Positions 1 through 64,000 of a DNA stretch of 64,000 nt are shown here, in pieces (positions within the stretch are counted from its first letter, which is position 1; every line of letters begins with the position of its first letter). Location: the NCBI GenBank assembly GCA_002633005.1, contig NMRA01000160.1:689102-753101 (forward strand). Direction: 5' to 3'. The notes beneath the pieces are model-generated. The model was not told where the DNA came from and did not search any database. It saw only the letters and a program-made list of their open reading frames with translations. Both the position numbers and the translations under genes were made by a program. The DNA comes from Phoronis australis (taxonomy: Eukaryota; Animalia; Phoronida).

Positions 1-289
1 ACAATGGAAGTGGTAATACCATATATAGAACTTCCTTTACTCAGAATCAATTAAACTATAGTCTTGCACTAACCGGCATGCGTGAGTAATATATCTGCTA
101 TATGTTTATCAAACATTACAAAATGAAATTTCATACTGAAGAAATTTTAAGCTAACTTATGCTTCCAAGACATTAAAAATGGTTTTCTGTGACCAAACAC
201 ATACGTATGTAGACACACATTATCCCAGACTGTCCAACGTTTGCTGCTCTCTCCTGAACGCTTCGATGAATGTTCATGATGTTTTCTAG

Positions 290-720
290 ACGTGCTTCTA
301 TGGGATGGTATGAGCTAATTTTTGGGCAGATCCAACAACCGGTGTGCCCCATAGTGGCAATTTTAGGGCTTTTTTACGTTTTCTTTTGAGTCTGGAGTTC
401 CTTGATGGTCTTTCGTGATATTTTGCTTTCTAGGTCTCTGTTCAGAAAGCAACGTTGCCTTCAGTTTTCAAATTAATTTGTGTGTTGTACTCCACCTAGT
501 GGTTATTTTTAGTATTTTTGAGTCAATATCTACCAAGTTCATTGATTGATCTCCATGAAATGTGTGTTTATTTAAAAGAGCTCATCAAGTTCAACTGATT
601 TGGATTTTGGGTCAAATCCGACTACTGGAGAGTCTCATAGTGGCAATTTTGTTTTTGTTTTTCTTTGAGTTTGTCTTGATATTTATAATGTTCCTTGATT
701 GGTGTTCATGAAATATGGTG
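290..720 (+). mobile_element. old degenerate fragment of the HINE-like family A, shared with copy 2 (about 49070-49480)
   Basis: cagatccaacaaccggtgtgccccatagtggcaatttt and ccgactactgg...tagtggcaatttt motifs at homologous positions in both paralogues. Confidence 0.65.
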
Positions 721-1406
721 AATGAGGCCTTTTTTTTGGATTTTGTGTTCTTAGTTGTCTGCCTCCCTGTCCTCCAAAGAATCATGATGAGAGATGGCGG
801 GTGGATTCCTATTGATGAGAGCTGGCCTCAATTTCATATTATTCTGTCAAGTGATTGGAAACCAATGTCGGGAACTACAGATTTTGCTGCTCTGCAGCTC
901 TGGTCAAAATTATTAATTTCAAGAGGTGTATATCCGACCTAACAATAATTCCAAAAATGTGTCTTTGGGCCCTTTATCTGATTATATCTTGTGAAGATTT
1001 TCACCACCTGAAAGCCACATTGTCATCATTTCCTTTCTCGATGACTAGACCTTGTATAACGTCTACTAGTTGAGTTCTTGTCGCCAGTGTCTCCTTGACG
1101 TGTTCTCTACTATCTATCTTGACTCGTCACTGCGTCGTGTTTTGCAGTGACGAGTTTGGCTCACTTGCGTCAAGTTTAAAAACCTGAGCAACGAGTTTGA
1201 AATATTGGGAGTTTAGCCATTGCCTGAGCAAATTAGGACACTTTGGGCTTTTGGTACCAGTTCAGTGCAGTTATTTCAAACTCCCCTTAGTATAGACATT
1301 GATTTTGAATACATGTATATGAATTTTGACATTTTGGTCGAGTTTGAATTTTGTGTTGTGGAGAGCACTGCCTTGCATGTACAGTGTTGACATGCGTGTT
1401 TTGCAG

Positions 1407-1519
1407 GTGGTTTCAAGCGTAGATTAGATGATGATGGTGGCAATGATGGTAGCTCCATCAAGAGGTTCAAGATTGGTGAGGGTCCGAACATGGAACTGAG
1501 GGTCCTTGTGTTGTCCAAG
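1407..1519 (+). CDS. HNRNPK: copy 1 exon: bipartite NLS and start of KH1
   Basis: ttgcag|GTGGTTTC...TCCAAG|gtaggt; encodes [37 protein letters not shown]. Confidence 0.93.
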
Positions 1520-4500
1520 GTAGGTGAGGTGTTGCGACAACTAGGTCATGTCAAATTAAGCTAGAGTACATCAGCAATGCCCTGATCACTCGTGGCCCTT
1601 GATCCCTCGAAATTGGGGCCCCCTCTCAAAATATTTTAAAATCCCACAAAATTCCCCTCATATGATCAAAAATTCCCCTTTGAATGATTAAAAGTTCCCC
1701 TCGCAGTTTTTCCCTGGAAGAACCTTAAAAATGTGTATTCAAACCTACTTACTTAAATCACGAGGCCGCCAGACACCGGAAACGTCACAAACTGGTTTCT
1801 CTATAAAGTAAGTGCCACATACAGGAGTGCTAGAACCAGTTTTGCATTATTTCACTCTTGTGAACTGAAGACACAAAACTAAGAGACAGCTTCCATTTGT
1901 CTGCGGCTCAAAATGGAACACAACTAAAATCACTATTTTACTGCAACGAAGTGTTCAACTGTGTGGGGAGGGGTGCCAGCGCTGTAATGGCGATTTCTGG
2001 CTTCTTAGCATGATCTCGTGTAGGTGGCGGCGCTGGCCAAAAGAAAGCAAGGTGAAGTAAACGTCAATTTGTTACTTAATGAGTTTTATATTTACTACTT
2101 TGCACGATTTAGCTTTATTTTGCAAGCCACAAGTTATGTTAACGTTTTTGGACTTAAATGCCTTGCTCATCAAAATGCCCACGTGGCTGGCGTACCCGTG
2201 TTTTAACCCGGGGATAGAGGGTGAATTCCTGCCCAATTTTTAGGTCGGTATCAATGAAATGCGTAACCCTGGGATATGGGGAACCTCTGCCCAGTTTTTT
2301 AGGTGAACATCATGCCCATATGGCAGGCGTACCCCGCCGTAACCAGGGATAGGGAGCATTTATTTCGCTAATAATTTTTGAAAATGGCTAAAAGTTTTCA
2401 GATGCTTTAGCCATTTTGGCTAATACCTTTAAAGGCCTGATATGGTGCCAAAATGACTATTTTTACATCTAAAATACATTTATTGATGAAAGATATCAAC
2501 ATACTGTGTCATAGCATACCCCAGGCGTTGATTAAGTAGGCCTTTGACAATACAGTAGCCCCATCATGAACCCCTTTTAGCGCCAAAAAAATTTGAGATG
2601 ACGCTTGCACCAATCGAAGTCTATGACATCATCGTTACAAGGAATTGGCTTTCATCCTGTCTCCATCGTATTGGAATCAGCCAGGACTGGCCCTTTAATT
2701 TAGTGCAAAATATGTGGAAAATCAAGGAATCTTATTAATTGTTCATTTCATGTCAATTAATACTCAAACTGATCAAAATCATTTCCTTTAAAGTATTTTA
2801 TTCAATTATTTAGCACACATTCTAATATGGGCCCTTATGGGAATCCCCGGGAGTGTGACTGGGGTCGCCGAAACAGCTGGAAAAACAAAACGCTTCGTCT
2901 GAATCAGGCAATTTCACAATGTTTATTACAAAGTGTAATTTACTTGATACAAAAACTTTGATGTTAGGAACTTTGCATTCATGTCTTTTTGAAGCCGAAG
3001 GTGTGAACGCTGCGTGATTCCGATATGGGTCGCTGTCGAGGATGTGTCCTGTATTGGATCGGCGACAATAAGCCGTTAAATTATGTGCAAAATACATGGA
3101 AATGTTACAACACATATTAACTTAATCTTTACGTACAAAGCAATTATATTCAAATTCATTGAAAATTTTATTATGTATTGGAAACTTAATTTTCAAAGTA
3201 ATTCGTCTTGAAATCCTGCAACCCGTAGTCGCCGCCATTTTGACTCGGTCAACCTTAAAAGATTGAAAGTTTTATAGCAACACGTTTTGAGGTATGAAAT
3301 AAAGTCTTGATTTCATAAAAACATACCGAATTATGAGGATTTGTAATCAATTGAACGTTTTCAATTCAATTAAAAAATATATTTGGATATGTGCCGCCAG
3401 TATCTGAATTTCGTTAGGCCTACGGGAACGACCCAAATCAGAATATTCTGATTTGGGCCAAAATAGTAACACGAAACGTCGAAGTGCGCTCTACAGATCT
3501 GTAGCCAGCCTGCTAGCGTTTGAAGACTGTTGTAAAAATAAAGCTAACTAACACTGTGAATTGAGCTCCGTTAGACCGTTAAATTTCATACAGGCCGGGT
3601 ATGAGTACTGTTAGTCACCTCGTAACTTATATGGCAGACGGACGGGGTGCATGCAAAATCTGTGGGAGACAATTTCGACAGTCACCTTGCCCGTTGCTAG
3701 CAGTTTACGTTAGTGAAAAACAATCTAATGAACGTCATTTTCTAGCATAATTCTCCGCCTTTTGAGTTTTGTAACAAAGAAAGTCTGTCGTCGTTTTGAA
3801 AACAGTAGGAATGTGACACACGCACGCGCCGTTCTAAAATTTTGCGACATCTCTTGGGACATGATGACAGCTTTGCAGCAGCCAAGTTTGTTCTACAATT
3901 CGGTTTGCTGGTCTTAAAAATACTAAAAACTTGCAACAAAATGAAACCAGTTCCGACAACTTGTTGTGACATGTACGCAACCTCGTGGCAGCGAAGAGCA
4001 GTTGACAAGAATAAATTGGGGAAAAGAAACTGTTCGGGTCAGGTGACGTAATCGCCAAAAGCCGACTCACAAGAGCGAACTTCAATTTTAGCAGTAGATG
4101 AGCGGTAGAACGCCAATTTTTCCAACACCGATAAATAATTTGGTTTACTCAAAGAAGATCGAGTGGTGTTAGCTTTTAATGACAGTACTTTTGTTTCAGA
4201 TTTTCTATAGTCATTTTTACCCAAATCAGCGCAAAGCTGTAGGTTTTGTGTACAGCTTTGCACTTAGTCTAGAGCAGATCTTGCTGAACTGTGATCAGGA
4301 ATTTTGTCACCAGTCCTTGTCGTGGATGCGAATCTATTCCACGCAAGCACACGACGGGAAGTTGTGTGAATGTATGTCATTGCTGCTGACATTGCTACAC
4401 CGGTTCACCCTGCAAAGCGGCATTTTAGCCCAGAGATCGACAAGTACAGAATGTCCAAGAAATGGCACTCAGCTGTTACGCAGTGTGGCTTCCGAGTAAT

Positions 4501-7500
4501 TTTGTGGCCACGATGATGTTATATGAACCACTTTACACTGATTGGTTGAGATTTTTTCTGGGGCGCTCATCGAGTCTATGGATTATGAGCGGTGTAATGT
4601 GTGTTTCAATTAATAACTTTCTGTGGTATGTAAGAAGCATAAACAATATTTTTTATGAACAATACTGTCATGCATTTGTGGTGTCAAAAAGGTGTTTTAG
4701 CTGCAGGAGACTATCTTTAAAAATCCAGCGTGAGTCTAGTTAACTAAATTTGTGTTTAAGGTGTTAGTAGTGGCATATTTAGTACACATTGAATGTTATT
4801 TTCATAGATGAATGTTTACCATATTTGCCGTAATAACCGCCCAGGGCGCTTAGAAAAGTTTGTTTCAGGGTGGACGCTTATTATAAACCAAGGCCATTGA
4901 AACCTGGTCTCCGAAACGGGTGAAATAGGAAGCTAAGATTCATCATATTTACGCTCTGTTACGTATCTGTAATCTATGAAAGACTTTCTACAAAACGGTG
5001 GTGCATTGCTATCAAACTTTGCTGCTAAATTACAATCATTTTACAGAAATTTGTGCTGAAAACCCAGGGCAAAAACTCGCCGACTGCCTGCCTCGCAATC
5101 GTCGATATGGCGACTTGAATGCTTGAATAAAAATACAGTTTCGACTCGAGCAAATTACCTGAAATCCTCCTTAAGTTTTCCAAGTAGCGTCCCTAGGATT
5201 TTTAAGTTCCCGTGGAGTCGGGATCATGGCAGGTTTAAGTACAAATCTGTGCTACATCGTGCCATCTACATGTATGATCAGCAACATGAGAAAAATGTCT
5301 GGACGAACACACAAGTTGTTGTCACATGACGTTTGTTTTGAAGTTGTCTGCGTTTGTGAGTAAGCGAGCGCGTGCGTGTCACTGGAGTTCATTTGCCAGA
5401 CATTTGTCTCGGTAAGGCCATATTAGTCGACGTGTGACTGGATGCGTACGTGACTATCTGACAGTTATTTTTCGGTGTAAGGGTGTGTAAGCATTCACTG
5501 TCAGTGGTCATTTTATCGGATATTTGGCTTAAAAACACAAATTATGGTTAATCAAACAATTCATCTTAAAAGTAACGCAAACATTTTTTATAGTATGAGA
5601 AACTGTCGGAAATTAGTGCCAATATTCATTTCTTGCCGATGCTATGCTACCTGTTCCACGAATGGATAGTTCCCAACTAATGCCTGTGATGACAGGTTCA
5701 TGCATGTAGCGCGCGCTAATGGCCACGTGCTTTTAACACTGGCCAACCATTTTATTAGTCTTTGATTCGCAGTTTTCACGTGTAGGCCTACAAAGAAATT
5801 TGGATTCCTGTTGAAAGCGGGAAATATCTACAAAGCAATCCCGTAGTACAGTACTTCTGTTCTGAAAGGCCAGACCATTGGTCCATGCAATGTCAGCAGA
5901 ACTTTTGTATTCGGTTTGAGACATGGCGGAAGTTTGAAGTGTATAGTCATGGCTAAATACCGAAATAGCGGCGAGGCTCATGGTCTACAAATTCTGCGCA
6001 CAATGATTTTTTTCAGGACTGTCGGATATTATTGATAAATTGAAGACGTTACTGTAGATTTTTAGGACTGTTAGTAAGGCATTTTTCGCACGTACACGTT
6101 CATGGACTGGTCGCTTATTTTAGCAAAGTCTGAAAACGCTTGGGGGGGGCGGTTATTACGGCGAATGCGGTACTAAAAACTTCATTGTTCTGTGCTTGTG
6201 CGAAAATGGACCATTGTCTTGGTGTTGCCTTCATAAGCCACACATTCCTAAACAGTAACACATAGGATGTGGATGTCAAAGGCATAGTTACGATGATGAA
6301 TCAGCTATGTGACTACAGGTTGCCTTCACTGGCTCTTGTATAAATAAGTGGTGGTTGTAACAGTAATTACTCTATATCGTTTCACTTAAAGTTGGTACGT
6401 GCTTATTTGTGAAAGCATAAAAACCTCACAAAAAATCCCCTCTTCGTAAAAACTCTGCGAAAATTCGCGCCGCGTACAGGCACCGTAACCCTCAGGGGAG
6501 TGAGGGACCTGTCATTCCAACCTTGGAAACTGTCGTTGAACTCCCTTTTGTGCATTTAGTAATCGCACAGAAATGGACACTACTGCTTAAGGTTATGTTG
6601 GACACTAGAAAAAGGTCCAAATTTGGCCAACTTTGGAATATCGTATCTCAGAAATGGACGAACAGATTCCTGAGTATGTAACTTTCAAGTACTACGGGTG
6701 TATGCTTCGTGCACTCAGGTCTTCAAAATACTTTTGGAAATTGTTTTTAAAATGTCCCGCTTTTGCTTGAGGTGAGGTGCAGTCATAAAGTAGGACTTGA
6801 ATGACTGTTCTTGAAAAAAAATCGAAAGTTGCATATAGCTAAAACGAAATGATCATTTAGAAAAGTGAAACATTGATTTTGAGGTTTCATTTTGAACATT
6901 TATTATTCGCCCACATATTTATATGTCATCTGTGTATGGACGTCTGGCGTCTACGGCTGTATTTCCTAAACCCCTTGCAGGATCTTATTGAAATTTGGCG
7001 GGTGTGTTCCTATGGGGTTGACGACAGGGCGAAGAGTTTCGGAACGACCCGAATACTGCTCTGCCCCCAACTGGCAATTTTAGTTTTTTATGTTTGCCTC
7101 GGTATCTTTTTTTAGGTTCTCAACCAATTTTCATGAAATTTGGCACATAGGTGACGCAATCCTCCAGTTTTCTGATGGATTCGAGGCATTTTGCTCCATC
7201 TAGTGGCCGTTTTTACTATTTTCGAATCCGATTTTTAGCGTCCACCCTACTGTCAACCAAACCACTCAAAGGATGATTGCGAAAATTGGCATGTATCTTC
7301 TTACTATGAAGAGGACAGTTGACAATGATTTTCTGATGACTTGGCCTACTGTGGCAATTCTTAGTGGCAGTTTTGTGTTTTTGCACCCATGGCTGTATCT
7401 CCTAAATGCTATATAGGATCTTCACAACAACTTTAGACAGGTCGGACTACCGGTGTGCCCCCTAGTGGCAATTTTAGTTTTTTACGTTACGGATTTCCAT

Positions 7501-10500
7501 AAAGTTTGGCTCATAGGCATCTATTAATGAGGTGATACTGTCCTCCCGTTTTCGGATGGTTTCGAGGTATTTTGCGCCACCTGGTGGCCATTTTTACTGT
7601 TTTTCGAGTGGTTGTTGTGGAAATTGGCATGTATTGTTCTTACCATGAATAGGACAATTTACAATGTTTTTCTGACGACTTCAACTACTGTGGCACCTTC
7701 TAGTGGCAGTTTTGTTTTTGTTTTTGTTTTGCGCCCATGCATGCCTGTATCTCCTAAGCCTTCTGCAGGATCTTTATTAAATTAAGCATGTGTATTTATA
7801 TGAAATTAACAACGGAAGATGCCGACTTTCAGATGGGTCCGATTAACACTGCCTCCTAGTGGCAATTTGATTTTTTTCTGTTTTCCTATGTTTTTCTGAA
7901 GTTCCTCAATGAATTTTTATGAAAATTGTTAAATAGCTTTCTTTTAAGGAAACAGTGACATTTTCCAATTTTCAGACGGATACGACGTATTTTGCGCCAT
8001 CTAGTGGCCATTTTCACTGTTTTGTAGTCTGTTTTTGGCGTCTGCCCTTTGTTAACCAAACCACTCTTAGGATGAATGTGAAAATTGGCTTATATATTGT
8101 TAGTGTGAAGAGGACTGTTGACGATGATTTACCAACTTCAGTTGCTGTGACGCCTCCTAGTGGCAGTTTTTTCGCCCTTAGCTATCTCCTAAGCCCTCAG
8201 CAAGTAAGACGACAACTTTCAGACAGATCCACCATTAACACTTTGTTCCCTAGTGGAAATTTCATTTTTATGCGCCCACATATTTATATGTGGAGGCATT
8301 ATTTCCGTTTTGCTCTGTTTCTCTAAAGTTTCTCGACGGATTTTCATGAAACGTGGTAAATAGCTTTCTGTTGAAAAACGGTGACATTTTCCCGGTTTTA
8401 AAGTTTGATCATCTTGTCGATACAGTTGTTTTATTATCACTTTACATTTCTGTTTTGCTAAAAGTTGCTGAAAAGACGTGATCACGTGACTGAAGTGGCA
8501 AGATTGGTAAAAAATCCAATTCTACAGGCTTTCTACTTTCAGAAAATAAATAATTCTGCAAACAAGTTAAAATCTATTCTTTTGTAGATATTTGGCTGAA
8601 TAAACCAACTTGTCGTTAAGGTCTTACATAACCTTATCTTGCCTTGTTGAAATACCTGAAAAGATAAGATGCACCATTGTGTATATGGAATGAGAAAAAC
8701 AAATTAACTAAATCTGGTTTTCTCTCTTTGTGAAAAATCTGAGCAATGATAAGAAATGGAATGAGAAAAACAAAACTAAACCTGGTTTTCTCTCTTTGTG
8801 AAAAATCTGAGCAATGATAAGAAATGGTTTCCTTGCCTAGAAAACTGCTGTGAAATGAAATAATGCAATTGGTGTTGGAACCATGTTATATACCAATTGA
8901 CAGCAGAAGTTGGTGTTCAGTGTGAGTAATTTGTGAGCCTGTTCTGAGTTTTAGTGATCTCTTCTTCAGAATGCCGGAGCTATCATTGGCAAGGGTGGCA
9001 CCAACATCAAACGACTGAGGAGTGAGGTAGGTATTTTGGTGGTCAGATGTTACTTTTGAGCAACTTTTTTTTGGAAAGTGCTTTGGCATCAATCTCGTTT
9101 ACATTTCAACAGTACATAGATGTACCATTCTATTAAAGACAGTGTTGTAATATAATGTTGTTTACATCTTGTAACTTATGAACAGGGTTGTGGTCTAGCG
9201 ACCCTTTGATTGTCATGGTGACCATTGACAAGAAGTTTTGTCGCATGATCAATTAAAATGCCCAAAATTGGTGGAAATTGCCACTTGTTCATCAAACCTT
9301 TGTCATCCTCGTATGGTATATTTAATGTGTCATTACTTGTATTTTAAACTCTTGGGAGTGCTTCCTGTCATAGATACAGTTGACCTGGTAAAAGGGCAGA
9401 TTCAGTTTCATGATTACTTTGGTTAAGAGTACTTCGCTGAATTTGGGCACGTCATTATCAATATATCACTTTTTTCAAAGTCTAGCTGAACTTGCCGTTT
9501 GAGTAATATTGTATAGCTGATGTGTTGTCTGTCCAACTTTGTCAAAACTGTGTTCTCAAACAAAAAAAATGCCAAGCCTGACTTACCAACTTATGGTTAT
9601 TTTTTTGTATTGTCACAGTAAAGACTGCATACACATGGCATAATCAAATGCATCTTATTGGTATTGTTACAGCTGACTGTTAAGGAATAAAATTTGCTAC
9701 ATGGTTCCAGGCTGTAGTGGAAAGCCCGCAAATTGACAAAAAATAGTTTCCAAGCATAGGTGACTCGTGGAAAATGAGAAGGGTGAAATCTTGTTGAAAA
9801 CTTGCAGAAATTATGTAAAATAAAAACCTCTGATTTTGTCAGTCAAATAAGGAAACCAGTTGTTAGACACTGTTTACATTTTTGCTAAAAAGACTAAATG
9901 GAAATGCAATGGGTCATTCACGAGTAGAGGCTGTTCCACTAAAGTATGTATGGGAGGGAGAAGGCACTTATTTTTTACCCATAATTTAAAATTCTTTCAG
10001 AAGACAACCACCCATTAATTTTTTTTAAGTGTCGTCCCCCCAACGAACAGATTTTGCTGGAACAGCCTTAAGAACTCTTTGTTGTGTTTAGGTAGGTGTT
10101 TAAAGTGTACACAACATGACTAGTACCTCAAAATAAATTTTATTATTATGTCTTACTTGATTTCAGTGCCTTTAGTGCACAGCTCATAAAGTAACATGTA
10201 AAAATTGAAAAACTTATGTACAACGTCATGGGTTGAACCCTAGTCGTTCGCCATACTGTTCGGATCAGAGACAATTAAGAGTGAAGTGAAAGCAATGTAC
10301 ATTTAGCACCGAGAAGGTTCGTAGAGGGATCAGAAGATGTGTTTCCGGAGGCTGCAGCAACAGGAGCCAGGCGGAGAACGTCTCGGTGTTCCGAAGGACA
10401 CCAAAGTTGCGCAGAAGTGGCATCGCTTCGTGCGCCGAACGAGAGTGTGGGACCTCATCGTGGACCAAGCGATTCTGTTCGGGGCCACTCTGTGTTCTGC

Positions 10501-13500
10501 CCACTTTGAGGACTCGTGTTTCGACTCCAGTCACAGGAGTTGTTACGATGAAGGCCTGGTTCAATAAAGGACAATATTTATCATTCAGAAACATCGGCTC
10601 TTAATTCAGGATCGTCTGTTGGATGACTGGGTTGTCTCGCCAAGCCCGAGGCCGCTTCTCTCGCGGGAGGATCCAGTTCGTAAGTCGCAAAGTAGAAAAG
10701 TACGCAGCCGGAAGCACATCAGACTTGTTCTCGCTTTCGTGCAACCCCATTTCCTCATCCTGGCCACCATTCCCGTACGTTTCTTCATAGTATCATTCAA
10801 TTCTTGCTCATAATCGTCGTCGCTTTCAAATTCACTGCTCTCCGCCATTGTTCAATGCTAGTCAGTGATCTCTTGTGTTCAACCCATGACGTCACATGGC
10901 GGGAAATTTGAAAATTGGCAAACTTGAAAGCAAAATCAAAATTTCGAGCTAATTATACAAAATAAACATAGGTTTAGCTAAATTTTACGTCATACATTTA
11001 GTCTGTGGCCACCGGTAATTCAAAATGTGCAAAAATCCATGGTGTGTACTGTTTAAACACTAAGAACAGCATCCATCAACATGGGCAAATGATCATTGTT
11101 GGGCTATTGACCTTGCTGTGGATAGCGCGACACACACCCACTCACCCACACTCACCCACACACCCCCCACACACACATACACACACACCCTCACACACAT
11201 CCTCACACACACACACACACACACACTCAGTACTATGGGTACTATGTGGTCACCCAGAGCAACCAAACCTTAAGACCTATATGTGCAAAGTGTACACGTG
11301 ACTTCATTTTTGCAGACATGAGTAAATGTGTAGCACCTATCCGATATCAATTGTCGGCTTTCTGAGTATGCCATTGCCTTCGTCGCACGTCCTTCATTCT
11401 GGATCGGAGGACAAAGTTTAAGCTCTGTGATGTGCGTGCGTCGGTTTTCGCCATACGTAAAAGGTCAGTTAAAACTTCCGGTGCAATCCGTCAGTCAAAT
11501 GGGGACTCTCTCACCGGGAACCATGTGGCAGCCAAAACATCCAAGATGCACTAGTTTTGATGGGATTATCACCTAAATCTACGTGCCAATATATGCATAA
11601 ATTAAATAGTAAAATTTACCCATCAAATCCTCTTCTTGCAGAATGCAATGTAGTCCGGAACTGAGTTTATGCCAGTATTTGTGACGTGATATTTCGGCCT
11701 CACAGGCTCTTGTTGTTAAATGTCATGCATATACATATATATGTATATATATATATAGATGTCTCTCTCTCCCGTTATGCCCTGGCCTCTCTCCTGTCCA
11801 AACACTCACACTGCCCATTCGAATATGACGACTTGCCCCGATTGGCCCGTTGATTGTTGGCCCCACACACCGCCATTCTGCAGTACACACCAAGTGTCAT
11901 GGTTCCTGACGGTTTAAGCACAAAACGGTATGATATATGGTGTACGTATACAACTTTACTGTTGTGCCCAGAGCCTGGCTGGCCCTGTGCCAACACTTTG
12001 GAATGGTTCACATCTTTGGCAAGGGCTTATGTGATGTGGATTTTTAAATGACTTTGTTCTTATGATTGGCCTTTCTTGGGAAAACTTCTTAGTAAAGGGT
12101 TTTTGTTGAGCGTTTTGTACCACTCGGTTTTCTTCTCGTGATTTGCTCGAAGTGAATTTCGTTAAACTTTTTACAAATGATTCAAAAGATATCCTTAATC
12201 TTAATCTAATTTACGTTTCACTGTTAGTTTTGACTGTGAATGCAGTTTTTTAGCATCTACGTGAATATGACCAAGGTGTGTTTTATTCTGTACCAATTGT
12301 TCCTGTCACGATGTGTCTGGTGTTGCCTTGAGCTCACTGTCTCTCTTGAATCTTTCCAGGATCTTGTCCATGACTGCTCCGGTGGGTACTATCTGTGCAT
12401 GTATGAGGGACATCATACCGACCTTGGAAGACGTAAGTTGGGGATTCACGTTTAGGCTCAGTGGTGCAGTCCACGACCCTAGCCGCTGGCAAAACTGCTA
12501 CGGTGATAGGTTGTGGCTTATAGAATGGACAAAGTGAGTTTGCTCCTGTAACTCAACATTCCGGCCAATCTATCCTAAGAATTCAGTGGTGACTGTCTTG
12601 CTAGCGTACGCTAATACGGTCATGAGGTTACTTGTGATCCACTACCCTCTCTGTGATGAGGTATTGCGCGATTTTGCCAAACCGACTTCAATGTTTCCCC
12701 TGCGTGTAAAAATCTGGACGGCTCGCCATGCTCCTTTTTGGTCCCGCCACTCATAAATCATGCCCAAATTGACCGCCACAACCTAATCATGAAGGGGAAA
12801 ACTTCACCACTATGCAAAAAACGCTAGTAAAAATTATCGTTTGTAAAAATTTTGTTTGTAAAAATTATCGCTAGTAAAATTTATCGCTAGTAACAATTAT
12901 CGCTAACTGTAATAATGAATACTCACAAGTCTCATGGCTACTTTTGCCGTTTGTGGCTCAAATGCGACATTCAACAGGTTACTGAACCATAGCACAGTGC
13001 CAATATGATGATATTGAATGGAAACCAGTCTCAGATTCGTCTGCATGGACTGGATGATACATTGCCTGCTATGCCCAGGATGCCGGCTAACGTCGATTCA
13101 ACTGATTTATGTTGAGCAATCCGCTATCGACGGAAGTTTCATTATGCAAATTAGTTTATCACGGCTAAAAAGTTCAATTCTTTTGGTTCCAAATACGTCG
13201 TGTCATGAGTTATGCTTGGGTCAAGGTACTGTCTACAATGAGTAAACTTGTAGAATGCACCAGACTGCACCTAATTACATCTAGTTTTTCAAATGTTACC
13301 TAGGAAAGTCCTCCCACCTAACCATGCTTGCATGCGGCGCCGTGTTTTGAAGTCGCTGCAACCATTCACCACCACACTTCTTTCGAAACTCAGACAATAG
13401 GGTAATCCATTTCCCATACTCGTGTGCGGCAGCGGGCTTTGCATCCTGTTTTAGCCATTCACCACCACACTTCTTTCAAAACCCAGGCAATAGGGGGCTC

Positions 13501-16500
13501 CCACTTCCCATATTCTTGTGCGGCAGCGGGCTTTGGATCCTGTTTTGGCCGTTCATCACCACGTTCCTTTCGAAGTCCAGGGGAAACACTGTGGTTTGAA
13601 GCTATATTGTTTTGGTAAGCTCCCCTGGTCAAGGTAGTTTCCCAAGGTGTACGGTTACTACCACAAGCGTGATTCTACACACTTTCACATGCCCTAAAAT
13701 CTACCAGTTCAAACTGTAATAAAAGAAGTTTGAAATGGTTTTAACTTGCCTAAAATTACCATGACATCTCCACTCAGACATGTTACAATCTTTAAAAGTT
13801 ATTTCTGACCGTGAATTCATATTTTTATGCGCCCACATATTTGTATGTGGACAGATTATGCCGTTTTCTTCCGTCCGTCCGGGCGGCGTCCGTTCGGCGT
13901 CATGAATGGGACAGCATGAGCGAACTTTCAGACGGATCCGACTACCGGTGTGCCCCCTTGTGGCAATTTTAATTTTTTACCCTTACCTTTGTATCTTCAA
14001 AAGTCCTGAATGGATTTTGATGAAATTTGGTATGTAGGCACCTATCCTCCCGTTTTCGGATGGATTCGACGTAGTTTGCTCCACCTAGTGGCCATTTTTA
14101 CTGTTTTCGAGTCTGTTTTTTTGCGTCCACCCCTCTATCAACCAAACCGCTCAAAGGATGCTTGTGAAAATTCGCATGTATGTGCTTATGAAGAGGACGG
14201 TTAATGATGATTTTCCAATGATTTCATCTACTGTGGCGCCTCCTAGTGGCAGTTTTGTTTTTTTTGCGCCTATGGCTGTATCTCCTAAACCGTTCGCAGG
14301 ATCTTTACAAAATTTAGTAAGTATATTTATATGATGTTAGCAACAGACGATGACGACTTTTGGACAGATCCGACTACCGGTGTGCCCCATAGTGGCAATT
14401 TTATTTTTTTACGTTTACTTTTTTATCTTTAAAAGTCCTGAAGAGATTTTCATGAAATTTGGTATGTAGGCACCTATTAGTGAGATGACGCTATCCTCCG
14501 GTTTTCGGATGGATTCGACTTAGTTTGCGCCACCTAGTGGCCATTTTTATGCGCCCACATATTTATATGTGGACGCATTATGCCGTCATCTCTGTCCGTC
14601 CGTCCGGCGTTCGGCGTCCGCTGCTCTATCTCCAAAACCCTTCGACATACGTTCATGAAATTTGGCACATATGTTCCATTCATGAATGGGACAGCATGTG
14701 CGAACTTTCGGACGGATCCGACTACCGATGTGCCCCCTAGTGGCAATTTTAGTTTTTTACGCTTACCTTTGTATCTTCAAAAGCCCTGAACGGATTTTCA
14801 TGAAATTTGGTATGTAGGCACCTAGTAGTGAGATGACGCTATCCTGCCATTTTCGGATGGATTCGACATAGTTTGCGCCACCTAGTGGCCATTTTTAGTG
14901 TTTTCGAGTCTGTTTTTGTGCTTCCACCCCTCTATCAACCAAACCGCTCAAAGGATGATTGTGAAAATTGGCATGTATGTGCTTACTATGTAGAGGACGG
15001 TTGACGATGATTTTCCGACGATTTCGACTACTGTGGCGCCTCCTAGTGGCAGTTTTGTTTTTTTTGCGCCTATGGCTGTATCTCCTAAACCGTTCGCAGG
15101 ATCTTTACGAAATTGTGTAAGTATATTTATATGATGTTAACAACGGAAGATGACGACTTTTGGACGGATCCGACTACCGGTGTGCCCCCTAGTGGCAATT
15201 TTAATTTTTTTACGCTTACCTTTGTATCTTCACAAGTCCTTATTGGATTTTCATGAAATTTGGTATGTAGGCACCTATTAGTGAGATGACGCTATCCTCC
15301 CGTTTTCAGATGGATTCGACATAGTTTGCGCCACCTAGTGGCCATTTTTAGTGTTTTCGAGTCTGTTTTTGTGCGTCCACCCCTCTATCAACCAAACCGA
15401 TCAAAGGATGATTGTGAAAATTGGCATGTATATGCTTACTATGTAGAGGACGGTTGACGATGATTTTCCGACGATTTCGACTACTGTGGCACCTCCTAGT
15501 GGCAGTTTTGTTTTTTTGCGCCTATGGCTGTATCTCCTAAACCGTTCGCAGGATCTTTACGAAATTGTGTAAGTATATTTATATGATGTTAACAACGGAA
15601 GATGACGACTTTTGGACGGATCCGACTACCGGTGTGCCCCCTAGTGGCAATTTTAATTTTTTTACGCTTACCTTTGTATCTTCACAAGTCCTTATTGGAT
15701 TTTCATGAAATTTGGTATGTAGGCACCTATTAGTGAGATGACGCTATCCTCCCGTTTTCAGATGGATTCGACATAGTTTGCGCCACCTAGTGGCCATTTT
15801 TACTGTTTTCGAGTCTGTATTTTTGCGTCCACCCCTCTATCAACCAAACCGCTCAAAGGATGATTGTGAAAATTGGCGTGTATGTGCTTACTATAAGGAA
15901 GACAGCTGACAATGATTTTCAGACGATTTGGACTACTGTGGCGCCTCCTAGTGGCAGTTTTGTTTTTTTGCGCCCATGGCTGTATCTCCCAAACCGTTTG
16001 CAGGATCTTTACTAAATTTAGCAAGTGTATTTATGTGATGTTGACAACGGACGATGACGACTTTAGGATGATTCTGACTACCGGTATGCCTCTTGTGGCA
16101 ATTTTAGTATTTGCCTCTAGTGGCAATTTTAGTATTTTACATTGACCTCTGTATTTTCATAGGTCTTCAGGTGTATACTTTGTGTTACTTCGTGACTGTG
16201 AAGGAAAAGTTCTAAGTAGAAATTTGTTTCTGGCATTCTAATGCTGTGCTAATCTCGTATGTTGGTAAATTTGTTTTTAATTCTATGTTTCTGTGGTGCT
16301 TTAAGCAAATGGTGTATAGGATGTGCTTGTATTATGAAGGTAACTCACATTTTGCCCCTAGCCTATTGAGGAGACTATGACCATGCCTTTCCATTTTGCA
16401 AAGTATGCCCTCTACTGGCCAATTGATGGTACCAATAAACAACCCTAGAAGGATACCGTATGCGGTGCAATTGTGGGCGCATTTCAACGCTCCGCGTTGC

Positions 16501-19500
16501 TCTTGTTACTGTTTTCGAGTCTGTTTTTTTGCGTCCACCCCTCTATCAACCAAACCGCTCAAAGGATGATTGTGAAAATTGGCATGTATGTGCTTACTAT
16601 GAAGAGGACAGTTAACGATGATTTTCCAATGGTTTCAACTACTGTGACGTTTCCTAGTGGCAGTTTTTTGTTTGCGCCTATGACTGTATCTCCTTAAACG
16701 GTCGCAGGATCTTTACTTAATTTAGCAAGTGTATTTATGTGATGTTGACTACGGATGACGACGACTTTCACAGAGATCTGACTACTGCTGTGCCCCCTAG
16801 TGTCAATTTTAGTTTTTTACGTTTAACTTGGTAACTTCAAAGGTCCTCAACAGATTTTCTTAAAAATTTTAAATGTAGGCATCTATTGGTGTGATGATGC
16901 TATCTGCCTGTTTTTGGATGGAATCGAGGTATTTTGCATCACCTAGTGGCCACTTTTTGCTGTTTTCAAATCTTATTTTTGGTGTCCATCCCTGTATCAA
17001 CCAAATCATTTGAAAATTGGCATATTATGTTCTCAGTGTGAAGACGACCTTTGATGATGGTGACTGATTACGGTCAGAAGCGCCTCCTAGTGGTAGTTTT
17101 GTTTTGAGCCCATAGTTGTATGTCTTAAACCCACTGTAGGATCTTTTTTAAATTTAGTAAGTGTATTTATATGAAGATAACAACATACGACGACCACTTT
17201 CAGGCAGATCCAACGGACACTGTGCCCACTAGTGGCAATTTCATTTTATTCTGTTTTCCTTTGTTTCTCTGAAGTTCATTGACAGATTTTTATGAAATAT
17301 GGCATGTTCCTGTTTTTGGATGGATTGTATGTTTTTGCGCCATCTAGTTTCCCCTCTTTTATGATGCACACCATTTGCAATGCATTTGTGGGCACATTTC
17401 AACGGGATTAGACGTGAAATACATGTATATTTCTACATGGTAGACACACTAACTGTATGCCTGTTGTTTGCACACAAACCCACTTCAGTGATAAGGAATG
17501 AGAGGGGCTTTGCACAAAACATCTGAGAACTTTTACTAGCATTCATGCAGTAGCCTGCATGTGGTCACATGTGAAAACCTGGTCAGTGGTGATTTACAGT
17601 CATGCAGGACCGTATCGACAAGTCTGCCTATTTAGCCAAATACAAACCTGTTAACATGTGCAAAAAATGGGGATTCGTGCGGAAATCAAGTCTCAGTACG
17701 CAAGTACGCACGGCCAGGCAAAAATACGCAAATTCAGCAAATTCAAAAGAGATTATTAATTCGCTTGATTCTCAATAAATACGCTTGCTTTTGGCTATCG
17801 TGACAGGAAAGATTGGTCATTTTGTCCATTTTCTTTTGACTTATACTGTACCATCCTTGGTATCGAGGGCATTGTTTTCCGTGGTGTCGCTATCTTCATG
17901 CTGCCTTCAGAGGATTTTGTCCAGTGTTGCTCCGCCAGAGCGCTTCCATTTTTGGTGAGTTGCAGCTGGTGAATATGTAATTGTAAGATACACCTGTTCT
18001 ATCTGTTGACAGTACCGGCAGTACAATGGCCGAGATGACTTTGACTGTGAAGTGGATATTCTGATCCAGCGGAGTGTGGTTGGAGGCATCATTGGAAGGG
18101 GTGGCTTCAAGATCAAGGAACTCCGAGAGGTAAGTGCCGGGACTGTTTAAGTCTGACGAATTTTCGCGTATTCTTCCAACTCTTAGGCTCTAAAAACCAC
18201 TCGATACGAGTGATAAATTGTTACGAAATTCGTACATATGTTTCGCTTTAAAAATCAATTAGAAGTAAAAACTATGCTCAGCCAATTTGGCGAAGGTCAA
18301 GAAGCAAATGCCGGAAATAGTAGAGAACAAAACAAAAGATCCGACTAATAAGAAGCAAGCTGAGTATCAGTGTGTAATGTAGTGCTTGATCTCTCATTTG
18401 CAGTTAGGTAGTGTGTGAATGACTGATGAAAATGCCCTTAATATTTGACTTTGCTTTGAAAGTTTTGTCAAGATGTAAAGAGCATAATTTCAGAAATTAA
18501 TATTCTGCGGAATAAGAATAAATTATAAATGTGAAGGGGGACATTAATTCTCCATGTTTTATTACACTGACCTGAGCACTGTGTGTGCCCAGAACTTTGG
18601 TGTGGTTCTGGAATTACATTGAGGTGTCGAGATTTGCTGGGCCTGGTCTGGTCGGGAGAAATCAATCATGCTGACAACGCAAAATATTGTCGTGATGAGC
18701 TGAGTTTTTACTGCACTTTGAACACGATTTGAAATATTTTTTGTGGGTGTATCATGCCATCTTTTGAACTGTTTGAAGGTATTGGAAGTTTTTACTTCCA
18801 AAATGTGGATTTTCAAAATGAAGGTTTGTTTTCTAATGGTGTTGGCTGCCTTGGGTATTGTTGCGTAACTCCGGTGTTGTGTGATAGTGATAGCTTGAAT
18901 TTAATCGTTGACAATCTTTTTTTAATTTTCATAGCAAACAAAAACGAACATCAAAGTGTTTCAAGAGTGTTGTGGGGAATCAACAGAGAGAGTGTGCTCC
19001 GTACAAGGGAAGCTGGACAACGTCATTGATGCGATCGGCCTGATCTTTGATACAATTAAAGATGTAAGTTGCATTTGTTTGCACTAAATGTGAAATGACA
19101 CTCAATCTGCAGCAGCAGCGCATTTTGGCATGTAGGCTACTCAATCCAGGAATGTTTCCAGATCTACAGCTTTGATCTTCAGAATTATGAAATTTCTAGT
19201 CAAATTCTGCTGCATCTGTCAAGATTTGGTTTCCTTGCCCTGTGTACATTTGGGACATTTATATTCTCTGTTGAAATTGTTGGAGAGGTGTCCGTTATTT
19301 ATGCGCCCACATATTTATGTGGACGCATTATGCCCGCATCCCTGTCCTTCCGGTGTCCGGCGTCTGCTGTATCTCCAAAACCCCTTGACGTATGTTCATG
19401 AAATTTTGCACATGTATTCCTTTCATGGATGGGACGGCATGAGCGAACTTTCGAACAGATCTAAGTACTGGTGTGCCCCCTAGTGGCAATTTTAGTTTTT

Positions 19501-22500
19501 TACGTTTACCTCTGTATCTTCAAAGGTCCTAAGCGAATTTTTGTAAAATTTTGAATAAAGGCATCTATTGTAGAGTTGACGCTATCCTCCCGTTTTAGGA
19601 TAGAACTGAGGAGTGGCCATTTTTGCTGTATTGGAGTCTGTTTTTTGGCGTCCACCCCTTTATCAACCAAGTCATTCTAAGGATGGTTTTGAAAATTGGC
19701 GTATATGTTGTCAGTTTGAAGAGGACGGTTGATAATGACGACTTTGACTGCTGTGGTGCCTGCTAGTGGTAGTTTTACTTTGTTTTGTTTTGTTTTGTTT
19801 TGCGCCCATAGCTGTATCTCCCAAACCCACTGTAGGATCTTTATTAAATTTTGTAAGTGTATTTATATGAAGCTAACAATAGACAACTTTCAGGCGGAAC
19901 TAACGAACGCTATGCCCCCTAGTGGCAATTTCAATTTTATTTTTTTACGTTTACCTCTGTGTCTTCGGAGGTCCTCATCGGATTTTCATAAAATGTGGCA
20001 GTCAGGCATCTATCAGTGAGATGAGGCTATCCTTTGGTTTTCTGATGGATTTGAAGTATTTCGCACCACCTAGTGGCCATTTTTATGCGCCCACATATTT
20101 ATATGTGGACGCATTATGCCGTCATCTCTGTCCGTCCGTCCGTCCGTCCGTCCGGGCGGCGTCCGTCCGGCGTCCGCTGCTCTATCTCCAAAACCCTTTG
20201 ACATACGTTCATGAAANGAGTCTGTTTTTTGGCGTCCACCCCTTTATCAACCAAGTCATTCTAAGGATGGTTTTGAAAATTGGCGTATATGTTGTCAGTT
20301 TGAAGAGGACGGTTGATAATGACGACTTTGACTGCTGTGGTGCCTGCTAGTGGTAGTTTTACTTTGTTTTGTTTTGTTTTGTTTTGCGCCCATAGCTGTA
20401 TCTCCCAAACCCACTGTAGGATCTTTATTAAATTTTGTAAGTGTATTTATATGAAGCTAACAATAGACAACTTTCAGGCGGAACTAACGAACGCTATGCC
20501 CCCTAGTGGCAATTTCAATTTTATTTTTTTACGTTTACCTCTGTGTCTTCGGAGGTCCTCATCGGATTTTCATAAAATGTGGCAGTCAGGCATCTATCAG
20601 TGAGATGAGGCTATCCTTTGGTTTTCTGATGGATTTGAAGTATTTCGCACCACCTAGTGGCCATTTCTACTTTTTTCGAGTCTGTTTTTTGGAGTCCGCC
20701 CCTCTGTCAACCAAACTACTCTGAGAATGAAAATTGGCATACATGTATACGTACTCACTATGAACAGGATGGATGACAACGATTTTTGGATGATTTCAAC
20801 TACTGTGGCACCTCCTAGTGGCAGGTTTTTTTGCGCCCATGGCTGTATCTCCTCAACACTATGCAGGATGGTTACTAAATTTAGCAAGTGTATTTAATGA
20901 ATTTAACAATGGATGGCGACGACATTTTGCCCTCTTGTGGCAATTTTATTTTTTACAATTACCTCTATATTGTCATATGTCCTCAATGGATTTTCATAAA
21001 ATTTGAAATATTGGCATTTAGCTTTGAAATGACACTATCCTCCCCTTTTTGGATGGAATTCGGAATTTTGCACCTCCTAATGGTCATTTTTGCTGTATTT
21101 GAGTCCGCTCCTATATCAACCAAACCATTCTAAAAATGATTGTGAGTATTGGCATACATGCTCTTTGTGTGTAGAGGATGGTTGACCATTATTTTCCAAC
21201 GACTTTAACTGTTGTGGCGCCTCCTAGCGGCAGTTTTTTTGCTGTCATAGCTGTATCTCCTAAACCTACTGCACAATCTTTATTAAATTTAGCAAGTGTA
21301 TTAATATAATTTATGAAATTGACAACGGCAAAGACGACTTACAGATGAATCCGGCGAACTAATGGCAATTTCGTTTTTTCTGTTTTCCTTTGGTTTTCTG
21401 AAGTCCCTCGACAGATTTTTATGCGCCCACATATTTATATGTTGACGCATTATGTCATCAACTCTGTCCATCCGTCCGGTGATCTCCAAAACGGCTTAAC
21501 GTATGTTCATGAAATTTTGCACATGTGCTTCTTTCGTGGATGGGACGGCATGTGCAAACTTTCGGACGAATCCGACTACTGGTGTGCCCCCTAGTGTCAA
21601 TTTTATTTTTTTACATTTATATGTACAAAAGTCCTGAGCGGATTTTCATAAAATTTGGTATGTAGGCACCTATTAGTGAGATGACGCTATCCTCCAGTTT
21701 TCGGATGGATTCGACGTCGTTTGTGCCACGTTGTGACCATTTTTACTGTTTTCCGACGACTTCGAATACTGTGGTGCCTCCTAGTGGCACTTTTTTATTT
21801 GCGCCTATGGCTGTATCTCCTAACTCATTAGCAGGATCTTTACTAAATTTAGTAAGTCTATTTATATGATGTTAGTGATGGAGTTCGATGACTTTCGGAC
21901 AGATCTGATGACTGTTGTGCCACCTAGTGGCAATTTTATTTGTTTTACGTTTACCTCTGTATGTTCAAAGGTCCTCAACGTATTTTCATAAAATTTGGCA
22001 TAAAGGCTTCTGTTAATGAGGTGACGCTATCTCTCCGTTTTCAGATGGATTCGACCTAGTTTGCGCCACCTAGTGGCCACTTTTACTGCTTTTTAGTCTG
22101 TTAATTGGCGTCCACTAATCTATCAATGAAACCACTTTCAGGATAATTGTGAAAATTGGCATGTATGTTTTAACTATGAAGTGGACGTCTGACGATGTAG
22201 CACCTCCTAGTGGCAGTTTTTTTTTGCGCTCATGACTGGATCTGCTAAACCATTTGCAGGATCTTTGTATAATTTAGCAAGTGTATTTATATCATGTTGA
22301 TGGACGACGACGACTTTCGGGCAGATCTGACTTCTGGTGTGCCCTCTAGTGGCAATATTAGTTTTTTAAGGTTTACCAGTCTGTCTATTCAAAGGTCCTC
22401 AACAGTTTTGAATATAGGCGCTATCTTCCTGTTTTTGGATGGAATCGAGGTATTTTGCGCCACCTAGTGGCCATTTTTGCTGTTTTCAAATCTTGTTTTT

Positions 22501-24793
22501 GGCGTCCACCCCTCTATCAACCAAATTATTCTAGGGATGGGTTTGAAAAATGGCGTATATGTCACTGTGAAGAGGATGTTTGATGATGGCGAGTGACTAC
22601 TGTGGCGCCTCCTAGTGGTAGTTTTCTTTTGCTTTGCGCCCATAGCTATATCTCCTAAATGAACTGCAGGGTCTTTATTAAATTTAGTATTCGTATTTAT
22701 ATTAAGATAACAACAGACCACGACAACTTTCAGGTGGATCTAACGGACACTGTGCCCACAAATGGCAATTTTATTTTATTTTATTCTGTTTTCCTTTGCG
22801 TCTCTGAAGTTCCTTGACAGATTTTTATGAAATATGGCATGTTCCCGTTTTTGGATGGATTGTACGTTTTTGCGCCATCTAGTTGCCACTTTTTATGATA
22901 CAAATAAATAACCCTGAAAGCACTCCGTTTGCGATGCATTCGTGGGCGCATTTCAACGTTTCGCGTTGCTCTTGTATGAAATTTGGTAAATAGCTTTTTA
23001 TTAAAGAAGCGATGGCATGTTCCTGTTTTCGGATGGATTCCATGTATTATGCACCATCTAGTGGCCATTTTATGATACAAATATACACCCCAGAAGCACG
23101 CCGTTAGTGATGCATTCATGGGTGTATTTCAATGCTTTGCGTTGCTCTTGTTATGATATTTTTAAATAAAGTAGCTTTCTATTAAAGAAGCGATGACAAC
23201 TTCCCGTTTTCGGATGGATTTGACTTATTTTGCGCCATGTAGCAGCCATTTCTCTGATACAAATAAACACCCCTAGAACCATACCGTTTGCGGTTCTTTC
23301 GTGGGCTCATTTCTCTTGTTTGACCAACGGCCGCCTAATTAGCAATTAATAAGTTAATGAAGTTGGGTGCTTCAGTATTGCTATGATGTTGGCATCCTTG
23401 AAAGGTTAAATAGCCAAAAAAACACTTGTCTGTAGCAATTGTCTTCGTATTTGAAAACATATAATGGTAATACCTTTAAAACAACACACACACCCCGCCC
23501 CCCAAATATCTTGTCGGGCATCCTGGAGATTTTTTAGATCTGAGTCACCAATACTTATGCTACACCGTTCTGTATTTAACATTTTCTCATTATTAAATGC
23601 TTACCTTCATGAGAAATTAGATTCATGTAAATTGGCATGAGCCTTGCATAAAGTGCTCCTATTATAAATGCTCGCAGTTGATTCAGTTCATGCAGCTACT
23701 GTGAAATTCTCTGGTAAAAAATATTGTTAGCTTAATGATTAGATATTTCTATCCTTTAATTATTGAAAAGGTAGATTTTCCTGATAATAGCAAGCTAAGG
23801 TATTCAGTTAAACACTTCACACAGTCGTTATATTTAAATTTTTAAATCCTTTGGGTACCATTCCAGTATAAACCACGTGTCTGGAATATGTTCCTCAAAA
23901 TGTCACCAACTTGACGTGTAACACGGAAGCAGAGTTTGATGTTTCAGCATAATGGCACTTTTTGCTGCATCACATGAAAAAGGTCCATCAGAGAGAATCA
24001 TTCTGTAGATCCAGTTAACATCTGGCTGCAGGAACATGTCAGCAGCAACTGTTTACTGAGCAAATATTGACCGCTAAAGATCTCTCTGCCTTTAAAAGAG
24101 CATTGAGAAACATTGACATTGAGTTTGTAGAAGCTGACATGTATCAGAAGGACGTGGAATTGCTTTTCGTGTGTTAGTTATACTTGACATCATGCCTAGT
24201 GCATGCAATGAGGAGCCAGGTCAAGCCAAATTAGTGAGCCAGGTCTCAAGCAATTCTCGCAGGGACCATGAATCACTTGTAATCTGTTACAAGTTGAGAC
24301 CAGTTTAATTAGGGCTCACGGTAAAATCGTACCAATTACGGATAGACGTAACTACCAAAATTAACCTTTTTTGTGTTTTCAGTGTCTTCTGACATTGTTG
24401 TGAATACCAACAATTTTTCAAAACTGCCATATTGTGTCCTAGATTTTGCCATAATCAAAATTACTTTGTTGACAGAAGGCTGGCGCATGACACCTTTAAA
24501 TGTCTGTTTCCAATACAATTATTTCGTATCCTTTCAGTTACCTATTAAGGGGCAAGCGGTGAAGTACGACCCTGGAAATGACGTTGAAGATTTCACGTTG
24601 GAGGATATGGCCCGTGGTTCACGTGGTGGCCGAGGTGGCGGACGAGGTCGGGGGGGCCGTGGTGGTCCAAGGTACGATAGCTCACTGATGGGTGACTGTG
24701 AAAGCTGGTATGAAACTGCCTTGTGTCCAAAAACCAATTTGTGATTTAGACCACTTAACTGTATGAAATTAGTCTCCCATTGTTACCAAGTCT

Positions 24794-24877
<84 letters not shown>

Positions 24878-27800
24878 AATAAACAAAACAGAGGATAACA
24901 TGCATAAATAAACTGTCTAGTGAACTGTGGTCTCCTTCCAGTTCATAATGGCACAAAGGCATTTCCAACCAACTCAAGTAAATTACAAAAAACAGTTCCA
25001 ATGTGCCATCCAGTTATCTCCACTAATGAATATCTTGGATAAACTCCATATCTTTATCTTGATGTACCTTATCCGACCAGTCTTTCAGATATATCTTCCC
25101 ATCGTAGGTCCAGTAGCCTTCCACTCTTCTCCTCGCACCAAGATCCCTTTTACCGCTTTGAATAGTTTTGCCCTTCGCTTGGTAAGACTCTCGTTGACAT
25201 AAACGCCCGCATCAACATCTTTCAAGGACTTACGTTGACGAAAGAAATTTGAACGAGCATTGTGTGTGGTAAACTTAACCACAGTAGGACGGTATTGTGG
25301 CTGAGTTGACTGACTATTATTCTTGACTGAAGCACGTCCTATTCTGATATCGGCTTCAGTTGTATTGGTGCCCATTTTTGTAGTCAATTCTAACACAATT
25401 TTATCATTTGATTCCCCCTCTGTTTCTTTTTTTACCAGCAATAACTATACTGTTGCTGCTCCTCACGTTCTTCTTATAAGGCGACATTATCAGAATCAAA
25501 CTTATGCCTCAAATCGGACAGTTCTTGCCTTATCGCAGTTATTTCCTGGTCTTCTTCTTTCAACTTTTTCGCAAACTGAATTTCTAAACCTGCAGATAAA
25601 ATTTCATTCAACTTTTCATCTAGCCAACCTTGTAACATATTCTTAAATCTCGTAATAACTTCTGGATCCATAAGTGCAGCTTTAAACTCGTCTTTTAGAC
25701 TTACTTAGTGCCTGCTCGATTTGCCAGCCATGCCTGCAACAGTTTCGTCCAAAGTGGCCTGCTTCATTCTCTTTCTCAACTCCTCGCTGTTTTTACTAGC
25801 TTGTCTCTTTTTCTGTGAATTTGGTTCTGACTTATCACTCATATTGACAGGAGACACATTTAAATTACGGAAGACACTTTTAAAATATTGAAAACATACG
25901 GAGAGCACTGTTCAGTCAACTGCACGCTAGTCCACCATGACCGGAAGTTGGTAAAGTTTTTAAAGAGAAACGAGACCTTTTCTGAAATTGATTCGGCGGG
26001 TTTTTTTAGTCTGTGATTGCAGGTCTGGAAATGAGTCAGGATGAAGACCAAAAGCAGCATTGCTTTTTTGGCCTTGATGGGCAGTTAACGAGATGATTTG
26101 TAGATACAAAAATGCTTACGGGTGAACTGCTTTGCGGTTTGCTAAGCAACAGCATGGACGCATACCTTGCAGCTATGGGGAAAGATTGGCCGCCTCAAGA
26201 CACTGGGTCCCTTTTTTGATGAGTGTTTATGCTATCTCTCGGTAGGGAAACAAGTAGTTGTGGTATTGCAGGTGACAAGCAGTGTTGGGTGAAATTATTC
26301 TAGCAAGTTAAGTATTCTTGTAAATGTTGAATTAGGTTGAAGGTGTTGCATTTCAGAGGAGGCTTTGGAGGTGGTGGCGGTGGATTCCGTGATGGCGGTA
26401 TGAGAGGGGGTCGATTTGGAGGTGGTGGCGGCGGTGGTCGAGGACGTATGAACGACAGCTTTGGTGGTGGTTTCGGCGGAGGTCGCCAAGACAGGTGGGC
26501 TACTCCTGTTGTCGGAAAGCACTGCCGCACGCTAATGTATGTGTTAATAGATAATGATACTTGTCAAGCTAATGATAAGTATAGTTACTTCTTGTATTCG
26601 TAAAATGCATTACTGTTGTACAATACAAAATTGGAGACCACCTGTAGAAACGAATATTAGTTTTGGCTGGGTTGTTTCCATGAGAGACTATCATCAGCTC
26701 ATTCTTATAAAATGAGGGCCGGCAGCCAGGCCAGTGACTTGCAAAGGAATAGCGACTTAAGCTGGCATGAAAGAGCTACATGTGAAAACAGAGTTTCTTG
26801 ATTTAATTTGTTGGAATACTTGAAATCCAATTTTTACCACTGCTTGTAGGCTTTTTGCTGTCAAAACTGTATTGGATGAGGTGGAAAGGTCTGTTTAAAA
26901 ATCAAGAATGCCATTGTTCAAGACGGTCTTTAAATTTTGGAATGTGCAAAGTTGGTAGAATTTTCTGCCTTGTGCTGGTAGTCGTCCAGATACCATTCAG
27001 GATGAACAGTGAATGGTTTTTCGTTTTTAATTTCTAGATTCGGGGCTGGAAGCCGTGGTAGGGGAGGCCAGTCAAACTTATCCAGTGATTCTGGAATGGT
27101 GAGTTCAGGAACACCGAGAAGCAACGTGCAGTTGTGGTTATTGGCATCATGTTGAACACTGCGAACACAACAAATTTTCCGTTCACCGTCGCCACTCACC
27201 GATTTCAACTAAATCATTTTGGCCTTCCTTTCAATATTCCGGTCGAATGACAAGTTCCACCTTTATGAACATGAACTGACATCAATGTAGCACTGAGCTT
27301 GAGTAAACTAAATGTTGTCATTGTTAGCTCTTAATCCATATATACCAACGTTGTGGTAACTGCATAGTTTTTTGTGTGTTTCCAGGGAGACAGCCAGTGC
27401 ATGATGTTGTCGGACCAAGTTACCATTCCCACTGACGTAAGAATAATAGTGTTCAGGTGGTCATTTGAAACTGTCTGGCAACACATTTCATGTTAGCATT
27501 TACTAAAGTCACTATGTACTCACCTTCTGCAATAAGAGAAGCAAGCTTCTGATTTAGACAGCTGGCCTTTATAAAATTAGTCTATACTTGTTTCTTGCTT
27601 ATTGTTATTGCTTGATAGCAAGGTCTCTAAGATGTCTTGACTCAGCTGGTCATTTTATACCACAAAGTCAGGATGGCTTATGTACCAACTTAACTAGTAC
27701 TCTAGCTTGGCGTATGCTGGATTCAACTTTTTGGACTGTTAATTGTGTCTTTGAAAGGAGGATCTGCTATTGTTTGGATCAACTCAGTGGTGGTTTGTAG

Positions 27801-30800
27801 GATTAGGTTGATATCTGTAACACGGGTGTCTCTTAGGTGACGTGTTTTGGTGGTTCTGTGGGTTCATTTAGTGTTCTGGAGAAGAGATCAATGTGCCACC
27901 CTCTCTTACAGCACTTCACGCAGTGCAAATTGTCTTTATGGTTTGGTAGCTCATATTGTGATTAACAACTTCCATTTTTCAGTCGAGCATGTTTGTTCTC
28001 GATTGATAATTGAGGTGAAGTTTGGGTGTTCTGTGTACAGGCACTACACAACGAATACACACTGTTAAAAGCCTACGTTGAACAGTGACACGGTTGAATT
28101 CGCCCGCTACAACATTTTGAGCATAACACTGAGCATTGCCAATTGTAATGAACGGTTCGTAGGTTTATTGTTTTACATCTGTCCACATGACTGCGAGAAT
28201 ACGTATATGGTGTTCATTCAATACTCACAATTACTTTTATGCCTTTCATTCATTGTTTCATCTTCTCCCTGTGGCGCAACATGGCGTTAAAAGACTACTA
28301 GACATATGTTGTTTGTAGAGATTATTTTGTGTGCGCCCACATGTTTATATGTGGGTGCCATTATCTCTTTCTGAGCGTCTGGCGTCCGCGGCTGTATCTC
28401 CTAAACCCCTCTTTATTAAATGCTGCAAATGTGTTTATATGAAGTTGACAACGGATGTCGACGACTTTTGTACAGATCTGACTACAGGTGTGCCCCCTTG
28501 TGGCAATTTTATTTTTTTATGCTTACATCTGTATCTTCAAAGGTCCTGGATGGATTTCCATAAAATTTAGCACGTAGGCATCTATTAACGAGTTCACGCT
28601 ATCCTCCCATTTTCGGATGGATTTTTGGTATTTTGTGCCACCTAATGGCCATTTTTACTGTTTTTGAGTCTGGTTTTTGGCGTCCATCATTCCATCAACC
28701 AAACCACTCTGAGGACGATTGTGAAAATTGGCATGTATGTTTTTACTAAAAAGAGGACAATTGACGATGTTTTTCCGATGACTTGGACTACTGTGGCACC
28801 TCCTAGTGGCAGTTTTGTTTTTTTGTTTTGCGCCCAGGCGTACCTGTATCTCCTAAGCCCTCTGCAGGATCTTTATTAAATTGAGCACGTGTATTTATAT
28901 GAAGTTTTCAATGGAAGATGACGACTTTCAGACGGGTCTGACTAAAACTGCCCCCTAGTGGCAATTGCATTTTATTCCGTTTTCCTCTCTTTCTCTGATG
29001 AAGTTTCTCGACGAATTTTCATGAAATTTGTTAAATAGCTTTCTTTTAAAGAAATGGTGACATTTCCTGGTTTTTAGACAGATTCGACTTATTTTGCTCT
29101 ATCTAATGGCCATTAGTACTGTTTTTTTATGCGCCCACATATTTATATGTGGTCGCATACTGCTGTCATCTCTTTCTGGGTGTGCGGTGTCTGCAGCTGT
29201 AAACTCCTCACAGGATGTTGATGAGATTTGGCAGATGTGTTCCTATGAAGGTGACGGCGGAGGACGTCGAATTTTGGACCTCTGCGACTACCGGTGTGCC
29301 CCCTAGTGGCAATTTTTGTTTTTTACGCTTACCTCTGTATCTTCAGAGGTCCTCAACAGATTTTCATAAAATTTGGTGGTTAGGCATCATTTAGTGAGAT
29401 GATGCCATCCCGTTTTTGGATGGATTCGAGGTACTTTGCACCACCTAGTGGCCATTTTTACTGTTTTCGGGTCTGTTTTTGGCGTCCGCCATTCTGTCAA
29501 CCAAACTGCTCTAGGGATGATTTTGAAAATTGGCATATATGTTCTTACTGTGTAGAGTGTGGATTTTTGGATGACTTGGACTACTAAGGCGCCTCCTAGT
29601 GGCAGTTTTGTTTGTTTTTGCGCCCATGGTTGTATCTACTAAATGCTCTACAGGATCTTTATTACTTGGCGGAATTCTTCCGCCAAGTATGTTGCTCTGA
29701 CAGCAAGTTTTTTTTTTTTTTTTGTTTGTTCGCTCTCTACAGGTCGCAATTCTGGTCCGATTTTCACGAAATTTGCACACAACATGTAGATCGGGAATCA
29801 CTGGAACGCTATTGTTTTTGGTCATGATCGGATACAAAATGGCGGACGTGGCGGCCATTTTGTATCCGATTTCGCAGTCAAATACTCGTAGAGGCCGCAT
29901 TTTTCGACCTACATGGCTGAAAATCGGTACGAATATACTAGAACGCATGTGCTACAATTGTGCAGAAAATCGTTGACTTCCGGTTAAAGATGGCGGAAAT
30001 ATTGGACGTGGCGCATGCGCACCCCGAAATAGGGCTAAAAACGTTTTCTCCTGTAGAGGGCGCAATTGCAAACCAATCACTTTCAAACTGGTCACGTGTT
30101 TGTTGAGTTTAATAAGCTTTTATAAAAAATTATTGAACCGGAAGTCACCTTCAAGATGGCGGCTGTGGGGCATGTTCACACGGTTTCAATCGCTCTGCTG
30201 TCGCATTTTTTATGGGAAGAGCAAATGACGTGAATTTTTGCATGTGGATTCCTTGAAGTATGGCCTTTCAAAAAGTCTGCGAGAGCGTATTTCTCAGACT
30301 TACCGTTTTCGAGTTATTTGACTTTGAATTTCAAAAAAAACGGCAAATTTTCAATTTTCTCGAAAAATTTTTGGATTTTTGCCAAACTACCACTTTAGAT
30401 AGAGATTTGAACGGGCTTTCAGAAGATATTTTCCATTTTGCGCTACGACGTCTACTTTTTGAATTATTCGAGATTTTCGGATACCGTTGTCCCTATGCAA
30501 GCGCGCCGGTGGCTGGCTTTCAGTTCACTTTGTTTTGGTTATGCCTAGTTGACCCAGACTGACCCAGCCAGCACTGTCCTACTTTAAAGCATGGCTCGTC
30601 CGTCATGTTGCGCCATCTATTGTTCTTTATTGTAGTTGATTGTATGCTCTCTATTTGATTTTTTGCTAGTCACATGAATGTTATCGTGTTTGACAAACTA
30701 CCACTTTAGATAGAGTTTTGAACGGGCTTTCAGATGATAATTTTCATTTTTCGCTACGACGTCTACTTTTTGAATTATTCGAGATTTTCGAATACCGTTG

Positions 30801-33800
30801 TTCCTTCGGTCAAACGCAGCTGGCTGGCTTTCAGTTCACTTTGTTTTGATTATGCCTGGTTGACCCAGACTGACCCAGCCTGTGTTCTACTGTAGACTGG
30901 ACAGTCATGTGGCGCCATCTATTGTTCTTTATTGTAGTTCATTGTATGCTCTCTATTTGATTTCGTCGCTAGTCACATGAATGTTATCGTGTTTGCCAAA
31001 CTACCATTTTAGATAGAGTTTTGAACGGGCTTTCCGAAGATATTTTCCATTTTGCACTACGACGTCTACTTTTTGAATTATTCGAGATTTTCGGATACCG
31101 TTGGTCCAATTCGGTCACGCAGCTGGCTGGCTTTGTTTTGGTTATGCCTAGTTGACCCAGACTGACCCAGCCAGCAGTGTCCTACTGTGACATAGCTCGT
31201 ACAGTTCCAGGGCAAATACTTATTGTAAACATAACTTTGCTTTGCAGACTGTCACATAGCGCTACCTATTTTAGAATGTGGGAACAGACATGACTCGTCC
31301 GTCATGCTGGGCCATCTATTGTTGTTTATTGTAGTTGATTGTCTGCTCTCTATTTGATTTCTTCGCTAGTCACATGAGTGTTATCGTGTTATTCATAATT
31401 AACGCCTTGATCATCTTGATTGTCGTCGTCTCCCTCATCGTCGTCTTTTCGATTAGTTCCGCCAAGTGTCGCTCCTCCGAGCGCTCTCGTTGAATTTTGC
31501 TGGTGTATTTATATGAAGTTGACAACAGAGAATGATGACTTGCAGATGGATTGGGCTACCATTGTGCCCCCTAGTGGCAATTTTAGTTTTTTACGTTTAC
31601 CTCTGTATCTTTAAAGGTCGTCAATGGATTTTGATAAAATTTGGCAGTTAGTCATCTTTTAATGAGATGATGCTATCGTTTGGTTTTTGGTAAAATTGAA
31701 GGGATTTTTCGCCACCTTGTGGCCATTTTTACTGTTTTTCGAGTCTTGTTATTTGGCGTCTGCCCCTCTGTCAACCAAACCACTCTAAGGATGATTGTGC
31801 AAATTGGCATGTATGTTCTTAATGTGAAGAAGAAGTCAGATGATGATTTTCCGATGACTTTATCTACTTTGGCGCCTTTTAGTGGCAGTTATGTTTTTTT
31901 TGTGCTTATAGCCCATTAGTGGCAATTTCATTTTTCGTTTTCCTCTGTTTTCTCAGAAGTTCCTTGACGGATTTTCATGAAATTTGGTAAATAGCTGTGA
32001 TGACAAGTTTTCGGATGAGTGCGACATATTTTGCGCCATCCATGCTCAAAGCTCTCAATTGGCCCACCCTCCAGGAAAGACGAGCTCAGAACAAACCATC
32101 CCTTCTGTACAAGACCATACATAACCTGGTTGCTATTCCTCACTCATACCTTCCACTCCTACAGACCTCCAGATCACCAAACTCCTACACCCATACCTTA
32201 GAGAGATTATACATCTGCACCGCATACTACGCAAACTCTTTCTTTCCATCTACCATTCTACTCTGGAATAGACTCCCATAATTCGCCATCTCATCCGAAA
32301 CAATAGAAATATTCACAAGTCACATCTTGAACATCAATCTTACGCAGTAATCATTAAGACCTTTTTATCTTGGCACTAACCAGCACTTCGTTTTATCGTT
32401 ATTTTTCACAGTTACGTGCACCTAAGTTTTATACTAACAATGCGCCAACATGTAAGGATCGATACCACGATCGTTTGTTGATTTTTAGAAGAAGAAAAAG
32501 ATCTTGTGGTCATTTTTATGTTCCAAATAAACACCTCTAGAAGCACACCGTTAGCGGTGCATTCGTGGGCGCATTTTAACGCTCCGCGTTGCTCTTGTAG
32601 TCTGTTTTTGGCGTCCACCCTCTGTCACTCTTTAGGATGATTGTGAAAATTGGCTTATGTATTGTTAGTGTGAAGAGGACAGTTGACAATGATTTTGCGG
32701 GTTCAAATACTGTGGTGCCTCCTTGTGGCATTTTTTTCGCCCTCAGCTGTATCTTTTAAGCCCTCTGCAGAATGTTTATTAAATTTAGCAAGTGTGTTTA
32801 TATGACATTGACAAGGGAAGACAACAACTTTCAGACAGATCAGATGAATGCTTTTTCTCCTAGTGGCAATTTCATTTTTTCTGTTTTGCGAAAGTTTCTT
32901 GACGGATTTTCGTGAAATGTGGTAAATAGCTTTCTGTTAAAAAACAGTAATGTTTTCCAGTTTTTTGATGTATTCGAAGTATTTTGCACTATGTAGTGGC
33001 CATTTTTATGCGCCCACATATTTATATGTGGACGCATTATGCCGTCATCTCCACCGGTCCATCCGGGCGGCGTCCGCTGCTCTATCTCCAAAACCCTTTG
33101 ACATACATTCATGAAATTTGGCACATATGTTCCATTCATGAGTGGGACGGCATGTGCGAACTTTCGGACGGATTCGACTACCGGTGTGCCCCCTAGTGGC
33201 AATTTTAGTTTTTTACGCTTACCTTTGTATCTTCAAAAGTCCTGTACGGATTTTCATGAAATTTGGTATGTAGGCACCTATTAGTGAGATGACGCTATCC
33301 TCCCGTTTTCAGATGGATTCGACGTAGTTTACGCCACCTAGTGGCCATTTTTAGTGTTTTCGAGTCTGTTTTTGTGTGTCCACCCCTCTATCAACCAAAC
33401 CGCTCAAAGGATGATTGTGAAAATTGGCATGTATATGCTTACTATGTAGAGAACGGTTGACGATGACTTTCTGACGATTTGGACCACTGTGGCGCCTCCT
33501 AGTGGCAGTTTTTTTTTGCGCCTATGGCTGTATCTCCTAAACCGTTCACAGGATCTTCACGAAATTTATATGATGTCAACAACAGACGATGACAACTTTT
33601 GGACGGATCCGCCTACCAGTGTGCCCCCTAGTGGCAATTTTATTTTTTTACGTTTACCTCTGTATCTTCACAAGTCCTTAACGGATTTTCATGAAATTTG
33701 GTATGTAGGCACCTATTAGTGCGATGACGCTATTCTCCCGTTTTCNNNNNNNNNNNNNNNNNNNNNNNNNNNNNNNNNNNNNNNNNNNNNNNNNNNNNNN

Positions 33801-36800
33801 NNNNNNNNNNNNNNNNNNNNNNNNNNNNNNNNNNNNNNNNNNNNNNNNNNNNNNNNNNNNNNNNNNNNNNNNNNNNNNNNNNNNNNNNNNNNNNNNNNNN
33901 NNNNNNNNNNNNNNNNNNNNNNNNNNNNNNNNNNNNNNNNNNNNNNNNNNNNNNNNNNNNNNNNNNNNNNNNNNNNNNNNNNNNNNNNNNNNNNNNNNNN
34001 NNNNNNNNNNNNNNNNNNNNNNNNNNNNNNNNNNNNNNNNNNNNNNNNNNNNNNNNNNNNNNNNNNNNNNNNNNNNNNNNNNNNNNNNNNNNNNNNNNNN
34101 NNNNNNNNNNNNNNNNNNNNNNNNNNNNNNNNNNNNNNNNNNNNNNNNNNNNNNNNNNNNNNNNNNNNNNNNNNNNNNNNNNNNNNNNNNNNNNNNNNNN
34201 NNNNNNNNNNNNNNNNNNNNNNNNNNNNNNNNNNNNNNNNNNNNNNNNNNNNNNNNNNNNNNNNNNNNNNNNNNNNNNNNNNNNNNNNNNNNNNNNNNNN
34301 NNNNNNNNNNNNNNNNNNNNNNNNNNNNNNNNNNNNNNNNNNNNNNNNNNNNNNNNNNNNNNNNNNNNNNNNNNNNNNNNNNNNNNNNNNNNNNNNNNNN
34401 NNNNNNNNNNNNNNNNNNNNNNNNNNNNNNNNNNNNNNNNNNNNNNNNNNNNNNNNNNNNNNNNNNNNNNNNNNNNNNNNNNNNNNNNNNNNNNNNNNNN
34501 NNNTTCATTTTGCAAAGGCTTATTACTTTACTGCAAGTGAAGGAAATTTACCAAAAAGTTCTTTTATGACATCTACACAGTAGAGACAACAAGATTTTCT
34601 TAAACTTTGGTTTGTAGAAAATAGGCTTTAGAGAATTTCACTTGTGGACCATATTGGTTACTGAATAAGTGAAAAATTACTGTAGTTTTATTTTGAAAAC
34701 TACTGTGTATTGGCTTGTTGCCATTCACTATAAGCTGCTTGTGTTCCATTGCAGTTGGCAGGTAAAGTTATCGGCAGGGGAGGAGAGCGCATCCGCTCCA
34801 TCCGCGCCAATTCTGGTGCCAGCATAACTATAGATGAGCCACTACCAAACACAAACGATAGAGTCATCACCATTCAGGGTTCCGAGTCGCAGATTACAAA
34901 GGCCAAATTTCTTATGCAACAAGCGTAAGTCTCCCAGCTTTCAGTTGTCTGCTTCGCCTTTGCTTGATCACAAGGATCTCGATTTGTAAATGATCAAGGC
35001 TTGGAATTTTCCTCGGAAACGCGATTTCCGCTTTTTTCAAATGTTCTGTCAGCGTATTTTATTATATTTCCGCGTAAAAAAATTGGATTTGATATAAAAT
35101 CTCCACAGCAAATTTCTTACAGCGGCGTTGCCGACGACTTTCACCTCGAAAAGCGGAAGTTGCTCTTTATGTTTCGGAGGAACGTAAATTGTCAACATTG
35201 CCGGGGCATCTGGGATAGCGTGGTGGATTTCTTCAATGTGTCTCGTGTGATTGTAAACTGCGGTGACAAATACTACGTCTCTGCAGCCAAAAATGTTTGG
35301 AGGCGGGAGTGTGGGAGTGGACGGACGAGCTAAAAAGACGCTTGTGGAGTTGGTACCATTTTTTTTACTCCTCCCGATTTTTGTCGGCAACGGGTACACA
35401 TGTACACATCGACTATTTCAGGCCAGGTGCGCGCGCGCATGTTTTGGGCCGTAAAAATTTCCGCTTTTTTGTCATTGGTCATTCCAAGCCCTGAATGATG
35501 TTTTTGTGATATCAGTGAAGTTCAATGCCGTGATTTTTAACTTATTATATACCCACCTATTTATATGTGGACGTATTATGTCATTATCCCCGTCCGTCCC
35601 TTGTCCACTGCTTGATGTATGTTCATAAATTTTGCATGTGTGTTTCTTTCATGGATGGGACGACAGGAGCGAACTTTCGGACAGATCCGACGACCAGTTT
35701 GTCAAGTAGTGGCAATTTTATTTTTTTATGCTTACCCTCTGTATCTTCAAAGGTCCCTCACGGATTTTCATAAAATTTGGAACATTGGCATCTATAAGTG
35801 AGATGCCGGTACCCTCCCGTTTTTGGACGGATTCAAGTATTTTGCGCCACCTAGTGGCCATTTTTGCTGTTTTTGAGTCCGTTTTTGGCGTCCGCTCCTC
35901 TATCAACCAAATCGCTTCAAGGATGATTGTGAAAATTGTCATGTATGTTCTTACTATTAAGAGGACGGCTGACTGTGGTTTTCGAACGACTTTGACTACT
36001 TTAGCACCTTCTAGTTGCAGTTTTGTTTTTTGCGCCCATGGCTCTTTCTCCTAAACCCACTTCAGGATCTTTACTAAATTTAGCAAGTGTATTTGTATGA
36101 AGTTGGCAATAGCCACGACTACTTTCGGATCGATCTGACTATCGGTGTGCCTTCTAGTGGCAATTTTAGTTTTTTACATTTATTTACCTCTGTATCTTCA
36201 AAGGTTGTCAACGAATTTTCATAAAGTTTGGAATGTAGGCATTTTTTGTTAGATGACGCTATCCTTCCGTTTTCAAATGGATTCGAGGTATATTGCATGC
36301 GCACACCCAGGGGGGGTTCGGGGGGGTCGAACGAGCCCCCCCTCCCCATTAGGCAAAGTAGGTAAAAAAGGTCCACCTCCGAGCAACAAATTGTCTGAGA
36401 TAACTGGACAGAGCGCGAATGCGCACTTCACAGTCATGCTCCCGTTTTTTTTTTTAATCCGCCCGTTGTTTCTGGTGGGAATTTTTGCTGTTTTCGAGTC
36501 TGCTTTTGGCATTTCTGTCTAACAACCAAACCATTCTAATGGTGATTTTGAAAATTGGCGTGTGACGAGAATGGTTGACGATGACGACTTCAACTGCTAT
36601 GGCGCCTCTTTGTGGCAGTTCTGTTTTGTTTTCATAGCTCTATCTCCAAAACTCATTACAGGATCTTTATTATAGTTTGTAAGTGTATTTATATGAAGTT
36701 AACAACTGACGATGACGACTTTCAGACTGCTCCGATGAACGCTGTGCCCCGTAGTGGCAATTTTTGTTTGTAGTTTTCCTTTGTTTCTTTCATTTGACAG

Positions 36801-39800
36801 ATTTTTTTGAAATGTTACAAAATAGCTTTCTATTAAAGAAATTATGGCATGTTCCCATTTTCGGATGGATTCGATGTATTTTGTGTTATCTTGTGGCCAT
36901 GTTTATGAAACAAACAACCCTTTAACACACCGATTGCGGTGCGTTTGTGAACGTATTTCAATGCTCCGCATTGCTCTTGTTATAAAATTTGGCAAATGAT
37001 TTTTTGAGATTACGACACCTTCCCATTTTTGGATGAGTTCAATGTATTCTGAGCCATCTAATGAACATTTTTATGATACAAATAAACGTCCTTAGAAGCA
37101 CACCATTTCAATGACATGGAGAGTCATGCTCCCATTTCAACACTCTGCGTTGCTCTTGTTTTTAGACTGAAAACTAATTTTCAGATTTATGTTGTCAACA
37201 TTGTTTAGTGAGTGGTGGGTGTGTAGTAGCACCACCTGGTGGCAGTACCATAAACTGCAAAGCCCTGGCAGCATCAAGTAAAGTCAAGTGGTTAGCAGAG
37301 GTTCTTTTTTTCTCAAAACAGTTAAGGAAAATCTTTATTTTAACACGTGTTATTTTGAGACGAGATGACATCCGTGTTCACTTAGTTATGGGTCGCTTTT
37401 CAGCCTTTTCATACATGCCCTAGGATCTGGGCCCGGTCTCCAATCTCCGACTCATACTCATACTCGAGATTTCATACTCAAAAATGTGCTCACTGGAGTC
37501 GTACTCAAAAAAGCATATCTAATGTCGCATTTTGAGTAGTCTCCAAACGTACTCAAATCTGACACTCATACTCAAGTTGCTATGGAACTCTTTATGATGT
37601 GAAATGCAAAACCACTCAAAGTCACGCTGATTCGTCGCTCCCTATTGGCATAGTTCACCCCAGCCACTACATTATCGTCTGCTGTCGCTGCAACTACAAG
37701 AGTACTCCTTTAATGTGGAATTCTATGTGTTCTGTAACTGTTATTTATTTTTTCAGTTTCAATACAATATTCTTATACCATTTCTTTGATACATTTGACA
37801 ATTATTAAGCTTTACTTCTTGAGTTCCACATCTCCCGAAAATATCTTAAGAAATTTTTTAACAGCTTATCACATCAAAGAATCCCTGTTCTCTCTTGCTA
37901 ATTTAGTCTCGACATAAAACCCATTGCTGTGTAGGCCTATGCTGATGTCAAAACTTTGATACTGTATCTTTGTGTTTTACCAGGTTGTATCAAGGTAGTT
38001 GACATTTGGCATGTGTGTTAAAAAATGATACATGTGCTGGCATTCAGAGTTCACCAGTGAACGGGACGAGACGTCTACTTAGAAATCGACAACAAAATCT
38101 GGAATACCATTCGAGGATTGAGAAATTATGGATGACTAAACTATGACATGAAATGTACCTGGGAAGCAAACTGTTTTTAACTTTTCTCACCTCCTTGTCT
38201 TTTGGAATCCCTACAAACCGTAGACACACCAACTGAAATAAGGCAGCACAAACTTCTCACACGACTTTTCCCACAACTGCATTCGACACTTGTAATGACT
38301 CACCAATAAGGGATTAGAATGCGCCTGTTGCCAGGAATCGTAGAGTAAGGAGTTTATGATTTGCTATGTCTGTCGTTGGTCTTTCGATATTTTGTTCTCT
38401 CTCTCGTATTTATTTGCGAGTACAATTTCAAGTACACTGCCAGACCAGACTTGAAATTTGGAGCATATAGTCGGAATTTTACTCAAAATCTTATACTCGA
38501 AATATAGATGAAATACACTTCAGTTTGAGTATACTCGAAAATTGAGTACACGCTCGAAATTTCGAGAACAGATTTTTCGAGTTTGGCATTGAATACACCA
38601 AAGCTGTGTCTGTACTCGAGTTGAGTAGGAAGTTTGAGTTTGAGCATGATTCGAGTCTGAGTACGGAGATTGAAGACCAGGCGAGACGCAACTCAGACCT
38701 GAAAATTAACCAAGTGTCGGTGAGATTCTAGTAAAACTTCGTACGTTTACTTAAGACGTGCCACAAGAGTTTAAAGAACATTGATTAGACTCCCAGGCCT
38801 TGGATCTTGTTTGCATCTTGCAGCCAGTTTATTACTTGGCAAAATATGTTGCTCTGTCACTAAGTTTTTTTTTTGTTTGTTCGCACGATACAGGTAGCAA
38901 TTTTTGTTCGATCATCACAAAATTTACACACAAGTTGTACATCTATGAGTACAGGAACCCTATTGTTTTTCGTCATAATCCGATCTAAGATGGCGGATAT
39001 GGTGGCCATTTTGTTTCCAATTTCAGATTCAATTGCTCATGGAAGCCGGAAATTTTGACATACAAGGCTGAAAATCGGTAGAAATTTTAAACTATCCATG
39101 TATTACAAATCCGCAAGAAATCATTTACTTCCGGTCAAAGATGGCGGAAATATCGGCCATGGCGCATGCGCACTTCAATTTTGTTCAAAAAACGTTTTCT
39201 CCAGTAGAGGGCGAATTCGAATTTTTTTAGGTATTAGTTTTTTACAATTTGCTATTATTCTATGTTAAAAAAACGGAAGTTGTTTCCAAGATGACGAATC
39301 TGGCGCATGTTGACCCATTTTTAGTCGTGCTGGGGTGCCATTTTAAACGGGAAGAGAAAATGACGTGAATTTTTGCATGTGGATTCTCCGAGGTATACTC
39401 TTTCAAATGAACTCCAACAATTTTTTCTCAGACTTACCGTTTTCGAGTTATTTTACTTTGAATTTCAAAAAAATCGCAAAATATTTTTTTTTGAATAATT
39501 TACGGAAAGTTGCCAAACCATCAATTTAGATAGAGTTTTTAACGGGCTTTCAGAATATGCTTTCCATTTTTCGCTAGGACGTCTACTTTTCGAATTATTC
39601 GTAATTTTCTGATAGCACTGTTCCTTTGTTGAGTGGTCTTGCTGCTTTGATGTTGGTTAAGCTTCTATTGAACAAGCTAGACTGTAGCCTATTTCTTACT
39701 GATTTATGACATCTAAGTTCGTCATATGAATGGTATGATGCTTTTCATCTTCATCACCATCGTCATCATCTTCGTCATCATCTCCGTCGTCGTCTTTTCA

Positions 39801-40136
39801 GTTAATTTTGCAAAGTGTCGCTCAAGACTGTAGCCTATTTCTTACTGATTTCTGACCTCTAAGGTCGTCATATGAATGATATTATAATGCTCATCATCGC
39901 CACGATCATTGCCATATTCATCATCTTCGTCGTCATCTTTATATTAGTCGTTTTTTCGGTTAATTTCGCCAAGTGTTGCTCCTCGGAGTGCTTTCATTTT
40001 GTTTCACTTGTCTGCTCAGTAAGAATCTTGCACTCCTCGGATTCTTTGCTGGTCAGGGGTAGCTGAGCAAACCTTGTTAATCACGTTCCTCTGATGTTTC
40101 AGGGTGAGGGGCATGGAAGGCGGAAGTCGATACTAA
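1407..40136 (+). CDS. HNRNPK: hnRNP K-like gene, copy 1 (spliced; start exon upstream of window; about 382 aa if the first coding exon matches copy 2)
   Basis: Exons 1407-1519, 8970-9026, 11884-11927, 12360-12432, 18013-18129, 18935-19063, 24538-24671, 26357-26494, 27038-27098, 27386-27436, 34755-34924, 40103-40136 splice in frame with GT-AG ends. The translation matches hnRNP K hallmarks ([68 protein letters not shown]). Confidence 0.95.
2433..4716 (-). mobile_element. Kolobok-like DNA transposon derivative with decayed THAP domain
   Basis: Flanked by TTAA with AG...CT ends; absent at the homologous site in copy 2 (~51480). Minus strand 4423-4262 reads MPLCRVNRCSNVSSNDIHSHNFP..(fs)AWNRFASTTR..KICS, a THAP pattern. 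Confidence 0.6.
4819..6170. mobile_element. Tc1/mariner-pogo-type non-autonomous element
   Basis: TIRs ccatatttgccgtaataaccgccc / gggcggttattacggcgaatgcgg with TA duplication; empty site aatgttTActaa in copy 2 (~51578). Confidence 0.8.
6591..8633. mobile_element. TTAA-associated MITE predating the duplication (homologue ~52221-52747), interrupted in copy 1 by a HINE-like insertion
   Basis: ttaa ggttatgt... / ...acataacc tta short TIRs; sequence colinear in both copies. Confidence 0.55.
6902..8400 (+). mobile_element. DINE-1/HINE-like non-autonomous Helentron, family A
   Basis: 5' cgcccacatatttatatgt head and cctagtggc-bearing tandem units; absent from copy 2 (flanks join near 52510). Confidence 0.7.
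8970..9026 (+). CDS. HNRNPK: copy 1 exon: KH1 GXXG loop
   Basis: ttcag|AATGCC...AGTGAG|gtaggt; [19 protein letters not shown]. Confidence 0.95.
10104..11052 (+). mobile_element. Kolobok-like internally deleted transposon with THAP remnant and convergent second ORF
   Basis: TTAA both sides; imperfect TIRs agtgtacacaacatg / catggtgtgtactgt. The + strand peptide PKDTKVAQKWHRFVRRTR...LCSAHFEDSCF is THAP-like. The minus-strand ORF starts MAESSEFESDDDY. Absent in copy 2. Confidence 0.72.
11129..11227. repeat. imperfect (CA)n microsatellite
   Basis: direct inspection; expanded relative to copy 2 (~54117-54131). Confidence 0.9.
11884..11927 (+). CDS. HNRNPK: copy 1 exon: KH1 beta2/variable loop (44 nt)
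   Basis: ctgcag|TACACA...AAACG|gtatga; [15 protein letters not shown], homologous to vertebrate YNASVSVPDSSGPER. Confidence 0.9.
12360..12432 (+). CDS. HNRNPK: copy 1 exon: end of KH1
   Basis: ttccag|GATCTTG...GAAGAC|gtaagt; [24 protein letters not shown]. Confidence 0.93.
13362..13580. repeat. ~93-bp minisatellite, about 2.3 units (one unit fewer in copy 2, ~56491-56610)
   Basis: ccattcaccaccacacttctttc recurs near 13362, 13455, 13549. Confidence 0.7.
13823..17402 (+). mobile_element. family A HINE-like cluster with nested full-length copy 14547-16507
   Basis: Head atgcgcccacatatttatatgtggacgcat hairpin plus (GTCC)n; ~452-bp tandem units (14711, 15163, 15615); tail gtgggcgcat plus caacgctccgcgttg hairpin plus ctcttgtt; no TSD; T-rich target; absent in copy 2. 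Confidence 0.8.
18013..18129 (+). CDS. HNRNPK: copy 1 exon: KH2 N-terminal half
   Basis: gacag|TACCGG...CGAGAG|gtaagt; [39 protein letters not shown]. Confidence 0.95.
18935..19063 (+). CDS. HNRNPK: copy 1 exon: KH2 C-terminal half
   Basis: catag|CAAACA...AAAGAT|gtaagt; [43 protein letters not shown]. Confidence 0.95.
19297..23320 (+). mobile_element. family A HINE-like cluster with nested copies at 20084 and 21420-22975
   Basis: Same head, core and tail motifs; flanks align to copy 2 at 58981-59130, which lacks it. Confidence 0.8.
24538..24671 (+). CDS. HNRNPK: copy 1 exon: post-KH2 linker and first RGG block
   Basis: tttcag|TTACCT...CCAAG|gtacga; [45 protein letters not shown]. Confidence 0.92.
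24795..24872. repeat. (CA)n microsatellite, about 38 units; probable (TG)n tail of the adjacent minus-strand element
   Basis: direct inspection. Confidence 0.95.
24795..25950 (-). pseudogene. decayed LINE ORF1p-like coding region (ORF1-only retroelement)
   Basis: Basic N-terminus, coiled coil (KKLKEEDQEITAIRQELSDLR), then RPTVVKF, VYVNESLTKRRAKLF and WTYDGKI motifs typical of LINE ORF1p RRM/CTD; stops and frameshifts; absent in copy 2. Confidence 0.75.
26357..26494 (+). CDS. HNRNPK: copy 1 exon: RGG/FGG low-complexity region
   Basis: tttcag|AGGAGG...GACAG|gtgggc; [46 protein letters not shown]. Confidence 0.9.
27038..27098 (+). CDS. HNRNPK: copy 1 exon: end of Gly-rich region (54 nt shorter than copy 2)
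   Basis: ttctag|ATTCGG...GGAATG|gtgagt; FGAGSRGRGGQSNLSSDSGM. Confidence 0.88.
27386..27436 (+). CDS. HNRNPK: copy 1 exon: start of KH3
   Basis: ttccag|GGAGAC...ACTGAC|gtaaga; [17 protein letters not shown]. Confidence 0.9.
29662..31491 (+). mobile_element. second HINE-like family (B), nested in family A; internal ~305-bp tandem x3
   Basis: 5' palindrome tacttggcggaattcttccgccaagta; 3' subTIR tccgccaagt plus hairpin cgctcctccgagcg; host unit resumes after it; units start near 30381, 30694, 30995. Confidence 0.75.
32040..32525 (+). mobile_element. 5'-truncated CR1/L2-group LINE 3' end
   Basis: MLKALNWPTLQERR..LLYKTIHNLVAIP..YANSFFPSTILLWNRLP is a typical ORF2 C-terminus; short gaa-repeat tail. 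Confidence 0.75.
33746..34503. other. assembly gap (N run)
   Basis: run of n; single-n joins also at 20217, 51851, 60736. Confidence 1.
34755..34924 (+). CDS. HNRNPK: copy 1 exon: KH3 core
   Basis: ttgcag|TTGGCA...CAAGC|gtaagt; LAGKVIGRGGERIRSIRANSGASITIDEPLPNTNDRVITIQGSESQITKAKFLMQQA. Confidence 0.95.
34995..35493. mobile_element. ~500-bp hAT-like MITE, 6-bp TSD
   Basis: TIR ca(a/g)ggcttggaat / attccaagccctg; aatgat duplicated; same family at 57418-57917. Confidence 0.8.
35543..37160 (+). mobile_element. family A HINE-like element in the last intron
   Basis: Degenerate head acccacctatttatatgtggacgtat, core units, and two gcgttgctcttgtt-type tails. Confidence 0.75.
37430..38683. mobile_element. 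TIR element, PIF/Harbinger-like
   Basis: ~30-bp TIRs gcccggtctccaatctccgactcatactc / gagtctgagtacggagattgaagaccaggc, with subterminal tactc/gagta repeats. Confidence 0.65.
38832..39998 (+). mobile_element. family B HINE-like element
   Basis: ttacttggc head, homology to 29662-30480, tail ttcgccaagtgttgctcctcggagtgc. Confidence 0.72.
40103..40136 (+). CDS. HNRNPK: copy 1 terminal coding exon with stop (duplicated at 40160-40193)
   Basis: tttcag|G GTG AGG GGC ATG GAA GGC GGA AGT CGA TAC TAA = VRGMEGGSRY*. Phase matches the KH3 exon, and a U-rich 3' UTR-like stretch follows. Confidence 0.82.
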
Positions 40137-40474
40137 ATACTATAGACCTATTGTTTCAGGGTGAGGGGGATGGAAGGCGGAAGTCGATACTAAATATTAT
40201 AGACCTATGCATCTGATAAACACTCTGCTTGTGTCTTCAATTTCTTTTTTTAGTAGTAGCATGTAATTCAGTTTTAACTATTCCCATTTTAAATTTGACT
40301 TGTGTGTTGTTAACTGACTTTTTAGTGCTTTGTAAATATGATACTTTGTGAAATTTCTTTGATCTTTGTTAATTTAGTGATAATTGATCCCTAGAATTCT
40401 TCTGTAGACAACTGCTAATTAATTTGGACAGAAATATTGCTGATGTAGATTTTTATTATTTCGGACTGGTTTCC

Positions 40475-40480
40475 AATAAA
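40475..40480 (+). terminator. candidate polyadenylation signal of copy 1
   Basis: AATAAA about 340 nt after the stop, followed by a T/GT-rich downstream stretch. Confidence 0.55.
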
Positions 40481-41094
40481 ATTGACCTATTTTGTGAAAT
40501 TGTTGACTTGTTTTTATTAGCTTGTCTGAGCTGAGCACTCAGTCACATTGTGTCTGAGGCGCTCCTTTGACAGTAGCAGTTCTCAGGGTTATGCCATGAT
40601 TCAATACTGGGCATGTGACTCAGTGTAAAGATCTTGATTTGCACTATGTCCTAAACAAATTGTGCAAAAAAGCTTGGGAAAGACGTGGTGAATTGTGGGG
40701 TGTTAGCATGTGCGCACCCAGCCTTCAATATGGGGGCGCTCGAATTCCTGACGTTGTCGACGTTTTGGTAACAAAAAAGTGGGAGACTAAAAAACAAAAA
40801 CGAGGGCACCACTGTGAATTGCGCGTTTGCGCTTGTTTAGTGGACTTTTTTCTCATTTTCTCGGATTTTTTTCTCAGAGGCGGACCTTTTTCCCCACTTC
40901 GCCAAATGGGGAGAGCCCCACCTGGGTGCGCGCATGGTTAACTACCCAGATTTTTTAGTTTCACATTCTCAAAAATTCGAGCCCCCTGTCTTTCAGGCTG
41001 GGTGCGCGAATGGTCAGTCAGTGCACAATCCAGCAGACTTCTAGTCATACGAGCTACAAACTTGATGGAAAAGAATTCCAAGGTTACATGTGAC

Positions 41095-41875
41095 TATATG
41101 GCGAAGGTTCACTACTCCGAAGGTCCACTACTCTGAAGATCCACTAGATATCCGAAGGCTCACTAGTACTCTGATCGAAGATCCACTAGTTCGAAGGTTC
41201 ACTACGAAAGTTCATTACCTTCGAAAATTCACTACTTCGAATTTCCGCAATTCCAAAACCAGAACTCCGACAGTTCACTGCTCCGATCGTCTGTGTGCTC
41301 ACGACTCATACTAAAGCAGAGACAACGTCTGGGGCACGGGTCAAGGCTGCGGCGACCAACGGCGGTTTCGAGAAGACTGAATGGGACTCCCTGACTTCGT
41401 GGAGACTGGCAGAGACAGGGTGGCCTACTTCACTTAGTTTATACCCGGCCTTGTGCGTGGTTCCTTGGGTGAGGTTGAGGCGCAGTGGCCCTAAACTTGT
41501 CATCCGCGCTGCGTTGCGATCTTGACATAGATTTGATGAATGTGTCGTGGTTGATAATTCATCTGTATTCCTAAAATGCAAGTGCGTACTCATTTTAAGA
41601 CATATGCGGGCAATTTCGCATGCACATGAAGTCTGACCGCCGTTTGTAGTTGTAGCCTACTGACGGGCAGCTAAAGACGGTGGTCACAGTCTACACGAGT
41701 CCACAAAAAGTGTTGTAATGCCCGGGCGTTGTTTTCGATATAGGCGTGTCTAATAACCGAAGTATCGTTTATTTTTGCATGTAAAAGTTAATTTGCAAGA
41801 TATTTTTGGAGCAGTGAAACTTCGGAGTAGTGAATCTTCGAAGTAGTGAACCTTCGAAATAGTGGGCTGTTTCCG
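41095..41875. mobile_element. foldback-like element with ~16-bp subterminal tandem repeats in inverted orientation
   Basis: (gaaggttcactactcc)n at 41103-41285 mirrored by (ggagtagtgaatcttc)n at 41808-41866. Confidence 0.6.
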
Positions 41876-43214
41876 TCCATTTCCAGCGATATAGTGTTTG
41901 ATTTTATTTCTGTTTCTGTTGACGAAGGACATTATTATACTCCGAAAATTTTAGTTGATCCATTCTTGTTGTTTTATTTACCTATTTATATTCAGCGATA
42001 TAAGCAACTTAAGTAAACACGCAAAAATACGACCGGCATTCGCCGACTAAACTTCATGATATTTCCCTCCGAGTATGTAAAGAGGTGTAGTCACTCATTT
42101 ATGCAAGGTTGATTTGAAATTTTGGCAGGACCGAGAACGTTCTCATTCTAGACCACATTACATCCAAATTTGCATCCCGTTCTTTGTGAGCACTGCCGTC
42201 TCTGCATCCTTTCTGGTAGTACAAATTCCGTCTCATTTCATGAACATCAGAGCTGAGAGTCACCGTTGTGTAGAGATTTTCCCTTCCCCCTAATTAAGCT
42301 GCGTCGAGGGCCTTACCGAAAACTACAGTGTCGACGTTTGCAAAATATCTAAGGTCCAGATACACCATTCTTGAAATTTGAACCAACCGCCGCTCAATGT
42401 CGGCTACGGGCCTAGGGTGTAAACGGCAAAATTTAAACTTGTTTTGCAGTTACATATATTGAAAACCCCGTTTCACTAATTTCATTCTGATAATTCGTAC
42501 AGCCGACCTGGGTAAATTTCAAAGTTTGCGGAAAGTGTAGTTACAAACACCATGCATATGATTCAGTCGGGCATCACCTAGCGGCTCTTGAGTCATAAAA
42601 GATGATGAGCCTGGCTCCGGAGATCACTGAGAGTAGGCCTACTCGACTACGCTTTGGATAATGGGAGGGGTGCAGATGAAGGGGATACCCACTGTATATA
42701 TAGGGGTTTAGTCTCTAAGTAAGTGACCCGTTTGCAGTCAGCTTCCAAAAAGTCAGCGTTTCATACAGTTTTGGGGGCAGAAAACGTTATCATCATACCC
42801 TTTTAGTTGTCACTGTTTAATTCCCTAAACGTAATTTCACACGGATCGGCTTGGGCAGCTGTATTCTTAAGTAATTAAATCTGAAGGAGTACAAGACTTG
42901 GCCAAGTTGTAAATTGAGTTAAATAAAAATATTTAAAAATTTGCTGTAGATTTTTGTATCAAGAAAATAGCATCCTTCTGGCACTGGGAGCCTAATTATA
43001 CTCCCAAAATGCATGAACTTCCTCTTTTGTTGGGAAAGTTGGAAAAGACGTCTATTTTGTTGGAATTCAAAGGGAGACTGATCGTGAAGTCATACAAATG
43101 ATCCCCGTATCAGCTTTCTATGACAGCCCCCCCCCCCCACTGGTTCATTCATGCCCAGAATTGTAGGTTAGGCTTTCCTCAATTACCAACTGACCTTTGG
43201 TAATTGGCCCATCA

Positions 43215-43546
43215 CAGGGGTGGATCCAGGATTTTGAGTTAAGGGGGGCAGGGGGCAGGAATAACCAGAATTTCGCCTCATGCGAGCGCCAAGCCTAAAA
43301 TGTAGGGATGAAGCGGGTCTCGAATATTTGGGTTTGTGGACCTTATTACTAAAAAAAACGGGACGGGGTTTGTTCAATTAAGGCATATGCATTGTGCATT
43401 GCCCCAACCCCCCCTCCCCCAAGCCCCCTGGGTGAGCGCAAATGCTAGTCGGCAATTCGCACCCCGAACTGCCAAATGGAATCTGGGAGAATTTTACGGG
43501 GGCCATGGCCCCTCTGCTCCCCCCCGGCCCCTAAATCCGCCACTGC
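43215..43546. mobile_element. small hAT-like MITE
   Basis: caggggtggatccagg / cctaaatccgccactg ends; G/C-run subtermini. Confidence 0.55.
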
Positions 43547-43959
43547 ATCATGTTGCAAGCCCAAGAAATTTATAGGAGTAGAATACTGGCTGTTTAGTTT
43601 TTAGGTTGTAAAGTCACATCTTTGTCAGATTTTCAAAATTCAAAAACCTAACCCCGTGCATGATTCGAATAAGCTATTTAAAAACTTTCAAAACGAAAAT
43701 GTAAAAAATAGGCCTACTATTGCCGCCCACAGTGTTTACAACCATGCTGATGATGGGCAATTTCTCACCTGATTGCCTCGGAAATGCGGCTGACGATGGT
43801 TGATTGGATTCTTTGAAGAAAGCAGCGGATTTTAAGGTGGACTTGTATTCTTTTCATCCATGCCTGGCTAAGAAGTCGTATCCTGCGGACTAGGTAACAA
43901 ACATGACATTGCAATTCAAGAGGTAGCATACGCACGTTTCACTGTTGAAGTTGTTATGT

Positions 43960-45418
43960 TTTATTGTTAACGGCTGGGCTCAGGGTGTAGACAGTGGTCA
44001 CAACGTTGGTGTAGTATTTTTGGATTTTAAAAAAGCTTTTGATCTCGTTGATCACAATATACTTCTAAGCAATTTGTTAATTTACAAGTTTGGGCAAGGT
44101 CTCCGTAGACTGGTTTAAATCATCTCTCAGAGAGGTGCCAGGTTGTATACCTTGGTGGACATTTGTCCGAGTCCCGAGGTATCACACGCGGTGTTCCCCA
44201 GGGATCCATCCTGGGACCTCTGCTGTTTTTACTTTTTATAAATGATCTCTCTTTAGTCTGCGAAAACACGGTTGACATGTATGCAGATGACACTACTTTG
44301 TCTGTTGTGGCAAACTCGCTGATCGCTGTAAAGGACAGACTCCAGTCTGATCTGGATAAGGTTGCTACCTGGTCTGATAATAAAATGGTAATTTTAATTA
44401 AAATGCTGAAGAAATAAAATGTACGAGTATTGTCACAGAGCCGCCAGCATAGTAGACGTAATCTTGAGCTTAACCTTGCTATTTCCAATGTACGCCTCAA
44501 ATGTGTTGACAGTGAAAAGTTATTAGGTGTTACTGTAGACAAGACCCTCTGGTCTAGCCATATAAATGGGACTGTGTCCAAAATTAGGGAGCGCCTTGGT
44601 CTTATCCGGCGTATATCACCATTTCTTCCCACAGTAGGGCGTCTGCAATATTTCAGCGCTTGTGTATTCCCTCTGTTCGTTTATTGTAGTACAGTGTGGT
44701 CAGGATGCAACTTAAATGCAAAATTAGTTTCCTCTTTATTGAAGGCTCAGATCGACAAGCAGGCGGCCAGACTTGTTCTAGGTGTGCCTTTTGACACTCC
44801 GTCAACTCATATGTTTAATAGACTGGGGTGGCTCTCTATTGACAAATATTTTATACATAGGCGTCTGTGTATGATGATAGGTGCTTTCACGGTAATGTAC
44901 CGACTTATCTATCTCGTAATCTCGTACTTGTTCGAAATAGCCACCAGATCAGGACACGATTTTCTGCCTCAAACAACTTTGGTTTTGCCCAGACACAGAA
45001 CATCGTTTTAGTCTAAGTCCTTCTCATTTATTCAGACCATCAAACAGTGGAACAATTTGCCTAATAGTCTTAAGGATGCTGACTGTTATGATAATTTCAG
45101 ACACCACCTAATTAGTTACTGTGGTCGTCAAAGATGTCCCTCCTTTTTGTCTTTCCAATATATTTACCAAAAAAAATTATTTATTTATCTTTAATTCAAT
45201 TTTTTTATCCAATTTGTAAATACTATTTTATTTAATGTATCTTATTGTATCTTAATTTAATCTGTTTATCTAACTTGGTTAATTAAATTTCTTGCTGCAG
45301 AGGACCATGCTGGATATTAGCCTTTGGCTAAAGCATGTTTTACATTTATTGTATTTTTATCCTCTTTAAATAAAGTTTATTAATTATTATTATTATTATT
45401 ACTATTACTATTATTATT
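43960..45418 (+). mobile_element. 5'-truncated, decayed L2/Crack-type LINE (reverse transcriptase and 3' UTR)
   Basis: VFLDFKKAFDLVDHNILL, GVPQGSILGPLLFLLFINDL, MYADDTT, KLLGVTVD motifs with frameshifts and stops; aataaa plus (ATT)n tail. Confidence 0.9.
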
Positions 45419-45939
45419 GTCTAGAAATGCCTATGCGAATTAGTGCGACTGCTGGAAACTCAGGAAGACACAAGTCCAGTCACTCATTGAAGATGAGGCC
45501 AGGTACTGATGTGCGTGCCAGGCATCCACATGTGATCTCCTTACAATGATCACAAGACAGAGATACTATAAGGAATATAGCCTATTGGGCACAAAATATT
45601 TCATTTTGAAAGAGCCGCTTGCCAGCAGACGCTTCCAGATAATGGGCTATCTATACATACACTGACTATATATTTATCTCATCGCTTCCAGTCTGCTTCT
45701 GTCTGTCTGTCCAGAAAATAGAGAGACCTCTAGCGTCGAATATGTATGTCATGATGTTTTACCAAAGACCATGATGTATCATACTCCGTTGACACTTCTG
45801 TTAACAAGAATCTTATTTTATTATTTGAATACGTTAGTTTGATGTAGTTAGTTTTAGTATTTGCGAGAATGCAAATATTTTTCAAATATATATAACACAC
45901 ATTATTGCTAAGCATCACATAAATAGTACATTAATTGTT

Positions 45940-46470
45940 GTGGTACCAAGTAAATCCGCCATTTTGTGAGTTCAGCGACGAGGTAAAGTTGAGGTTCTTT
46001 ATCAAATATTTGTCAAGAAAATATTGAATTAGTTTTCGTTCGGAGCAGGTTGTGTCTAGCTTATGCAGAGTGTAATTTGGAACATTATTGCAGTTCAGAG
46101 AATCATGCACTTGTGACTTGAGTTGTAGTTCACAGTTCAGTGTATACTCGGAAACCAATGGTCGTCCGCCTAAGCATAAAACCGGCTTGTTGTCGTGCTC
46201 ACCCAATTATTCCACTTCAAAGTTATGCTCTCAATAGGATTTGATTTAACTCTCTCAAATATATTATTCGTTGATTCAAAAGTTTTCTTTTATTTATACC
46301 GATTTGTTTCAACTGTGCATTGCTTTTCGGCAGCCATTTTGTAATGACGCCTATGGTCGTCATATGCTGCCGCCTTTTGAAAGAACAGAAAACCACGCAG
46401 AAAAAGGCCAAGAAAATAGCGGAAGGTGGTTTACAAGAATTCTAGATCAACCGCAAATTGTTTTACTGGT
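45940..46470 (+). promoter_or_regulatory. candidate promoter and non-coding first exon of copy 2
   Basis: YY1-like CCGCCATTTT (45956-45965) and GCCATTTT (46333-46340), CCAAT motifs near 46155 and 46203, and a possible donor ctg|gtatga at 46469. The ATG exon has its own acceptor, so an upstream exon should exist. Confidence 0.35.
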
Positions 46471-46663
46471 ATGATATCGATTTTTAAAACGATTAAAATC
46501 GATTCAGAATTTCAGTTCTGGAAAATAAATCGCGATTGTTTTATTCCAGATAGACCTTACTTATTTTCTATTTGTGACCTCTTTATTTGACATATTGCTG
46601 TTGCTGTTCTTAATACCACTTATCTCTGCTGTCTTTCTTTTTCTTTTCAGTTTTTCTTCATTC

Positions 46664-48041
46664 CAGGGCTCAACATTAACTTTTGAAGCCACTTGCCCTT
46701 CGGGCAAGTAGTTGAAATTTTTACTTGCCCGAACAACGAATTCACTTGCCCCAAGTACAATCCCAAATAGCACCGCGCATGTGCACACCTAAGTAATGTG
46801 TTACCGTAGGGCTGCCTGTGCTGAGCCTCCTCTTGTGTTGTGCACGCTACATACATGAGTTACTATTTTTTTAACGATTCTTCTTATAGAACATTTATTT
46901 ATAAGGTGTGTCAAAACACTAGAGAGACAAATTAGAAGAGTAACTATGGTATCTGAACCATTGTCACACATTCACAGGCGCCGAAATGAGCTAGGGCATG
47001 AACTCTCGACACTTCTGCGTATTCATTAGTTTGTACGCCCTTATGCATTAAACTTGAGTTGTTGCTAACCTGAATTTCAATTTTTGCTATCCGTAAAAAA
47101 CTTGCACAGTTTTGGTCATCGGTACCTTGTATTAAATTAAAATCAAATTTAAACATATAATAATGCCACATATACTTTTATTTTCAATAAATAATTACAT
47201 TTTTGAAAAAAAGATAGACCGCGAAAAAGTCACCCTTCAGACTTCAGAACGGCAATCCCGAAGACCGTATCGTTTTCCTCTTCTTTCGGGAGTCGCCACC
47301 GGGAACCAGGAATTCATAAGAATGTCCTTTGGAATTCCCCCTGAATAAATACCAGGCCTTTTAAACTGCTGTGTAGTGTAGAAAATATGTCGTCAATCCT
47401 TCACTTTTTAGCTTTTGCGCTTATCTGTATGACTTACATCCGCTGACGAACGCGGTGCTTCCAGCTGTACATGGGTAAACGCCGGCAAAAATCAAACGTC
47501 GTCCATTGTTCACTGTCTCGCAGGCCAGAAAACCTAATTTCCCATGACGGAACCCATCCCCGCACTTTTTTCGTTTCATATTATTGCTTTGATTCTTCCT
47601 GAACTTGTTTTTTAGCAACTAAACCAATGCCGTCCAGGCCTGGACGGCTTCCATGTTAAGACGTTTTGCCAGAGTGCAGACGATCAGTAGTATCACGTGA
47701 CAACTTATTCAGAAACTGCAGGGCACGTTCAGAGAATCGAAAGGATATGACCGCGAGTGTCATCTGTGCACGCTGCATAACACTCGATCTATTTTCCTTT
47801 CGGTCCTCATTCGAAGACGGGAGTTTCTTTGACGGCAACAGGGACTTTTTCGACGGTTTTTAGGCTTGTGTCGGGGTTCGTTACTTTGGAGCAAATGTGG
47901 AGCAGACAATCTTAGGATCTACATGTCTATGCGGTTAGCTTTTTAACTTGCCCATTGGGCAAGTACTTTTCAAATTCCACTTGCCCGACGCAAAATCTAC
48001 ATGTACACGGGCAATCGGGCAACCGTTAGTGTTGAGCCCTG
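46664..48041. mobile_element. hAT-like non-autonomous element, 5-bp TSD
   Basis: TIR cagggctcaaca(t/c)taac / gttagtgttgagccctg; cattc duplicated; subterminal acttgccc/gggcaa repeats. Confidence 0.8.
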
Positions 48042-48674
48042 CATTCTCTCACCTTGTCAGTCAAAACAGAACTGTAACCCTTTTACCTTTGAGACCGTGT
48101 CGGCGGAAGTTGATCATTGAACCTCGATACAGTTGTTCTAATAAATAAATAAATAAATAAATAAATACCCAAGTTGCATTTGCATTTTATTGCTCAATCT
48201 TTTCTTTTATTTTTAATTATGTCTTGCTTTGTTGTATGTAACAATGCATTATAATGAAATAAAGTCAATGTTTTACTTTATTACTCGAACAAATATTCCC
48301 GTTATCGAACTTCTTCTTTGAGCAGTCCCTCGTTCGGTTCCCAAAATCGGTAACCCGTCATTTTTATCACTGCGCGCGGCAGGGGTGGGGTGGGGGTGTG
48401 ATGTCGTGTCCCCTAGTCAATGCCAAGAAAGTGGCCACCATCATTGTGGCCACTGTCAGGTCTTTGCAAGACCAAATATCACTTCGCATCTCTGTTAAGA
48501 ACATGTTGAGACCAATTATATAGTGTTAGTTGGTTTAAATCGAAAATTTCAACGGAATGCAAGTTCAGTTTTGCCAGCTATAGCACCATGTTGCTGTAAA
48601 TTTGCTCAAAATGACCGGATATCTTTTTACTTGAGTGTATTGTCATTTCAGGAAATTACAACTGAAAATTCACA

Positions 48675-48702
48675 ATGGCAGATGACAGTTTCAACAGTTC
48701 AG
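48675..48702 (+). CDS. HNRNPK: copy 2 first coding exon (exon begins 48652)
   Basis: tttcag|GAAATT...CACA ATG GCA GAT GAC AGT TTC AAC AGT TCA G|gttagt; MADDSFNSS. Good Kozak context (acaATGG); phase 1 matches the next exon. Confidence 0.8.
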
Positions 48703-51700
48703 GTTAGTAAATATGCTTGTTGTGTTATGCCACAAGAAAGTAGATTCCTTCTATTAAAATGGTGGAATTGGGGTAGACAATAACTGATGATAGTTTTTTT
48801 ATTTGTCGGACTTGCCTCGTGAGAAATGCTAAAAATTTTACCGTATGTTGCTTGATGACTGCTATACCATACAAAGCAAATTTCCTGAAATGTTGATGTC
48901 GAGAAATTGCAGAAAAGAATGAAATTTCATACTGAAGAAATTTTAAGCTAACTTGTGCTTCCAAGACTTTAAAAATGGTTTCCTGCGACCAAACACGTAT
49001 GTAGGCACACGTTATCCCAGACCAGCCAACATTTGCTGCTCTGTCCTGAACGCTTTGGTGAATGTTCATGATGTTTTGGAGACGTGCTCCTGTGGGATGG
49101 CATGAGCTAATTTTTGGGCAGATCCGTCAACCGGTGTGTCCCATAGTGGCAATTTTAATATTTTTACGTTTTCTTTTGAGTTCCTCGACGGTTTTCGTGA
49201 TAGAAGGCAATGATGCCTTCAGTTTTCAAATTAATTTGTACTCCACCAAGTTATTTTTAGTATTTTTGAGTCAGTATCTACCAAGTTCATTGATGGATCT
49301 TCATGAAATGTGTGTTTATTTAAAATAGCTCATCAAGTTCAACTGATTTGGATTTTGGATCAAATCCGACTACTGGAGGGTCCCATAGCGGCAATTTTGT
49401 TTTTTGTTTTTCTTTGAGTTTGTCTTGATATTTATCGTGTTCCTTGGATGTTCATGAAATGTGGTGAAAGATGCCTTTTTTATGGATTTTGTGTTCTTAG
49501 TTGTCTGCCTCCCTGTCCTCCAAAGAATCATGATGAGAGGTGGCAGGTGGGTTCCTATTGATAGCTGGCCTCAGTTTCATATTATTTTGTCAAGTGATTG
49601 GAAACCAATGTCAAGAACTACAGATTTTGCAGCACTGGTCAAAATTATTTATTTCAAGAGGTGTATCCTACCTAACAATATTTCCAAAAATGTGTTTTGG
49701 GCCCTTTAACCGATTATATCTTGTGAAGATTTTCTCCAGCTGAAAGCCACAATGTCATCATTTCCTTTCTCAGTGACTAGACCTTGTATTACGTAGGTCT
49801 TGTCGCCATTGTCTTACTTGCATGTACAGTGTTGACTTGTGTGTTCTGCAGGTGGTTTCAAGCGTAGCTTAGATGATGATGGCGGCAATGACGGTGGCTC
49901 CATCAAGAGGTTCAAGTCTGGTGAGGGTCCGAACATGGAACTGAGGGTCCTTGTGTTGTCCAAGGTAGGTGAGGTGTTGCGATGACTGCGTCATGTCACA
50001 TTCAGGCTAGAGTACATCAGCAATGCCCTGATCACTCATGGCCCTCGATCCCTTGAAATTGTGGCCGGATATTGGCCCCATTCCCCCTCTCAAAATATTA
50101 TTAAAAATCTCGCAAAATTCCCCTCATAGTTTTAACCTCAGACAACTGTGAAATTGTATTCAAACCCACTAACCGCCAGACACCGGAAACGTCACGAACT
50201 GGTTTCCCTATAAAGTAAGTGCCACGTACAGTTGTGCTAGAACCAGGTTTGCATTATTTCACTCTTGTGAACTGAAGACACAAAACTAAGACAGCTTCCG
50301 TTTGTCTGTGGCTCAAAATGGAGCACAAACAGGTTCTACATGAGAAGATTGTGAAAAGCCATGCGGCGGAGTATAGGACCATACAGGAAGGTGCGTTTTC
50401 ACTGATGAACTTGCTGTGCAGTCTCAGATGTTTGCACAGCTAGCTCATTGGGATTATTCACTGACACTGTGGCCAACATCACTGCCACTGTCAGCTAAGA
50501 CCAGCTAAGCATTGCTCTTCTTGTCTATTCACTGAGGTGGAAGAAGGACTGAACGGTCAAATTTAAGGAAATGTAACGCTATTGTGAGAGATTAAAAAGA
50601 TTGTTTAGCTGAAACCCTTCATTATTGTGCCAGCAAAGCGGGTTCTGTGCTACAAGGTGGAGGTCTGTTCCCTACAAATATTGCTTAACCTAGGCTCATG
50701 CTAGCCGCTTGTCAACTCGCCATGGGCGAATTCTGAGCGGCACTGGCGATGTTAGAGCTAAGTCTAATCGCCAACTTGGCGAATGCTTTCGCAGCTTGAC
50801 AATAAAAATAATTTCGGGAATCCTGCTTGTGTGTCGACTCACCTTCAGCTCATATTAAGTTGTACTGCAAGCTACATTCTTACGATTCCGAGCCCTAAAG
50901 GTAGGAACCAAATGTTCCATTTCATGTCCGTCACTCCCCCTAAAATCACAATTTCATTGCAACGAAATGTTCAGCTGTGTAGGAGGTGCTAGCGCTTCAA
51001 TGGCGATTTCTTGCCTTATAGCGAGATCTCGTGTAGGTGCTGCTCCTTGTCGTCTAGAAGTGACAATGTCAAGACAGCGGCAGCCAGAAGAAAGCAAAGT
51101 GAAGTAAACATCAATTTGTTAGTTAATGAGTTTTACATTTACTACTCTGCACGATTTAGCTTTATTTTGCAGGCCACAAGCTATGTTAATGTTTTTGCAC
51201 CTAAATGTCTTGCTTATCAAAATCCCAACGTGGCTGGTGTACGCGTGCTGTAACCCGGAGAAAGAGGGGAATCCCTGCCCAATTTTTTAGGTCAACATCA
51301 ATGAAATGCACAACGTTGGGATATAAGGAACCTCTGCCCAGTTTTTTAGGTCAACATCATGCCCATGTGGCCAGCATACCGACGCCATAACCCAGGGATT
51401 GGGAGAATTTATTTGGCTTATAATTTTTGAAAATGGCTAAAAGTTTTCAGCTACTTTAGGCATTTTGGCTAATACCTTTAAAAGTCTAGTGCAAGTCTAG
51501 TTAACTAACTTTGTCTTTAAGGTGTTAGTAGTGACATATTTAGTAGATATTGAAAGTTATTTTCATAGATGAATGTTTACTAACAACTTCATTGTTCTGT
51601 GCTTGTGCGAAAATGAACCATTGTCTTGGTGTGCCTTCATAAGCCACACATTGCTAAACAGTAACATATAGGATGTGAACGCTGGAGGCGTAGTTACGAT

Positions 51701-54700
51701 GATGAATCAGCTAGGTGGCAACAGGTTGTCTTCACTGGCTCTTGTACAAGTAAATGGTGATTGTAACAGTGAATTACTGTATATCGTTTCACTTAAAGTT
51801 GGTACTTGCTTATTTGTGAAAGCATAAAAGCATCACAAAAAATTCCCCTCNACCATTTCACTACTAACTTTCACATGGTCAAAAATAGAATTGTTTTATT
51901 CTTGGTCTTGCTACAACACCAATATCAGCTGGTACATCACTCTCGATTGCCCGGTTACGTAATGCTTGTTGACAGGGTTAGATTAGAGCTAGTGTCCTTG
52001 TACATAAGCTCCGCCCCAGTTGTCAATCACTGAGCTGGTGAGCACTCAAGCCGTATGACTTACTGAGGCTTGGTCAAATATAGCTAAAAAAACAACTTTG
52101 GATTTTCAGAATGATTATATTTTTCTTCAGTATACTGTGCATAAAGAATTAAAGATTAGGATGATATGAAAATGTAAAAAACAGTAAAAATTAATTTTTT
52201 TGTGTATCCACCTACCTTAAGGTTATGTTGGACACTAGAAAAAGGTCCAAATTTGGCCAACTTTGGAATATCGTATCTCAGAAATGGCCGAACAGATTCC
52301 TATGTAACTTTCAAGAACTTTGCTTCGTGCATTGGTCTTCAAAATGCTTTTGGAGATTGTTTTTAAAATGTCCCGCTTTCGCCTGAGGTGCAAAAAAGTG
52401 GGTCTTTCACGACTGCTCTTGGAAAAAAATCGAAAGTTGCATAAAACGTAAATAAAATGATAATTTAGACAAGTGAAGCATTGATTTGGAGATTTCATTT
52501 TGAACATTTATGTGAAACGAAGTTTGATCATCTTGTCTATACAGTTGTTTTAATGTCAGTGTCTGTTTATGTTTTGCTAAAAGTTGCTGAAAAGACATGA
52601 TCACATGACGCAAATGACGTGTTAAAAAATCCAATTCTACAGTCTTCCTACTTTCAGAAAATATATAATTCTGACTAGTTAAAATCTATATAGTTTTGTT
52701 GATATTTGGTTAAATAAACCGACTTGTCAATAACGTCTTATGTAACCTTACCTTGCCCCATTGAAATACCTGAAAAGATAAAATGCACCATTGTGTATAT
52801 GGAACGAGATAAACAAAACTAAACCTGGTTCTCTCACTTTGTGAAAAATCTGAGCAGTGATAAGAAATGATTTCCTTGTTTGGAAAAAAGCTGTGAAATG
52901 AAATAATGCAATTGGTGTTGGAACCATGTTATATACCAATTGACAGCAGAAGTTGGTGTTCAGTGTGAGTAATTTGTGAGCCTGTTCTGAGTTTTAATGA
53001 TCTCTTCTTCAGAATGCTGGAGCTATCATTGGCAAGGGTGGCACCAACATCAAACGACTGAGGAGTGAGGTAGGTATTTTGGTGGTCAGATGTTACTTTT
53101 GAGCAACTTTTTTTTTGGAAAGTGCTTTGGCACCAATCTCGTTTACATTTCAACAGTACATAGATGTACCATTCTATTAAAGACAGTGTTGTAATATAAT
53201 GTTGTTTACATCTTGTAACTTATGAACATGGTTGTGGTCAAGCGACACTCTGATCGTCATGGTGACCACTGGCAAGAAGTTTTGTCGCGAGACCAATTAG
53301 AATGTCCAAAATAGATGAAAATTGCCACTTATTCATCAAACCTCTGTCATCCTCGTATGGTATATTTAATGTGTCATTACTTGTATTTTAAACTCTTGGG
53401 AGTGCTTCCTGCCATTGCAGATACAGTTGACCTGGTAAAAGGGCAGATTCAGTTTCATGATTACTTTGGTTAAGAGTACTTCGCTGAATTTGGGCACGTC
53501 ATTGTCAATATATCACTTTTTTCAAAGTCTAGCTGAACTTGCCGTTTGAGTAATATTGCATAGCTGATATGTTGCCTGTCCAACTTTGTCAAAATTGTGT
53601 TCTCAAACAAAAAAACCTGCCAAGCCAGACTTACCAACTTATGGTTATTTTTCTTGTATTGCCACAGTTAAGGACTGCATACACATGGCATAATCAAATG
53701 CATCTTATTGGTATTGTTACAGCTGACTGTTAAGGAGTAAAATCAGCAATTTGCTACATGGTTCCAGGTCGTCGTGGAAAGCCCGCAAATTGACAAAAAG
53801 TAGTTTCCAAGCATGGATGACTCATCGAAAGTGATGGGAGCAAAATCTTGTCGAAAACTTGCCAAAATTTTTAATACCTAGAATAAAAGCCACTCATTTT
53901 GTCGAATCCGGAAACCAGTTGTTAGACATTTTGTCTACGTTTTTGCAAAAAATGGAAATGCAAGGTGTCATTCACGGTTAACAGCTCTTCGTTGTGTTCA
54001 TGTAGGTTTTTGCCCGTTGCTTTAACAAAGAGAACAGAAATTCTAATATCACATCCGTCAACATGGACAAATGAGCATTGTCGGGCCATTGACCTTGTTG
54101 TGGATAGTGCGAAACCTACACACTCATACACAGTGCTGTGGGATAATGGTTGGCCAGAGCAACATATCGTTTAGACCCAGATATACGAAGTGTACACAAC
54201 TCTTCAGTTTTGTAGCATTTAAAGAGCCTGAAGTTAAGTTTTTGGAGACGTGAGTAGATATGTAGCATCTATCCAATATCAAAAGTTGACTTACTGAGTA
54301 CGCACTTGCCTCCGTCGCACGTCCTTCATTCTGGATCAGAGGACTCGTGTCCCACAAAGTTTAAGCTCTGTGATACGTGCGCGTCGGTTTTTCGCCATAT
54401 GTAAAAGGTCAGTTAAAACATCCAGTGCAATCCATCAGTCAAATTGGGACTCTCTCGCCGGGAACCATGTGGCAGCCAAAACATCCAAGAAACACCGGTT
54501 TCGATGGGATTATCACTTAAATCTACCTGCCAATGTATGAATAAATTCAATAGTAAAATCTACCCGCCAAGTTCTCTTCCTACAGAATGCAATGGAGTCC
54601 AGAGCTGATTTTATGCCACTATTTGTTACTTTGTATTTTGGCCTCACAGGCTCTTGTTGTTGTCCAATGTCTCATGCATATATATATATGTCTCTCTCTC

Positions 54701-57700
54701 CACTCGTTATGCCCTGGCCTCTCTCCTGCCCAAACACTCACACTGCCCATTCGAATATGACGACTTGCCCCGATTGGCCCGTTGATTGTTGGCCCCGCCC
54801 ACCGCCATTCTGCAGTACACGCCAAGTGTCATGGTTCCTGACAGTTTAGGCCCAGAACGGTATGATATATGGTATACGTATTACAACTTTACTGTTGTGC
54901 CCAGAGCCTGGCTGGCCCTCTGCCGACACTTTGAAATGGTTCACCTCCTTGGCTAGGGCTTATGTTTCATCATTATAGTAATTTGAATTTTTAAATGTCC
55001 GTATGATTGGCCTTTCTTGAGAAAACCTCAGTAAAGGTTTTCTGTTTAGGGTTTTGTTACGCTCATGGGTTTTCTTTTTGTGATTTGTTGAATTGAATTT
55101 CGTTAAACTTTTTACAAATGATTCAAAATATATCCGTAATCTTAATCTTATTTACTTTTCACTGATAGTTTTGACTGTGATTGCAGTTTTTGAGCATCTA
55201 CCTGAATATGACCAAGGTGTGTTTTATTCTGTACCAGTTGTTCCTGTCACGATGTGTCTGGTGTTGCCTTGAGCTCACTGTCTCTCTTGAATCTTTTCAG
55301 GATCTTGTCCATGACTGCTCCGGTGGGTACTATCTGTGCATGTATGAGGGACATCATACCGACTTTGGAAGATGTAAGTTGGGGATTCATGTTTAGGCTC
55401 AGTGGTGCAGTCCACGACCCTAGCTGCTGGCAAAACTGCTACGGTGATAAATTATGGCTTATAGAATGGACGAAGTGAGTTTGCTCCTGTACCTCAACAT
55501 TCCGGCCAATCTGTCCTAAGAATTCAGTGGTGACTACGCTAATGCTATTGTGAGCTTACTCATAATACACTAGCCTCTCTCTGATGTAGTCTTGGGTGGT
55601 CTTGCAAAACTGACTTCATTGTTTTCTGTGTGGGTAAAAATCTTTTGGCGGCCCGCCATACTCCTTTTTGGACCCACCACTCGTAAATCATTCCCAGATT
55701 GTCCACCACACGCCTAATTGTGACGGAAAACTTCACCGCCAGGCAAAAATCACTTGTAAAAATTATCACCTGTAAAAATTATCGCCAGTAATAATGAATT
55801 CGGCAAGTCACACGGCTACTCTCGCCATTTGTGGATCAAATGCGAAAAATAGTAACGTAACAATCATTTTATCTCCTTCATCACTTGGTCATTGACATTC
55901 TCCTATGCCTGGTTATCTGACAATGCACAGCAATTGAATACAGTCGGATACCAGGCAACGACCTTGACACTAGATTTCTAAAATGGCAAAGTGCCAAGGC
56001 TTATGAAGTGGATGGAGAAACTGCAAGCTTTATTCATTTTATTGTGTCTGCGTTTACAGCAATGTGAACTATATTGCACAAGACATTCAACAGTTTAATG
56101 AACCATAGCCCAGTGCCCATATGGTGATATTGAATGGAAACCAGTCTCAGATTCGTCTGCATGGACTGGATGATACATTGTCTGCTGTACCCAGGATGGC
56201 GGCTAATGCCAGTTTAACTGATTTATGTTGAGCAAGACGATATCAATGGAAGTTTCAATATACAGATTAGTTAATAACGCCTAAAAAGTTCAATTCTTTT
56301 GGTTCTGAGTACGTCACATCATGGATGAGGCTCGTTTTATAATACTGTCTATGATCAGTATACTTTTAGATTGCACCAGATTGCATCTAGTTTTTCAAAT
56401 TTTTCGTGGGAAAGGTCTCCCACCACCAACCCAACAGGAGGATCTCTTTTCCCGTGCTTGCATTCGGCGCCGCGTTTCGAATCGCTTCAACCATTCATCA
56501 CCTCACTCCTTTCAAAACCCAGGCAATAGGGGGCTCCCCCTTCCCATACTCGTGTGCAGCACCGGGCTTTGCATCCAGTTTTGGCCATTCACCACCGCGT
56601 TCCTTTCAAAGTCCAGGGGAAACACTGTGGTTTGAAGCTTGTGTTATGGTGAGCTCCCCTGGTCAAGGTAGTTTTGTATGGTTACTACCACAAGCTCAAA
56701 AGTCTACAAGGTGTAATAACAGATTCAGTTTGGGATGGTTTTAACTTGCCTAAAATTACACCCGATACATCTCCATTCAGACATGTTGCATTCATTACAA
56801 CTTATGTCTGATTTTGAATTGTATTTCTCGTATGACTGTTAAAGCAACATGGGACTAGACGGTGAAATACTCAAATATGCCTACGTGATAGTCACACAAA
56901 CTAAGCGTGTGGTGTGCACACAATCTCCACTTAGTGATCTGGTTAAATTGAAGACATTTGCACTAAACATCTGAGGAGTTTTACTGTGACGGTCAATTCC
57001 ACATATATTCAGTGGTCATAGCGGGGAGTTTGCTTTCAGAAGTCACGGCTCCGAAAGGCAGATCATTTTATTTATTTTCTTTTGGCTTACACTGTACCAT
57101 CCTTAGTATCGAGGGCGTTGTTTCCCGTGGTGTCGTTATCTTCACACGGCTTTCTGACGATTTCGTCTAGTGTCGCTCAGCAACAGCGCTTTCATTTTTG
57201 ATGAGTTGCAGCTGGTGAACATGTAATTGTAAGCTACACCTGTTCTATCTGTTGACAGTACCAGCAGTACAGTGGCCGAGATGACTTTGACTGTGAAGTG
57301 CGTATTCTGTTCCATCACAGTCTGGCTGGAGGCATCATTGGAAGGGCTGGCTTCAAGATCAAGGAACTCCGAGAGGTAAGTGCCGGGAGTGTTTAACTCT
57401 GACGGATTTACATATATCAGGGCTTGGAATTTTCCGCGGAAACGCGGATTTCCGCTTTTTTGAAATGTGCTTTCCGCTTTTTTTATAATATTTCCGTGTA
57501 AAAAAATCAGATTTGATATGAAATTTCCGCGGCAAAATTCCTTTCTTACCGCGGCGTTGCAGACGACGTTCACCTCGGAAAGCGGAAGTCTTTATGTTTC
57601 GGAGGAACGTAAATTGTCAACATTGCCGGGGCATCTGGGTAAAGCGTGGTCTGATTTTCAATGGCGGCTCGTGTTATTGTTAAGCGCGGCGACAAATACT

Positions 57701-60700
57701 ACCGCTCTGCAGCCAAAGTTGTGTGGGTTGGGAGTGGACGGGCGAGCGAAAAGGACGCAGACGCATGCTACTGATGGTGGTAACTTTTTTTTTTTTTTTT
57801 TAGTCCCGATTTTTGTCGCGGAAAGGTTCACATTGACCATTTCAAAGGCTAGTTATCGGGCATGATTTGGGCCGTAAAAGTTTCCGCGTTTTTTGTCATT
57901 GGTCATTCCAAGCCCTGATATATTCTAGCAACTCTTGGAGTCTAAAAACTACTCGTTACCAGTTATAAAATGTTGCGAAGTTCGTGCACGTGCTTCTCTC
58001 TGAAGTGCCAGAAAATGTTGGTATTAGAACACAAGGTCTGACCTGTTAGATGCAGCCTTGAGTGCTGATGTGTAATGTAGCTCGCACATGCTTAATCTCT
58101 CGTCTGTGATTGGTTAGTTTTTGAATGACTGATGAAAATGCACTTGTTTGACTTTGCATTGTGGGATATCATCTGCTTTGAAAATTGCGTCAAGATGTAG
58201 AGAGCAGAATTTCGGAAATGAATATTCTACGGAGTTAGAATACATTTCAATAAAGAGGGACATTATTTTCCATGTTTTATTACACTCACCTAAAGCACTG
58301 TGGGTGCTCAGAACTTCTGGAATTACACTGAGGTGTCGAGACTTGCTGAGCCTGGTCTGGTGGGGAGAAATCAACCATGCTGACCGCAAAACGTTGTCGG
58401 GATGAGCTGAGTATTTATGGCACTTTGAACATGATGTGAAAATTGTTTTTTTGTTTGTATCATGTCATCTCTGGATAAAAAATGAACTTTTTTAATGTAC
58501 TGGAAGTTTTTACTTGCAAAATGTAGATTTTCAGCATGAAGGTTTGTGTTCTTATTTTGTTGGCAGTCCTGAGTATTGTTGCGTAACTCCGGTGTTGTGT
58601 GATAGTAATAGCTTGAATTTAATTGTTGACAATCTTCTTTTAATTCTCAGCAAACAAAAACGAACATCAAAGTGTTTCAAAGCAAATGTCCGGGATCAAC
58701 AGATAGAGTCTGCGCCGTACAAGGGAAGCTGGACAACGTCATTGATGCAATCGGCCTGATCTTTGACACAATTAAAGATGTAAGTTGCATTTGTTTGCAC
58801 TAACTGTGAAATGACACTCAATCTGCAGCAATAGTGCATTTTGGCATGTACACTGCTCAATCCAGGAAGGTTTCCAGATCTACAACTTTGATCTTCAGAA
58901 TATTGAAATTTCAAGTCAAGTTTTGGTCGCCTAGCCTTGTGTACCTTTGGGACATTGATATTCTCTGTTGAAAATGTTGGAGAAGTGTCCGTTTTTTTAA
59001 ATTTTGATTTGATGTTATTTAATTTAAATGGTAAATTCCATGTCACATTTGGAAAAATTCCTCTTGTCACAGATTGTGTACAACTTTCAATTTTTCGACT
59101 AATGAGCAATTTACAACTTTATTGAAGTTGGGTGCTCCGGCATTACTATGATGTTGGCATCCTTCAAGGCTAAATTGCCAAAAAAACATTGTCTGTTGGA
59201 ATTTTTTTCGTATTCAAAGAAATATACGGTATTACCTTTAAAACACAGTCACAAGTCAGCAGCAACTGTTTACTGACCAAATATTGACTGCTAAAGATCT
59301 CTCTGCCTTAATAAGAGCATTGGGAAACATTGACATTGAGTTCGTAGAAGCTGACATGTATCAGAAGGACGTGGAATTGCTTTTCTGTGTTAGTTATACT
59401 TGTTATCATGCCTAGCGCATGCAATGGGGAGCCAGGTCAAGCCAAATTAGTGAGCCAGGTCTCAAGCAATTCTTAAAGAGACCATGAATCACTTGTAATC
59501 CGTTAGAAGTTGAGACCGGTGTTAAAAGGGCTTTCAGTAAAATCATACCAATTTGGGACAGACGTAATTACCAAAATTAATTTAGTTATTTTGTTTTTCG
59601 ATGTCTCCTGACATTTTTGTGAATATCCATAATTTTTCAAAACATATTTCTGATGGTAGCTATGGGTGCTACATATCTTAATGAGGAACTAAGAAAATAA
59701 AATTTTACTTGTCCGTCACATTGTGACGAAGAATTGCTTTGTTGACAGAAGGCTGGTGCACGACACCTTTATATGTCCGTTTCCGATACCTTTGTTTGTA
59801 TCGTTTCAGTCACCGGTTAAAGGGCAAGAAGCTAAGTACGTTCCTGGAGATGACTTTGAAGACGCGGAAAGTTACGGAGGTTTCACGTTCGAGGATATGG
59901 CCCGTGGTGGTCGAGGTGGCCGAGGTGGCGGACGAGGGCGTGGGGGCCGTGGTGGTCCAAGGTACGATAACTCACTGATGGGTGACTTTGAAAGCGGTAT
60001 GAAATAGGCCTTCTGTCCAAAAACCAACTTGTGATTTAGACCACTTAACAGTATGAAGTTAGTCTGCCATTGTTCTGGGTTTGGAAGATCAGGCAGCTCG
60101 TCGCTGCTCTAGACTAGGCTCAAAAAGTACCCTTGATCTGGTGCGTGTGCCCAGCGTGGCCTCACGCAAAAATGCAAAACGCATTGTCAGTTGTTCCCTA
60201 AGCAGAAGATTCACTTCTGAACAATTACAGAAAGTTGCCTTGGTCGAAAGTTGGAATTCTTTTGTAATCTTTTTAAGAGAAGGAAGGCTCGTGGTTGCTT
60301 TGAATGGGGAGGTATGTACGACTATGCTGAATACACCCACTTGTTAACACGCTTGCGTAATCCAGTTGTTCAAGCAACAGTGTTCATATTGCTACAGCAA
60401 TTTAAAAATTAATAATTTTGTAAGCTTGTCGGTTAGTGATGGCCAATGTCGTGTGTAAGGTGGTCACAAAGTGAAGGTGATGTGACTAGCTGTTTGTCAA
60501 CTGAAATACACAAATGTTGAAAATAAGACGTTTGACTAAAAAAAGCAAAGTTAGTTCTAAACGTTTTTTTTTTAAATTGAGTCAGCAGTGCAGTTTTCTT
60601 TTTTGTTGCTCAGTTTTTCAAAAAAGATGATCCACCTGAAATGAGCAAAAATGATGCAGGTTTTTGTACTCATGGTTTGGCCAATCGCGTTGTGTCACGC

Positions 60701-62728
60701 CTTGTCCATCCTTTCTTGCCTTGGTAAAGCTTGTANACTCATGGTTTGGCCAATCGCGTTGTGTCACGCCTTGTCCATCCTTTCTTGCCTTGGTAAAGTT
60801 TGTATAAAGAAATGAGACCTTTTGTGAAGTTAATGCGGCGGTTTTTTTTTTAGTCCATGATTGCAGGTCTGGGAATGAGTCGGGATGAAGACCAGAAGCA
60901 GCATTGCTTTTTTGGCCTAGTTGGACTGTTACCGAGATGATTTATAGATACAAAAATGATTACGGGTGAACTGCTTTGCGGTTTGCTAAGCAACAACTTG
61001 GACGCATACCTTGCAGCTATGGGGAAAGATCGGCTGCCTCAAGACACTGGGTCCCTTCTATTTGATGAGTGTTTTAACTGAGTGTTGCTGCTATCTCTCG
61101 GTAGGGAAACAAGTAGTTGTGGTATTGCAGGTGATGAGCAGTGTTGAGTGACATTATTCTAGCAAGTTTAGTATTCTTATAATTGTTGAATTAGGTTGAA
61201 GGTGTTGCATTTCAGAGGAGGCTTTGGAGGTGGTGGCGGTGGATTCCGTGATGGCGGTATGAGAGGGGGTCGATTTGGAGGTGGTGGTGCCGGTGGTCGA
61301 GGACGTATGAACGACAGCTTTGGTGGCGGTTTCGGCGGAGGTCGCCAAGACAGGTGAGCTGCTCCTCTTGTCTTGTCGGAAAACACTGTCACATGCTAGT
61401 GTATGTGTTAATAAATAATAACACCTGTGAAGCTAATGGTAAACATTTTTCTTGTAATTGTACAATACATTACAATATTACATCGGAGACCACCTGTACA
61501 AACGAATGTTAGCCATGGCTTGGTAGTTTCCATGAGGGACTAGCGTGCATCCACAAGTAGTCGAGAGACTCTCATTGGCTCGTGCGTATTACGCGAGAGC
61601 TTTAGCTTGTAAAGGAATGGCAACTTTTTCGACATGAAAAAGCAACGTGCCAAAACAGTGTCAGTCTCTCTGATGTGCTTCTTGATTTAATTTGTTGGGA
61701 TACTTGAAATTCAATTTATACCACTGCTTGTAGGCTTTTTGTTGTCAAAACTGTTGGGTAAAGGGCAAATGGTACAGTTTTAAAACTAAGAGTATAATTA
61801 TAAATGTAGGAATGTGCAATACTGGTAGAATTTTTTGCCTTGTGGTAGTGGGTGGTCGTCTAAATAGCATTGAGGATGGGCACTGACTGGTTTTTCTTTA
61901 TTTTCTAGATTTGGAGGTGGAAACCGTGGTTCGGGAGGCCGTGACTTTGGCGGCGGCGGCGGCATGAGAGGAGGCGGATTTGATGGAGGATTCCAGTCAA
62001 ACTTTGCCAGTGATTCTGGAATGGTGAGTTCAGAAACACTAGAAGCAATGTGTAGTTGTGGTTGCTGACATCATGTTGATTACTGCGACATGAAAACTTT
62101 TCCGTTCACCGTGGTCGCCATTCACCAGTTTCAACCAAATCATTTTGGCCCTCCTTTCAATATTCTTGTCCCGTCGACTGATAATTTCCACCTTTATGAA
62201 CATGAACTGACATCAATGTAGCTTTGAGCTTGAGCAAACTAAGTGTTGCTGTTGTTACCAGGATTTCCTGTTGATGAGCCCATGGGCGTGTATTCGGAAA
62301 ATGAAAATTTTCAGGCGTTTTATTTGCACCAAATAAACCCTCAGGCGTAGAAAAGGAGGCTTGGAAATGGAAAGTCATACTTTTGCTTAATTTGACATTT
62401 TTTTACTTGAAACTGTTTTGAAATTTTATGTTAAATTCATAGTAATTTTTCTGAATTTGTGACTGAACGTTGACTGGGAGAGGGCTTTTAAGAGGAAATT
62501 CTCTGAATAAATACCCCCATTATCTGGACGTTTGACACCAGAAGTTGTAGCATAAACGCCAGTGGCCGTTTCATCGGGTGGGCTTATCTACGGAAAACCC
62601 CGGTAACTTTTAAGCCACACATAACAGCAATTTGGTAACTGCACAGCTTTAATTGTGTGTGTTTCCAGGGAGACAGCCAGGGCATGATGTTCCAACAGTT
62701 GAAGGACCAAGTTACCATTCCCACAGAT
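48675..62728 (+). CDS. HNRNPK: hnRNP K-like gene, copy 2 (spliced; KH3 core and last exon beyond window end)
   Basis: Exons 48675-48702, 49852-49964, 53013-53069, 54816-54859, 55301-55373, 57259-57375, 58651-58779, 59810-59961, 61216-61353, 61909-62023, 62669-62728 are all GT-AG, in frame and colinear with copy 1. Confidence 0.95.
49852..49964 (+). CDS. HNRNPK: copy 2 exon: NLS and start of KH1
   Basis: [37 protein letters not shown], ag/gt flanked. Confidence 0.93.
53013..53069 (+). CDS. HNRNPK: copy 2 exon: KH1 GXXG loop
   Basis: [19 protein letters not shown], ag/gt flanked. Confidence 0.95.
54816..54859 (+). CDS. HNRNPK: copy 2 exon: KH1 variable loop
   Basis: [15 protein letters not shown], ag/gt flanked. 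Confidence 0.92.
55301..55373 (+). CDS. HNRNPK: copy 2 exon: end of KH1
   Basis: [24 protein letters not shown], ag/gt flanked. Confidence 0.93.
57259..57375 (+). CDS. HNRNPK: copy 2 exon: KH2 N-terminal half
   Basis: [39 protein letters not shown], ag/gt flanked. Confidence 0.95.
57418..57917. mobile_element. ~500-bp hAT-like MITE, 6-bp TSD
   Basis: cagggcttggaat / attccaagccctg; atatat duplicated; absent at the homologous site of copy 1 (~18165). Confidence 0.82.
58651..58779 (+). CDS. HNRNPK: copy 2 exon: KH2 C-terminal half
   Basis: [43 protein letters not shown], ag/gt flanked. Confidence 0.95.
59810..59961 (+). CDS. HNRNPK: copy 2 exon: linker and RGG
   Basis: [51 protein letters not shown]; retains the hnRNP K YGGF motif. 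Confidence 0.93.
61216..61353 (+). CDS. HNRNPK: copy 2 exon: RGG/FGG region
   Basis: 138 nt, near-identical to 26357-26494; donor gtgagc. Confidence 0.9.
61909..62023 (+). CDS. HNRNPK: copy 2 exon: Gly-rich region
   Basis: [38 protein letters not shown], ag/gt flanked. Confidence 0.9.
62254..62607. mobile_element. MITE-like insertion specific to copy 2
   Basis: Imperfect TIR gttaccaggatttcc / ggaaaaccccggtaac; absent at copy 1 ~27325. Confidence 0.6.
62669..62728 (+). CDS. HNRNPK: copy 2 exon: start of KH3
   Basis: [20 protein letters not shown], ag/gt flanked. Confidence 0.9.
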
Positions 62729-64000
62729 GTAAGTGTAATACACTGTTCAGTTGGTCATTTGAAACTGTCTGGCAACACATTTCGTGTTAGCGTTTACCAA
62801 GGACACTATTTACTCACTTTCTGCAGTAAGAGAAGTAAGCTTCTGATTTAGACAGCTGACCTTTATAAAATTGGCCTATACTTGTCCCTTGCTTATATTA
62901 GAAGAACTTATTGTTATTGCTTAATACCAAGCTCTCTAAGATGTCTCGACTCAGCTGGTCGTTTTATACCACAAAATCAGGATGGCTTGTGTACCAATTT
63001 AACTAGTACTCCAGCTTGGCATATGCTGAATTCAACTTTTTGGACTGTTAATTGTGTCTTTGGAAGCAGGATCTGCTATTGTTTGTAGCTACTCAGTGGT
63101 GGTTCGTAGGATCAGTTTGGTATCTGTAGCATGAGTGTCTCTCTTAGGAGACGCGATTTGGTAGTTCTGTGGGTTGATTTAGTGTTCTGGAGAAGAGATC
63201 AGTGGGTCACCCTGGCTTATCACTTCACGCAGTCCAAATTGTCTTTAGTATCTTGTAGTTCATGTTGTGATTTACAACTTCCCTTATTTAATCAAGCATG
63301 ATGATGTTTGTTCTCGATATATAATTGGGATGAAGTTGAGGTGTTCTGTGTATAGACACTACACAACGAATCCGCACTGTTAAAAGCCTACCTTGAACAA
63401 CGACACAGTTGAATTCGGTTGCTACAACATTTTTGGCATTACACTGAGCAGGGGGTGCTGAAAATTGCCAATTGTAATGAGCGGATAGGTTTATTGATTT
63501 ACAGTTGTCCACATCACTGCAAGAATCCTTATATGGTGTTCTATTGAATACAATTACTTTCTGCCTTTCATTCATTATACTGTCTTCTCCCGGTAATGCA
63601 GTATGGCGTGAAGAGACCACTAGACATATTGTTTGACGAGCCTACGTTTCAGAAATTAATTTTTTATCGGATGTTGCTGACGTATTGGTGGGACAAAGTA
63701 TCAAAAAATATGTTCAAGGAAGGCTATAAGATCATACTGATGGCGGACAGTTCTAACTGAGATGTGCGACCCATTGGGTTTTAAAATGTCTATTGGAGAG
63801 ATTTATCTGTGTCTAGTTCTATTGTAGTTCTCAACTACAGTAGGTTTCAAAGTAAGCTCTACAGCATTGTAATTTGACGTTTCTGCACACAAACTGCAAC
63901 AAAATATCCGTTCTTGTTCTACCCAAACACTGCAGTTCTGGCAAATTCTTGACAAATCTACAAGTGTGGCTCATTGCACCTTGTTGATTTAGCGATAACT

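Follow-up and report, generated by a model that had tools for sequence, protein, structure and literature searches.

The window analysed here, a 64-kb stretch of Phoronis australis DNA taken at its full length, carries tandem hnRNP K paralogues: two colinear copies (A and B) of an intron-containing hnRNP K gene lie on the same strand. All ten coding exons shared by the copies have AG/GT ends and open frames in both. The frame of copy A is open to a stop codon at 40136, with no stop or frameshift earlier, and copy B starts near 46400-48700. From a gap at 33746 up to 51851 the sequence is free of N, and within it the 3' end of A is followed directly by the 5' start of B. The KH3 domain of B lies beyond the window end, and hence the comparison of the two copies was limited to exons 1-10, which extend over 26.0 kb in A and 12.9 kb in B, the surplus in A being largely repeats. 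The features are as follows.

1407..1519, + strand: copy A exon 1, N-terminal region and start of KH1; 3 replacements relative to B (AG/GT ends, open frame, codon comparison)
8970..9026, + strand: copy A exon 2, KH1 helix 1, GXXG and helix 2; 0 replacements (AG/GT ends, codon comparison)
11884..11927, + strand: copy A exon 3, KH1 beta2, variable loop and start of beta3; 4 replacements, each of them derived in A, one being E to K at the human Glu85 position
12360..12432, + strand: copy A exon 4, KH1 beta3 and helix 3; 0 replacements
18013..18129, + strand: copy A exon 5, KH1-KH2 linker, KH2 beta1, helix 1, GXXG and helix 2; 9 replacements, 0 silent; A-type spliced reads in 3/3 raw RNA runs
18935..19063, + strand: copy A exon 6, KH2 beta2, variable loop, beta3 and helix 3; 6 replacements, 3 silent; RNA reads
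24538..24671, + strand: copy A exon 7, post-KH2 linker and first RGG; 9 replacements and a 6-residue deletion taking out the YGGF motif
26357..26494, + strand: copy A exon 8, RGG; 1 replacement
27038..27098, + strand: copy A exon 9, RGG; 5 replacements, 18 residues shorter than B
27386..27436, + strand: copy A exon 10, lead-in to KH3; 2 replacements, 3 residues shorter than B
34755..34924, + strand: KH3 exon, given to copy A by its position after the N gap at 33746; Pfam PF00013, E 3e-17, frame open to the stop
40103..40136, + strand: copy A last coding exon with the stop codon (splice ends, open frame)
48652..48702, + strand: copy B exon with the likely start ATG (48675), from sequence; splice joint 48699-49849 with 176-215 reads per RNA run
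49852-49964, 53013-53069, 54816-54859 and 55301-55373, + strand: copy B exons 1-4, KH1 (splice ends, RNA splice joints)
57259..57375, + strand: copy B exon 5, first half of KH2, the major transcript type (splice ends, RNA reads, PF00013)
58651..58779, + strand: copy B exon 6, second half of KH2 (splice ends, RNA reads, PF00013)
59810-59961, 61216-61353, 61909-62023 and 62669-62728, + strand: copy B exons 7-10, linker and RGG (splice ends, RNA splice joints)

Copy A encodes three type I KH domains, as both KH2 halves and KH3 match PF00013 and KH1 aligns with its homologues, and an RGG stretch occupies exons 7-9 of both copies. Homologues were searched for with a window exon alone and with a profile seeded with hnRNP K-like proteins. 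The named best matches were hnRNP K or hnRNP K-like and the others were unnamed KH proteins; PCBP1-4, Nova and FUBP were not among them. Over KH1-KH2, the window gene is approximately 62% identical to hnRNP K of vertebrates and molluscs. No close relative was found in these searches, the best matches reaching 51-56% on exon 6. Ranking behind P0132 and P0019, the best full-length hnRNP K-like match to this exon came from Owenia (48%); this protein is too distant to polarise sites and has the GRGG of copy A, leaving that site ambiguous. With exon 6 of copy A, a word search returned no matches and a search of PDB sequences only chance ones. P0132, an unnamed protein of 733 residues, appears to carry three copies of the hnRNP K KH2 region and two of KH1; inspection by eye showed no KH3 in it. 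A placement of the pair next to vertebrates in the first tree (94/89) collapsed when more rows were added, and no clade is claimed. Our literature search for duplicated or positively selected hnRNP K and for studies of E85K found nothing relevant. The locus appears to be undescribed in the literature searched, but the outcome of the duplication is itself of a familiar type.

Several other elements were observed in the window. A repeat family with a 452-nt unit (3.1 copies at 14704-16106, related sequences near 6900-8400, 19300-23300, 28300-29700, 31500-33745 and 35550-36900) fills the introns of copy A and doubles its span; in each RNA run, up to 1100-1400 reads have loose ends at 49093-49178 that belong to this repeat, indicating that the family is abundantly transcribed somewhere. 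An approximately 500-nt high-copy element with very high DNA and RNA depth is located at 57416-57918 and 34993-35494 (79% alike), in different introns of the two copies. At 40095-40208, a head-to-tail duplication (57 nt, 96% alike) comprises the acceptor and the last coding exon of copy A, and a putative degenerate reverse-transcriptase (LINE-like) remnant was seen by eye between the copies at 43950-45050. Near-identical blocks of A and B, reaching well into introns, are found at 8840-9202 and 52883-53246 (8 differences in 364 columns), 9372-9527 and 53417-53574 (5 in 158), 12252-12483 and 55193-55424 (6 in 232), and 26294-26497 and 61153-61356 (6 in 204). The intron at 53070-54815 has a sense-strand RNA depth of 17-36, compared with less than 2 in 62832-64000. 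These blocks and this intron are candidates for a retained intron, an autoregulatory poison exon or gene-conversion tracts.

On exons 5-6 of copy A, both transcript types were detected on the sense strand, with almost no intron depth, in all three raw RNA runs (one study), and the letters of A and B are both present in the reads at the replacement sites of these exons. The median share of A-type reads over 11 replacement sites was 6.0, 7.7 and 12.4% in the three runs, and mapping the reads to copy A would, if anything, raise this share; copy B provides about 90% of the transcripts. A fourth sample, consisting of contigs from another study, contained the B type only, and contigs lose rare variants. 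No third letter was seen at the replacement sites in the three runs, and no third transcript type in exons 5-6 was found among RNA reads at 80% likeness. Within A, silent site 18994 is polymorphic, the G of the window occurring in 0 of ~11, 0 of ~8 and 7 of ~26 A-type reads. Splice joints were seen for at least nine of the junctions of the gene, among the 15 joints listed out of 428; the underlying mapping of reads to 17.8 kb at 80% likeness was swamped by repeats and was used for joints, depths and contig pieces only. With its open frame and spliced reads, copy A shows neither of the marks of a pseudogene, a broken frame or the lack of a spliced transcript, and it may dominate in tissues other than those of the RNA runs.

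Among 305 aligned codons, 39 replacement and 21 silent differences were counted (dN 0.074, dS 0.129). Exon 5 (18013-18129 vs 57259-57375) differs at 11 nucleotides in nine codons, all replacements with no silent change, and exon 6 (18935-19063 vs 58651-58779) at six replacement codons (two with three, one with two and three with one nucleotide changed) and three silent ones, two of which are in the last helix, while the 138-nt exon 8 (26357-26494 vs 61216-61353) contains one replacement and two silent codons. The counts given for these three exons by a sequence-only reading (nine replacements without a silent change, six replacements, and a single one in the RGG exon) were therefore exact, and its view of the copies as paralogues was borne out: they are true, expressed paralogues, and KH2 diverges far faster than is usual for hnRNP K. 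The replacements are unevenly spread among the exons (p 0.007) and are more frequent in KH2 than in KH1 (13/69 vs 4/66, p 0.036), and exons 2, 4 and 8 and the last KH2 helix are nearly without them.

Introns provided the baseline, with 926 mismatches in 8057 gap-free columns (0.115). The pN of KH2, 0.121, is about 1.05 times this value, and that of KH1 is 0.027. At least 11 differences were present in 870 of 1457 gap-free intron windows of 117 nt, indicating that exon 5 diverges at an ordinary intron level, and the probability of finding no silent change among 11 under neutrality is 0.063, or 0.48 for any one of ten exons. Thus, a divergence of exon 5 beyond chance was not confirmed. The same applies to the proposal that the low-complexity RGG region is conserved in reversal of the usual pattern: the quiet exon had been picked, whereas exons 7, 9 and 10 carry 9, 5 and 2 replacements (16 together) and in-frame deletions of 6, 18 and 3 residues in A, and KH2 does not differ significantly from exons 7-10 (13/69 vs 17/128 replacements, Fisher p 0.31).

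Element boundaries and contact residues were transferred from the crystal structure of PCBP2 KH3 with DNA, as described in PMC1885661. Contact positions of KH2 differ between the copies at 3/16, compared with 10/53 positions elsewhere (p 0.63), the three being one backbone carbonyl, one of four groove-floor residues (A/V) and the second GXXG residue, and none of the 16 contact positions of KH1 differs. Both arginines that read the two central cytosines, as mapped from PCBP2 KH3, are identical in A and B in KH1 as well as KH2, and the GXXG loops keep their basic residue and have gained no acid (compare PMC3413153). The divergence had been claimed to concentrate in the RNA-binding surface of KH2. 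This was not confirmed or was overstated: the definition of the cleft used for that claim gives 8/24 vs 5/45 codons (p 0.029), the groove as defined in PMC1885661 gives 10/42 vs 3/27 (p 0.16), and the contact positions show no enrichment. Two of the nine replaced codons of exon 5 are in the KH1-KH2 linker and three in strand beta1. Within the originally defined cleft segments, pN is 0.242, with 13 replacement nucleotides vs 6.3 expected (p 0.013); the p value of this excess becomes 0.025-0.067 with local intron rates and 0.30-0.56 when the 6-nt change at 18965-18970 is counted as one event. The two-fold excess is the best evidence for selection, and it is fragile. The KH2 loop has 10 differences in 27 nt, a density matched by 60 of 6144 intron windows (~1%), and all four KH1 replacements are located within five adjacent codons.

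The suggested retuning of the paralogues to different RNA targets is not supported by these data, with KH2 at the intron rate, the cytosine readers identical and the faster copy weakly expressed. For human hnRNP K, KH1, KH2 and KH1-KH2 alone are described as binding weakly, the affinity being given by the RGG linker (PMC7498318, PMC10023864), so that a conserved RGG exon fits without any retuning.

The copy in which the changes arose was examined with 131 homologous proteins, from which 11 short fragments were dropped before alignment and 71 distinct rows were used for column scoring. Among these rows, 75 of the 150 KH1-KH2 columns are at least 85% conserved. Ten conserved columns differ between the copies, with A departing from the conserved residue at nine and B at two (at one column, both). 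Both copies had been said to depart from the vertebrate sequence at different sites, and both do, in a lopsided manner: of the 19 KH1-KH2 positions at which the copies differ, A departs from a human hnRNP K isoform (P0123) at 11 and B at 3. Branch lengths are 0.13-0.14 for A vs 0.033-0.044 for B, and whole-protein relative-rate counts, obtained with four distant outgroups, were 13-14 vs 5-6, which is not significant (p 0.06-0.17). The motifs PER[IV] in KH1 and YGG[FY] after KH2, present in 120/120 full-length homologues, are found in B and not in A, in which four KH1 loop residues are replaced, GPER of KH1 is lost and YGGF is deleted. The departures of B in KH2 are Q to H, C to K and I/V to F. 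At 58681-58686 of B, a near-invariant KH2 cysteine (69/71 rows) was changed to lysine by a 6-nt block change, and at 59840-59842 B has valine where A keeps the aspartate of YDP (118/120 homologues).

Residues were then numbered on the human isoform, with the offset verified at 26 residues named in papers. At five positions, namely Gly83, Glu85 (Lys in A), Arg148 (Asp in A), His152 and Leu155, B has the human residue and A differs from both. These are reported positions of Au-Kline missense variants (PMC9606382, PMC9001983), and Glu85Lys itself was seen in five patients according to Table 1 of PMC9606382. A is changed at 5 of the 12 listed KH1-KH2 variant positions vs 14 of 138 others (p 0.009) and, considering conserved columns only, at 4 of 9 variant positions (p 0.015); both tests are post hoc, and two of the 12 positions were negative for the methylation signature (PMC9606382). 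The overlap suggests that the changes in A are not harmless and is readable as loss of function or as targeted change. The two charge reversals (Glu85 to Lys, Arg148 to Asp) might even offset one another; no covariation corresponding to such a swap was observed in the homologues, in which the Glu is invariant.

Taken together, our analyses indicate, with a probability that we put at about 0.6, that copy A is a low-expression, faster-evolving duplicate whose changes result mostly from relaxed, although not absent, constraint rather than from a retuning of RNA binding. Copy B would cover the dosage-sensitive function, and A, buffered by B, would tolerate changes in the loops, helix 1, strand beta1 and the linker and would drift there at about the neutral rate. 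Purifying selection, possibly aided by gene conversion, would hold the fold of A and its core cytosine readers. A would then remain folded and able to bind C-rich RNA, although with lower affinity or a smaller set of partners, and the few KH2 departures of B would have arisen while each copy was buffered by the other. The same lopsided loss outside KH2 (the KH1 loop, the YGGF deletion and the RGG deletion) argues against retuning, and the near lack of replacements in exons 2, 4 and 8 and in the last KH2 helix speaks against a free decay of A. Raised replacement rates can result from relaxation as well as from selection (PMC2588116), and a faster paralogue with lower expression is a common pattern in Drosophila, where PMC3906896 reads it as unfinished pseudogenisation. 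The cleft excess, the density of differences in the KH2 loop, the higher divergence of KH2 than of KH1, the non-significant relative rates and the conserved residues changed in B itself count against relaxation, and random decay would not predict changes at five of the 12 variant positions.

An alternative hypothesis is neofunctionalisation, in which positive selection rebuilt the KH1-KH2 surface of A (helix 1, beta1 and both variable loops), changing affinity, flanking-base preference or partners while keeping the C-reading core. The cleft excess (p 0.013), the cluster of KH1 replacements, the five human missense-variant positions, the multi-nucleotide codon changes, the lack of a third letter at replacement sites in the three RNA runs, and a copy A free of stops and frameshifts all point in this direction. 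However, the excess is gone if codons 145-146 are taken as one event (p 0.30), and those codons represent a change of B relative to the vertebrate rows; in addition, contact positions are not enriched (3/16), A is the minor transcript in every raw run, and conserved motifs were deleted elsewhere in it. We therefore consider neofunctionalisation unlikely, and positive selection at a few sites a possibility of the same modest order. The more specific proposal that A is a selected hnRNP K variant with the poly(C) core kept and the Au-Kline KH1-KH2 residues rebuilt, serving as a tissue-restricted modulator or competitor with other targets or partners, is more doubtful still.

Patchy gene conversion might instead keep exons 2, 4 and 8 alike, with the KH2 exons merely lying in an unconverted tract. 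Intron divergence ranges from 0.076 to 0.21 (p 2e-14), the near-identical blocks cover exons 2, 4 and 8 with their flanks, and the introns beside exon 5 are at 0.14-0.15, as this hypothesis would predict. Exon pN does not follow the divergence of the flanking introns, however (Spearman 0.22, p 0.54), the conserved blocks may be splicing elements, and the replacements at invariant residues are left unexplained, which makes conversion improbable as the main cause. It is very improbable, moreover, that A and B are highly divergent alleles, or haplotypes fixed in a clonal or hybrid lineage, that were put in tandem by the assembly. Although the introns are colinear across the gene, the scaffold contains N joins and the RNA runs could be pools or single animals, the KH3 exon, last exon and 3' end of A and the following 5' exons of B lie in sequence that is N-free from the 33746 gap to 51851. 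Furthermore, at 11.5% divergence, the B-type reads (four samples) are free of further variants over 246 coding nt, both types occur in 3/3 raw runs at about 1:7 to 1:16, and run X8 contains, besides B, A-type reads of two kinds at silent site 18994 (7/~26 with G). Finally, an arms race with viral or transposon RNA driving both copies can hardly be credited, because, although conserved KH2 residues are changed in both and PMC4287573 names hnRNP K as a regulator of hepatitis C virus production, the RNA reads show no replacement polymorphism, no omega above 1 is seen at the domain level, the core binding residues are unchanged, and the data contain no pointer to any virus or element.

Relaxed constraint on a duplicate is an ordinary outcome, and this locus represents a clean example of it in a gene that is normally almost frozen. 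It also offers a natural mutagenesis set, namely a viable, expressed hnRNP K with the Glu85Lys equivalent and four further changes at disease positions, alongside a near-normal copy. If selection on A were shown, the locus would exemplify a core hnRNP with altered specificity or partners, and it would point to a functional surface of KH1-KH2 that is so far uncharacterised.

Compared with animal hnRNP K, a member of the triple-KH, poly(C)-binding PCBP/hnRNP K family, the gene has the same order of KH1-KH2, RGG linker and KH3, and the C-reading arginines are kept in KH1 and KH2 of both copies; the differences are the tandem pair itself, an A without GPER and YGGF, and a B with Q to H, C to K and I/V to F. 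Judged from the basic residue in GXXG and both arginines, A and B would each resemble a PCBP-type poly(C) reader. Unlike the Au-Kline variants described in PMC9606382 and PMC9001983, the changes of A appear to be fixed at a second locus beside the main copy, and four of its five new residues are not the human variant residue listed, Glu85 to Lys being the match. The divergent patches beside near-identical tracts are reminiscent of the 'peak of divergence' in the Teshima-Innan model of neofunctionalisation under conversion (PMC2588116), whereas background divergence is here high along most of the gene, unlike in that model. As for the asymmetric duplicates in the Drosophila survey of PMC3906896, tandem pairs are less asymmetric there, unlike this tandem pair, and the fast copies have more non-synonymous SNPs, with none found here in 246 nt in three runs; the likeness is that the faster copy is less expressed and the parent gene is highly constrained.
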